A DNA stretch of 64,000 nucleotides from Macrostomum lignano (taxonomy: Eukaryota): NCBI GenBank assembly GCA_002269645.1, contig NIVC01000304.1:75612-139611 (forward strand), written 5' to 3'. This document shows positions 1 through 64,000 of the stretch, in pieces (position 1 is the first letter of the stretch; the number at the start of each line of letters is the position of its first letter). Made by a program: the position numbers and the translations under genes. Under the pieces are notes generated by a model, which made no database searches, was not told where the DNA came from, and saw nothing but the letters and a program-made list of their open reading frames with translations.

Positions 1-123
1 TCATTTTCACTGAATTGGTCACTGATATTCATTTTCACTGAATTGGTCACTGATATTCACTGTCACTAAATTGGTCACTAATAATCACTGTCACTGAATT
101 GGTCACTGATATTCATTCTCACT
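1..123. repeat. 28-bp minisatellite (~4 degenerate copies) in Axin intron
   Basis: Unit CATTTTCACTGAATTGGTCACTGATATT recurs at 2 and 30, then in degenerate form to ~123. It lies downstream of the Axin exon donor. Confidence 0.8.
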
Positions 124-201
124 AAAAAATCCATATACTAAAAATAGTTAGCTAGCTAGGAAAGTCAGTCACAAGCTCAGAATGGCCGAGCGAACTCTCA
201 C

Positions 202-1124
202 CCAGACTGCGGCCCGCCGGCAAACTCTGGCAGCGAAGCGCGGCCGCGCTGAAATCTGGTAGCGTAGAGATTCTTGATAGTCAGGTCCAGCACCGGGGCA
301 GCTGAAGCCGACGCTGATGACACGGCTGCAACAACGCCGGCAGCTGCCGCTGGCGACGGCGAGGAACGAGAGCGGGGCACGGAACCGGCGCGTGAACCCG
401 GACCGCCGGAGCCAGGGGCGGCGGTTGAAGCGGCCGCGGATGCTGCAGCGGTCAGCTGCTGTTGCAGTTCCCGATCCTCGTGCACAGTTGGCAGGCTGCG
501 CGGCGTGTGCCCGGCAGGAGAGGCCGCCAGCTCAGGGCCGCTAGCCAGATAGGGCTGCCAGGCGGACCCGCTGCCAACGCAGGCCACGTAGTTGATGTAC
601 AGATCGGACTTGAGAAAGGCTGGGTACACAGTGTGGGTGAGGAATTGCACAATCTCGTCCAGGGCCGGGTCGAACAGGCCCGGATCGGCGTCCCCGGAAC
701 GGACTCGGGCCTGGATAGCGGCCCGGGTCGCGGCGCTGATTGGGACGCAGTCCTCTCTGCTCACGTATTTCTTATTGATGAGGCGGACCAGCTTCCGCGG
801 ATTATCTAAGCCTTCGAGCTGGCAGCCGGATTTTAAACCTTTAACAGCGAAATAGAAATCGAATGCGCGGGCATGCGACGGGTTCATGTCCTCCATGAAC
901 TGTTTCAGCAGTAGTACACCTTCTGGATCGTCTAGCAGATTCTGCGGGCACTCGGCCCAGCGCAGGCAGCTGTAGGCCGCGTTGAGACTCGGCGAGCCGC
1001 GCTGGCTGGCCTCGGTTGAGCCCGCGCCGCCTCTGACCGGCGTTTTGGTGCCGCCAGCGACCGCGCTATTGCCGCCGCCGCCGGAGCCCCGCCGACTGCC
1101 GGGCCCGGAGTTCGGCGTTGTCAT
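202..1124 (-). CDS. axin: Axin-like protein, first coding exon (RGS domain); gene continues off the left edge
   Basis: RWAECPQNLLDDPEGVLLLKQF...FDFYFAVKGL...LFDPALDEIVQFLTHTVYPAFLKSDLYINYV matches the Axin-type RGS domain. It is followed by Axin-typical LPTVHEDREL and LTIKNLYATR segments. The ORF stop (TGA 198-200) lies inside a GTGAGA donor at 201, so the exon ends at 202 (phase 2). An in-frame TAG sits 4 codons upstream of the ATG. Confidence 0.85.
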
Positions 1125-2845
1125 GGCAACCGGCTAAGGCAGCTGGTAGCCTAACTGTAACAGCTGCTGGCAGTTTGCCATGCATCACAATAAAAGTGAA
1201 CGCGTGATTGAAGCACTGAGCTGTCTAAAGTAACACACTTTTAAAGAATCGCATTTCCTAGAACACCCTTTTAACCCGTAAATCTTTCCACTAACAGGCA
1301 TGCAGTAAACATTTTAGGAAAACAGTACATGTATGTTTTGTAAGTCATATTTACCAAATATTTTTAATTCCTTAACTTCCAACCACAAAGTATCAATAGT
1401 TTATATATACGAGGGGTGTCCAGAAAGTTCTGACACTTATAACTTGGTCAGTTATATAAATATATATAATATGTGCAAAATATATGCGACTGAAATTATT
1501 GGAAAGAAGAGCTGTGCCGCTTTACATTGACACGCTCGTACACTGGCCCAGCAAAATGCCAACACTGACGGACGCGCACCAGCCGCCAAACTATAATATA
1601 TATATAAACCTACTAAACGCGCGGACAGCACACTTTTGTCTGCGTTTTTATCATTCATTTAATCTGTCCCGGTGATTAGTCCAAGCAAACCTTATGCGTT
1701 CAGATACCAGGGCTAAAGGAGATGGGAACAGTTGCGGCAGATTCTATACTTGATCATGGACTCCTAAATAAAGCTTTGGGTGGCGCATTCAGGACAGGGG
1801 TCGTTAGCCCAGTGGGTTAGCGCCTTCGCCGCTGCCACAAGTTAAGCAGAGATGGCTGCGGTTAGTGCGCTGATGAATACTTATAGTATATGAATAATAT
1901 TATAAATATTGTGATTCTTGGGATTTCAAGACTTCTATAAATTGTCAAATTTGAGTAATGCTTCTGCAACTTCTGAGTTAGATGCTCGGCAGTGTAAAGG
2001 GTAGGGCAGAGATGTTGGTAGTTTATTTGATTATTTATTTTTTTACTGACTGATGCCACCTGGCGTACTGAATTTGGACTTGCATTTTCGGACGCTTAAA
2101 CACACCCAGGATAAAAAAAACAAAATTTGTAAATATTGGTTGAACAAAACCGTAGTAAATCATAGCTAATAGCTAAAAAACAAAAGAAATGCACTGCCTT
2201 ATCTTGGGCAAAGGGTTCATAGAAGAGTTATGCTCTAGATAAGTATTATAGACAAGGTAAGCGCGGCAAAGTAGGCAATTTAGAGTTGCTTCCTGGCTGA
2301 CTGCTTAGACAGGCGGGGTAAAATTCCCAAGATTTTAGCCCCTTCCCCCCCGGGCCATTCCTCAGTGCCTGCTATCAGTCCGTGGAGTGTGCATACACGA
2401 CCCAACCCCCCTTCCCTCCAAACCTATCGCATGCCTATCGCTAGTGTCAATCAATTTCTTAGCTAAACCAGCCCCCAAACAGAAGAGAGAGGTTACCCTA
2501 GCCAAAAAGCACTTCCGTTCGATTCGTTTATTGGGGCTTGGCGCTGTTAAGAAGCCCCGACAACTAGTAGCCTATCTATCGGATCTCAATTATTAGAGAA
2601 ATACTAACATTTTGCAGAGCCGCCACCCACGCGTGCGCCACTGTTTGCGCTAACAATCTTAGCACAGGCTTTGCTGTACACAAGCAGAAATTAACGTTAA
2701 AAGCTAATCGCTTCACAAAAGTTATGAAATTGCCCAAAACTACGCGTCTCATTTACAAAAACGTTTTGACAGATAAATAGCTGTAATTAACTGAGTTGCC
2801 ATTATAATAGTCCGTAAAACAATACAATAATGCATTTCTAATTAA

Positions 2846-3828
2846 TAACTAAACCGCATAACTATCTGAGCTGAGAACTGAAACCGCATGACTATCTGAG
2901 CTGAGAACTGAAACAGCATGACTATCTGAGCTGAGAACTGAAACAGCATAACTATCTGAGCTGAGAACTGAAACCGCATGACTATCTGAGCTGAGAACTG
3001 AAACCGCATGACTATCTGAGCTGAAAACTGAAACCGCATGACTATCTGAGCTGAGAACTGAAACCGCATAACTATCTGAGCTGAGAACTGAAACCGCATG
3101 ACTATCTGAGCTGAGAACTGAAACCGCATGACTATCTGAGCTGAGAACTGAAACCGCATGACTATCTGAGCTGAAAACTGAAACCGCATGACTATCTGAG
3201 CTGAGAACTGAAACCGCATAACTATCTGAGCTGAGAACTGAAACCGCATGACTATCTGAGCTGAGAACTGAAACCGCATGACTATCTGAGCTGAGGACTG
3301 AAACCGCATGACTATCTGAGCTGAGAACACAAACCGCATGACTATCTGAGCTGAGAACTGAAACCGCATGACTATCTGAGCTGAGAACACAAACCGCATG
3401 ACTATCTGAGCTGAGAACTGAAACCGCAAGACTATCTGAGCTGAGAAGACAAACCGCATGACTATCTGAGCTGAGAAGACAAACCGCAAGACTATCTGAG
3501 CTGAGAACTGAAACCGCATGACTATCTGAGCTGAGAACTGAAACCGCATGACTATCTGAGCTGAGAACTGAAACCGCATGACTATCTGAGCTGAGAAGAC
3601 AAACCGCAAGACTATCTGAGCTGAGAACTGAAACCGCATGACTATCTGAGCTGAGAACTGAAACCGCATGACTATCTGAGCTGAGAAGACAAACCGCAAG
3701 ACTATCTGAGCTGAGAACTGAAACCGCATGACTATCTGAGCTGAGAAGACAAACCGCATGACTATCTGAGCTGAGAACACAAACCGCATGACTATCTGAG
3801 CTGAGAACTGAAACCGCATGACTATCTA
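2846..3828. repeat. 30-bp minisatellite, ~33 copies
   Basis: Unit ACTGAAACCGCATGACTATCTGAGCTGAGA, highly homogeneous. The 325/328-aa ORFs are readouts of the repeat. Confidence 0.97.
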
Positions 3829-4824
3829 AAGACAACGAAGATTTAAAAAATTACTGAAGATAATTTTGACAAGTCCGAAAGACAAGTCCAAGTCCGACAA
3901 GTTCCGCAGCTTTAAACGTTTAGTCATGCCATCTAATCTAGGAATGTTCTGAGTCGGAGTTTCAGTTTAAAAGAATGCACCAACACTGTAGCTTTAGCCA
4001 GACTTCCTAATCTGGCTTTGCGTACACAAAGATCTGGCCCCATCATAAAACGGGCGGGCGGCATCAAAGGTAAATAATACTAGGAGGTACAGAGGAGCAG
4101 AGTTAGACACTGGCGGGTTAATTTTCTTTGATCTAACGCCGACACAAACTATCGGGCTGAGTTGCACTCAGGGGGGGCGACTGAGCTCACAAAACGAGAT
4201 TGACCAGACTAGAAAGTTATACTCCCGGATCAAAGGAAAAACACTTTCTATTGCAGTTAAGCCGACAAGAATCAGAAAACCAGAAGGAAATTTGATGTCA
4301 TCAAAATGCTCAATCACATGTATCTAATAATGCCAGTTACAATAGCAATGCTTTTGAAGTAGAATTCAACTGCCATGTGTATTCAAACACTAAACTAAGA
4401 ACTAAGAGCTGAGTTAAGAAGGCATCCAGCTATAAAATGGATGCCAGAATTAGCTGGGATAATTGAGGGTGTATATAGCAACCCATAGTCCTAGTCAGCT
4501 GTAGATATATAGCTACACCTGAGCTGTTGGTTGCACATCTGGCCTAATTGGGGCCTAGTGGTTAAAAAACTGGCCCAATATTATAATATATCTGGCCCAA
4601 TTGGATTGACCAGACTAGGCCAATCCCAATCAAAGGTAAGGTAAGGTCAATTTCAATTGGGGTAAATGTAATAAAAAAATCTACTTAATAAATAGTAGCC
4701 TTATACTATTGCTACTTGTACATACATGCGCAACCCCCTGATTAACACTGGCCATGCAACTTACTTTTTGACCAAAAATGCGACTTACCTATGAAAGAAA
4801 CCCTAAAGCAAAATCAACGCTTTT

Positions 4825-4890
4825 GGGTAAACGGCAGGAGTAACTATAACTGTCTTATGAGGGCTAAAAATGCATCGTCATCTAATTAGT
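4825..4890 (+). pseudogene. Isolated degenerate 28S rDNA fragment spanning the R2/I-PpoI target site
   Basis: GGGTAAACGGCAGGAGTAACTATAACTGTCTTATGAGGGCTAAAAATGCATCGTCATCTAATTAGT versus the conserved eukaryotic 28S segment (recalled from memory) GGGTAAACGGCGGGAGTAACTATGACTCTCTTAAGGTAGCCAAATGCCTCGTCATCTAATTAGT: 55/64 identities plus a 2-nt insertion by hand alignment. Flanks are not recognisably rDNA. Confidence 0.7.
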
Positions 4891-5938
4891 ACTATGTCTA
4901 TAACTCTATATTCTTTGGGGTGGGCATTCTTGCAACTTACCCCTGGTCCACCACAATTTACAGTGGCCAGATTGGCCAGGTTGTCTAGCAGTTGCGCATG
5001 TATGTACTTGTATCACCAACATACTTGTTCTATATACGAGTCATATTTACTTGTAGTCATATTTACACATTATCATTTGATAATACAATTTAGTATCAAC
5101 TAACCACTGTAATATAGCATGCAATAGAAATATTGTAAAAAAGAACTTTTTCAGCTCTAATAATATATTGAGCTTTGAGCTTTGAATCTTTGTGCACTAA
5201 CCACCAAAGGCTAGGCATAAATGAAATATAGAAAGAGATGAATAATCACCTGATAGAATGAATAATCTGGTCATTTTTTTATATATTTTAGAATAGAGCA
5301 ATGAGTGAAAGTGTGATTTTTTTATATATGCTTAAAAATTGACAAAATTAGGATTTAGTAGATTAGTATAATCTATTAGAAAACTAATGGGAATCATAAA
5401 AATATTGCATATGAGTATATATTACATGCACTTTACTAAGTAAAAGTGGCATATTTGGCTTTTTATGAAAATGAATATTAAAAGTTAAAACAATTAGAAA
5501 ACAGACAAACATCAGTTGTAGCATCTGAATAAAAAACTAATTACCTGGCTTCTATGCAGCCATGCCTAAACTAAGTTCTGTGTATCAAATACAATATAGC
5601 AATGAAAGTTGCAAAAAATCATAGTGCATAAACCTAGCAGTTAGGGAATTTCTACTTTATTTTTTACAGTTTAGCACAGTAAAAAATGCTAGAAAGAACT
5701 GAAAATATTGGTCTGTCTTATTAGACACTTATGCCCAATTAAGTTAACAAAGGTCTAGGCTATAAAAGACAACGAAAATCTATAAGAATATAGAAATTAT
5801 TATAGTATAAATAGAATTCCTCTTTTGGAGGAGAAAAGGGTTTAATAACTCTTATCACTAGAATTTAATTCCCTGAAATCCATTAGCTTAATCCTATGAC
5901 CCAAATCCCATTATCTTAATCCTTTCCAAATCTATCAG

Positions 5939-6330
5939 AATCCTCCCCATGAAATAGGACTCTATTAATATCCTCTCCATAAAATAGAACTCCATTGAAA
6001 TCCTCCCCATGAAGCTAAAAACCATCAATATTCACCTCTGTGAAACTTCTCTATCAAAGTCCTTTTTGCAAAATAGAAATCCTCTCTGTGAAAGTGAAAA
6101 CCATCAAAATCCTCTTTGTCAAATAGAAATCCATCAAAATTCTCTCTGTGAAATAGAACTCCATCAAAATCTTCTCTGCAAAATAGAAATCCTTTCCATG
6201 AAAGTAAAAACCATTGAAATCCTCTCCATCAAAAAGAAATCTATCAAAATTCTTTCCATAAATAGAACTTTATCAAATTCTTTTCATGAAGCTAAATTCT
6301 ATCAAAATCTTCTCCATTCAACAATAATCT
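5939..6330. repeat. Old degenerate 30-bp tandem array (~13 units)
   Basis: Consensus approx. AATCCTCTCCATGAAATAGAACTCCATCAA, with unit starts at 5939, 5969 and 5999; strongly diverged. Confidence 0.75.
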
Positions 6331-8149
6331 ATTTTTAATATCATCTCTATCAAGCAAGTTGCAATTCACTAATTTAATCATAATACCCAATATCTCCATG
6401 AAATTCTAGTCCATCAAGACTTAAATTGAGATTGAGATCCAAAAGATCTTTGATTTCCATACTTTTAATAATTCAAGTTAGAGGTATCAGTGGTTAGGGT
6501 TAGAGTTAACATCATTTCATTGTTCTTTCATTTCATTGTTATCCGTAGCCTCTTTACTGGGTATTCACCTGTACATTGAACCCTATTGCCGCCACCTCCA
6601 ACATGGGGGTTTTAATTGAATTATATACAGAAGACATGTCAGAAATTAAAAGAATGTTTTATCTTGAATGCTGTGCCTTTTGTTTTTATATATAAAGCAA
6701 GAAACTGATATCCCTAAACTCAGTGTTATAAGATATTTCTAGCAATATAAGTCTTTCCTCTTAGAGTTTAAAAATCAAAGAACAATTAGCATTTGAAATT
6801 TACCAATTTCCTGACTGCTTGCCTAAGAGGCTCATAAGTTTGTTTATTGAATTTCACTGTGTAGCTAAAACACAGGGCCAATAATAAGACTAATTGAATC
6901 TCAACATAGTCTTATCTATCTGTTTATACTGTACAACTACTATGTACACTCAGATTAAGCCCAATCTCCCCCTATTCCTAGGGAATCATTAAGTTTAATT
7001 GCACCCCCAACATAGGGGGGAAAGTTATTTGCCTTATATGTAGAACATAGTATATGCACCTATCCCCTAAACCCAATATATATCTATTATATTATTATTC
7101 ATTATTATACACAGCTTTATTACATACCAAGCTAAAAAAGGCTAATGTTACCATAAAATTCTAGTTTGTAGAAGACTTTCTTAGTAAGTATAGATAGGCC
7201 ATTGATAATGATATAATCTAAGACAGTGTTTATCTATACAGTACATTCATAAGAATAATTTTTGTCTTATCTATATGTAGATCTTATCTTATCTACATGT
7301 TATAAAAATTATTTCTATCTTATCCATATAATATACTAGCAAGATAGTTGCTTATCTTCCTAAATATATTATATATAAAGAATACTTAACTTTTTATCCA
7401 CAAGGCACAATGACAAAATAGTCTGTCTTATCTTCTTCTAATAGATACTGTAAGAAAAAAATTAGTTTGTTACTTACAGTTTAATTATAATATAACAATA
7501 TAGTAGCTATCTTGTCAATGCCATATGGATAAGCAAAAAATTATTCTCATAAAATTAGTACTATAAGAATAGGACAGAAATGATTCTAATAATATATGTA
7601 TCATATTATGATATATCATATATTGTATCATATCAATTAATAAAGTTAATATATATATAATATGCAAACAAACTTTACAGAAAACATGACAGTATAAGTT
7701 TAATTTGTTTATTTAAAAGTGTTTTAACTGGTCTATTATACTTTTTGTATAAGTCAGATGTATGTATCAATATTGAGATATCCTATAATTGACCAAATAT
7801 TATATACATTAGAATCTCTGAGTCAGCAACAACTTAAAATTATAGAATCTATTTTTTGCTTCATTAATTAATTTAAACAAGCTGTTGAAACCCGCGGATT
7901 TTGAACCCGGGGAATTCCAATACCCGGAACTACTTTTGCATGTATTCTGAAATCTAAGGCCATACACAAACAAAAACTTGTTAATAGTTAGTAGGATAGA
8001 GGTAGACATAAAATGGAGCACATTCGTGTAAAATTAGGGTTTGAGACATTGTTGGCTGGGGTACTGCGCAGAATGTCAGGCAATGTCTGTCTGACTCTAA
8101 AACATATATTGCTAAACTCTGGTCTCTCCCTGACTCTCCCTACGTCCCT

Positions 8150-8576
8150 TGGATCCTTTAAAATTTCTATCGTCTCTTTGTTTCCTCTCATCTCTCTCGT
8201 CCCTCGTCTCTCCTCTCTCCTCTCTCCCCTCTTCTCTCGTATCTTCCCTCATCTCTCTTCTCTTTCATCTCTCTTATCTCATCTCTTGTCTCTTCTTTTC
8301 TCTCTCCTCTCCTCTCTCCTCTCTACTTTTTCGTTTTCTCTCTCCTCTCCTCTCTCCTCTCTCTCCCTCTCCTCTCTCCTCTCACCCCCTCTTCTTTCTT
8401 ATCTTCCTTCTCCTTTCTATTCTTTTCTCTCTTCTCTTAACTCTCTCCTCTACTCTCTCATCTCTCCCCTCTTCTCTTGTCTCTTCCCTCACCTCTTTTC
8501 TCTCTCGTCTTTGCTCTCTCATCTTTCCTTTCTCTTCTTTTATCTTTTCTCTCTTATCTCTTCTCATTTCTCTCTG

Positions 8577-8664
<88 letters not shown>

Positions 8665-9290
8665 GTCTTTCTCTCTTATCTCTTCTCCTCTCTCTACTCT
8701 CTCCCCTCTCCATTCTCCCCTTTCCTCTCCCCTCTCCTCACTCACTTCTCTACCTTTGTCTCTCCTCTCTCCTCTCGTCTCTGTAACCTCTCCTCTGTTC
8801 TCTCTACTTTCCCATCTTTTATCTGTTCACTCTTGTCTCTGCTCTCTCATCCCCCTCTTTAATCTGGCATCTCTGTCTTATATGTTCTCTCACCTCTCTC
8901 CTCTGTACTCTTTTCTTTCCCCTCTTTTGACTCCTCACTTTCCTTTCTCCTTTCTTCTTTTCTCTTCTCTTCCCTTTTCTATACTCTGTCTCCCTCTCTT
9001 CTCTCACTCCACTCTCCTCTATCCGTTATCTCTCATCTCTCATTCCACCTCTCATCTCTACAACCTTAGAGATGTAGAGATGTATCTTTATCTCTTCTCT
9101 CTTCCCTGTACTCTCTCATCTCTTCTTTCACCTGTTTCCTCTCTGCTCTCCTCTCTGCTGTCTCCTCTCTCCTCTCATCTGCAGCTCTCTGCTCTCTCAT
9201 CTCTACTCTCTACTCTCGCTTTTCCTCTCTCCCCTCTTCTCTCCCTCTCTCTCATCGTCATCACCCCCTCATCTCTCCTATTATCTTTTA
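8150..9290. repeat. CT-rich low-complexity tract containing pure (TC)40 at 8581-8660
   Basis: Directly visible. The Leu/Ser-rich and Glu/Arg-rich ORFs here are artefacts. Confidence 0.95.
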
Positions 9291-10074
9291 GGCTCATTCC
9301 ATATAAGATGGACATATTTGGAAAATAGAAAAAAGTCAATATTTTTGCTTGCCATTGCCTAATTAGCCTATTTTTTTACCAAATGTTTATATTGTGCAAT
9401 ATATAACCTAAGAATAAAGGAATGGTAAAATGTTGGATTAGTATGTTATCAATTGGCAAAAAGTCATTTTTGTAAAAATTTGGACATTTTTTGAAGCAAA
9501 AGACATCATTAAGATTTTGTACCTTTTAAAAACAAATAGAAAGCTTTTGAAGGTTGAAACAAACTATAGATAAAAGTATAGCACTTGCATCATCAGATAA
9601 AAGCATTGGTGACCAAATAATCTATTATATTTTTAATGTATTAGTACCTCAAAGTTACTGAATTGACAGAAAAAAATATGTTACGACCATAATGTTACGA
9701 CCATAAGGCTGCCTTTTCTTTTGTATCTTTGTTGCCTTTTGAGTTTATATATTCTAATAAAAGAGTATGATTTCTAAAGATGTTCTTAGTCAAATTTTAA
9801 AAATGTATTGCAAAATATTAAAAATGAAAAATGTTATAAGACTTTTACCTTTTAGTTTCTATATGTCAAAAATCCTGTCGTTACGACCATAAGTGTCATT
9901 TAAGGTTTAATAGCATCTATACTAATGATGATATCTATACGAAACTCTATAAATATATTCTAGACAAAATAATCTTTCATTTAAAATATTGGTTTAGTAT
10001 ATTCTATTATTAGATTTCATTTTACAAGTAAAAATAACCTGTCATGTTACGACCATGCTTATATGGAATGAGCC
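9291..10074. mobile_element. 784-bp non-autonomous DNA transposon (MITE), copy 1, 4-bp TSD TTTA
   Basis: TIR GGCTCATTCCATATAAG...CTTATATGGAATGAGCC, with TTTA on both sides. Internal GTTACGACCAT motif occurs 4 times. A near-identical copy is at 35954-36739. Confidence 0.93.
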
Positions 10075-10720
10075 TTTATCTTTTCTTTTATCCCCTCTTT
10101 CGCTTCTCTTCTCTTTGAATTGTCTATTCCTTCTTCTTTCCACTCTCATCTGCCCCTCAGCCATGAGCTGGATTCTTTATCTGGCCTTTGAGGTAAAAGT
10201 CTGCCCATCCCTGCTTGGAAAGCCAGTTTGTGAGATGTAGTACTCTCATGGTTGTTATCATGCTTTGATCACGTCATTTTTCTTGCAAATTTGCAGCCCT
10301 GAAAGGAATTTGGGTATCTTCAGCTCCACTGCAGTCTGCATCAGTCTAACAACCAAGGAAATACACATTTCTTAGAAGGCCATTTAAAATTTACACGGTA
10401 CCTTTAAACGAAACCTAAAATTTCCATGGTGTGCCTAATTTAGTAGGGTTGTATGTATTTCATTGCATCGCATCGCCTTTTCATAAATCTTTCGCTTTTA
10501 CAAACCATGCTGGTTAGTGGATTCCCTCGATTTGCCAATTGCCAATTGCCATCCACTGTTAAACTGCTGCAGAGTTTGCCAATACAGAGGGGAGGGCAGT
10601 GGTTAGAATTTCTCACTAAACTGTCATGGCTAAACGTAGCCTCTCCACTCTGGGGGTGCAGAGAAGGCTATTAAAAAGTTATTCCAAAACACTGTACATT
10701 TGCTATGTACATTCAGTCCT

Positions 10721-11404
10721 ATTGCCTGACCCTTCGTCTGGCTCTGGGGGAATGAGTGAGTGAGTGGCACAAACAACAGAAAAAGCAGACAAACTTCACA
10801 TGCTTACAGTTTCTTTTTCTGTTGAGTTACAGAGTTGAAACTTTACATTTAGATAGAGAATGAGTCAATGAAGAATTGTGTCAAGTTTGAAGTCAATCGC
10901 TTTATTTGGAGCAAACTTATGGCAGCTGAAATTTAGTCAATTTTGAAACCCTTTTACACATCTGGGCCCAGATCGGGATCGAGAAAGAGAGGCAGGCGGG
11001 CGGAGGTTGGGGTGGTTGCTACGCTGAAAAAAGCAGCCTAACTTTAAAAGTGCACAGCACCGTTCAGGATTAACTTTGAAACTCGAAATTTTACATGATT
11101 GTTCCAAAATAGTTGAAGATTATCTGTGTCAAATTTGAAGAGAATTAGTAAAAGTGGAGCGGCGCTATGGAGGATTTAGTGAAAAAAATCGCGCATTTTG
11201 AGCAGTTTTTTGTACTTTTAGGTAGGAAGACTTGAGTCTAGGAAATTAAAAGGTAGCCTAAGACATTCTCCGTAGTTAGTTTAGGGTGGGTGTAAAGTTT
11301 GGTGTAATTTGGTTGAGTGGTTTGGGAGTCCATAGCAATCAAAATTGTCCACACATAGACACACACACACAGACACACAGAGTTTTGATTTTTATAGTTA
11401 GAGA
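10721..11404 (-). mobile_element. Non-autonomous Helitron-like element
   Basis: Minus strand starts A|TCTCTAACTATAAAAATC followed by a (TG)/(TCTG) microsatellite, the usual 5' layout of such elements. There is an imperfect hairpin near 10726-10745, but no clean CTRR 3' end. Confidence 0.4.
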
Positions 11405-12122
11405 TATCCCATTTCAATAAATTATATGCTTTGCTTAATTTTCTTTGCCTTCAAATTTATTACAAAATTAATGTGCAAGTTTAAACAAATTGTAATATAG
11501 TTTAACTAGAAAATTTTAACTATATGTGGAAATACAAATAAATACAATATTTGAGATGTTAATTATTAAATTAATTGTTAGGCCCTACTAAATTTAATTA
11601 CCATAGAAATATAGTGTTGATAGTCATAAATCTGCTTTGTTACCAAAATGGCTATTATCAATCAAAGTAGGCCTAGTCATTTTTGTTACTAAAATGGCAG
11701 TTACCAAAATGGCTATTACTAAAGTGGATTGCATTCTTTATGATTAGGCCCTATGATACAAGTTTTACTATTTTACAAGGATAAGCCAATAATATTGGGT
11801 GCTGACCATTTTGGTGATAGACCACTTCGGCGAAGGCCACTTGGGCAAAAGACCATTTTGGAGAATCAACTTTGGCAAATGAAATGACCATTTTGGCAAA
11901 GCCTGTGAAACATAACAAAACATTTGTTTAACGAAACAAGATAACAGTATGCTAGTACATACAAGTTTATCTCCTGCAAAGAAATTAATATCTGCTTTCT
12001 GTAATACGAGCGTATTGAGTTCATTGATCTACTTAGCTATAATAATCTTAATAAAACCAATGTGCCAAAACGCCTTAACTATTGCGAAGAGATTTTGTGT
12101 GACGTAATTGCCACATTTTGGG

Positions 12123-12362
12123 GACACTCGAGCTCAACAAGGCCAGCTGCCCTTTTACCTTCTGATCCGGTTGCTTCATGAAGAGGTCCATCTGGTCTTT
12201 GTGGAGAGCTGACTATTAGAACAAGGCACTGCTTGACAAGTTGACCGAGCAGCTTTTCTCAAGCGCCAGATGAAGTTTGCTTCACTTTGGGCAAAGTATG
12301 AAACTGGTCTGTATATTGCTATGCAGCTACTGCACGCCTGTAGCAAACTGAATGTGCCGTGA
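12123..12362 (+). pseudogene. Degenerate C-terminal fragment of a MULE-type transposase
   Basis: Hand translation QGQLPFYLLIRLLHEEVHLV..*..*..FASLWAKYETGLYIAMQLLHACSKLNVP* resembles the C-terminus of invertebrate MULE transposases (recalled, not searched). Two in-frame stops; lies between the MULE TIRs. Confidence 0.6.
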
Positions 12363-12441
12363 TCATTTCAATAATAATGAATATGTGCGATACCCAGCAA
12401 TTGACAATTCATGCTATTCATTCATGCTATACGAGCTCATA

Positions 12442-13862
12442 TCCTATATACTAAAAATGAGTTGTCTGTATGTGGGTAGGTATGCGATAGATTTCAGAAA
12501 AAATGGCTCAACCGATTTTCTTCAAACTTGCACCATTTGATCAGAAATTTTCCTGGGACGGTATATGCATCTTGGCTAAAAAATTGCTCAATTTTAAAGG
12601 GATTAAATATTCGAAAAACCTGCTTTTTTGCAAAGGTCAAGCAGCTCTTTCGACCTAAAATTCATTGTAAGAATGCTAGAGAAAAAACTGACTGGCTGAA
12701 TTCCGATTGTGATAAAGATTGCATCACAACAAGTTGAAAACAGTGCCGAAGAAATGCACACACGACTTGATTTAAATTGCGTAACCAATATTGCTAACTT
12801 AAATTGAGACTGATACTGGCTGACTGAGAAATTGATTATGTCATTACTTTTTACTTCAATTGACTTGCTGTAAGAATTGAATTATAAGGGCCACAATTCA
12901 CGTTCTCCAATTGAAAAGAGATAGCCAAGATGCGAACAGACTGGAATGCTAATGTAGCGACCTGGGTTCGAATCTTAGTAGTGCAAAAAGATTTTTTTAT
13001 CAAAACACCTTAAAAACACAACAAAACTGCTAAACATAATAGAAGCGCAATGTCAAACATAGAAGAGCCACCATGTCGAACATTAAAAAGCCAACATTTC
13101 GAATATAAAAGAGTTACCATGTCAAACATAAAATAAGCACTATGTCAAACATATATGTGACTCCATGTCAACGATTAAAAAGCCACCATTTCAAACATAG
13201 AAGAGCCACTATGTCAAACCTAAACAAGCCACCACGTCTAACATTTAAGAGCCACCATGTCAAACATTTAAGAGCCATTATGTCAAACATTAAAGAGCCA
13301 CCTTTTTAAACAAAAAGGGACCCTATTTTAAACATAAAAGAAGTGTCATGCCAAACAAAATGGAACCATTATAAAGCTAAGGAAATTGTTGCACTAGCTA
13401 CTTGTTCTCTGGTGGATGCTTGCTTTTTAAGGATGGATACTTGCTTACAGGGGGATGCTTGCTCTTGTGGGTGGAGGGTACTTGCTATCTGAGAGGGGGT
13501 TGCTAGATATCTATAAGGTATCTTTATATCCAGGTTATGCTTGCTATCAGGGGTTGCTTGCTGTCTGGGGGATGCTTGCAATCTGGGGGATGCTTGCTAT
13601 CTGGGGATGCTTGCTATCTGGGGTTGCTTGCTATCGGGGGGATGCTTGCTACCTGGGGGATGCTTGCAGTCTGGGGGATGCTTGCTATTTGGGGATCGAT
13701 GCTTGAATGCTGTCTGAGGATGCTTGCTGTCTTGGGATGTTTTGTTTTTAGAGGGAATGTCTGTTGTTGTTTTTTGAAGGTTTTATTTTGCTGTCTATTT
13801 GTTATTTGTAAAGAACAAGGATTCTATCCAGATGTCCCCCATCGGGGGGCGAAGATTGCTAG
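12442..13862 (+). mobile_element. Non-autonomous Helitron (1421 bp) nested in the MULE
   Basis: 5' A|TCCTATATACTAAAAATG. 3' hairpin CCCCC-ATCG-GGGGG (13836-13849) about 10 nt before CTAG|T. This is an AT-site insertion without TSD. It carries two internal ~20-bp degenerate arrays (~13050-13330 and ~13400-13720). Confidence 0.8.
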
Positions 13863-15548
13863 TATATATATATACATGAAAGCTAAAAAATTGTATATAC
13901 TGTATACCTGCTGCTCTATATGTATATATACATGTAATTTTGAAACCAATAAAGTGCATAATGTACTAAAAGTATTATTGTTTTCCTGATTTGAATTCAA
14001 CTTTGACTTTGTTTGTAAAGCAAAATTACATGTAACTGACCATTTAGCTAGGTTTTCAATTAGAAAATAGACATTTTAAGAACATATAGCTATGTACATT
14101 TAATTTGTGCTACATGTATTTTTAAGAATATTCTTAAAACTACTCCTGTTTAAACTGAAGAAATACAGTAAAAAATCTATATCTAAAGTACTCGGGTAAA
14201 AAAACATGCTAAACTTCCCAAGTCAACCATGTACTTGGATGACATTGTTGACTTACCAAGTTTTTAGCAATGGTTTGGTTTTTCTTAGGCTTTTCTTTTA
14301 CTTAGAACAAAATTTTAAACATAAGAGTGAACTGACTATTTTGTGTTAAGAAAGTACAACAAAAGGTGATAGAAAAATTTACAATTTTAGTACTAAATTT
14401 TTAGTTGTAGTAATTAAATACTATTATAATTCAAATATGTAAAATAAAATAAATTATATTATATTGTTCACCAAAGTGGTCAATTGCATTCGCCAAAGTG
14501 GATTCTCTGAAATGGTCTTTTGCCAAAGTGGCCTTTGCCGAAGTGGGCTTTTGCCGAAATGGACTAAAACCATAATATTTAATATAAAAATAGGCCCTAC
14601 CCTATGTCAAAAAACATATTTATCATGTTAGATTGTTAGGCCTAGTTTATAACAACAATGCTAATGCCAATGGCAATGCAACCTAGGCTCCCTATTATTA
14701 AATTAAATAGATTTTTGAAGCAATAAGACATCATGGCAAACAATAATATAAAAATTAAAAAAGACCTAGCTTTGTAACCATATTATTTTTTTAATTAAAT
14801 TAGTTTGAAACTTTTATTTGGCCTTTCATTTTCAACAAGACTTGCTGATTTTGAGAATTTAATTGGTTGCGAAATATAATTTTAGTTTTTAGAAGATAAC
14901 AGCTGTATTATACAGGCTCAGCCTGTATAGGCCCCTAATTCCAGACCAAAAGTATGGCCCAAGTTTTTTGGACACGGCTGAGGGGCGGGGCCAATGCCAC
15001 CCAATTGGGTCCGCACTGTCATATACTATAGTCTATAGAGTGTAGTCAGCAGCGACAGTGTACATATTTAGTCCAGACATAAAGGTGAATGATGATATGG
15101 GGTTATAAATTAATTAGAACATCCCGCAAATCTTTTCCGAGAAACATTGTTACTTTTAACATTTATATTAACAAACAAGTCAAAGTTTTTTTCGCATTTA
15201 GAGAGTAAATGATATAAAACTTTAAATAAATCCTCAGAGTATGCAATATCCAGTGTCTTCAGTGTCATTCTACATTGGCGAAGTCAGGTACTGCTTGACC
15301 ACTGCCTCCAAACCAAAGCTATTGGATGCTGCAATCCAACTCCCCTTGGTGCTCATGATTATGTAATTGAGTGGTTAAATTGAAGGGGAAAAGATCTCAC
15401 TCTCATTATAGTGTAGTGTAGTCTCTTGGTTGGTCTTAGACTTTTTAGCATTGACATGTACATGTACGCATAACTGCAAACAGTTGGTTGTAAAAAATAT
15501 AGTGTCTTTAATTAGAGCTACAAGGAACTGATACGTACATACACGAAC

Positions 15549-16253
15549 CAAGGACGACTTAAGTTATAGAAGGACGGGAAACCTCGTTTCTTAGAAAATT
15601 TGACGAGTAGAAGGCAGGTTTTCCCGAAAAAAATACGCCATGGAGATAGGAAGTTTTCATTTTTTCAGCACAAAAATTGCTATTGATTTTGATAGGAGGC
15701 AGATCCAGTGTTCATCTTTTGATATGTTGTGCCTTTTTTATTGCTCTATCGATATTCATAAAGCTTTTCCTTCAAAAAATTTGGATTCTATGTAATTTTT
15801 TTTTCTACGTACATTTTCACGTGTCTTGTGCCTGAAATACATTAAAATGCCACGGCTTGGCTCTTTGGTGAGTCTATTTTATCATTCTTACCTGACTGTG
15901 TAACAAATATTTGTAACAGAGATGATAAAATAGATTCATAAAACCAAATATTGGAGCTGTGTCATGCATTTTTGTGATTTTTAGATACAGAAAATGTATG
16001 TTAAAAAAAATTAACATAGAAATCTATTTTTCTGAACGAAAAGCTTTTCGAATATCGATAGAGCAATAAGAAAGGCACAACATATCAAAAGATGAACACT
16101 GGATCTGCCTCCTATTAAAAGCAATAGCAATTTTTGTGCTAAAAAATGAAAACTTCTTATCTCCATAGCGTATTTTTTCGGGAAAACCTGCCTTCTACTC
16201 GTCAAATTTTCTAAGAAACGAGGTTTCCCGTCCTTCTACTTAAGTCGTCCTTG
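15549..16253. mobile_element. 705-bp foldback-like element with ~250-bp imperfect TIRs
   Basis: CAAGGACGACTTAAG...CTTAAGTCGTCCTTG termini. The arms remain complementary for ~250 bp and the centre is also partly palindromic. Candidate 2-bp TSD AC. Confidence 0.85.
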
Positions 16254-17465
16254 ACTTCATGAGCATCATCATATTCATATCATATATGCATGTACATGTA
16301 TGGTCCAAAACTCTTAAATAAGGCTGCTTTTATTAAAAAAAGTTAACAAAATCTAACTTGAAATAGAAAGTTAGGTAGAGATGCTCGCTGAACAAAAAAT
16401 ATAAAAGAATGAGGACATACGCTTGTAAAGCTTCACAAAATCACAGGCCTATAGTTTGAATGCGCAGCTTGCAGGTGGATGAGCCATTTTGCAGCTCAAA
16501 ATTTTCTAAACTCAGTGTTTGCGTACCGATCGCTTTGCCAATTAAGTTCAGTGAATTGTAGGCCGTTTACTCTGTTTTCATACCTGATTGTGCATTTATC
16601 GATAGGGACTGAGCACACTTTGTCTACTGCCCTGTACCCTTAACTCAAATATAATTATTTGCTGTTTAAGCTGCTTGACTGCATGCTTGTGTCTAAGCGC
16701 GTTGGCTTTGACTTCAAATGTTGGCGGTGTCCTTTTTCACTATTTTATAACTTGAAATATCTGAAAATTTCAAAAAATTCCGATTGGTCCCTCATGATTT
16801 CAACCTATACGAGCTTAGTCCAAAAATATTGTCAAAGAGTAATAACACTCATAAACAGTGCATCCAATTTTACACCAGTTCACGTGTACATGCACACGGC
16901 AAGAGGAAGTGTAATTAATCACGGAATTGCAATGATGCAGGGCAAACAGCATACGCGTATAATTATGTAGGCGAAAGTCACAGCAAAAGTCTTACAGGTA
17001 CGTTATAGCTATATATATGCACAGCACAAAAACCCGTCGCATATGCGACGTTGAAGCTAGGCGCGGACTTTTACAATAGATAGCCGACGCTAGTAACGAC
17101 AAGACTGCGCAAATCAGCGAAAAAAATAAATAATTAAAACAAAAATGTTTTGGTAGGTCAGCCTCCGTCTGACTAATGTAAAACTTAAAAGTGTCCATTC
17201 TCCATTAACGTTCATCGTCAGTGGGTACGTCCATAACGCGCGCAAAATGTTGAATTAGCTTCGCGAAACAGAATAAGAGCAAGAGAGAAGAAAAACGATA
17301 ACAAGTGAAGCGAGTCTCTGAACAATCAAACCGCTAGCTAAGCCAAATACTATACGCGAATCAACTTGAGTGTATCGCACATGCAATATTCGTGTATGTA
17401 GGTTACGCCTTGCTGACTGTCTGAATATTCAAATAAGAAAAGAAAGAATTTTAAAAGACACATTT

Positions 17466-20400
17466 TCAGCCAGTATATCCGCCGTTGCTGTTGCCGGCTT
17501 CAGTCGGCCTCGACTGCCGCAGATAATTTTCTGGCTGCTCATGCTGACGATACTGCTGCTGCGGCGGTGGCTGCTGACCTGCTTGCCTCTTTGGTGGATT
17601 TGCTCTACCAGAGTTTGACTCCATCGGAAAGTTCTCTCCATCTGACTGACTCCGAAAATAACACCTGTAGAGCAAGAAGCCGCTGCCAATCAGCAGGCCA
17701 GCGCCGACAACGGAGAAGACCAAAATGAGTGCAACTGCCCAGGTTTCGAGGCCGCCTGCGTCCGGGTTCGGAGTCTCGGAAGGGAGGATCGGAGTAGTAG
17801 GTGTAGTAGGTGCGGGTGTTGAGTCAGTGATTTCTGAATGATCGGTGGGACCTGTAGAGCTTGAGGACAAGGTAGAGTCATAATTAGTTGACTGGCCAGT
17901 CACCTGTGTTCCAGTAGAATCGGTCATCTCCGTCTGCGGCGTCGCCGTCTGTGGTGCCGTTGGTGTCTCCGTCGGTGCTTCTGTCGGTGTCGTCGGCGAG
18001 GGCGTAGGGAGGTCGTTGATGCAGTCAGGCGAGGCGACGCACGGCAGCGTCTGGTCCCAGAAGGCGCAGTCCAGTCCGCGGAGCGCGTGCTCAACGTAGT
18101 GAGGCGGCCAGCTGACGTTCCAGCCGCCGCTTCCAGAGTCGCGCAGCAGCAGCACCCGCCGGCTGTCGGCTCCGTAGGCCTCCCAGCTCACGTTGCCGCT
18201 GTTGGCGAACTCGACGAGGCTGCGGACGAGGAAGCCCGACAGTTGGGCGCGCGCCTCGCCAAGCGGCTTGGAGGGTCTCGCAGGGCTGCCCAAGGCGTAG
18301 ACGGCGTCATCCGCTGGAGTGGGAGTTAAGCGGTTGGAGGGGCTTTGGACACTTCAGTGAGAGGGAGTTAAGCGGTTGGAGGGGCTTTGGAGCACTTCAG
18401 TGAGAGGGAGTTAAGCGGTTGGCGGGGCTTTGGAGCACTTCAGTGAGTGGGAGTTAAGCAGTTGGGAGGGGGGTTTGGAGCACTTCAGTGAGTGGGAGTT
18501 AAGCGGTTGGGAGGGGGGGTTTGGAGCACTTATGTGAGTGGGAGCTAAGCGGTTGGGAGGGGGGGGGTTTGGAGCACTTCAGTGAGTGGGAGCTAAGCGG
18601 TTGACGGGGCTTTGGAGCACTTCAGTGAGTGGGAGCTAAGCGGTTGACAGGGCTTTGGAGCACTTCAGTGAGTGGGAGCTAAGCGGTTGACGGGGCTTTG
18701 GAGCACTTCAGTGAGTGGGAGCTAAGCGGTTGACGGGGCTTTGGAGCTCTTCAGTGAGTGGGAGTTAAGCAGTTGGGAGGGGGGTTTGGAGCACTTCAGT
18801 GAGTGGGAGTTAAGCGGTTGGGAGGGGGGGGGGTTTGGAGCACTTCAGTGAGTGGGAGCTAAGCGGTTGACGGGGCTTTGGAGCACTTCAGTGAGTGGGA
18901 GCTAAGCGGTTGACGGGGCTTTGGAGCACTTCAGTGAGTGGGAGTTAAGCAGTTGGGAGGGGGGTTTGGAGCACTTCAGTGAGTGGGAGCTAAGCGGTTG
19001 ACGGGGCTTTGGAGCACTTCAGTGAGTGGGAGTTAAGCAGTTGGGAGGGGGGGTTTGGAGCACTTCAGTGAGTGGGAGTTAAGCGGTTGACGGGGCTTTG
19101 GAGCACTTCAGTGGGTGGGAGCTAAGCGGTTGACGGGGCTTTGGACACTTCAGTGAGTGGGAGCTAAGCGGTTGGCGGGGCTTTGGAGCACTTCAGTGGG
19201 TGGGAGCTAAGCGGTTGACGGGGCTTTGGACACTTCAGTGAGTGAGAGCTAAGCGGTTGACGGGGATTTGTAGCACTTCAGTGAGAGGGAGCTAAGCGGT
19301 TGACGGGGCTTTGGAGCACTTCAGTGAGTGGCGATTTGCACTGGTTAACCAGTGCCTCAGTGCTAACCTGAGCGAGCTCATCCCACCTGCCTGGCTTCCC
19401 CGCTCCCCTCAGCCCCGCCTGCTCACAGAGGCTGGCGCCGACCAGCCGATCCCCGATTTCCTCGGCCGGCTCGGCGAGCAGGAAGCCGAAAACCTGAGCA
19501 GTGCTCAAAGCAGCCGCTCTGGCCATGAAGCTCCAGGTAGGACAGGTAAAGTGCCGATCGCCCAGCGCCCGCGACAGCAGCTGGGCCTCCTTGACGTCCC
19601 CGACGCCGGCGTCAGCGGTCGAGCTGGGGAATTCGGCGAAGCGGCGACTCGCGGCTTCCAGTCCGACCGAGGACAGCGACTCGCCGAAGCGGGGGAAGTG
19701 GCGCAGTGACTGGCCCAGGTGCTGTGGAAGGTGAGAGGAGTGACTGGCCCAGGTGCTGTGGGAGGTGAGAGGAGTGACTGGCCCAGGTGCTGTGGGAGGT
19801 GAGAGGAGTGACTGGCCCAGGTGCTGTGGGAGGTGAGAGGAGTGACTGGCCCAGGTGCTGTGGGTGGTGAGAGGAGTGACTGGCCCAGGTGCTGTGGGAG
19901 GTGAGAGGAGTGACTGGCCCAGGTGCTGTGGGAGGTGAGAGGAGTGACTGGCCCAGGTGCTGTGGGTGGTGAGAGGAGCGAGTGGCCCAGGTGCTGTGGG
20001 AGGTGAGAGGAGTGACTGGCCCAGGTGCTGTGGGAGGTGAGAGGAGTGACTGGCCCAGGTGCTGTGGGTGGTGAGAGGAGTGACTGGCCCAGGTGTTGTG
20101 GGAGGTGAGAGGAGTGACTGGCCCAGGTGCTGTGGGAGGTGAGAGGAGTGACTAGCCCAGGTGCTGTGGGTGGTGAGAGGAGTGACTGGCCCAGGTGCTG
20201 TGGGAGGTGAGAGGAGTGACTGGCCCAGGTGCTGTGGGTGGTGAGAGGAGTGACTGCCCAGGTGCTGTGGGAGGTGAGAGGAGTGCGGGACTCAGCAGTG
20301 ACTGGCCCAGGTGCTGTGGGAGGTGAGAGGAGTGCGGGACTCAGCAGTGACTGGGCCAGGTGCTGTGGGTGGTGAGAGGAGTGCAGGACTCAGCAGTGAC

Positions 20401-23400
20401 TGGCCCAGGTGCTGTAGGAGGTGAGAGGAGTGCGGGACTCAGCAGTGACTGGCCCAGGTGCTGTGGGAGGTGAGAGGAGTGCGGGACTCAGCAGTGACTG
20501 GCCCAGGTGCTGAGGGAGGTGAGAGGAGTGCGGGACTCAGCAGTGACTGGCCCAGGTGCTGTAGGAGGTGAGAGGAGTGCGGGACTCAGCAGTGACTGGC
20601 CCAGGTGCTGTAGGAGGTGAGAGGATTGCGGGACTCAGCAGTGACTGGCCCAGGTGCTGTGGGAGGTGAGAGGAGTGCGGGACTCAGCAGTGACTGGCCC
20701 AGGTGCTGTAGGAGGTGAGAGGAGTACGGGACTCAGCAGTGACTGGCCCAGGTGCTGTGGGTGGTGAGAGGAGTGCGGGACTCAGCAGTGACTGGGCCAG
20801 GTGCTGTGGGAGGTGAGAGGAGTGCGGGACTCAGCAGTGACTGGGCCAGGTGCTGTAGGAGGTGAGAGGAGTGCGGGACTCAGCAGTGACTGGCCCAGGT
20901 GCTGTAGGAGGTGAGAGGAGTGCGGGACTCAGCAGTGACTGGGCCAGGTGCTGTGGGAGGTGAGAGGAGTGCGGGACTCAGCAGTGACTGGGCCAGGTGC
21001 TGTAGGAGGTGAGAGGAGTGCGGGACTCAGCAGTGACTGGCCCAGGTGCTGTAGGAGGTGAGAGGAGTGCGGGACTCAGCAGTGACTGGCCCAGGTGCTG
21101 TGCACCTCACCTCCAGCACGCGGTCCCGCGTCACGTTCAGGCCATCGGGCAGCAGCAGCCGCACCAGCGTGTTGCCGGGGGAGTCCACGCCGCCCAGCAG
21201 CAGCGGAACCGGCGGCAAGGCGTCCACCGACCACGGGTCGGACTTCAGGAAGTCGGCGTCCAGGGCGGGTCCGAAGGCGACGAAGGGCGGCTGGAGGCGG
21301 GCGACGTCGCGCTGGAAGTCTGCGGCCGCGCTGACGATTTCCGAGGAGGTGAGGTTGCGCAGGCAGTCCAGCAGCTCAGCGGGGGTCGACTGGCTGCAGT
21401 TCAGGTAGCTGGCTGAGGAGTCGGAGGGGTGGATGAGCTGTGCAGTCTGGGAGATGAGTGCTGCAGCTCAGGTAGCTGGCTGAGGAGTCGGAGGGGAGGA
21501 TGAGCTGTGCAGTCTGGGAGATGAGTGCTGCAGCTCAGGTAGCTGGCTGAGGAGTCGGAGGGGAGGATGAGCTGTGCAGTCTGGGAGATGAGTGCTGCAG
21601 CTCAGGTAGCTGGCTGAGGAGTCGGAGGGGTGGCTGAGCTGTGCAGTCTGGGAGATGAGTGCTGCAGCTCAGGTAGCTGGCTGAGGAGTCGGAGGGGAGG
21701 ATGAGCTGTGCAGTCTGGGAGATGAGTGCTGCAGCTCAGGTAGCTGGCTGAGGAGTCGGAGGGGAGGCTGAGCTGTGCAGTCTGGGAGATGAGTGCTGCA
21801 GCTCAGGTAGCTGGCTGAGGAGGGGAGGGAGGATGAGCTGTGCAGTCTGGGAGATGAGTGCTGCAGCTCAGGTAGCTGGCTGAGGAGGGGAGGGGAGGAT
21901 GAGCTGTGCAGTCTGGGAGATGAGTGCTGCAGCTCAGGTAGCTGGCTGAGGAGGGGAGGGGAGGATGAGCTGTGCAGTCTGGGAGATTAGTGCTGCAGCT
22001 CAGGTAGCTGGCTGAGGAGGGGAGGGGAGGATGAGCTGTGCAGTCTGGGAGATGAGTGCTGCAGCTCAGGTAGCTGGCTGAGGAGTCGGAGGGGTGGCTG
22101 AGCTGTGCAGTCTGGGAGATGAGTGCTGCAGCTCAGGTAGCTGGCTGAGGAGGGGAAGGAGGATGAGCTGTGCAGTCTGGGAGATGAGTGCTGCAGCTCA
22201 GGTAGCTGGCTGAGGAGTCGGAGGGGTGGCTGAGCTGTGCAGTCTGGGAGATGAGTGCTGCAGCTCAGGTAGCTGGCTGAGGAGTCGGAGTCGGAGGGGA
22301 GGCTGAGCTGACACCTGTGCAGTCTGGCAGATAATACTTGCGCGGACTGTGCTGAGTACAATCACAGTACTCAAAGTACTCCTAAACTGCAAGCAAGCGG
22401 GTATCTGCAGGTCTCACCTGTAAAACTTTTGTGCATCGCCCGCACTTCGTCTGGCATTGGCGACACCGCGAAGGGGGAGTTCGGCGAGCCCGACAGAAGG
22501 ACGGCGCGCTGGAACTGCAGCGGCTCCGCCAGCAGGTGGAAGCCGACGGAGGCAGCGCCGGCCTCCACGCCCACCAGACTGATTTTGCTGGGGCTGCCGC
22601 CAAAAAAGCGCACGTTGTAGCGCACCCACTGGAGGGCCAGCGCCTGGTCTCGGAGGCCAAGGTTTGCGGGCACCGAGGCGTTTTGCAGCCACAGGAAGCC
22701 CAGAGCACCTGGGAATCAGCAGGCATTGCGACTGAAGCTGGCAGATCCCACCTGTGCTACTGCAGCCCGGAGCACCTCAGATCCCATCACCTGCCATTGC
22801 TGCTGCAGCTCACCAAAGGCCTGAGCACCTCAGATCCCATCACCTGCCATTGCTGCTGCAGCTCACCAAAGGCCTGAGCACCTCAGATCCCATCACCTGC
22901 CATTGCTGCTGCAGCTCACCAAAGGCCTGAGCACCTCAGATCCCATCACCTGCCATTGCTGCTGCAGCCCACCAAAGGCCTGAGGACCTCAGATCCCATC
23001 ATCTGCCATTGCTGCTGCAGCTCACCAAAGGCCTGAGCACCTCAGATCCCATCACCTGCCATTGCTGCTGCAGCTCACCAAAGGCCTGAGCACCTCAGAT
23101 CCCATCACCTGCCATTGCTGCTGCAGCCCACCAAAGGCCTGAGGACCCTCTCCTCACTTACCATCTCCTCATCCTCTCCTCACCTACTCCTCACCCTCTC
23201 CTCACCCACTCCTCACCCTCTCCTCACCCTCTCTTCACCCTCTCCTCACCCTCTCCTCACCCTCTCCTCACCTTCTCCTCACCCTCTCATCACCCACTCC
23301 TCACCCTCTCCTCCTCACCCTCTCGTCTCCCTCTCGTCACCCTCTGCTCACTTACCCTCTCCTCACCCTCTCCTCACCCACTCACCCAGTCTGTAGGCGA

Positions 23401-26400
23401 CCGTCACCACCACCGCATCGACCTGGTCCAGCACGTGGCTGCCCCGCCAGCGGTCATCGAAGGCGTCGCCAGTCTGAAAGAAGCCGCCGTGAAGGAACAC
23501 CAAGACGGGGAGGTCATTGACGCCCCGGTCCGAGTGCGCGGGTGTCCACAAGTTCAGGTAGAGGCAGTCCTCGGAGGTCGCGAGCGGCCCCGGCTGCGGA
23601 CATGCGGGCTTCGGGCTTATCGCTAGGAAGTCCTCGCCTGCAGGGTAAAAGGAAGTCGGTCGTGGATCAACGCTTAGTTGCTAGGGCAGGACTCAATGTG
23701 GGACTCAATGTGGGACTCAATGCGGGACTCAATGCGGGACTCAATACGGGACTCAATACGGGACTCAATACGGGACTCAGTACGGGACTCAATACGGGAC
23801 TCAATGCGGGACTCAATACGGGACTCAATGCGGGACTCAATGCGGGACTCAATACGGGACTCAATCCGGGACTCAATGCGGGACTCGAGGCTGGTAGCGG
23901 CAGCTCACCGAACGGATCCGCCGGCTCCGGAACAGCAAAGCGCTTCCCTCCGATGGGAGGCTTGGCGTAGGGCAGGCCGAGAAACTGCGTCATCACTTTG
24001 CCAGCGGGGGTGCGGATCGTCTGGCCGAACGTCCTGCCCAGCCCGAGAATATTCACGCTGTAGTTCCGCAGCACCGTGTTCGAGAACGGCTGCGCACCTC
24101 CTGGCGAGATTCGCGGTGGCTGAGGCGGCGGCGGAGGCTGCGGAGGAGGCGGCGAGGCGGACAGGTTGCTGGCCAGCGACATCTCGGCCGACCAGAGCGG
24201 ACAGCGGCCGGGCTCGAAGGCGAAGCCGCCGCTTGTCAAATTGACGCCGGTTTTGGCGCCGAAGCGCAGGAAATCAAAGGCGCCGGCGCTGCTGGAGGGC
24301 CAGCCGGGACTGGGAGCTGAAAGAAGCAATGAAAGCGGCTCTTGTAGCAGCAACTCTGAGCAGGAATTTGAAGCAGCAACTCTGAGCAGGCATTTGAAGC
24401 AGAAACTCTGAGCAGGCATTTGAAGCAGCAACTTTGAGCAGCAACTCTGAGCAGGAATTTGAAGCAGCAACTCTGAGCAGGCATTTGAAGCAGCAACTCT
24501 GAGCAGGTATTTGAAGCAGCAACTTTGAGCAGCAACTCTGAGCAGGCATTTGAAGCAGCAACTCTGAGCAGGCATTTGAAGCAGCAACTCTGAGCAGGCA
24601 TTTGAAGCAGCAACTTTGAGCAGCAACTCTGAGCAGGCATTTGAAGCAGCAACTCTGAGCAGCAACTCTGAGCAGGCATTTGAAGCAGCAACTCTGAGCA
24701 GGAATTTGAAGCAGCAACTTTGAGCAGCAACTCTGAGCAGGAATTTGAAGCAGCAACTCTGAGCAGGCATTTGAAGCAGCAACTCTGAGCAGGCATTTGA
24801 AGCAGAAACTCTGAGCAGGCATTTGAAGCAGCAACTTTGAGCAGCAACTCTGAGCAGGAATTTGAAGCAGCAACTCTGAGCAGGCATTTGAAGCAGCAAC
24901 TCTGAGCAGGAATTTGAAGCAGCAACTCTGAGCAGGCATTTGAAGCAGCAACTCTGAGCAGGCATTTGAAGCAGCAACTTTGAGCAGCAACTCTGAGCAG
25001 GCATTTGAAGCAGCAACTCTGAGCAGGCATTTGAAGCAGCAACTTTGAGCAGCAACTCTGAGCAGGCATTTGAAGCAGCAACTCTGAGCAGGCATTTGAA
25101 GCAGCAACTCTGAGCAGGCATTTGAAGCAGCAACTTTGAGCAGCAACTCTGAGCAGGCATTTGAAGCAGCAACTCTGAGCAGCAACTCTGAGCAGGCATT
25201 TGAAGCAGCAACTCTGAGCAGGAATTTGAAGCAGCAACTCTGAGCAGGCATTTGAAGCAGCAACTCTGAGCAGGAATTTGAAGCAGCAACTCTGAGCAGG
25301 CATTTGAAGCAGCAACTCTGAGCAGGCATTTGAAGCAGCAACTCTGAGCAGGCATTTGAAGCAGCAACTCTGAGCAGGCATTTGAAGCAGCAACTCTGAG
25401 CAGGCATTTGAAGCAGCAACTTTGAGCAGCAACTCTGAGCAGGAATTTGAAGCAGCAACTCTGAGCAGGAATTTGAAGCAGCAACTCTGAGCAGGAATTT
25501 GAAGCAGCAAATCTGAGCAGGCATTTGAAGCAGCAACTCTGAGCAGGCTTTTGAAGCAGCAACTCTGAGCAGACAGTTGAAGCAGCAACTCTGAGCAGGC
25601 ATTTGAAGCAGCAACTCTGAGCAGGCATTTCAATCACACAACTGCCTGAAGAACTCACCTCCACTAGCAGTAAAATCGACCAGGTGCTGCATCATGATTC
25701 TGGACAGGCTCCTGTGCTCAGCTGAGTAGTTCGCTCGCACCAGCGGCTCTCCCAGCAGCACCTTCGCATCATTCGCCACCGACAGTGCAGCTGCGGGATC
25801 GCCATCCTCATCGTGCAGGTAGACGAACACCCGGCCTGAGCCAATCAGGTCGTTGGCGGCCTCCCAAACCGGACAGACGGCGCCAAAGTCGGACAGCGCG
25901 CGGGCCAAAATGTGGCGGACGCGGCCGCCGTAGGCGAAGTGCGGCCAGTCGGACAGAGTCAGCCGGAGGTAGCGGCGCCCGCTGACCGAGGCGTTTCGGC
26001 CGGCCGAGTGGAGGCGGGGAAACTGGCCGAACTCGCGGTCCAGGATCTGCAAAGTGGCCAGGTGGGTCAGGTGGGTGACAGCTGCAAAGTGGCCAGGTGG
26101 GTCAGGTGAGTGACAGCTGCAAAGTGGCCAGGTGGGTCAGGTGAGTGACAGCTGCAAAGTGGCCAGGTAGGTCAGGTGAGTGGCAGCTGCAGTGGCCAGG
26201 TGGGTCAGGTGAGTGACAGCTGCAGTGGCCAGGTGGGTCAGGCAGCTGCATGGCTGGAACGGCACTGCATGAAGGGATCAGGGAGCTCAGCTCAGCCCCA
26301 GCTCAGAGCAGCGCGCCACTCACGGTCTCAAATGCCGTCTGGTCGAGCGCGCCCCAGTCGGCGCCCTGCACGCGAAGCGCCAGCTCCGCCAGCGCCGGGC

Positions 26401-27361
26401 CGACGCCAGTTCGGACGCCGACCATCAGGGAGCCGTTGAAGGCGCCAGAGCGCCAGAGCGCGTCCGGCAGCAAGGAGACGTTGAAGGACGGCGCGAACCG
26501 ACCAGCGCCGTCGCCGTAGTCCCGCCGGAGCAGCGACTCAGCATCCAGCAGGTCCTTCAGCGGCTTGCTCCGCAGGCAGTCGAGCGGCAGGCGGCCTTCA
26601 TCTCCGATGCCGCAGCTCAGGCTGGCAGCCAGCTGGCGGTCCAGGGCGGCGGCCACTTCGACGGAGGCCGACCAGCCTAGCGGCGCGGCGATGGAGCCGC
26701 TCATCATGACGACGCGCGAGAATCCGCCGCTTCCAACCGCGTGCAGGCCGACAGCGGCAGCGGCGGCGCCGTGGCCGGCCAGCGTCACTCGCGCCGGGTC
26801 GCCGCCGAATCGGTGCAGCTGGTCGCGCAGGAACTCCAGCGCCAGGCGCTGATCCTCAAGGCCGTTGTTCTGCCCTGCCGGCACGTTGCCAAGGACGCCG
26901 AATCGACTTCCGATGGTTGCCATGACGACACTTGTGCCGATAGCGTCGCCGACTTCGTGGCCGAGGCTGTCATTGAAGTCGGAGGAGCCGTCGAGCAGCA
27001 GCGCCAGGACGGGCAGCGGATCAGCGGGGGCAAGGTCGGGAGTTCGAATGCTGAGGCGGAGCAAGTTCTCCTCGGGGTTGGCGGCCTCCTCGCCGGTCAG
27101 CCGGCAGTCGGAGCGGCTGAAGTTGAACGGCTGCGGCTTGGCGAACCGCCTGTCGCCGATTGGCGGCTCGGCGTACGGCACCCGCAGGAAGCGGAGCAGG
27201 CGGCTGCCGAGACCGTCGGGCATCGTCAGATTGAACTCGGAGCCGACGATCGAGCAGCTTCCGATGGTCACATTGGCCTCTCCGACCGGCTGCGGCTGCC
27301 CTCGGGCCGCCGTCAGCGTCAGGGCGACGACGGCGAGTGCGGCAATGGCGGCTCGGTACAT
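17466..27361 (-). CDS. Type-I membrane protein with two tandem non-catalytic carboxyl/cholinesterase-like domains, Thr/Pro-rich stalk, TM helix and ~65-aa tail (8 exons, 1273 aa)
   Basis: Exons (minus): 27361-26324, 26046-25659, 24316-23909, 23637-23386, 22708-22418, 21412-21111, 19721-19427, 18313-17466. All introns are GT-AG, phases are compatible, and the total is 3822 nt = 1274 codons. Signal peptide MYRAAIAALAVVALTLTAARG. Domain 1: FLRVPYAEPPIGDRRF, NNGLEDQRLALEF, FGGDPARVTLAGHGAAA. Domain 2: FLGLPYAKPPIGGKRF, SEDCLYLNLWTP, FLHGGFF, NLGLRDQALALQWV, GVEAGA. TM: WAVALILVFSVVGAGLLIGSGFLLY. Confidence 0.88.
18317..19331. repeat. 43-bp minisatellite (~23 copies), intron 7
   Basis: Unit GTGAGTGGGAGCTAAGCGGTTGACGGGGCTTTGGAGCACTTCA, with G-run length variants. 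It abuts the acceptor at 18314-18315. Confidence 0.95.
19705..21100. repeat. Compound 34-bp (~17x) plus 49-bp (~17x) minisatellite filling intron 6
   Basis: 34-bp AGTGACTGGCCCAGGTGCTGTGGGAGGTGAGAGG to ~20280, then a 49-bp derivative with an added AGTGCGGGACTCAGC. Each unit contains the acceptor and the first 17-18 nt of exon 7. Confidence 0.97.
21402..22310. repeat. 67-bp minisatellite (~13 copies), intron 5
   Basis: CAGGTAG recurs at 21402 and 21469 and onward. Each unit contains the acceptor CTCCTCAG and the first 12 nt of exon 6. Confidence 0.95.
22770..23385. repeat. 53-bp minisatellite (~7x, 22770-23147) plus ~11-bp CT-rich array (23148-23385), intron 4
   Basis: GAGCACC recurs at 22770, 22823 and 22876; TCCTCACCCTC-type repeats follow. 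Confidence 0.9.
23689..23886. repeat. 12-bp minisatellite (~16 copies), intron 3
   Basis: GGGACTCAAT(G/A)(C/T) units. Confidence 0.95.
24345..25630. repeat. 26-bp minisatellite with 13-bp half-units, intron 2
   Basis: GCAGCAACTCTGAGCAGGCATTTGAA interspersed with GCAGCAACTTTGA. It is stop-free on the minus strand and produces three spurious long ORFs. Confidence 0.95.
26047..26250. repeat. 35-bp minisatellite (~6 copies), intron 1
   Basis: CTGCAAAGTGGCC at 26047, 26082, 26117 and 26152. Sense-strand units end in CTTTGCAG, the acceptor sequence. Confidence 0.92.
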
Positions 27362-29084
27362 CGATTGCGGCGTGGCCAAATAGCAACACCAACTCTGAGT
27401 CTCGATCGCTTGGAGCTGGTGGCAACGCCCGAACCAAAAAGGGCGAAGATTTGCCGAATTCATGGGCTTTAAGCATTTTTAGCTCGGCTTTTTTAGTCCT
27501 GCGACTGGCGGGCGGCCTCTCGCACAGCAAGAATTGATAAGATTGGATCCGTGTGCCTGGCGGGGCGGGCTCGGCTCGCATAAACAAGCTCAACCCTGAC
27601 ATGCTCAGGCGGAATAGCTTCCGAGTTTCTTAATCGTATTGGATAAAGCCAGTGCGCTCCAAACCAAGTGCTAAGAGAGAGAGGGAGAGAGAGAGAGCCA
27701 GAGCTAACACTGCGCAAGACCAGCTAGTGTCGCTTATCTGCTTAGTAACAGGTTTGCTTTGACTGCAAAACTCAGCATGCTAAGGACAGAACAGTTTCAG
27801 TTGGAATGCTGCAGAGGCTGCAGTAGATACTACTTCTATTCGAGATATATAAGTAGCGGTTTCCGCGATATTTGCAAGAGTGCAATGAGCATCCTTGAGG
27901 CGCATTACCAGAGGTGTACAGCAGCCCTGACTGTCTAATCGTCAGACATGTGCAGTTGTACAACTTTCTGTGCTTTGAGTGTTGACCTTCATATGTCGTC
28001 AGTTAATACAATTTAAAGGTAAATGAAACATTAATAATTTGTCAATTATAAATGACTAATTTTGTCAGTCGAGATAGCAGCAAAGCAACTGGTGCACACT
28101 TAAATAGGAGAAAAAATGGTATATATTTGAAATTTCGATTTCTTAATATAAAAATATTACTAAGGTTATAAGTTGCCATATAATCGGGACACGTGTAGAC
28201 AGACTTGATGATTAGAAGTTCGTATACAGCGAAGAGAATCATGCAGAGCAGTGCAACCAAACAGTGGGCTAGGGGGGTGCACAATAAGATTACTTATATA
28301 CTACTGTACAGAGACAGGACCAGTGAAACCTGTAAAAAATGGTTCTGTTAAAAATATGCTTTCAAACAAAAACTTGCTACACCTGTACACAAGATGATGA
28401 GTGAGATGCTGTACAAACGGGATTAAACAATAAAAAAATTATGCAAATGGAGCATATAATGATACATACAAAACCAGAGATTGCTGTTGCCTAGGATACG
28501 AAGTCAGAGGGGCTGGCTAATGCATAATACAGTTGAAGCCAATACATGTAGGCAAGGTTGTTACCAATCGATAACAAAAATAAATAATGATTTAATCCAA
28601 ATTTCAGTTCAAACAATATTGCTACATACAAAAACAGCAATTCGGCATTCCGGTTTGTTTCTAAGAAAATTTTTTTAATAATTAACTGACTATGCTACTG
28701 ATGAAATAAGTAATCAGATTTCGATATTTTATCAATTCTTCAACATGCCAAATTAACAATAAAAATAACAAGCAAAAAATTGCCACGAAACACCAGGCAA
28801 TTTAGCGCTACATATACTACTAGTACAGCTACTAGTAAGTAGCATGTATGCATATAGCTGCAGAGGAATTGGGATGAGGCGAGCAAATGTTCAATATAAA
28901 TGAAACACAGGCTGGCCAAATTTCAGAACTGACAGCCTGTGACAGAAACACAATAGCAGACTTCATCATACATTTAATAATTGCTCAATTGCCTGCAGCT
29001 GAGAGTTACTGGTATATTGCACGCAGCATTAACTTCTGACTGCAAATACTAATCCCAAATCATTTTTACCTTTTGTGAATCAAT

Positions 29085-30700
29085 CAATCAATCAATCAGT
29101 CAGTTATGAATCAATCAATCAGTCAGTTGTGAATCAATCAATCAGTCAGTTGTGAATCAATCAATCAGTCAGTTATGAATCAATCAATCAGTCAGTTATG
29201 AATCAGTCAATCAGTCAGTTGTGAATCAATCAATCAGTTGTGAATCAATCAATCAGTTGTGAATCAATCAATCAGTTGTGAATCAATCAATCAGTTGTGA
29301 ATCAATCAGTCAGTTGTGAATCAATCAATCAGTCAGTTGTGAATCAATCAATCAGTCAGTTATGAATCAATCAATCAGTCAGTTATGAATCAATCAATCA
29401 GTTGTGAATCAATCAATCAGTCAGTCAGTTGTGAATCAATCAATCAGTTGTGAATCAATCAATCAGTCAGTCAGTTGTGAATCAATCAATCAGTTGTGAA
29501 TCAATCAATCAGTCAGTCAGTTGTGAATCAATCAATCAGTTGTGAATCAATCAATCAGTCGTGAATCAATTAATCAGTTGTGAATCAATCAATCAATCAG
29601 TCAGTTGTGAATCAATCAATCAGTCAGTTGTGAATCAATCAATCAGTCAGTTGTGAATCAATCAGTCAGTCAGTTGTGAATCAATCAATCAGTTGTGAAT
29701 CAATCAATCAGTCAGTCAGTTGTGAATCAATCAATCAGTTGTGAATCAATCAATCAGTCGTGAATCAATTAATCAGTTGTGAATCAATCAATCAATCAGT
29801 CAGTTGTGAATCAATCAATCAGTCAGTTGTGAATCAATCAATCAGTCAGTTGTGAATCAATCAATCAGTCAGTTGTGAATCAATCAATCAGTCAGTTGTG
29901 AATCAATCAATCAGTTGTGAATCAATCAATCAATCAGTCAGTTGTGAATCAATCAATCAGTCAGTTGTGAATCAATCAATCAGTCAGTTGTGAATCAATC
30001 AATCAGTTGTGAATCAATCAATCAATCAGTCAGTTGTGAATCAATCAATCAGTTGTGAATCAATCAATCAGTCAGTCAGTTGTGAATCAATCAATCAGTT
30101 GTGAATCAATCAATCAGTCGTGAATCAATTAATCAGTTGTGAATCAATCAATCAATCAGTCAGTTGTGAATCAATCAATCAGTCAGTTGTGAATCAATCA
30201 ATCAGTCAGTTGTGAATCAATCAATCAGTCAGTTGTGAATCAATCAATCAGTTGTGAATCAATCAATCAATCAGTCAGTTGTGAATCAATCAATCAGTCA
30301 GTTGTGAATCAATCAATCAGTCAGTTGTGAATCAATCAATCAGTTGTGAATCAATCAATCAATCAGTCAGTTGTGAATCAATCAATCAATCAGTCAGTTG
30401 TGAATCAATCAATCAATCAGTCAGTTGTGAATCAATCAATCAATCAGTTGTGAATCAATCAATCAGTTGTGAATCAATCAATCAGTCAGTTGTGAATCAA
30501 TCAATCAGTTGTGAATCAATCAATCAGTTGTGAATCAATCAATCAGTTGTGAATCAATCAATCAATCAATCAGTTGTGAATCAATCAATCAATCAGTCAG
30601 TTGTGAATCAATCAATCAATCAGTCAGTTGTGAATCAATCAATCAATAAGTTGTGAATCTATCAATCAATTAATCAGCCGTCAATCAATCAACCAATCAA
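29085..30700. repeat. ~1.6-kb (AATC)n-derived minisatellite with 19/23/27-bp units
   Basis: GAATCAATCAATCAGTCAGTTGT with a variable number of tetranucleotides; decays into pure AATC at the right end. Confidence 0.95.
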
Positions 30701-30849
30701 TAATTAACTTGACCCAAAATGTGCTAAACTAACGCATTATACACAACAAGAATACGCAAAACGCATCACGCATACACAGAATCGCAGTGCTGTACAAGCT
30801 GAACTCTACAAAAACAAGGTTAAATTAAAAAACGAACAAAGCAGACAAC

Positions 30850-31210
30850 TTAAGCGGCCGCCTCCTCAGGCCAGGTAACCTTCAAATTGTCCGTGTCATC
30901 GTTCAGCGTGTAGAATGCCTGCTGCTGCTGGTGCTGCTGGATCAGCTGCTGCTGCTGGCTAAATGGCTGAGCAACTGAGGCCGACACCGACGCGGCGGCT
31001 GACAAAGCGGCAGCAACGGCAGCAGCGGAGCTGACTGGCGATACGAGCTGGCTAACTGGTTGAGGCGACTGACGCTGCCAGCCGCCTGAGGCGTGGTGCT
31101 TGCAATAGGAGTGATCGGAGTAGCTCAGGCCGTACCTGGCAGTTAATTAATATAGTCAAAGATGCAATACGTATGCAATGATAGAACAACATATACTTTA
31201 CACTTTAAAC

Positions 31211-31275
<65 letters not shown>

Positions 31276-33525
31276 TAATAGATTGCACCTGTCCTAATGG
31301 CCAGCTGTGCAACCGACAGCTCAGCCGCAGCTATTGCAAGGCGCATCTGAAGGCTGCGTACGGCTGTTCAGTCCAAGGACTGGGGGGTCACCACACAGCC
31401 TCAATTACCCCAGCTAATGCTGGCACCCATTTTACAGCTGGGTGAACTGAAGCAATGCAGAGTTAAGTGTCTTGCTCAAGGACACAAATTGTTCCGAATG
31501 GGTCAGGAATCGAACCCCCGACCTTTGAGTCGTGAGTCCGGCGCTCTAACCGCTAGCCAAAAACCATTCGTAATTTTATGAGTAGAAAATTATTGTTAAT
31601 TTAAAACGCACTCTTGCTGATTATAATCTTACACTGATCATACAAAGTCATTTCAAGTCTTACGCTGACACAGCTGAATAAAAAGGTTAATTTAATACTC
31701 TTTTCAGCTACTGACAAACATGCGCATTAACTACTGAACACTAGCTGAAATCACCGCTTCTTGGAAAGCTTCCCATAAGACTCAATGGTTTGACTGGGTG
31801 TATAATATAAGATCTATGGCCTATGGATAGAAAATGACACCCAAAAATGACTTCGGGGACGAAAAGATGTTCGCTTGCACCGCTGAAAACTAATCCTCAG
31901 TGGTCTACGAGTATGGACAAAGATCTATGGGTTCGAGCCTTGAGCTAAGACGGCTATTGACAACAGAATTTTGAATTAGTAATGACTCACGGCGTGCAAA
32001 ACTGCGGTCGCGAAGCCGGCTGGACAACTAAAAGACCGTCGTCAACAGGCAGACGCTGGTGCTGCTGATGATGCCGCCGTTTGCGCCCCAAGTCGGCAAT
32101 TGGGGCGGCTACAGCGGCGGCAGGTCTTTGCTGCTGCTGTTGCTGCAACAGAGCTGCCGGCGCAGGCGACAGTCGCTGCTGCTTCTGATGGCCGCCGCTA
32201 TAATCGTCGCGCCGACGCGGCCTGGCCCCGGCGGATAAGTAGAGAAAATATTCGTTGCTAAGCGACGCCTTGGAGGGCCGGCCTCGGCCGCGCTTCTGTA
32301 TGGGAAAGGGCAGAGAGCCGAGTCGGCCGCCGAGTTTGGCCATTGTGCGGCACTGCCGGGCCAAGCAGTCCACGCTGTCCAGCTTGAAGCTCGGGTAGCG
32401 CTTCTTGGCCTGGCAGACCTCGCAGCGGCCGCAGTCCGCCTTCAGCCGACAGGCCTCGCAGTAGCCGCACCGTTTCGGGAATCGGAAAACGCTGGTAGAC
32501 GCGAAGTCGTCTTCGTCCAGCAGCGAGTTCTGGTCCTGCTCAACGTCCGACTCCATCTGCGGCGGCCGGAAACCGGACGTCTCTAGCTCGTCGTCGGTGG
32601 CCGACTCGTCCTCGGCCGGCAGGAGCATCTCCTCTTCAACGGCGATATCGTCGGCGTCAACAACAACAGCTTCGGCTTCGTCTTCGTCAACATCGACGTC
32701 GCTAACGACAGCGCCGAGAGCGGCAGCGGCTGCGGCGGCGGCGGCGGCAGACGGGCTGGACAGCAGCGAGGGCGGATCGGGAACGACAACAATGCCGTTG
32801 TTGCCACCACCACCGCCGCTGCCTCCACCGTCGGGGACCAGCTCGGCTGACACGTCGTCGATTGAATCGTCCAAAGCTTCATCGACTATAGCTTCGTCGT
32901 TGGCATCGTTGCTAATTTGGCGAATCGGCGACTGCCGCGCACGTCGCCTGCCGCGCCGTCGTGCAGTGTCCGGCGACGAATCTGGCTGAGCAGGTTCTGC
33001 TCGGCGACTCTGCTGCCCGCCGCGCTGCCGGCGCTGCTGCCGCCCTGACGGCGACCCACCGCGTCCGTTCTGCAGCGTCGAAGCAGGCCCGTCTGCTTTA
33101 GAGCCGTCTTGCTGGTTCTTTACATTCCGAGCCTTTCTCCTGGTTGCAGACTCTGCTGGACTGCTGTTGCTGCTTTTAGAAGCCTCGCTGGCGTCACGCT
33201 TACGCGTGGCCGACTGTTTGCCCCTGCGCCTATGCTTGGCATCTGGCTTGCTGTTAGCGGTTGGCGATGCCGCCGGTTTGTATTGCACAGCTATGCGGCG
33301 ATTTCGCTTGCGACAGGCCTCGCAATAATAAGCAACGATGCGCTCCGCCAGGCTGGCCGTGACACTGACGCAGTCGCCGTGGAACCATTCCTCGCAGCTG
33401 TCGCAGGCGATCATGAACCTGGTGCTGTCGGTAGACCGGCACAGGCAGTACACTGGCTTAGGCGGTTTAGCCGGCCTCGAACTTGTCCGAGGGGCAGCAG
33501 AGGACATGTGAACGGCTTTCTGCAT
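30850..33525 (-). CDS. CXXC1: CFP1/CXXC1-like protein: N-terminal PHD finger, acidic region, degenerate CXXC zinc finger, AT-hook (2 exons, ~606 aa; may have an additional 5' exon)
   Basis: PVYCLCRSTDSTRFMIACDSCEEWFHGDCVSVT...YYCEAC is a CFP1-type PHD. CGYCEACRLKADCGRCEVC...DCLARQC has CXXC spacing. KRGRGRPSK is an AT-hook. Donor GTGAGT at 31990 and acceptor at 31136-31137 join in phase 2 to a 95-codon exon ending TAA 30850; total 1821 nt. The frame is also open from an acceptor-like site at 33606. The symbol denotes family resemblance; orthology is unproven. Confidence 0.72.
31211..31559 (-). mobile_element. tRNA-derived CORE-type SINE with (ATT)n tail, in the CXXC1-like intron
   Basis: A box TGGCTAGCGGTTAG, B box GGTTCGATTCC (31516-31506). 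TGTGTCCTTGAGCAAGACACTTAAC...CAGTTCACCCAGCTGTAAAATGGG resembles the MIR/CORE domain. About 20 trinucleotide units form the tail. Confidence 0.8.
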
Positions 33526-35739
33526 AGCCTTGGTCTCAACTTTTAGTCTGGGAGAGCCAGTAGGACTGCGGCGACTGCCAACGCCGCTGCGAGCTTGCTG
33601 CCTCTTCTGGGGAGTGGCGTATTAAAAATTATTAAATATGAAATGGGCAGCTTTGCCTGTCTATCTAGTAGAATCTAACTGATATGTGCTGCACCATATC
33701 CTGATAAAATTTTCTATTATTGTTTTCTATGAAGGCTTGTAATCTAATTCTATTATTACTGTTGCTAAGCCTATAACCAATAAAGTTAAAAATAAATAAT
33801 GATTTACAACACAGTTAAAATCAATATCCTAAAATTATGACAGCTAATTGCTTTTAAAATATCTTTTTTAATATGCTTTGCCAATAAAATTATTTAATAA
33901 GATCTAAAAGGTCTATAAGAATGATTGGATAATTATTTGGACAAAAACAACAAAAAATATATGTATTATTATGCATTTCTATAATTTCTAAATAGACTAA
34001 ACTTTGGCAAAAACAAATGAAAATTTAAGTATTTTTCTTGACTTCATAGGGTAGCTAATTAGTTATAAACTGACATGAGTCATAGTTATGATAATGAAGC
34101 CTTTCAAAAATTTAATTATATGAAAAAGCATCTTGTTCCTATAATGGTCAAGATTGTATATCAACTATATTAAAAACAACATTGCTGTCTACACCCCATA
34201 GTCCTGAGTATAAACTATATATGAAAGAATTTTATGCCCTGCATAATTGTAGAAGTGGTTAATAGTTTCTAGGAATATAACAGTTTGAATCTGCGCTAAT
34301 AATTCATTTTATTCTACAAAATATTCTATATATTCTACATATTCTATATATTCTCAATATTTAATATTTGTTAAAAATACACGCCTTTGAATAGTATAAA
34401 TAGGAGCAGGCTGAGAAGAAGAAGAGATAACTCGTTCAATAGCTATAAGCTCAAAACGTGTTCTATAAATCGTTCTCAGATCATTGTTCATTTCTAAGAG
34501 TATTGTAAAGAAGGTTGGAGGTTGCAATTGGGATTCATGCAAAGAGTAGTACCAAGAGTAATCGCTGTGACCCTCTAATCTCGGTAACGCCCAGACTAGA
34601 GAGAGAAAGTACATATACCAGTAAGACCGCTCAGGCCATATACTAAGAATGCTACCAGACTAATACATAAGACGCTACCAGACTAATACATAAAATGCTA
34701 CCAGCATATCCAAATGGAATTCTAAGAAACAGTTAGAAATACCAAAGGCAGAATTTAGTATCAGCAGTATAAATTTAATAGAGGGAAATTGAAAACCTGC
34801 TACAACTTGGTGACAACAGTGGGATAGTTGGAGGACAGAAGTAAGCCCCACGACAACTTTGGTTATAGCGGTAGGATTGTGTATCGTATGGGAACACCCC
34901 TAGCACAACTTGGTGTCAGCGGCTGAGATTTCTAGAAAGAGGAATCAGCCCTGCGACATAATGTATATAAGAGTAGATCAAATCCACCACATGTGTATTC
35001 ATATATCAAAAGAGGGATATAAACTTTCAATGACTGCAACCAATCAATTTGGCTATTACTTGCATTTTTTAAATGATTTCAATATAATCTTTTCTATATC
35101 CAATTTTTCTTGGAAAAAATAAAAATAAAAACTTTTTTCTAGAATACAAAATTTGTAACAGGATTAAAAATGTTACTTAATATAATTTATTTTACTCTTT
35201 ACAAAAAAGTATACATGTTATATAGTTCTATCTTTTTTATACTAGACTATTTAAAAAAATTCTTTTTTATTGGTTTTTTCATTAGGTATTTATGGCAAGG
35301 CTAGGTTTAAACTTATGCCAAAGATTTTAAATAAACCTTATAAGTAAGCAAATAGATTATAGAAACCATGGAAAAGGTAAAGATCAAGTTATATATAAAT
35401 ATAAGTATATCATATATTTTAATGATATTTATTTTTAATGGAATATATACAAAAATAGTTCTAAAGGTTGGAATTTAGCAGGTTCAAAATCTGTGGGTTT
35501 CAACAGCTAGTTTTTTATAATTATAATAATTCCTTGAAAAAATGAGGAACTGCACTAAATTGATACATTTTTCAATTTTACTAAGGGCCAAATACTGGTT
35601 TTATATTAAGATACACTATTACATTAAAGTGTTTAACATGATACCAAAAATTTTGTCAAAAATACAGCCATAATATACCATTTTTGATAGAAAAGTCTCA
35701 TGTGCAACAAGGTCCTAGGCAGTTTAATACACAGCAATA

Positions 35740-37960
35740 AGAACAACAAAGTACACTGTCAGGTGGAAAAAAAGCAGTGTCACAGGGCATGCTTCAGAGC
35801 CTGGGTGCAAACAAAGGCCACACCACCAGCAGAGTCCAGGGCACCAGCGTCGGCCAGCAGGCAGTCAATGAAACGCCAAGTTTGGGCCTGGCCACACCAG
35901 TAGGGTGCCTGCAGCATTAGCAGCAGCACCTCTTGCACTAGCTGCGGGCAGTAGGCTCATTCCATATAAGATGGACATATTTGGAAAATAGAAAAAAGTC
36001 AATATTTTTGCTTGCCATTGCCTAATTAGCCTATTTTTTTACCAAATGTTTATATTGTGCAATATATACAATCTAAGAATATAGGAATGGTAAAATGTTG
36101 GGTTAGTATGTTATCAATTGGCAAAAAGTCATTTTTGTAAAAATTTGGACATTTTTCGAAGCAAAAGACATCATTAAGATTTTGTACCTTTTAAAAACAA
36201 ATAGAAAGCTTTTGAAGGTTGAAACAAACTATAGATAAAAGTATAGTACTTGCATCATCAGATAAAAGCATTGGTGACCAAATAATCTATTATATTTTTA
36301 ATGTATTAGTACCTCAAAGTTACTGAATTGACAGAAAAAAATATATTACGACCATAATGTTACGACCATAAGGCTGCCTTTTCTTTTGTATCTTTGTTGC
36401 CTTTTGAGTTTATATATTCTAATAAAAGAGTATGATTTCTAAAGATGTTCTTAGTCAAATTTTAAAAATGTATTGCAAAATATCAAAAATGAAAAATGTT
36501 ATAAGACTTTTACCTTTTAGTTTCTATATGTCAAAAATCCTGTCGTTACGACCATAAGTGTCATTTAAGGTTTAATAGCATCTATACTAATGATGATATC
36601 TATATGAAACTCTATAAATATATTCTAGACAAAATAATCTTTCATTTAAAATATTGGTTTAGTATATTCTATTATTAGATTTCATTTTATAAGTAAAAAT
36701 AACCTGTCATGTTACGACCATGCTTATATGGAATGAGCCAGTAGGACTTGGTGCGGATGATGTGGCCTGCCAGCTGGTCGCTGAACTTGCAGCAGTTCAC
36801 TTGGATGGGCCAGGCTGGTGCGGCAATAGAGTGCCGCATTAGTGATCCACTCGTGGCTGATCTTAAAGGTGGCGCATAGCAGGCCAGCATGCACCACATT
36901 GACTTGCTGTTTGAGCAAATCCGTCAGCATCCAGGTCTTGGCATTGTACAACAGGATGATCTCGACCACCACCTAGAACAGCGCTGCCCTCTGGCGGTCA
37001 GGTAGGGCCTTGGACTGCAGGACCACCCTCACAGAGCAAAAGGTAGCCCAAGCAAGCCCGCGGCAATGCCACAGATCTTTGCAGACGTCAGGTACCAGAC
37101 TGCCAAGGAAGACGAACTGCTGACAATGCAGAAGCTCCGTTACCTGCCCACCAGCACCTTGACAGAAAATTGTGGCCTCGATGTCGCCCTGCACACAGAG
37201 CACAATGGTCTTTGTGTTGACCACCAGGGTGATGCTTGCTGCAGTGCTACTGGCACTGAGCACCCTCTATGGTCGAGGACAGCAGGGCAAGGTCATCAGC
37301 ATAGCCAACCACACTGAGCCATTTCTCTAGTTGATGTTGACCCATGCGTTGCCACAGTAGGAAGCCATCTTTGTCAATGGGAAGAGCAGTTTGTAGCACC
37401 CAGTCAAGCACCAAGACAAACAGGAAGGGCACTAGAGTGTCCCCTTGGAGCACCCCAGAGGATGTCTCAAAGGAGTCCAACAGGCCATCCGGCATCATCA
37501 CAGCTGCTCTTGTAGTACAGTACAATGCCATTATGGCAGAGATCAGCTGTTCTGGTACATGATATGCATGGAACACATGTGGGAGTGCAGCCCTTGCAAC
37601 CAAGTTGAATGCCTTCATGAAGTTAATGAAGACAACAATCAGGTCCAACTGGCGCGTGTGTGCCTCCTCAATGATTTGGCGAAGAGCTAAGACCTGCACT
37701 AGCATACCACAATAGGGCCAAAACCCATTCTACTCAGGTCGCAGGTAGGGATCCAGTATGGGTTGCAACCACGATAGCAGCATCCGGTTGAACAACTTTG
37801 CAGCATAGGATTGCAGGCAGATGCCTTGGTGCTCATCTAGCCATGTAGTGCCCAGCTTTTTTGGAATGGCAATGATGTGCACCATGGTCCACTTGGTAAG
37901 TGTCATTTCACCACAGTTTAATACTGTATATATAGTATGCATCAAGGAGTTGGCAAAGTT
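35740..37960 (-). mobile_element. Degenerate RTE-like non-LTR retrotransposon (RT domain to 3' end), split by a MITE
   Basis: Broken ORFs with IIAIPKK..GICLQSYAAKLFNRMLL, FINFMKAF, GVLQGDTLVPFLFVLVLD, GYADDLALL and ILLYNAKTW. The reading GHIIRTKSY|CPQLVQEVLL is restored when the MITE and one TSD copy are removed. Confidence 0.85.
35954..36739. mobile_element. 786-bp MITE, copy 2, 4-bp TSD AGTA
   Basis: Same TIRs and body as 9291-10074; AGTA at 35950-35953 and 36740-36743. Confidence 0.93.
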
Positions 37961-38735
37961 CTTTTGGTATGTTTAACATAGCAGTGCTATATATAGGACT
38001 CTCTATAGGAAAAAGTTGTAAAATGCGGATGGCGTCCAGAGCACTTTTGAAATTTTTTTGAAGCATAGTGCGTGCATAGGCACATAAGCCCTAGCCTAGT
38101 GCCTGCATATGCACTTTCCTTTTCTATTGGCTGCTGCTCTAGCAAATAAATATATATAAAAGGGGGCCTAATACCTTTGGGCCTATACACTTATCATTTA
38201 TAATGCTTAAAGATGTTCCAAATTTTCCATTACAATTTCCCAACATTTTTTTAAAGTGAATTTATATCTTTTAAAATTCAAAAGTCAAAATTTTGGAAGT
38301 ATCTAAAAAGTGGCTAAAAATAAACTAATTTCTATTATATATAGGCCTACATATATTTTGTTATGCATAAGCAGTAAATCAAAAGTAAAAAGTGAGTATT
38401 GGTCATAATAAACTTTGTTTTTCTAAATTTGATTTTGGAAAATTTCAATTTTAATTTCAAAAAGTTCACAAATTTTGATTTTGACAAAAAATGCTATTTT
38501 GGAACATCTCTAATAATGTAGCATCCAGAGCAAAAAATTCTCATGTATACAGTGTATATTTGGTACTAGGTCTATAGCCAACAAGAACTAGGGCCTATGC
38601 AGTAGGCCTTATACTATACATCTTTTAAATAGGCTAGGGGGCCTAGGCCTAAGTAAATTATTTTGACTTGTCTAGATATAGCCTCTATCAAATTATAAAC
38701 AAACTAAATAATCAATGCAATAAGACCCCTAGGGC

Positions 38736-39309
38736 CAGGGGCAGATCTAGAGGGGGGCCAAGGCCCCTCTCAGCTGCAGCCAAAAAAAATTTGGTCATCC
38801 TTTTTACGAAGAGCTTGCGTGCACGGCAGCCGTTCACGTAAGCTCAGAATTGCGTGCACGGCGGCTATCTACCTAGTGCTTTATTTGCATGTATGCAGCC
38901 GTACACCTAGTGTTGTAATTGCGTGCACGGCAGCCGGCAATTGGCCGGGACTGGGGCCCTTAAATCCACGCATTGGCATTGCAAACCTAATTAAAAAATA
39001 TTTTTACTATATTGTTTTATAATGTTTTATCCCCCGTACACCATGGACTGCAAATGTAATCTTAATTCATTGTTTTTTTGTTAACTTGAATATTAATTCA
39101 AATAGTATATGACTTACTGTATAAGCCTATAAGATATAGCTCTGCCGTGCACGCAATTCTGAGCTTACGTGAACCATGAACGGCGGCCGTGCACGCAAGC
39201 TCTTCGTACTTTTTAGCCTGCTACTATGCTAGGTCTATTTTCCAATATGGGGTTGTAGTGCTTGGTATAGCTTGGCCCCCTCCTCAAAAATTTTCTGGAT
39301 CTGCACCTG
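38736..39309. mobile_element. hAT-type MITE (~170 bp without its insert), 8-bp TSD CCTAGGGC/CCTATGGC
   Basis: TIR CAGGGGCAGATCTAG / CTGGATCTGCACCTG; the TSD copies match at 7/8 positions. Confidence 0.7.
38807..39206. mobile_element. 400-bp TA-TSD MITE (Tc1/mariner-type target) nested in the hAT MITE
   Basis: TA|CGAAGAGCTTGCGTGCACGGC...GCCGTGCACGCAAGCTCTTCG|TA. TIRs are ~55 bp and include CGTAAGCTCAGAATTGCGTGCACGGC. Confidence 0.88.
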
Positions 39310-42043
39310 CCTATGGCCTAGCCCTAGACTAGAGTCTAGACATAAATAAGAGATATACTAGGCCTATGCTTAGGCCTACTATAGGCTACATGCATGATAC
39401 ATAGACCTTAAATTTCTAACTGCATTGCATTGTATCTTAATTTCTCATCTCAAAAGAGTCAACAAAGTTTAAAAAGTACCCCCAGCACCTGGAAAATTTG
39501 TCTATGACATTTAATGTAATTTTTATGTAGTAGGTTTAGGTTAAGCCTAGCTGCCTAGCCCGGCCCCTTGGTCTGGAAAAAAGATAGAAAGAAAAGTAGT
39601 ACTGTACTATCTGCTGTACCGTGTCTTAGTTTCTGTGCTTTATTAAATTAAAATATAGGCCCCTAATACTAAAAGGCCTATAATGTGTTAATATTTTGAC
39701 TGTGGTTGACTGGTTGTTACCATTGCAAGCTCTGGACCATACTTCTGAACGTTTTCTTTTGTTTCCGATAATTCGAAGAAAAATCAGTCAAACTAATGTA
39801 ATGTTTGGCCTTTTTGCTATCCAAACACACAGCTGCTGAGAAATTTTCTAGGCCATTTCAAGGGCTTTTTTGGGCTTAAATAACAAGGGACCTATGGCTT
39901 TTTGGCTTGCAAAATTTTTAATTCCGGGTTTGAAACTCCAAATCGCATTGCAAGCATTGAGCGCGTGTCACGACTCACAATCTATCTAACATGCAGTTAT
40001 CACAGCTAGAGGAGGGTATAAACAACTTATACTCATGTTTATGGATAATACTGGTTAGGGGTCTATGCCTCTCCAATCTGGAAAACCCTCTTTGCATTAG
40101 TTTTTACCACAAATATAAATATTTGAACCCTGTACTCAGCAAGCACTACTTAAGTACATGTCTGCTGGCGTTAGAATGCTCACGTCGATTTTTTCAGGGT
40201 CAAAGCAAACTTTTGGAATTTTTAAAAGCGCTAGAAAATATATAGTTTTACTGGATCTTTTGGAGCTGTAAAATGTTGACATTTTCGGATACGAATAGAA
40301 TCAACCTACATGTAGGTTTCTCGATCATCTCTGACTGCAACCAGAGGAACGGTAGGAACCATGCACGATACTAACATGTAACTTGACCTCGTCGATGTTA
40401 CCCGATTCGGTCTTAGCGTCGTCATAAAGAAGGATGTTTGTTGATTAAGTTAACTGGTTGCTCCATTTTGGGCTTGGGGCTCCTAACGGTTGGTCCTTAT
40501 ACATGTAAAAGGACAGAATTGTACATGTGCTGCAAAAATTGAATTAAGAACAGAAACTAGTACGCTCGTATGTGTAATGTATTTCTTGGCGGAAAATTGC
40601 TAGGTACTAACCAAATTTCCTATTTTTTTCTAATGGCCATCTTCCCTGCACAAAGGCTTCGGGGGTATTTTCGATCAAGCTCGGGATCTTGGCTCTTGCA
40701 TGTGAGTAATTAGGACTATAATTTTCATGAACTAAACAGGCATAAATTAGGGAGTTTGGAATTTGTTAACTCACAAGTCAACCATTCAGTCCCTAAAGCT
40801 GCCAGTCCATGGCCATGTAGTCAGCAGACAGTTAATTAATATCATCAGTTAAAAATCGTACTATACATTAATTGAGATGCAGCAGAGCTGGTTAGCACCC
40901 TGGGGGTGGACTGCAGTATAGCTACGCCTCAGCGGGGATGCGATCAATGCAGTAGGACAGCTGCATAAATATATCGATAATAGCTATATTGGTTTATTTA
41001 CAGTATGCAGCTAGCGCATTCACGCACCCAGTTTACCGGTGCAAAGACGAGTCAAGAGCTCGCGTCCATCGTGCTGTACCGGTCAATATTTTATCTGCCT
41101 TTGAAGGCAGGAATTTTTATGAATTTCCTCTCTCCCTTGTCCTTGTGGTTCAGTTTTTCTAACTCAATAGACTTTTTACTGCTCAGCGATTTATATGCAG
41201 GCTAATAAACAATCGGGCTTGACCGGGGAGTCCTCATGCATGCATGCAGATGAAATGCGAGTATCATGCGTCCACCAAAGAGACAGGGCCGGGCGCCCAC
41301 TCTACGAGCGCGACTACGCTCGTATTATATCTCTCGCCGATTTGCACAGAAAGCCCTTTTAGGCGAGCTCGATAATATTTGCTCCAGTTTAATTAAACTA
41401 AATGCATGAAGCCAACTCTTAATCTAGTCAGCTAATCACTGACTACACCACGTTGTCTACTCGACTAAATTGCAACTGCCTTTTTTCAGCTGCAATGAAT
41501 ATTATTCATGCACGTGTACCTGAGTACCGCAAAATATTGTTTTTGATCCTTATTACCGAAGTAAGAAGCTCGAGCCGCTGCTGCAGATCCTGTATACAGA
41601 CTGCCCAGATCGATGGCGTCCAGAGGAATCCAGCGGGCGGGCCACGGACCTCCCCGTGAGCTGTTCATTTATTTCTCAAGAGGTTTCGACGAAGGACTGC
41701 AGGAGCATTGACTTTTTCCACCTCTTGGACGTACCTCTTGGACCGGCCAACCAAGAGACAGAAGCGCTAACCAAGAAACACTGGCCCCTACCAAGAGTAT
41801 AGGGGCGCCCACCAAGAGACAGGGGCGCCAAAATGAGTATTAGAATGCTGTAGTCTGGCCTGCTTCACCACAGTCAGTATGCTAACAACACCGATTCAAA
41901 TAATAATCCATGGCGACGCCCATGCATAATCTTTTGTCTTTTTCCAAGGCGTTGCTATCATCAATTGTGCTATTGCGTATTTGCAGGTTACATTATAGTC
42001 CCTCACCTCTGCAAATTAATGGTTTGAATAAATAATGAAAGGT

Positions 42044-42195
42044 TAATATGACGCGAGAATTTAAGTTAATGACCAAGGTCACGAGTGCGACTTTTCAGGG
42101 GTCGGTGCCTACTCTCTGATTCTTCAGGGGTGTGTCTGTGTCCCTACCCAGTGCTCGTAACCTTGGTCACTAACTTAAATTCCCGCTTCATATTA
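42044..42195. repeat. ~150-bp inverted repeat (45-bp arms), possible tiny MITE
   Basis: TAATATGACGCGAGAATTTAAGTTAATGACCAAGGTCACGAG pairs with CTCGTAACCTTGGTCACTAACTTAAATTCCCGCTTCATATTA with a few mismatches. Confidence 0.7.
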
Positions 42196-42444
42196 GCTGC
42201 AATGAGTGAATTGTCTATGGCCGAAACAAGACTTTTAGTTAATGACCAGCCACTAGGCAGACGTGATTTCCGTGAAGTGACATTTCGATCGATTGAAAGA
42301 TATAGATTTTTTCATGCGGCTACTAGTCGATGGTTCCCACCCGCAAGTGGCGTACATGGCCGAATCGAGGAGGGTCAAATACGAGCTAGCGTAATTCAGT
42401 CAGTACATCATGTGTACTAATATTGAGTGGTATTGAACGTAACC

Positions 42445-42720
42445 CCCAAGGTCGGAAAAATCAAGAGCCAGATTGAGAACCTAGAGCACGACTTCGGGCC
42501 AGAGGAGGGGAGAGAGGAGATGGAAGAGAGATGACGAAAGGAGAGGCGAGGGAATAAATGAGAAGAGAGGAGAGGAGAGGAGGGGAGAGAGAAGAGAGCT
42601 GGGAAGAGACAAACTTTGAGCGGGCCGGATTGCTGTTGTGAAGTTTCAAAGGATCCGAGGGCCGGATAGAGAGGCTTTACAGGCCACATGTGGTCCGCGG
42701 GCCGGAGTTGCCGACCTCTG
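42445..42720 (+). mobile_element. hAT (Charlie/Buster-like) MITE with internal GA-rich tract
   Basis: 3' end GCGGGCCGGAGTTGCCGACCTCTG, decayed 5' end CCCAAGGTCGGAAA, TSD ACGTAACC/ACGTAGCC with central TA. The 3' part matches 50915-51012. Confidence 0.7.
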
Positions 42721-43206
42721 ACGTAGCCAGGTCATCTCTGCATGTACTTGAAATGAAAATAAGATCTTACATTATCTATTTAATCCTAGTCTGTGAGGCA
42801 AACTAACATGGGCTAAGTCAGAATTCGTCACTACTCGTCTGGAAATCTGGAAAGCTGCTGAGCAAAACACTCTTTAGATGGCCGAATCGATGACGCAAAA
42901 AATATTTCGAGTTTTAATTGCAACGTTCGTCTGACAGAGAGAGCCCCCCCCCCCCCGGAACAGTCTTCCCCTTCTCACCCAAGCTCTCTAATTGTGGAGT
43001 AATCTCTCACGCAGGCTGACTGCTCAAACCATCTGCTCCGTCAGAAATCCAGGTGGAGGCAGGTGGATGCCTGCTGTCGGAGAGTTTCTAAAACCGAACA
43101 AAAACCGAGAGCGGAAATTTCGCAAATCACTGCATGATTGAACTGCCGCGCCCACCTGCTGCGTTCTGCGTCTCTCGGCTTTCAGAGTCTTACCTTCGCT
43201 GAGACT

Positions 43207-43243
43207 GCAGGTCCATAGGAAAGAAATTTTCCTATGGACCTGC
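43207..43243. other. Perfect 16-bp-stem hairpin
   Basis: GCAGGTCCATAGGAAA-gaaat-TTTCCTATGGACCTGC, immediately adjacent to the 15-bp array. Confidence 0.9.
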
Positions 43244-43586
43244 CTGGTGCTGGTGCTGGCGCCCCTGGTGCTGGCGCCCCTGGTGCTGGCGCCCCTGGTG
43301 CTGGCGCCCCTGGTGCTGGCGCCCCTGGTGCTGGCGCCCCTGGTGCTGGCGCCCCTGGTGCTGGCGCCCCTGGTGCTGGCGCCCCTGGTGCTGGCGCCCC
43401 TGGTGCTGGCGCCCCTGGTGCTGGCGCCCCTGGTGCTGGCGCCCCTGGTGCTGGCGCCCCTGGTGCTGGCGCCCCTGGTGCTGGCGCCCCTGGTGCTGGC
43501 GCCCCTGGTGCTGGCGCCCCTGGTGCTGGCGCCCCTGGTGCTGGCGCCCCTGGTGCTGGCGCCCCTGGTTCTGGCGCCCCTGGTGC
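43244..43586. repeat. 15-bp GC-rich minisatellite (~22 copies, 20 perfect)
   Basis: GCCCCTGGTGCTGGC; it reads GAGAP or APGAP in the ORF track. Confidence 0.97.
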
Positions 43587-45867
43587 GATCCTGACGTGAA
43601 TCACAGGACAGGCTAAATCGAACTCACTGATTCTGGGCCCATCATCTTTTCACAAAGTGAAAACAAAAGCTCTTTATAATTCTAGCTTCGCGCCCAGCAT
43701 TAGAGAGAGGATATTCTCACAGACTGCGCTTAAAGCAAATAACTCAAATCTATATAGTTGCAAAAATCATCTCCATAGATCCAGAGAGTGCCTTCGCACC
43801 ATCCGTTCATTCATCTAGTGCGCCTCTCCTCAATCTGGAGATATGCTCTCCCAGGCAAAATTCCTTTAGCAATATTAAACTGGATTCGAGCTGGATTTCA
43901 TAGTCTGGCAGAGGCTGGCATAAAATAATATATAGCTAGTGCGCTACAGCCATATATCATCCGGATAAAGGATGACAGAAGAAGCGTGGCTTTGGTGCAA
44001 CCCGTCTTATTCGACAATGAGAGAGAACGGAAAAGGCGTTAGTTGAGGCATCGCAGCTGCTCAGATAGGATATTCATCCTCTTTCTTGACTCAATGATAC
44101 TATAGTGGACACGATGGACTTTTACTTGGGCGCCAGGATTGTGTAAAATTTTATTTAAGGATAATCCGTGTATTTAAAAGTAGCTATGGTTATCTAAATT
44201 ACATGCATTGTTTCGCATAAAATTGGCATCCACGTAGGGTAACCCGGCGTGATGCTCCTCATCAACTTTAACGCCAAAAGTTCGCTGCGAACTAAGCCAA
44301 GCAACAGCTTAATGCAGGATGAATTCGATTCATGGGGTGTACCAAGGCCCCCTGGCTTTTTGATCAGGCATGCACGCACTCTGCACCTGCTAATAATTTG
44401 CACGACAAGCCTCCGATTTCCGAGCACGAACTCCATCCGCAGCCCGCGCACGGCATCGAATCGCGGGGACTTTTGAAAAAACCAGTTTCGACTTTGCTCT
44501 GATATTTGAGCAATAATTAATTTCTATAGAGTATCCAGAGCAATTATTTATTAAAAGCGAACAGTTCATAACGCAGAAACTTTTTACAAAGAAGAGACAC
44601 AGAAGAGGAGAGAGCCCAGGTATTTACATTCTGAGCAGCGCTAATTTGTGTTCATCATCTCACGGGCCTGTCAAAATTATTTCCATATCATCTGTTCTCC
44701 GTGCTTTTTACTCATTGCAGGCAGAGAGGATGAGCAGGGGAGCCCAGGAGGATGCTGCTCAGACTGATGATGGCTCACGAGGAAGCTCGGCTCTAGAGCT
44801 GAGGGACTCACTCGAGAGGAGAATATAGAAAAAGCCACTCGGAGAGATTTCACGAAGGACTAATGCCCAAAAAAACCTGGCTCACCGAGAGCTGCATCAA
44901 GATTGCTCACTGCCAGTCATTCATCACTGCAGCACACACAGTATTACTGTAGCACGGGCAGAAATGGCCTTGCCAGCGGCAGCAGCATGCCTGATTAATC
45001 GCTCTGCAAGGGATGGTCGGGCGGTTCGCGATCTCCGCCATTACAGCCAGCTTGGACCGTCATTTCCGCTGTTGACAGAGCGAGAGAGACGAACCAGAAG
45101 AATCCCTGGCCCGGGATGCGCGGGAAGGGACTTTGAATGACCCAAGCCGGAGAGTTCTGGATTGAAAAGCTTGGCCGAGAAACAACAGGTCAAAATATCC
45201 GGCTGGCACTGGTCACGCGCCGCAGTGATTCATCAGTGCCAAGTGAAAGCAATTTCAATTTGTTTGGCATGCTTGGCAGGACTCAAGAAACAACAGAGGT
45301 CTCAAATGTTGAGTCACCCTTCAATTTTGTTTAATTTAGAAGCGGTCTGGCTTTTAGTTGCCGTCTGGCACACAATTATTTATTTATTTGTCAATTAATT
45401 GATCGACTTGAATAACACAACACAATTTCACACAATTGGAAACTAGAACTTTCACAGAACAAGACATGCACCTTCACTAGTTAAAAAGCTTCACAAACTA
45501 GAAACTTCGTGTCGTGAGAAAGTTGTTGCACTTTCAGAAAAGACTGTTCACTCGCTATAACTTTAACTCCGTAGACAATCTTAGCAACCAGTTCTATGAA
45601 TTATGAATTTCACTTTCAATCACGGAGGAAAACAGTTCGAGATTCGAGACGTCTGGGGAAATTTCTAGTTTCTAATTTAGTTTATGAAATGTCTGTTTGA
45701 CTAAGTTTCTGGTTCGTGAAACTTTTTAAAGCGAATCCTGAATGCGGTGAGTTAATACCTACTATGTTGTTACTGATCTGTCCAGAGGAATGGAGAGAGT
45801 TGAATAGTCAACTTGCAGTAACAGCAAAACTACAGAATAACTCTAAGGAAATGTTAGAACTCAACTT

Positions 45868-48800
45868 TCAAAGCTCCGTAACTTCGTAGTGCCGTTGAAC
45901 TTGTTCCCGATGCAGCTCGCGCAGCTCTATCTGTTCCTCAGTTTCTACAGTTGGCAGCTGTCTGTACTGCAGTGGCTGCCGCGCCAGATGCTGCTGCTGG
46001 TTATGCTGCTGATTCGCGCGAGTCGGCGACTTCGTAGCGTTGATTGTCTCCTCGTTCGAGTCTCTCTGGCCGCCAGCCTGGGCCGGGGCGCGTCGGCAGA
46101 GCAGCTGCTTGGCCACCTGCAGGAAGGTCGGGTTGGACACCAGGTAGATGAAGATGTTCATAGACGAGTCCAGGGTGATCAGCATGTTGGACCACTTCGA
46201 CAGAGTCACTTCGGTGGACTTTGACAGGGCCTTGAAAGCGAATAGCAGTTTGGAGAAGAAGGCGGGCATCTCCAGCACAAAGAAGGTCAATGCTAGCATG
46301 ATGATCAGCTTGTCAGTGCCGGACTTGCGCCGAAGGTTGTGCGACTCGCGGAACCTCTGCCGGGCCCACAGGACCTGGGGTGAAGGATAGCGAAGATATT
46401 ATAGAATGTGTTTACATAGAAATACGCACGCTTCACTGGCACGGCGCACCCCACAGTGACTATAGCCTGGCCATCAAAATTGAGATGGGAGCTGCTCCCT
46501 TTAAAATATCGCTAGAAAAAGTTCTTCAATCACGCGGACTACGTGATCCCTCCTGGGATCCTCCAAGATGGAAATCCTTGGCTGCGCCACTGGGACAAGA
46601 AGGCTATTATTACTCGTACATCTTGTACAGTGCTGAGACTGTGGAAGGTGGCAACGCCATGTTGGAATTCGGATTTTGTAGTCACAGTCTATTAATAGAT
46701 TTTTGATAGATTAATTAATTTGCCACTACGTGACTTTATTAGAAGTTTGCAGTAGTTAATGTGCAATAGTGCATTGATTTCTAGGCAAATGTGTTTATAA
46801 ATACGTTCGTTTAGCATTTTGCAGTCAGTTTGAACCCAGGAGCAGTTGACTTAATCCATCCAGACAGAAGAATTTCAATGAGTCAAACGACTGACTGTTT
46901 AATCCCGAATCTCTCGCACGCCCAGTAGAGTCAGGTTGTGAAACAGCCGAGATGAAAATGAAGTTCAGATGAAAATTCAAGACAGGAGCGGAGTTTTACC
47001 CGAAAAAATATCAGCTAGAGGGTCTCGGACAGCCGGACGGCCGAACGGTCAGCTCTCTCCACTGGCGACAAACATTTTTCTAAGCCGGGTCATGCAGTAG
47101 TCAATGCTAACTAGATTAACTGAATCTCCCCTTGAGTTAGGCTTTCCCGACCCCTCACCTTTCGGTGTGAATATTGCTGCTGGGGACTCAGGTCCAGTAT
47201 CACGCGGCTCGCATGGAATTCCCATCTCCGTTTGTTTTTTATGGAAACATCTGGAGCTGTCAGCATGTCTATACAAATCCTGTGAATCTAGACAAATCCT
47301 GCCGAATCTAGACAAATCCTGCCGAATCTAGACAAATCCTGTGAATCTAGACAAATCCTGCCGAATCTAGACAAATCCTGCCGAATCTAGACAAATCCTG
47401 TGAATCTAGACAAATCCTGCCGAATCTAGACAAATCCTGCCGAATCTAGACAAATCCTGCCGAATCTAGACAAATCCTGCCGAATCTAGACAAATCCTGC
47501 AGAATCTAGACAAATCCTGACGAATCTATACAAATCCTGACGAATCTAGACAAATCCTGCAGAATCTAGACAAATCCTGCAGAATCTAGACAAATCCTGC
47601 CGAATCTAGACAAATCCTGCCAAATCTAGACAAATCCTGACGAATCTAGACAAATCCTGCAGAATCTAGACAAATCCTGACGAATCTAGACAAATCCTGC
47701 CGAATCTAGACAAATCCTGCCGAATCTAGACAAATCCTGCCGAATCTAGACAAATCCTGCCGAATCTAGACAAATCCTGCCGAATCTAGACAAATCCTGA
47801 CGAATCTAGACAAATCCTGCAGAATCTAGACAAATCCTCCCGAATCTAGACAAATCCTGACGAATCTAAACAGATGATGCCGAATCTAGACAAATCCTGA
47901 CGAATCTAGACAAATCCTGCAGAATCTAGACAAATCCTGCAGAATCTAGACAAATCCTGCCGAATCTAGACAAATCCTGCCGAATCTAGACAAATCCTGC
48001 AGAATCTAGACAAATCCTGCCGAATCTAGACAAATCCTGTCGAATCTAGACAAATCCTGCCGAATCTAGACAAATCCTGCCGAATCTAGACAAATCCTGC
48101 CGAATCTAGACAAATCCTGACGAATCTAGACAAATCCTGACGAATCTAGACAAATCCTGTCGAATCTAGACAAATCCTGCCGAATCTAGACAAATCCTGC
48201 CGAATCTAGACAAACCCTGCCGAATCTAGACAAATCCTGCCGAATCTAGATAAATCCTGCCGAATCTAGACAAATCCTGCCGAATCTAGACAAATCCTGC
48301 CGAATCTAGACAAATCCTCCCGAATCTAGACAAATCCTGACGAATCTAAACAGATGATGCCGAATCTAGACAAATCCTGACGAATCTAAACAGATGATGC
48401 CGAATCTAGACAAATCCTGACGAATCTAGACAAATCCTGCAGAATCTAGACAAATCCTGCCGAATCTAGACAAATCCTGCAGAATCTAGACAAATCCTGA
48501 CGAATCTAGACAAATCCTGCAGAATCCAGACAAATCCTGCCGAATCTAGACAAATCCTGCAGAATCTAGACAAATCCTGCCGAATCTAGACAAATCCTGC
48601 CGAATCTAGACAAATCCTGCCGAATCTAGACAAATCCTGCCGAATCTAGACAAATCCTGTCGAATCTAGACAAATCCTGCCGAATCTAGACAAATCCTGC
48701 CGAATCTAGACAAATCCTGCCGAATCTAGACAAATCCTGACGAATCTAGACAAATCCTGACGAATCTAGACAAATCCTGACGAATCTAGACAAATCCTGA

Positions 48801-51800
48801 CGAATCTAGACAAATCCTGCAGAATCTAGACAAATCCTGACGAATCTAGACAAATCCTGTCGAATCTAGACAAATCCTGCCGAATCTAGACAAATCCTGC
48901 CGAATCTAGACAAACCCTGCCGAATCTAGACAAATCCTGCCGAATCTAGATAAATCCTGCCGAATCTAGACAAATCCTGCCGAATCTAGACAAATCCTGC
49001 CGAATCTAGACAAATCCTCCCGAATCTAGACAAATCCTGACGAATCTAAACAGATGATGCCGAATCTAGACAAATCCTGACGAATCTAAACAGATGATGC
49101 CGAATCTAGACAAATCCTGACGAATCTAGACAAATCCTGCAGAATCTAGACAAATCCTGCCGAATCTAGACAAATCCTGCAGAATCTAGACAAAATCCTG
49201 ACGAATCTAGACAAATCCTGCAGAATCCAGACAAATCCTGCCGAATCTAGACAAATCCTGCAGAATCTAGACAAATCCTGCCGAATCTAGACAAATCCTG
49301 CCGAATCTAGACAAATCCTGCCGAATCTAGACAAATCCTGCCGAATCTAGACAAATCCTGTCGAATCTAGACAAATCCTGCCGAATCTAGACAAATCCTG
49401 CCGAATCTAGACAAATCCTGCCGAATCTAGACAAATCCTGACGAATCTAGACAAATCCTGACGAATCTAGACAAATCCTGACGAATCTAGACAAATCCTG
49501 ACGAATCTAGACAAATCCTGCAGAATCTAGACAAATCCTGACGAATCTAGACAAATCCTGACGAATCTAGACAAATCCTGCAGAATCTAGACAAATCCTG
49601 CCGAATCTAGACAAATCCTGACGAATCTAGATAAATCCTGCAGAATCTAGACAAATCCTGCCGAATCTAGACAAATCCTGACGAATCTAGACAAATCCTG
49701 CCGAATCTAGACAAATCCTGCCGAATCTAGACAAATCCTGCCGAATCTAGACAAATCCTGCAGAATCTAGACAAATCCTGCAGAATCTAGACAAATCCTG
49801 CCGAATCTAGACAAATCCTGCCGAATCTAGACAAATCCTGCCGAATCTAGATAAATCCTGCCGAATCTAGACAAATCCTGTCGAATCTAGACAAATCCTG
49901 CCGAATCTAGATAAATCCTGTCGAATCTAGACAAATCCTGCCGAATCTAGACAAACCCTGCCGAATCTATACAAATCCTGCAGAATCTAGACAAATCCTG
50001 TCGAATCTAGACAAATCCTGCCGAATCTAGACAAATCCTGCCGAATCTAGACAAACCCTGCCGAATCTAGACAAATCCTGCCGAATCTAGATAAATCCTG
50101 CCGAATCTAGACAAATCCTGCCGAATCTAGACAAACCCTGCCGAATCTAGATAAATCATGCCGAATCTAGACAAATCCAAACCATTATAAACAAATCCTG
50201 CAGAATCTAGACAAATCCAAACAAATCCAAGCTGACATTATTTTCTGCTTTGAAGCTGGCTCAACAGTTTTTACTTTTACCCCGACTGCTTGCACGGAAG
50301 AAGCGAATGCGCGCAATTAGAAGCAATTTCAGAAATTATCCTCCCCCTTAGATTCCCGAAAATTTCTTTAAAGCCAGTACATTTTTATTCGGCATCCAAT
50401 TGTGCTCAAAACAATTTCTACTTCAAAGGCAAAATCTGCTTTGCCAATTTCTATAAAGCTGAAAAGCAATTTTCCTGGGTAAATAATAATGCGGACCGCC
50501 AATTATCGCACCTGGGAAACAATTTCATCCAAAAGATTACAAATGCAGTAAATTATCTTGTCTATCTTGTCTATTTAGAGGAGAGAAGAGAAGAAGAGAA
50601 GATAGGAGAGGAGAGGAGAGGAGAGGAGAGGAGAGGAGAGGAGAGGAGAGGAGAGGAGAGGAGAGGGGAGGAGAGGAGAGGAGAGGAGAGGAGAGGGGAG
50701 GAGAGGGGAGGAGAGGAGAGGAGAGGATAGGATAGGAGAGAAGGGGAGAGGAGAGGAGAGGAGAGGAGAGGAGAGGAGAGGAGAGGAGAGGAGAGGAGAG
50801 GAGAGGAGAGGAGAGGAGAGGAGAGGGGAGGAGAGGAGAGGAGAGGAGAGGAGAGGAGAGGAGAGGAGAGGAGAGGAGAGGAGAGGAAAGAGAGGAGATT
50901 ATTAGAGAGAAGAGAGCTGAGAAGAGACACAAACCTTGAGCGGGCCGGATTGCTATTGAGATGTTTTAAAGACGCGGATGTGTCGCGGGCCGGATGAGCT
51001 TGCCGACCCCTGATATACATGAAGATATAAAATCCAGTTCTCCCCCAAAAGAACTGCATCTTCACCTTGAGTACGTGGGCGCTGCACACCAGGACAACGA
51101 TGGCCGGTCCGCCGGACTGCAGCAGGAACAGGCAGCCGGACAGGTAGAGGATCCTGTAGTACTGGTTAGAGTACACTGGAATGTAGGGCACAGTGGAGCC
51201 CAGAGCGAAGTGGCCAGCCGGCTCCAGCGCGCAGACGGTCTCGTAAGCCTCGAACAGGCGCGGCAGCATCGCCAGGGCGCAGAGCAGCGCCGCGCCGACC
51301 AGCACCCGGGCGCAGGTCTGCTGGCGGAACAGCCGCGCGGTGGAGGTGGACCGGCAGACGGCCTCGTAGCGATAATAGCTGAGGCCGGCCAGAGTCCAGT
51401 TGCGGGCCAGCTGAAAAGTGGCCGAAGTCTGCCTGGCCAGCACGGCCAGACCGGCCAGGCCGACCGCCAGGCTGCGGCTGGGCAGCGGCGGCAGGCAGCA
51501 GGCGCGCAGCAGGCTGATGGTGAGAAATCCCGACTGTCCGAGCTGGAAGGCGGTCTCGAAGATGGACAGACCGGTCAGCAGCACGCTGGTGATGGACCGA
51601 TTGAAGGCCTTGTTGATGAAGATGGCAAAAGACAGTCCGTTGGCAAGGGTGTTGAACAGGCACAGCGCAATGCTGGCAATGTCCAGCAGGTTGTCTTCTT
51701 CGGCGAGGGCGGCGGCGCCTCTGGAGGCATTGTAGAGGTGCAGCGGGTCGCAAGCGGTGTTCGGCAGTGCGGGCAGGACTCGGACCAGGCCGAACTCGGA

Positions 51801-51833
51801 CTCGGATGCAGCGGTTTGGTTGGCGGCTGACAT
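45868..51833 (-). CDS. Rhodopsin-family GPCR, peptide (FMRFamide-receptor-like) type; 2 exons, 424 aa
   Basis: Exons 51833-51066 and 46374-45868 (phase 0, 1275 nt). Seven hydrophobic segments: LCLFNTLANGLSF, LLTGLSIFET, RNWTLAGLSYYRYEAVCR, LLCALAMLPRLFE, FLLQSGGPAIVVLVCS, LALTFFVLEMP, DSSMNIFIY. N-terminal NQT/NAS sequons. The donor GTGAAG is weak but frame-consistent. Confidence 0.85.
47268..50220. repeat. 20-bp satellite array (~145 copies) in the GPCR intron
   Basis: GAATCTAGACAAATCCTG(CC/CA/AC/TC). Rare AAACAGATGATGC variants at ~47868, 48348, 48388, 49048 and 49088. Confidence 0.98.
50577..51012 (+). mobile_element. 3' part of the same hAT MITE family with an expanded (GAGAG)n tract
   Basis: GAGAGCTGAGAAGAGACACAAACCTTGAGCGGGCCGGATTGCT...TTGCCGACCCCTG|ATATACAT. 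The 5' end was not found. Confidence 0.7.
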
Positions 51834-52809
51834 GCTGGATGGATGGAAGGAACACTCAAGTGCAGCTGCATGTGAGCCTCTTGTTTCTGCCACTACCTTT
51901 TTACTAATCCTCCTTAAAAGTAATTTCTTTTCTCTAGCCCTATCAGATGGAGAGGAACCCGAGGCCAAGGGGCGGCGAAGCAATTTCCGCCCGGATTGGC
52001 TGTGGCGGCTCCATCCGTGCACTGTCCAGCTTCCCTCAATTGCAGCGAGAGATCGAAAGAAAAACAGTTTTTTTGCGTCCTTTCGCCCTTGCATTTCCCT
52101 TTATTGCATGCGCGATGCACGGACTTGATGGCCGAGAGCTCCGTGATTGTAAAGTCGAGGCTGGAAGTAGAGAAAAGCATATAATAGTGTTGTGTCAGGC
52201 ACACTTATAGTACTTTTTACACTATCTGATCGGCAGATTGCCGCAGGATTGAAGGGAGCCCTCATGCAGCTTTGCAGTTTGTCGCCAGCTCACTACTAGC
52301 GCTGCTGCACCGACTGTCTGCTTTAGCAACAACAGCTGTTTTCTTCACTCCCCGAACCCAGACTTATCCCACATCTCTGTTTGGGGAATCGATAAGAGGT
52401 CACGCGCGCCAGTCTAAGAACAGCAGGCAGTTTTTAGCGCCAGGTTCCCGGCTGGTTCGCGATAAAACTTGTCTAAATCGAGTTCGAGCTACACACACAC
52501 ACCTATGCAGGTGCGCCTCTCAGCAACTGCAAACTATTTACACTCAAGGTACGGTAATGCTGTCAGCTTGGCTGATTCTTCTGTCAGCACAGATTTTTGG
52601 AATGTGTTTATTACGAACGACTGCTTAAAGATTTTTTTTTCAGCCTCACCGCAGTCTGTGCCCGAAAATGATATGTGACCTTCACTTGTTACGAAGGGTC
52701 AAACAATTGACAAGTGAACTGAAATGAACGTTCCTTGTGTAGATCTGGCTTTGCTTATTCGAGCTGAACAAACTGCTAGCTCTAGATGGCCATTTAATTA
52801 GAGCCTAGG

Positions 52810-55800
52810 CACACTGCTCTAGAAGGGCACCGAGGGTGAAAAAAATGTACAGAAGAAAATTTTTGCATTTTTGCACTCAGTGGACTGGCCCTTATACCTG
52901 GGTGTAATATAAAAAAAATCTGCCAATTTGTTTCCAGAAAATTGGCCTTTTCTGATTTTTCTGCAACAGTCTGCTTTTAGTTGTCAAAAATCTGGAAATT
53001 AAAAATGTTGTGCTCAATTTCTTGACTTTTTGGATATGTGGCATTGATCAAAATGTCACTACACAGTAATGACCTCTTTGATGACTGCTATAAGCTGCCA
53101 GGATGTTTCAGCCATAGACAATTTAATAAATTCCATACCTGATGATATTTTCATTATGTACGCTCATAATTCACAAGAAATTAGGAAAATGCGCAAATAT
53201 TAGCCTTATTGCTTTCAAAAAGTTGGCTCTGCCATTTTGCGAAAATTCCGCATTTACATGTATTTCAAACAAAGCTATAAATAAAAAAAGTAGGTATATT
53301 ATCATTATTAATTTGCAAATACTTTTGCTTAAACTGAATGCAAAAAATAAAGGAAGCATTTTAAAGAAATAGTATTAGATGATTTAACAGAATTAGAAGG
53401 TAAAGTTAGTATAGGTGAATTGAAAGAATATAAAAGCATTGTCATTTTTTCATTGCATGTGGCTACCAAGGTGACGCAAGAATTCATCACATATGTCTCG
53501 AGTTGTATATGATAGTGCATCGCAGCAGCCGTTGTGGATACTCTGGATGCGTTAAAGCTGTCCGAAAGCCTCTTGTCCACAGCTGGCCAAAGTCACTATG
53601 GACGGACTCACTCGCCTGTTCGGACCAAAAGCCAAGGCCGCGATATCGAGGCTGCTTCCCATTCTCCATGTGACGGTTTTGGTGCTCAATTTCTGCCTGA
53701 AGAAACTCTGGAACATGTGCTAGTAGCGCATGTACCTTTGGACTAATGTTGATGTCCAAGCTCATATAAGCGCTGGAAAATTCCGAAATGGCTTGCTCAA
53801 ATCCAGGCAGCAGCTCATTGCCAAAGCACAGTCGCTTTACATTGCTGAAGCAGCGCATAGAATGGAGAACTGGCATCGAACTGAAAGCACAATGGTCGGT
53901 CAGGATCTGCTCAAGGATATCGACTCCTTCAAGTATCTTGCTGCATTCATTACCATTGAATGTTCCACCATGCTGCTTTGAACGGCAGATGTTCAGCTGT
54001 CTTGTCCAGGCTGCTGCAGTCACTACGCCACCAGTGTCTGTCGTCAAGCGTGAATCAAGCTCATCATACAGCCTATTAACGATTCCTAACATTAGATGGA
54101 GCTCCATTGGTGGGATCAGCTGTAGAACAGGAACGCTGTCATCTGCATCCAATAGAGGTTGGTGAACACAGTTTTTGAAGCATGCAGCAGAAATGCTTTG
54201 ACGTCTGCTTTTTTGATCATTTGCCTGCTGGAACTCTGTTGCTAATTGTCGAATCCGACCAAGTGTGCGCGAGTTTGCTCCCGAGTTTTGCTGCACGAAC
54301 TTTGACTTGGGCTGCTCGCACCATGGGCAGGGATGCGTGCTGCTACAGGCCTGTAGCCCTAGGATCAAATTCGCCAACTTCATGTCTACGGCACAGATAA
54401 ATGTTACAGCTTCAAGTCGCAAAAGTGCAAGAACTTTCTTCAGGTTGTAATAGCTTTCGCAAACATTTTCAACTATGGCTAGCAAGATGAGCTTCTTAAC
54501 TCCGCTGGCTTGTGGCTCAGAAGATGCTGCACGTTTCTCTACCTGTGCTTCTGGAAGAGAAACATCAATGATGTTTGCGCAGACTTTTAAAAAACCTCCG
54601 CCTCCATCGATTCCGATCTTTACTACAGACTCAGCGGGATTGATCTGGCGGTTCTCCATTATTCGAGACAGCAGCAGACCAACATCTGGGCAGTACGCAA
54701 CGGTGCGCAGCTCTTGTTGGTCTCCCTTAATTTGCAGCGGAAGCTGTGCAACTTCGAAAAACTCTTGAAGAATGATGTCAATCTCTCGAAGTTTTTGCTC
54801 AAGATTTGGCTCAAATGCATTGCGCCCTTGCCATTCGCGTATCTTCTGCGCTGCCTGCTTAGTTTGCCGCTGGCTTAGCCTTAGATCCCGCTGAAATTGG
54901 CTGAACTGCTCTGCAGAAATGGTATCCGCTTCCCTACTATTCAAAGATTGACGTTTCTGCTGCCCAAAACTTACTGTTAAAGATCTTCCACGAGTTGCCA
55001 GCTGGACATTCCTGCTTTCAAAGGGTCCGCTAGAAGCTTCAACCGTCTTCAGTATGTCTGAAGCCTGGATCTCAGCCCCACGCTTGTCCATTAAGAGCTG
55101 CTCAGACAGATTGGCACGCCTTTGTGTAATCGTGCAAGCGTGGCTCTTTCCTCTGCTAATTTTAGAATGGCAGCGTCCGCAAATGGTGACCGGATTGGCA
55201 GACGGCAGTGGGTCCAAACTATCAATCGGCGGGCGCCCGATGGGATGCGGTCGATGCTTAGCCGTTCCTAATCCTTGACCAATAGGATTTTCGCGTGCAA
55301 TCACACAGATTTTGCACTCACATCGAGGACTTTGTCGCGTTAGTGGTGCTAGCAAGACTGACTTCATATTTAAAGCTGCTGGTAGACAATCTCGGGTCTT
55401 AATTCCAACGTCCACATCGTGCAATAAATGTCGGCACCTTGAGCAGATGGCAGTAGGTAGACGAGCATCTTCAAGATCAGCTTCAAACTGCAGCAGACGA
55501 CAGATGCGATCAGAGATTTTCTCAGTGATTGGAGAACATGAGCTACCTTTTTTGAAGCACAGTAGGCAAACTTTGAGCCTGTTTTCATCGTGAGACTTGT
55601 GGCTAGCCATTTTGGTGGGTTGATTTATCCATGAACCAAAAACGTATATATATATATATACACAATAATACTTACGCGACTCACCTGGAGTACACTTCAC
55701 TTGGCTACTCAACAAATTGAAATTCTGATGCAATAAATACACTAGCAGTAGGAAGAGTTGAAATAAGAAGTAGAAAATGTACATCTGTACGTGGATTATG

Positions 55801-56278
55801 GGTCCAATTGATTTTAATTTGTCTACGAGCGTATTCTGTTGTATCAGTCATTGTACTCAATCAGTCAAATAACAAATTTTCCTTTAAACTGATTGTATAC
55901 ATTGATCAAATTATGGTTATGACTCAGCTCCAAGCTATATATTGCCAAATGCATGCAAAATTATAATGTTCAGCATTTGTGACCCTCAAGCCAACTTTTA
56001 TATTGCGCAATTCCCCTAAATTCACGAATTTACATTTGAAAATATTATCACGTATCCAAAGAGTCAAGAAATTGAGCACAACATTTGTAATTTCCAGATT
56101 TTTGACAACTAAAAGCAGACTGTTGCAGAAAAAGCAGAAAAGGCCAATTTTCTGGAAACAAATTGGCAGATTTTTTTATATTACACCCAGGTATAAGGGC
56201 CAGTCCACTGAGTGCAAAAATGCAAAAATTTTCTTCTGTACATTTTTTTCACCCTCGGTGCCCTTCTAGAGCAGTGTG
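52810..56278 (-). mobile_element. Apparently intact autonomous Chapaev-type (CMC group, RAG1/Transib-related) DNA transposon, 3469 bp
   Basis: TIRs 52810-53040 and 56049-56278 (~230 bp, about 5 differences) starting CACACTGCTCTAG. TSD TAGG at 52806-52809 and 56279-56282. Single uninterrupted transposase ORF. Confidence 0.9.
53487..55610 (-). CDS. DDE transposase, Chapaev-like, 707 aa from the internal Met (MASHKSH)
   Basis: N-terminal H-x7-C-x2-C...D..LPxxICxxC...CxCxxC zinc module. Core: KIGIDGGGG (D1), CAVDMK (D2), HPCPWC (CxxC), PMELHLMLG, FNGNEC, PKVHALLAH (HxxxxH) and WSEQASESVH (E). The first 58 codons of the listed ORF are AT-rich and probably untranslated. Confidence 0.9.
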   Translation of the reverse strand: MASHKSHDENRLKVCLLCFKKGSSCSPITEKISDRICRLLQFEADLEDARLPTAICSRCRHLLHDVDVGIKTRDCLPAALNMKSVLLAPLTRQSPRCECKICVIARENPIGQGLGTAKHRPHPIGRPPIDSLDPLPSANPVTICGRCHSKISRGKSHACTITQRRANLSEQLLMDKRGAEIQASDILKTVEASSGPFESRNVQLATRGRSLTVSFGQQKRQSLNSREADTISAEQFSQFQRDLRLSQRQTKQAAQKIREWQGRNAFEPNLEQKLREIDIILQEFFEVAQLPLQIKGDQQELRTVAYCPDVGLLLSRIMENRQINPAESVVKIGIDGGGGFLKVCANIIDVSLPEAQVEKRAASSEPQASGVKKLILLAIVENVCESYYNLKKVLALLRLEAVTFICAVDMKLANLILGLQACSSTHPCPWCEQPKSKFVQQNSGANSRTLGRIRQLATEFQQANDQKSRRQSISAACFKNCVHQPLLDADDSVPVLQLIPPMELHLMLGIVNRLYDELDSRLTTDTGGVVTAAAWTRQLNICRSKQHGGTFNGNECSKILEGVDILEQILTDHCAFSSMPVLHSMRCFSNVKRLCFGNELLPGFEQAISEFSSAYMSLDINISPKVHALLAHVPEFLQAEIEHQNRHMENGKQPRYRGLGFWSEQASESVHSDFGQLWTRGFRTALTHPEYPQRLLRCTIIYNSRHM

Positions 56279-56360
56279 TAGGAAGTAGGCATGAACCGTC
56301 ATATCGGTAGTTTGAAATCAATCAAAAATTGTCTTCTGCATTCAACAGGGAGAGAGGCGG

Positions 56361-56386
56361 GAGAGAGAGAGAGAGAGAGAGAGAGA
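56361..56386. repeat. (GA)n microsatellite
   Basis: Directly visible. Confidence 0.9.
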
Positions 56387-57904
56387 GGCGCTTATGCCAC
56401 TGTGGTCAGAGAGTAGCAAGTCAAATTGATACATAAGGATGGTGCTGAGTGAAGCATCTATAGGGTGTTTAGTATCTGTGGACAACCTAGCCGGCCATAC
56501 AGTAGAGTGTAAAAGAGTTATAAAGCTCATATATTTATTATTATTGTGACATTTTAATCCTTACAGATACGAGTAGATATTAGACTACTCGTTATATAAC
56601 GAGTATTTTCTCGTTGGTATACCGCTTTCGTTTTTAAAAGCCGACAGGCCTATATTGGTGATCAACACGCATGCAGGAATCCTGTATACTAAATATGTAG
56701 CTAACTATACCCTCTCGTATGTGAATTCATCTGAATTCCACATGCTGCAGGCCATAGCTAGAATGTTGGGGGCATGCAATACTCCAATTATGGGTGCGGT
56801 GCAGGAATTTATTACATGCGTATGTACATCGTAATGGCAGAACAGCTGTTCGATACGGGCCATTTATTGCACTTTTGAATTCTTGGCCAAGCAAAAGTTT
56901 TGCACGCCGATATTCGTATTAAGTTATTATAACCATCCGTTATCAACGTAATACACAGCTGTGCCCACTCTGTCAACAACGTCATCTTCTTGGGGTTACC
57001 TGTGATCCAGGATACTATAGATGTACTTTGTCGGCTATAGTCTAACATGCATACGCTCGTACATCGTACGCGATGGAATCCAGATGGTTGATTAATGGCA
57101 TGTTGTAAAATCAAATAGACCCGTACATATACACTAAGCCAATTCAAACCATATGGACAACAGTTAGATAGACGAGGCTGTACTCGAAACTCGTTCGAAT
57201 TTCACTGGCGGCCATCTATTTCTCATCGAATACATTAGCGAGACAAAAGTCTTCAGTTTTCAGCACTAAACTGACAATATCTCACCATGTACATGTCTCA
57301 CCCTATACATATCTCCACCCTATGAATGTAGGTATCTTAGTCTATACATATTGTATCATCTTACCTTATACACAATCCTCTTACTCTACACATACACGAT
57401 TTGTCTGAAACTTAGCTTGCTTGCCGGTCTAGGGGAACATTTAATAATGGAAGTGCTTATCCCCACGGTCCCGTGCCGATAATTCCAATTTTATCCACAC
57501 GGATCAGTGTCAATAACTTCCAGCTTATCCCCGTGGCAGCTTATTGAAATAGCTGCAACCATTCAAGTCTATAAGCCGTGTCAATAATTCCAATTTTATC
57601 CACACGGATAGCTTGACTAAACCGAACACGCGTATCTACCTTGGACAAAATGCGTAACAGGTGCTAGTTAAATTTGAAATTCGAAGTCCAACATGTCTAT
57701 GCAGTGGCTTATACTTATACATGTATCTTTCGCTAAATAATACAAGAGCATGTACATGTACATGTACATATGACACGACAAAGTGTAGCCGGCGTCTCAA
57801 AAACTTTTTTGTGTCATAGCGCGTGTCATGATACATCAACTTGAATTCAGAGTCTGCCGATTTCTGTGGGTTGGAGAGGCTCAGCATGCTAGGGTAGAGA
57901 GAGA

Positions 57905-59015
57905 TTGTTACCCACACTGGACTGGTCTGGACCAGTGCCTTGCAGATTAAAACCTGCCCCGAGGCCCTCAAAAAAAGTGCAGGGGACCGCATGATCCTGA
58001 AAGCCCCGCTCTCTGCTCCTTTTGATGGCCTCAAACGCCTTCTTCGACTGCCTCTCGCCCCTGAACATATTCGTCCGCCACGAGGAAAAGTAGCCAAAAC
58101 TACTCGACGGCTCATCGAAGCTGGCGTTGGTTTTAGCCGCAGAGAGGGATGGCGGATCGCAAGCTCCTGTCGCACTCTGACCTGTGCCTTAAAGTTCTGG
58201 ACGAGAGTGGGAGCGCGGCTCAATCTCTACCAACGCTACAAGGTCACTATCCCCTCCAGGTAGAACGCTGACGACAGCTGGGCCCTCCAGGAGGTCCACT
58301 GCTTCACTGACGGATCCTTCAAAGACGGTACATCCGGCTGTGGAGTCTGCATCCTTATCAACGGTCGCGTGATCGCCACTCACGCCCAACACATGCCACT
58401 CGCGCCCAACACATGGTAGACTCTCCTGTGTTTTCCAAAACGAAGTCCTCGCAATCAGCACTTTCAAGCACTTGCACAACGCCGGTTTCAAAGGGTAACG
58501 AGCTCGCCGACTCCCTCGCTAAGAGTCTCCGACCGCCCACCCTGACGGCATTCCCGACTGCCGCCAATCTCGAGCGGCAGTGCCCAACCCGTCCCTCAAG
58601 CTGCGGAGACTCCTTTTGAACCAATATCGAAAAGATGTGACCACTCTCACTATGACCTTCACAGGTCACGGTTGCTTCGGCAGGCACTGGTTCCTCCGAG
58701 GCGATCGCCGGAGTGAACTCTGCCCCTTCTGCAACCTTGAGAACGAAGACGCTAAGTACTTCGTCTGCTACTGCCCGGCCTTCAACCGAGACCGGCTCCA
58801 CTACCTCGGGGCCCCTGGACGATGCTTTGCCGGCCCGAGAACAACTCACGGCTCATCCGGTTCCTCCGGGCTACCAAACGAGAGCCTCCGTCTTCCCCAC
58901 TAAAGACCACGCTGCAGACAGGCTCGACAGACCTCCCCGCGCCCTTTATTGGTTGAATGGGCGACGCTCGCCTACCCGCTGCGTCTTCGGACCGCCCTAC
59001 CGTCAAGTAGGGTAG
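57905..59015 (+). mobile_element. Degenerate, internally deleted 3' end of an RNase-H-bearing LINE (I/R1-group type)
   Basis: EVHCFTDGSFKDGTSGCGV and KGNELADSLAK are RNase H motifs. TGHGCFGRH...CPFC..EDAKYFVCYCPAF is a C-terminal zinc knuckle. Stops and frameshifts are present. Confidence 0.8.
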
Positions 59016-59719
59016 AGATTTTGTAGCTTATTTGATTTTGAACTTTTCAACTGATACCAAAAATGGCACCGCGATTCTGACGCTTAAAGAAAAACCGAGC
59101 GTGAGCTACGAGCGTATCGATCCGGGCGTAATGCAAAGAACAAGCAAAGTCAGACTAGCAATCCAAAAAAGGTTTCGTGCTCACATTTATAAATTATGAT
59201 TGCTTTTATATTTATAATTCAATGACTGGGTGGAACCGAATGCCAAGCTAAAAAAACTAAATTAGTTGAACAATGCCATTAAAAGAGAGTTGATAACTTC
59301 ACTTTGTACACAGCAGCTAGAGACAATGTACATAGACCGACCCGTTTAGCGTGCGCCCGAATAGAAATAAAAAAATCAACAGCCAGTGAGATGCAAGCAA
59401 GGTAAGGGGACTGGATTATTAATTAAGTAACTAGCATACAAATATAGGGTCACAAACTCACAAGTTCAAGTGCAATTATTGATCACACTACTGAGTCAAG
59501 TAGTGCTTATAGTACATTACTTATTGCAAGCAAGATTAAGATTAAAACAGCCAATCAGCTGATAATAAGGCTAATAATAACGCGATTAATTTTGTAAATT
59601 GCCAAGTCAGAATAGCAAGTTGAAAAACAACACTGGCCAGCGCTTGTTTCTAAACAGCAATAGCTAGTATGTACAAGAGAAATTACAATGAACATAAAAA
59701 TGCGGCATAACACAGGAAC

Positions 59720-59793
<74 letters not shown>
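59720..59793. repeat. (GA)n microsatellite
   Basis: Directly visible; one AA interruption. Confidence 0.95.
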
Positions 59794-59795
<2 letters not shown>

Positions 59796-60109
59796 AAGAC
59801 CGGGAAACACAATAGTCCACCGGACACAGGCGGTTAAATAAAACGGACAAGAAATTAAAAAAATAACAGTAATATTATTAAAAGGTAACAAATTTTTAAC
59901 GGGCCAAATGCTGCGCAATACAATAGAACACGAGTACAGAGCGCAAGTTTTATTAGTCAGTGGCCTTTCTAATATAAGTTCTACAACCGGCACTATTGAA
60001 CCGATTCGAGCTCCATCTACTAGCTCATAGTCAATAGATTTCACTGATAAACCAACTGAGTACCGGCTCATTTCGTAGGCTCACTGATTAAACAGGTTGT
60101 AGGATTCAT

Positions 60110-60590
60110 TTGACCCCCCCCCTCCGGTCATTGGGTCATAGGATCCATTTGACACCCCGTCATTGGGTCATAGGATTTATTTGACCCCCCGTCATTAGGT
60201 CATAGGATCCATTTGACACCCCGTCATTGGGTCATAGGATCCATTTGACCCCCCGTCATTGGGTCATAGGATCCATTTGACCCCCCCCCGTCATTGGGTC
60301 ATAGGATCCATTTGACCACCGGTCATTGAGTCATGGATCTAGTTGACACCCCGTCATTGGGTTATAGGATCCATTTGACCCCCCGGTCATTGGGTCATAG
60401 GATCCATTTGACACCCCATCATTGGGTCATAGGATCCATTTGATCCCCGGTCATTGGGTCATAGGATCCATTTAATCCCCGGTCATTGGGTTATAGGATC
60501 CATTTGACACCCCGTCATTGGGTCATAGGATCCATTTGACCCCCCGTCATTGGGTCATAGGATCTCTTTTACTACCCGGTCATTGGGTCA
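60110..60590. repeat. 32-bp minisatellite (~15 copies) just downstream of the NSD stop
   Basis: CCCGTCATTGGGTCATAGGATCCATTTGACAC; GTCATT recurs at 60127, 60159 and 60191. Confidence 0.92.
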
Positions 60591-60691
60591 AAGGATTTGC
60601 TTACTTTGACATCAGTCATTGTGTCATTGGAACCCTTGATCCCCCAGGTTTAAGCAGCCTCCCGAGTGCTTTACGGAAACTGCTCGCAGCT

Positions 60692-63600
60692 TCAGTCTCC
60701 ATTCTCCTTGCCTTCGGAGGCCTGATAGGCCACCAGAAGGTCGTCGTGCTCGCAACACACGTTGATGACGCCACCGCCGGCAGCTGTACCAGCCGGCATC
60801 TGGAAGATTCGACTGTCGGCGTGCTCAGCGCAGTAGGAACCGGGACACTCGGAGCACAGCACCGTGGCCGGGCGGCCGCACTCGTCGCAATGGTGCCACG
60901 GGCAGTACCACTTGCCGGATGGGGCTTTGGACAGACCCAGGCAGCCAAGGTGGTACACCTTGGGGCAGGCCTCCTTGTCGCACATGATCATTTCGCCACC
61001 GTCGCAGCAGCTGCGGTACAATGAAGGGTGATAGTTTCATCCCATCTTGATTGCCGTTTTAATATCCATAGAAATAAACAACAATGCAATTATATAGCTT
61101 TGGTTGTTGTTTTCTCGTGCGTGCTTCGCTGCAAAAAGCATGACATCAATCCTTTGCAACAGGCCTCCTAATCCTTTGCACCAGGCCTCCTAATCCTTTG
61201 CAACAGGCCTCCTAATCCTTTGCAACAGGCCTCCTAATCCTTTGCACCAGGCCTCCTACTCCTTTGCAACAGGCCTCCTAATCCTTTGCACCAGGCCTCC
61301 TAATCCTTTGCAACAGGCCTCCTAATCCTTTGCAACAGGCCTCCTAATCCTTTGCAACAGACCTCCTAATCCTTTGCACCAGGCCTCCTAATCCTTTGCA
61401 ACAGGCCTCCTAATCCTTTGCACCAGGCCTCCTAATCCTTTGCAACAGGCCTCCTAATCCTTTGCAACAGGCCTCCTAATCCTTTGCAACAGACCTCCTA
61501 ATCCTTTGCAACAGGACACCTACCTTTGCACCAGGCCTCCTAATCCTTTGCAACAGGTCTCCTAATCCTTTGCAACAGGTCTCCTAATCCTTTGCACTAG
61601 GCCTTCTAATCCTTTGCACTAGGCCTTCTAATCCTTTGCAACAGGCCTCCTAATCCTTTGCCGCAGGTCCCCTAATCCTTTGCAACAGGCCTCCTAATCC
61701 TTTGCAACAGGCCTCCTAATCCTTTGCACCAGGCCTTCTAATCCTTTGCAACAGGCCTCCTAATCCTTTGCAACAGGCCACCTAATCCTTTGCACCAGGC
61801 CTCCTAATCCTTTGCAACAGGCCACCTAATCCTTTGCACCAGGCCACCTAATCCTTTGCAACAGGTCTCCTAATCCTTTGCACCAGGCCTCCCTAATTCT
61901 TTGCCGCAGGTCCCCTAATCCTTTGCAACAGGTCTCCTAATCCTTTGCAACAGGCCTCCTAATCCTTTGCACCAGGCCTCCTAATCCTTTGCACTAGGCC
62001 TCCTAATTTCTTTGCCACAGGTCCCCTAATCCTTTGCACCAGGCCTCCTAATCCTTTGCACCAGGCCTCCTAATCCTTTGCCACAGGTCCCCTAATCCTT
62101 TGCACTAGGCCTCCTAATTCTTTGCAACAGGCCTCCTAATCCTTTGCACCAGGCCTCCTAATCCTTTGCAACAGGCCTCCTAATCCTTTGCAACAGGCCT
62201 CCTAATCCTTTGCAACAGACCTCCTAATCCTTTGCAACAGGACACCTAATCCTTTGCACCAGGCCTCCTAATCCTTTGCAACAGGTCTCCTAATCCTTTG
62301 CAACAGGTCTCCTAATCCTTTGCACTAGGCCTTCTAATCCTTTGCACTAGGCCTTCTAATCCTTTGCAACAGGCCTCCTAATCCTTTGCCGCAGGTCCCC
62401 TAATCCTTTGCAACAGGCCTCCTAATCCTTTGCAACAGGCCTCCTAATCCTTTGCACCAGGCCTTCTAATCCTTTGCAACAGGCCTCCTAATCCTTTGCA
62501 ACAGGCCACCTAATCCTTTGCACCAGGCTCCTCCTAATCCTTTGCAACAGGCCACCTAATCCTTTGCACCAGGCCACCTAATCCTTTGCAACAGGTCTCC
62601 TAATCCTTTGCACCAGGCCTCCCTAATTCTTTGCCGCAGGTCCCCTAATCCTTTGCAACAGGTCTCCTAATCCTTTGCAACAGGCCTCCTAATCCTTTGC
62701 ACCAGGCCTCCTAATCCTTTGCACTAGGCCTCCTAATTTCTTTGCCACAGGTCCCCTAATCCTTTGCACCAGGCCTCCTAATCCTTTGCACCAGGCCTCC
62801 TAATCCTTTGCCACAGGTCCCCTAATCCTTTGCACTAGGCCTCCTAATTCTTTGCCGCAGGTCCCTGAATCCTTTGCACCAAGCCTAATCCTTTGATGCA
62901 GGTCCCTTAATCCTTCAATTCACTAGTTCTTTAAATTGAATCCCCCGTTATAAATAAACTCACCGATAACACGTGTCCTCGTACACAACCTTGCACACGG
63001 CTCCGGTGGTGCCACTGGCGACGCCTTTTGTCCGGCGCCGTTTCTTGCCCGACTCGGCGCCGTCGCCTCCGCCGCCACCGCCACCACCGGAAGAAGCGGC
63101 AGCGTCGCGCAGAAGATTGGCGGACGAGCGTGGCCGGACGCCCAAGAAGCCGGAGCAGTTCTCGGCGCCACACTGACAGGCGAGTTTCTCAGCGCCCAGG
63201 CATTCAAAGTTATAATTAAAGGTGAGCTCTTCGCCGGCTTTGATGTCCCGCAGTGCGAATAGGCCGATGCGCAGGTCGCCGTTAACTGACCATTTCTGAG
63301 TGACCAGATTGGGCGAGCAGCTGTGGTTCATGAAGCGGCTCAGGTTGCCCTTCGGCCCGGCGTCGATAATCCGGCCCTGGTGAGGGAGATGATGGAATGA
63401 GTATGCTGGTCTGGGTTCAGGCTGCTCAGGTTGGTCTGGGTTCAGGTTGCTCAGGCTGGTTTGGGTTCAGGTTGCTCAGGCTGGTTTGGGTTCAGGTTGC
63501 TCGGGCTGGTTTGGGTTCAGGTTGCCCAGGCTGGTCGGGGTTCAGGTTGCTCAGGCTGGTCTGGGTTCAGGTGCTCAGGCTGGTTGGTTTCAGGTTGCTC

Positions 63601-64000
63601 AGGCTGGTCTGGGTTCAGGTTGCTCAGGCTGGTCTGGGTTCAGGTTGCTCAGGCTGGTCTGGGTTCAGGTTGCCCAGGCTGGTCGGGGTTCAGGTTGCTC
63701 AGGCTGGTCTGGGTTCAGGTTGCCAGGCTGGTCTGGGTTCAGGTTGCTCAGACTCTTGGGTTCAGGTTGCTCAGGCTGGTTTGGGTTCAGGTTGCTCAGG
63801 TGGTCTGGGTTCAGGTTGCTTGGGTTTGGGTTCATGTTGCTTAGGTAAGTTTCGGTTCATGCAGTGTTTAACTGTTTGGGTTTGGTCTCGGTTGCATCTG
63901 GTTACTTTAACTATCAGGTCCATAGGCCTTACCTTGTCTAGCGTGAGCATGTAGAAGTTAGTGACGCCATGATCGTGAGCCCAGCTCAGCCGTTTCTTGG
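60692..64000 (-). CDS. NSD: NSD-family histone H3K36 methyltransferase, 3' part (SET, post-SET, PHD5-C5HCH)
   Basis: Exons 64000-63933 (partial), 63376-62964 and 61010-60692. Joined sequence: [13 protein letters not shown]|[23 protein letters not shown]...[12 protein letters not shown]...[13 protein letters not shown]...EDTCYR|[24 protein letters not shown]...[13 protein letters not shown]...HDD. The paralog (NSD1/2/3) cannot be assigned. Confidence 0.93.
61148..62920. repeat. 22-bp minisatellite (~80 copies) in the last NSD intron
   Basis: AATCCTTTGCAACAGGCCTCCT. The variant block starting AGAC at 61491 recurs at 62217. Confidence 0.97.
63405..63842. repeat. 25-bp minisatellite (~17 copies) in an NSD intron
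   Basis: GGGTTCAGGTTGCTCAGGCTGGTCT. Confidence 0.95.

Follow-up and report, generated by a model that had tools for sequence, protein, structure and literature searches.

The element at positions 52810-56278 of the window, by which we mean the whole 64-kb stretch of Macrostomum lignano DNA analysed, is very probably (we put the probability at about 0.85) a structurally intact, autonomous DNA transposon of the Chapaev group. We document its anatomy, the fold of its transposase, motif conservation, family assignment, and the conservation of end motifs across relatives. The element is 3,469 bp long and is flanked by the TSD TAGG, present in identical copies on the left (52806-52809) and right (56279-56282), an agreement at 4/4 positions for which the chance expectation is 1/256. 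The left TIR (52810-53040, + strand, 231 nt) and the right TIR (56049-56278, − strand, 230 nt) are 97.8% identical, with 226/231 columns matching and the differences consisting of four substitutions and one indel within an A run; over the outermost 108 nt the two TIRs are 100% identical. A domesticated gene was considered and rejected, since the TIRs and the TSD speak against it. A preliminary description of this DNA, made from the sequence alone, had reported a perfect 4-bp TSD, 230-bp TIRs of about 98% identity, no RAG2-like ORF, and symmetric ends, and had read the whole as an intact, RAG1-related Chapaev-type element with RSS-like ends and no RAG2 partner. Our analysis agrees with this central reading and with each of these features.

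The transposase gene (53487-55610, − strand) is a single exon of 707 codons plus stop, with no stop codon or frameshift inside. An in-frame upstream ATG would give an alternative of 765 aa; homologues begin at the equivalent of MASHKSHDENR. The other ORFs inside the element are all of 125 aa or less and either overlap the transposase gene or are shorter than 100 aa. There is no second long ORF, and therefore nothing RAG2-like; both ends are of one type, and the element therefore lacks 12/23 asymmetry.

Residue conservation was counted over 35 family members, and the transposase keeps all 25 invariant columns of their alignment. Residues 1-108 (55287-55610, − strand, as for all protein features below) form an N-terminal Chapa-type double zinc module with H7, C15, C18, C56, C59, C97, C99, and C102. 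The AT-hook-like GRP motif at residues 125-127 (55230-55238) lies in a disordered linker and is conserved (G 28/35, R 27/35, P 28/35) within an otherwise variable, low-pLDDT stretch; it may function as an AT-hook. A C2HC zinc knuckle follows at residues 144-159 (C144, C147, H157, and C159; 55134-55181), its three cysteines invariant and H157 present in 34/35 proteins. The first catalytic Asp, D335 in KIGIDGGGGFLK (54606-54608), is conserved in 35/35, ends a beta strand in the structural model, and is probably equivalent to RAG1 D600. The second, D409 (54384-54386), is invariant and aligns with the D of the RAG1 ‘YDEK’ (mouse D708), at a distance of 19 residues, the same as in RAG1, from the C(2)C zinc ligands C428-P-W-C431 (54318-54329), which are invariant and align with the RAG1 ‘CTLC’ (C727/C730). 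The invariant L504-H505 (54096-54101) is the ‘LH’ motif of Chapaev/CMC transposases. The H(4)H zinc ligands, H627-ALLA-H632 (53715-53732), align with the RAG1 ‘HKTLAH’ (H937/H942) and are found in 34/35 and 35/35 family members, respectively, and the invariant catalytic Glu, E668 (53607-53609), aligns with the E of the RAG1 ‘GNES’ (E962). The unbroken 707-aa ORF, the DDE triad (D335/D409/E668), and the two zinc-ligand pairs (C428/C431 and H627/H632) are all present, as had been described.

The AlphaFold2 model of the transposase (mean pLDDT 79) supports a RAG1-type DDE fold for its core. In a Foldseek comparison with the PDB, all 38 hits with E ≤ 0.001 were to RAG1 or amphioxus RAG1L (BbRAGL), with E-values from 1e-11 to 7e-6 and a TM score of 0.5-0.6 per target, and the next hit was Hermes (E 0.04). 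Identity in the structural alignments to RAG1 was 12-14%. A 35-sequence profile searched against PDB sequences matched only RAG1-type proteins, with modest E-values (1.8e-4 for zebrafish RAG1 and 0.0068 for BbRAG1L), and the profile alignment paired D409, CxxC, HxxxxH, and E668 with RAG1 D708, C727/C730, H937/H942, and E962. Single-sequence Pfam and PDB searches did not find the similarity to RAG1, which was revealed only by profiles and structure. The comparison by HMM and structure with RAG1, Transib, and Chapaev that the preliminary description had proposed gives fold matches to RAG1/RAG1L and an N-terminal match to Chapaev, with no HzTransib structure among the PDB profile matches or Foldseek hits.

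The family profile was aligned with N-terminal Chapaev references using hhalign, and matched Chapaev-2_HM with a probability of 98.3%, an E-value of 1.8e-14, and 37% identity, Chapaev-1_HM with an E-value of 1.2e-10, and Chapaev-2_BF with an E-value of 4e-4; these references are published N-terminal fragments, not core sequences, taken from the OCR'd PDF text, containing errors, of Additional file 5 of PMC4411706. The N-terminus also matches Pfam zf-AD (E 0.0019), and the six best Foldseek hits of its model are all ZAD domains, so that the first finger of the Chapa-type double zinc module is ZAD-like on the predicted structure. A ZAD-like fold has been reported for both the RAG1 NZD and Chapa domains (bioRxiv 10.64898/2026.01.24.700457). 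The likeness to the RAG1 N-terminus drawn in the preliminary description stands insofar as the module is a Chapa domain with a ZAD-like fold; compared directly, the module resembles the human RAG1 N-terminal zinc domain weakly and without significance (hhalign E 0.018, probability 2.6%), and the link to the RAG1 NZD runs via Chapaev and the literature.

The Chapaev of Kapitonov and Jurka (Repbase, 2007) is said to include Hydra Chapaev-1_HM, -2_HM, and -5_HM and Aedes Chapaev-1_AA, and Yuan and Wessler reportedly filed Chapaev in CMC in 2011. Kapitonov and Koonin (2015) placed Chapaev in the Transib superfamily. In the literature (PMC4079192), Chapaev elements are recognised by a TSD of 3-4 bp, by ends of the form CAC...GTG, and by a transposase carrying C(2)C, LH, and H(4)H. 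The element has TAGG/TAGG (and its relative L013 has TTAT/TTAT), termini CACACTG...CAGTGTG, and a DDE transposase with C428-x2-C431, L504-H505, and H627-x4-H632, in addition to the N-terminal Chapa domain. Since every published hallmark is present, the element adds a new member to an already known family; the preliminary description had also read it as Chapaev-type, citing CAC ends and 4-bp TSDs as Chapaev features. It belongs to the RING-less Chapaev subgroup typified by Hydra Chapaev-1/2/5_HM.

It is very unlikely that the element is instead another CMC member (CACTA/EnSpm, Mirage, or Chapaev3) and not Chapaev proper. In favour of such an identity are ends that start with CAC, the possession of C(2)C, LH, and H(4)H, which CMC transposases have in common, and weak matches of 7/35 family members to Pfam DUF1280, a family of unknown function. 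Against it, TSDs in CMC span 2-4 bp and a length of 4 bp falls to Chapaev, the N-terminus strongly matches Chapaev-1/2_HM, and the element has a single ORF and no CACTA pentamer. CACTA/EnSpm elements have CACTA termini, a 3-bp TSD, and usually two genes, and were rejected on the terminus CACAC, the 4-bp TSD, and the one ORF; Mirage was rejected as well. Chapaev3 was rejected on its TSD, which is TWA (3 bp; PMC4079192) and not a 4-bp sequence such as TAGG, and its N-terminal sequences in the published alignment are of a different type, CxNxxD...FCYICG.

Each end of this Chapaev-group element carries a heptamer-like terminus, CACACTG (52810-52816, + strand, on the left), with CAC at the cleavage end and one mismatch to the RSS heptamer CACAGTG. 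After a 22-nt spacer there is a nonamer-like A-tract, AAAAAAATG (52839-52847, + strand; element positions 30-38), with seven A's at element positions 30-36 (52839-52845). It matches the RSS nonamer ACAAAAACC at 6/9 positions and the Transib consensus nonamer AAAAAAATC at 8/9; the Transib consensus end is CACAATG-N23-AAAAAAATC (PMC1131882). The palindrome CACTCAGTG (52874-52882; element positions 65-73) is mirrored in the right TIR and, compared by eye, has no clear conservation in relatives. A second subterminal site, AAAAATCTGCCAATT (52914-52928, + strand), is found at about element position 105, and a third, AAAAATCTGGAAATT (52986-53000, + strand), lies 72 nt inward of the second, with AAAAT(C/G) starting at about element positions 33, 105/106, and 177/178. 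In the right TIR the heptamer is at 56272-56278, the nonamer-like site at 56241-56249, and the inner sites at 56161-56175 and 56089-56103 (− strand). The termini one base from CACAGTG, the A-tract 22 bp inward with its 6/9 nonamer match, and the internal palindrome about 65 bp in had all been noted previously and are seen here; the Transib nonamer is the better match.

The resemblance of these ends to Transib, together with the RAG1-like fold and catalytic motifs, would be expected of a canonical Transib or RAG-like (ProtoRAG-type) transposon that is not Chapaev, an identity that we regard as exceedingly unlikely. The element shares with Transib a CAC heptamer that is followed, after about 23 bp of spacer, by an A-rich nonamer (here CACACTG-N22-AAAAAAATG), and with RAG-like elements the RAG1-type core fold, DDE triad, and C2H2 zinc site. 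However, the TSD is 4 bp in both the element and L013, not the 5 bp of Transib (PMC1131882), and the Chapa N-terminus is missing from canonical Transib transposases, which comprise the core without a Chapa/NZD domain (bioRxiv 10.64898/2026.01.24.700457). There is no adjacent RAG2-like gene inside the TIRs, Pfam RAG1 and HzTransib matches are both absent, and the core similarity to RAG1, at the low identity given above, is remote. The 4-bp TSD, the Chapa domain, and the absence of a RAG2-like ORF largely refute a canonical Transib or ProtoRAG-like identity.

The end motifs were compared across relatives of the Chapaev-type element. A metagenome scan gave 12 loci, the majority truncated within the TIRs or before reaching them; the sequences of L006, L008, L017, and L019 stop within the TIRs. 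Relatives that are only 28-46% identical, and whose TIRs are otherwise unalignable, also have the CAC, the A-tract (positions 31-36), and the AAAAT(C/G) of the second site, near position 105. In an ungapped alignment of eight independent family termini, C1 is conserved in 8/8, A2 in 7/8, and C3 in 6/8, with the L004 row one base out of register; L004 itself starts with CAC, as do 7/8 relatives' termini, the sole exception being L001 (CAGCGCG) from the M. lignano assembly. At each of positions 31-36, six to eight of the eight termini have an A, and the spacer is variable; L004 has no A-tract. Six of the eight independent relatives have an AAAAT(C/G) that starts at 32-34, and six have one that starts at 103-107; when only the six TIR-defined elements are counted, the figures are 4/6 and 5/6, respectively. 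With a background frequency of 1.6e-3 per nt, the chance of such a placement is about 0.005-0.008 per end, giving a binomial P <1e-8 for each site. In L013, a degenerate relative with 33% identity, the termini are CACAGGT, an A-tract lies at 30-36, and the TTAT/TTAT duplication agrees with a 4-bp TSD. A matching TSD was not found in three other TIR-defined relatives, L001 (M. lignano assembly), L002, and L018 (both metagenome assemblies). Chimeric assembly might account for this, as might recombination between copies; the missing TSDs weaken the 4-bp rule, which rests here on two elements and the literature.

The RSS-like features might be chance properties of an AT-rich TIR, without a role, and we consider this improbable. 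A runs are common in such TIRs, the match to the vertebrate nonamer is just 6/9, the CACTCAGTG palindrome is not visibly conserved, L004 does not have the A-tract, and 3/8 ends were located by a pattern demanding CAC plus an A run. Yet the placement of AAAAT(C/G) remains significant in the six TIR-defined elements; the second motif was never a criterion for locating ends and is also present in L007; and the spacers between motifs are unconserved in TIRs that otherwise cannot be aligned. Because CAC and the A-tract hold the same positions in distant relatives, the sequence comparison suggests a stronger RSS-likeness of the ends than the preliminary description had claimed.

By analogy with RAG1, ProtoRAG, and Transib, a single 707-aa protein with a Chapa zinc module, disordered GRP linker, C2HC knuckle, and RAG1-type DDE core would act on these ends. 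Its subunits would bind each long TIR at the CAC heptamer-like tip and the A-tract sites, and the two TIR ends would be brought into a pair. The DNA would be cut at the CAC boundary, probably by nicking followed by hairpin formation as in RAG and Transib, and the excised element would be inserted with a 4-bp stagger to give TAGG/TAGG; the cleavage chemistry and the pairing of protein domains with DNA motifs in this scheme are modelled on those systems. We tentatively propose, at somewhat less than even odds, that Chapaev-type ends use the bipartite code of Transib and V(D)J recombination (CAC heptamer, spacer of about 22-23 bp, A-rich nonamer), extended by A-tracts phased at about 72 bp along the long TIR and probably read by the AT-hook-like GRP motif and an NBD-like region. 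Under the same tentative proposal, Chapaev-type elements may be the most distant branch of a RAG1/Transib/Chapaev clade. We found no paper linking Chapaev ends to a nonamer in the literature searched, which did not cover Repbase Reports. If the end code is shared, the heptamer-spacer-nonamer architecture would have arisen before the Chapaev/Transib split, and the element would offer a RAG2-independent enzyme with which to test the code.

The element is not unique. A phmmer search returned 3,221 representatives at 50% identity, and among the 150 listed the usual length is 650-750 aa. The preliminary description's ‘rare candidate’ is therefore too strong for a family that, clustered at 50% identity, comprises over 3,000 groups, many with full-length members. 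Homologues are mostly found on ENA, Logan, or JGI contigs of 2.5-4 kb; a second homologue search, this time with the 35-sequence profile, yielded no protein beyond the 12 of the first, and an IMG/VR scan found no relatives. Within M. lignano, window positions 34957-40857 are 99.7% identical to NIVC01001827.1, and, within the 22.7 kb of the assembly compared by way of the neighbouring CXXC1-like gene, collinearity ends at window position 40857, 12 kb short of the insertion.

The preliminary description had called the element probably recently active; on the present evidence this copy may or may not be active. The unbroken gene with all 25 invariant family positions, the identical outer 108 nt of the TIRs, and the perfect TSD argue against a dead relic, structurally intact yet immobile or else fixed and silenced in M. 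lignano, a state that is nevertheless a serious contender, if a little short of an even chance. In favour of a relic, the 64-kb window contains one copy, no identical or near-identical protein occurs among 5.8 billion clusters, and the TIRs have diverged by 2.2% (5/231 positions).

According to a 2026 preprint (bioRxiv 10.64898/2026.01.24.700457), no lineage outside RAG1/RAG1L other than the Chapaev transposases consistently keeps a RAG1-like N-terminal zinc domain, and no Chapaev transposase has been tested experimentally. The complete element is a substrate-enzyme pair that bears on how the RAG ancestor recognised DNA, on whether the heptamer/nonamer code predates Transib, and on the role of the Chapa/NZD domain. 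Many intact relatives exist in public data, and its value therefore lies in being a well-annotated example and in the comparative evidence on end architecture. This copy has the advantages of a perfect TSD, TIRs whose outer parts are identical, a gene without interruption, and well-defined motifs at its ends, and its host is a flatworm with reported transgenesis.

Among known systems, the element shares with RING-less Chapaev the Chapa pattern HxENRxKVCxxC ... P..IC..C ... TRxxxxCxCxIC, the absence of a RING finger, a DDE transposase with C(2)C, LH, and H(4)H, CAC...GTG ends, and a 4-bp TSD. It differs from Hydra Chapaev in its new host, a flatworm, and in an N-terminus that is about 32-37% identical, and from Chapaev in its long 230-nt TIRs with A-tract sites phased 72 nt apart, an arrangement for which we found no Chapaev description in literature that did not extend to Repbase Reports. 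Chapaev3 elements (Garfield, Conan, and Chapaev3-1_AC) also have CAC termini, CMC-type catalytic motifs, and a cysteine-rich N-terminus, but they are shorter, with TIRs of 11-19 bp and a different N-terminal sequence type. Like Transib (e.g., HzTransib), the element is a single-ORF transposon of about 3-4 kb that encodes a transposase of about 700 aa with a RAG1-type DDE core, and its TIR tip has a CAC heptamer separated by about 22-23 bp from an A-rich nonamer, whereas Transib has 5-bp TSDs, short TIRs of about 38 bp, and no Chapa domain. With RAG1/RAG1L it shares the core fold, DDE triad, C2/H2 zinc site, 19-residue D-to-C spacing, a collinear LS...R...GR..F.P motif upstream of the RNase H domain, a ZAD-like N-terminal zinc domain, and DNA signals with CAC and an A-tract about 23 bp in. 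Unlike RAG1/ProtoRAG, it has no RAG2 partner, RING finger, or 12/23 asymmetry, and its TSD is 4 bp and not 5 bp.

The insert is 3,469 bp long and is bounded by a perfect 4-bp direct repeat, TAGG, at 52806-52809 and 56279-56282; its borders read ...GCC TAGG then CACACTGCTCTAG ... CTAGAGCAGTGTG then TAGG AAG..., and the empty site predicted from the flanks is ...TTAATTAGAGCCTAGGAAGTAGGCATGAACC.... The left and right terminal inverted repeats (TIRs; 52810-53040, 231 nt, and 56049-56278, 230 nt) are 97.8% identical, with four mismatched bases and a single extra A in a homopolymer run, and have identical outermost 108 nt. The transposase ORF occupies 53487-55610 on the minus strand and encodes 707 residues without interruption. 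A longer frame of 765 aa is unneeded, because homologues start at the same MxxxxSHxENR position as the 707-aa frame. No further substantial ORF was found within the element, and no second copy or fragment of it elsewhere in the 64-kb window. The preliminary description had located the element exactly and had noted its target-site duplication (TSD), TIRs and intact ORF. A (GA)n microsatellite lies at 56360-56392, ~85 nt past the right end, and on the other side a long minus-strand ORF (50571-52094) extends into a tandem repeat with a 15-nt unit that looks coding, (LLSSP)n, at 50571-51100.

The surroundings are animal DNA with RGS, carboxylesterase and PHD-CXXC genes. The CXXC1-like ORF shares 98% identity with a Macrostomum lignano protein, and 34957-40857 matches M. 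lignano contig NIVC01001827.1 with 99.7% DNA identity. Collinearity with this GenBank contig ends at 40857 (position 3451 of the retrieved reference locus), and a ~0.8-1.3 kb repeat at 9289-11405 has two copies in the reference locus, with 90-98.6% identity; both observations probably reflect further mobile elements and differences in structure from one assembly to another. The segments 18300-21500 and 23600-25600, in or beside the carboxylesterase gene, have 60-64% G+C and many short tandem repeat units, and the M. lignano reference differs there mainly in repeat register or copy number, as seen from many staggered BLAST alignments.

Single-sequence Pfam and PDB searches with the transposase returned nothing besides a weak match to a ZAD domain. 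A profile of 35 family members gave meaningful scores among PDB sequences to RAG1 proteins only (zebrafish RAG1, E 1.8e-4; amphioxus RAG1L, E 0.0068). In this alignment D409 falls on the D of the RAG1 YDEK motif (mouse D708), C428/C431 on CTLC (C727/C730), with a D-to-C distance of 19 residues in both proteins, H627/H632 on HKTLAH (H937/H942), and E668 on the E of GNES (E962). Upstream, LS-x11-R-x3-GR-xx-F-x-P is collinear with RAG1 LSCSQYHKMYRTVKA(I/T)(T/S)GRQIFQP, a segment not significant by itself. Residues D335 (in KIGIDGGGG), D409, E664, E668, C428, C431, L504, H505 and H632 are invariant in 35/35 sequences, and H627 is kept in 34. The family alignment was used to build an AlphaFold2 model (mean pLDDT 79), and when this was compared with the PDB by Foldseek all 38 significant matches were RAG1 or BbRAGL (E 1e-11 to 7e-6, TM 0.5-0.6 per target, 570-690 aligned columns), followed by Hermes at E 0.04. 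An HzTransib entry was absent both from the profile list (E <= 10) and from the 50 Foldseek matches listed; this would be unexpected were Chapaev simply the sister of Transib, and it may be a filter artefact.

Chapaev transposases are defined by an N-terminal zinc domain, Chapa, which is common to RAG1 and RAG1L and for which an alignment has been published (Kapitonov and Koonin, PMC4411706). With Hydra N-termini rebuilt from the OCR'd table of that paper as references, hhalign matched the family profile to Chapaev-2_HM (probability 98.3%, E 1.8e-14, 37% identity) and Chapaev-1_HM (probability 97%, E 1.2e-10). Matches were weaker to the amphioxus RING-bearing Chapaev-2_BF (E 4e-4) and to the human RAG1 N-terminus (E 0.018, probability only 2.6%). 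Conserved N-terminal residues are H7, C15, C18, C56, C59, C97, C99 and C102. Residues 14-65 match Pfam zf-AD, as do 12/35 family members, and the six best PDB matches to a separate model of residues 1-165 were all ZAD domains, including Pita 7POK (probability 1.0, rmsd ~2 Å over 57-60 columns), CG2712 and Serendipity-delta. In both the RAG1 NZD and Chapa domains, the first zinc finger has been reported to adopt the same ZAD-like fold (2026 preprint, bioRxiv 10.64898/2026.01.24.700457). The N-terminus of the transposase is a Chapa domain; it lacks a RING finger, as does the subgroup of Hydra Chapaev-1/2/5_HM and Aedes Chapaev-1_AA. An invariant C2HC knuckle lies downstream, and a GRP tripeptide, kept in 27-28 of 35 sequences, is found in the disordered, basic and proline-rich linker C-terminal to the Chapa domain. 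Seven of the 35 members also gave weak matches to Pfam DUF1280 (best E 1.6e-4), a family found chiefly in nematodes, and if that distribution holds, its proteins may be derived from this transposase family.

Chapaev hallmarks are TSDs of 3-4 bp, invariable 5'-CAC/GTG-3' ends, and C(2)C, LH and H(4)H motifs (PMC4079192), and every one is present here. Chapaev3 has 3-bp TWA TSDs (PMC4079192) rather than 4 bp, Transib makes 5-bp TSDs (PMC1131882) and lacks a Chapa domain (bioRxiv 10.64898/2026.01.24.700457), and ProtoRAG has a RAG2-like gene, whereas this element has no second substantial ORF. It is therefore Chapaev proper, a previously unrecorded member of an already known family, and its earlier reading as an intact RAG1-related, Chapaev-type transposon was correct as judged by hallmarks, fold and Chapa domain. 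Support for the 4-bp TSD rule comes here from two elements and from published work. The second, a degenerate relative in a metagenome contig (L013), has a TTAT/TTAT duplication; this copy is enclosed by another inverted-repeat pair (contig positions 3238-3315 and 6631-6708, 78 nt, 96% identical) and appears nested within an unrelated TIR element. No matching TSD was found in L001, L002 or L018, all relatives with defined TIRs. L002 and L018 are from metagenome assemblies of a multi-copy element and may have flanks from different copies, and L001 sits in a repeat rich in GTCT, with an offset of 2 nt: its left flank ends GTCT and its right flank reads TAGTCT.

The family is not small, and within it the element is unexceptional: among 1.84 billion representatives clustered at 50% identity, phmmer matched 3,221 with E <= 1e-3, of which 414 reached E <= 1e-30. 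The best 150 of the 3,221 are mostly 650-750 aa long, and the best matches come largely from environmental and Logan assemblies, on contigs of 2.5-4 kb. Since the family is known and rather large, the headline novelty is modest. No near-identical transposase was found in the protein collections searched. The best named relative, M. lignano BOX15_Mlig010790g22, is only 46% identical, so at least two distinct lineages of the family, both old, are present in this species. A second Chapaev-type element of M. lignano, 46% identical, lies at 5503-8870 of L001 (NIVC01000691.1); its ORF of 702 aa is intact, and its 216-nt TIRs are 99% identical to each other. In addition, an M. lignano gene model of 2,033 aa (UniRef A0A1I8I628, 'Arf-GAP...') holds a 47%-identical transposase fragment, probably a transposon fused into the gene prediction.

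Both ends of the element read CACACTG-N22-AAAAAAATG. The Transib TIR consensus is CACAATG-N23-AAAAAAATC, and in V(D)J recombination signals (RSSs) universal conservation is confined to heptamer positions 1-3 and nonamer positions 5-6 (Kapitonov and Jurka, PMC1131882). We compared eight independent ends, the relatives' transposases being 28-46% identical to that of the window. The ends read CACAGGT-N22-AAAAAAAT(T/C) in the degenerate L013, CACGGTG with GAAAAAATG at 31-39 in L002, CACTGTG-N23-AAAAAAATG at the right end of L007, CACCTGT-N23-AAAAAATG followed by AAAAAAATC at the right end of L016, CACAGCG with A at 31-36 in L018, CAGCGCG-N21-AAAAAAATC without CAC in L001, and CACTGTA without an A-tract in L004. 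In an ungapped alignment C1 is found in 8/8 ends, A2 in 7/8 and C3 in 6/8, with the L004 row one base out of register; L004 does start CAC, which leaves L001 as the only end without it. A occupies positions 31-36 in 6, 8, 7, 7, 7 and 6 of the 8 ends, and the spacer is unconserved. A second motif, AAAAT(C/G), with a background of 1.6e-3 per nt, starts at 103-107 in 6/8 elements (here AAAAATCTGCCAATT at 52914). Among the six ends defined by inverted-repeat detection, independently of the pattern search, the first motif is present in 4/6 and the second in 5/6 (P < 1e-8 each by our own binomial arithmetic). We infer that the CAC tip and phased A-tracts are under selection, since the relatives' TIRs cannot be aligned outside them. 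Judged by these alignments, the RSS-like layout is real and not a coincidence of one copy. The RSS resemblance proposed in the preliminary description thus holds for heptamer and A-tract; the CACTCAGTG palindrome is present in the TIR, but clear conservation was not seen in relatives. There is no 12/23 asymmetry, because both ends have the same spacing.

A-tract sites lie at 52839-52847, 52914-52928 and 52986-53000 in the left TIR and, mirrored, at 56241-56249, 56161-56175 and 56089-56103 in the right. Counted from either tip, AAAAT(C/G) starts at ~33, ~105 and ~177 nt, with a spacing of 72 nt, or about seven helical turns, between successive sites, and the first two positions are common to L001, L002, L007, L013 and L018 (28-46% identical). 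The sites at ~105 and ~177 suggest that one face of the DNA carries several places for transposase to bind.

Flanked by a 4-bp duplication, the element has long CAC-tipped TIRs and encodes a DDE enzyme of RAG1 fold whose triad and zinc site are intact and which also carries Chapa, GRP and C2HC modules. RAG and HzTransib biochemistry and structures provide a model for end pairing, nicking and flank hairpin formation, and in the RAG1 nonamer-binding domain (NBD) a GGRPR motif reads the nonamer A-tract. By analogy with RAG1, ProtoRAG and Transib, a dimeric transposase would pair both ends, its core reading the heptamer-like tip and the AT-hook-like GRP and/or an NBD-like helical region reading the A-tracts; the DNA would be cleaved by nicking and formation of a hairpin on the flank, and the stagger at integration would be 4 bp. 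A literature search, to which the original Repbase Reports were out of reach, found no published link of Chapaev ends to a nonamer. The lead is comparative: the heptamer-spacer-A-tract code, hitherto tied to Transib, ProtoRAG and RSSs, appears to be conserved, along with one more phased site, in Chapaev-type elements as well, and in its extra sites the element is resembled more closely by the subterminal repeats of CACTA elements than by the compact Transib/RSS signal.
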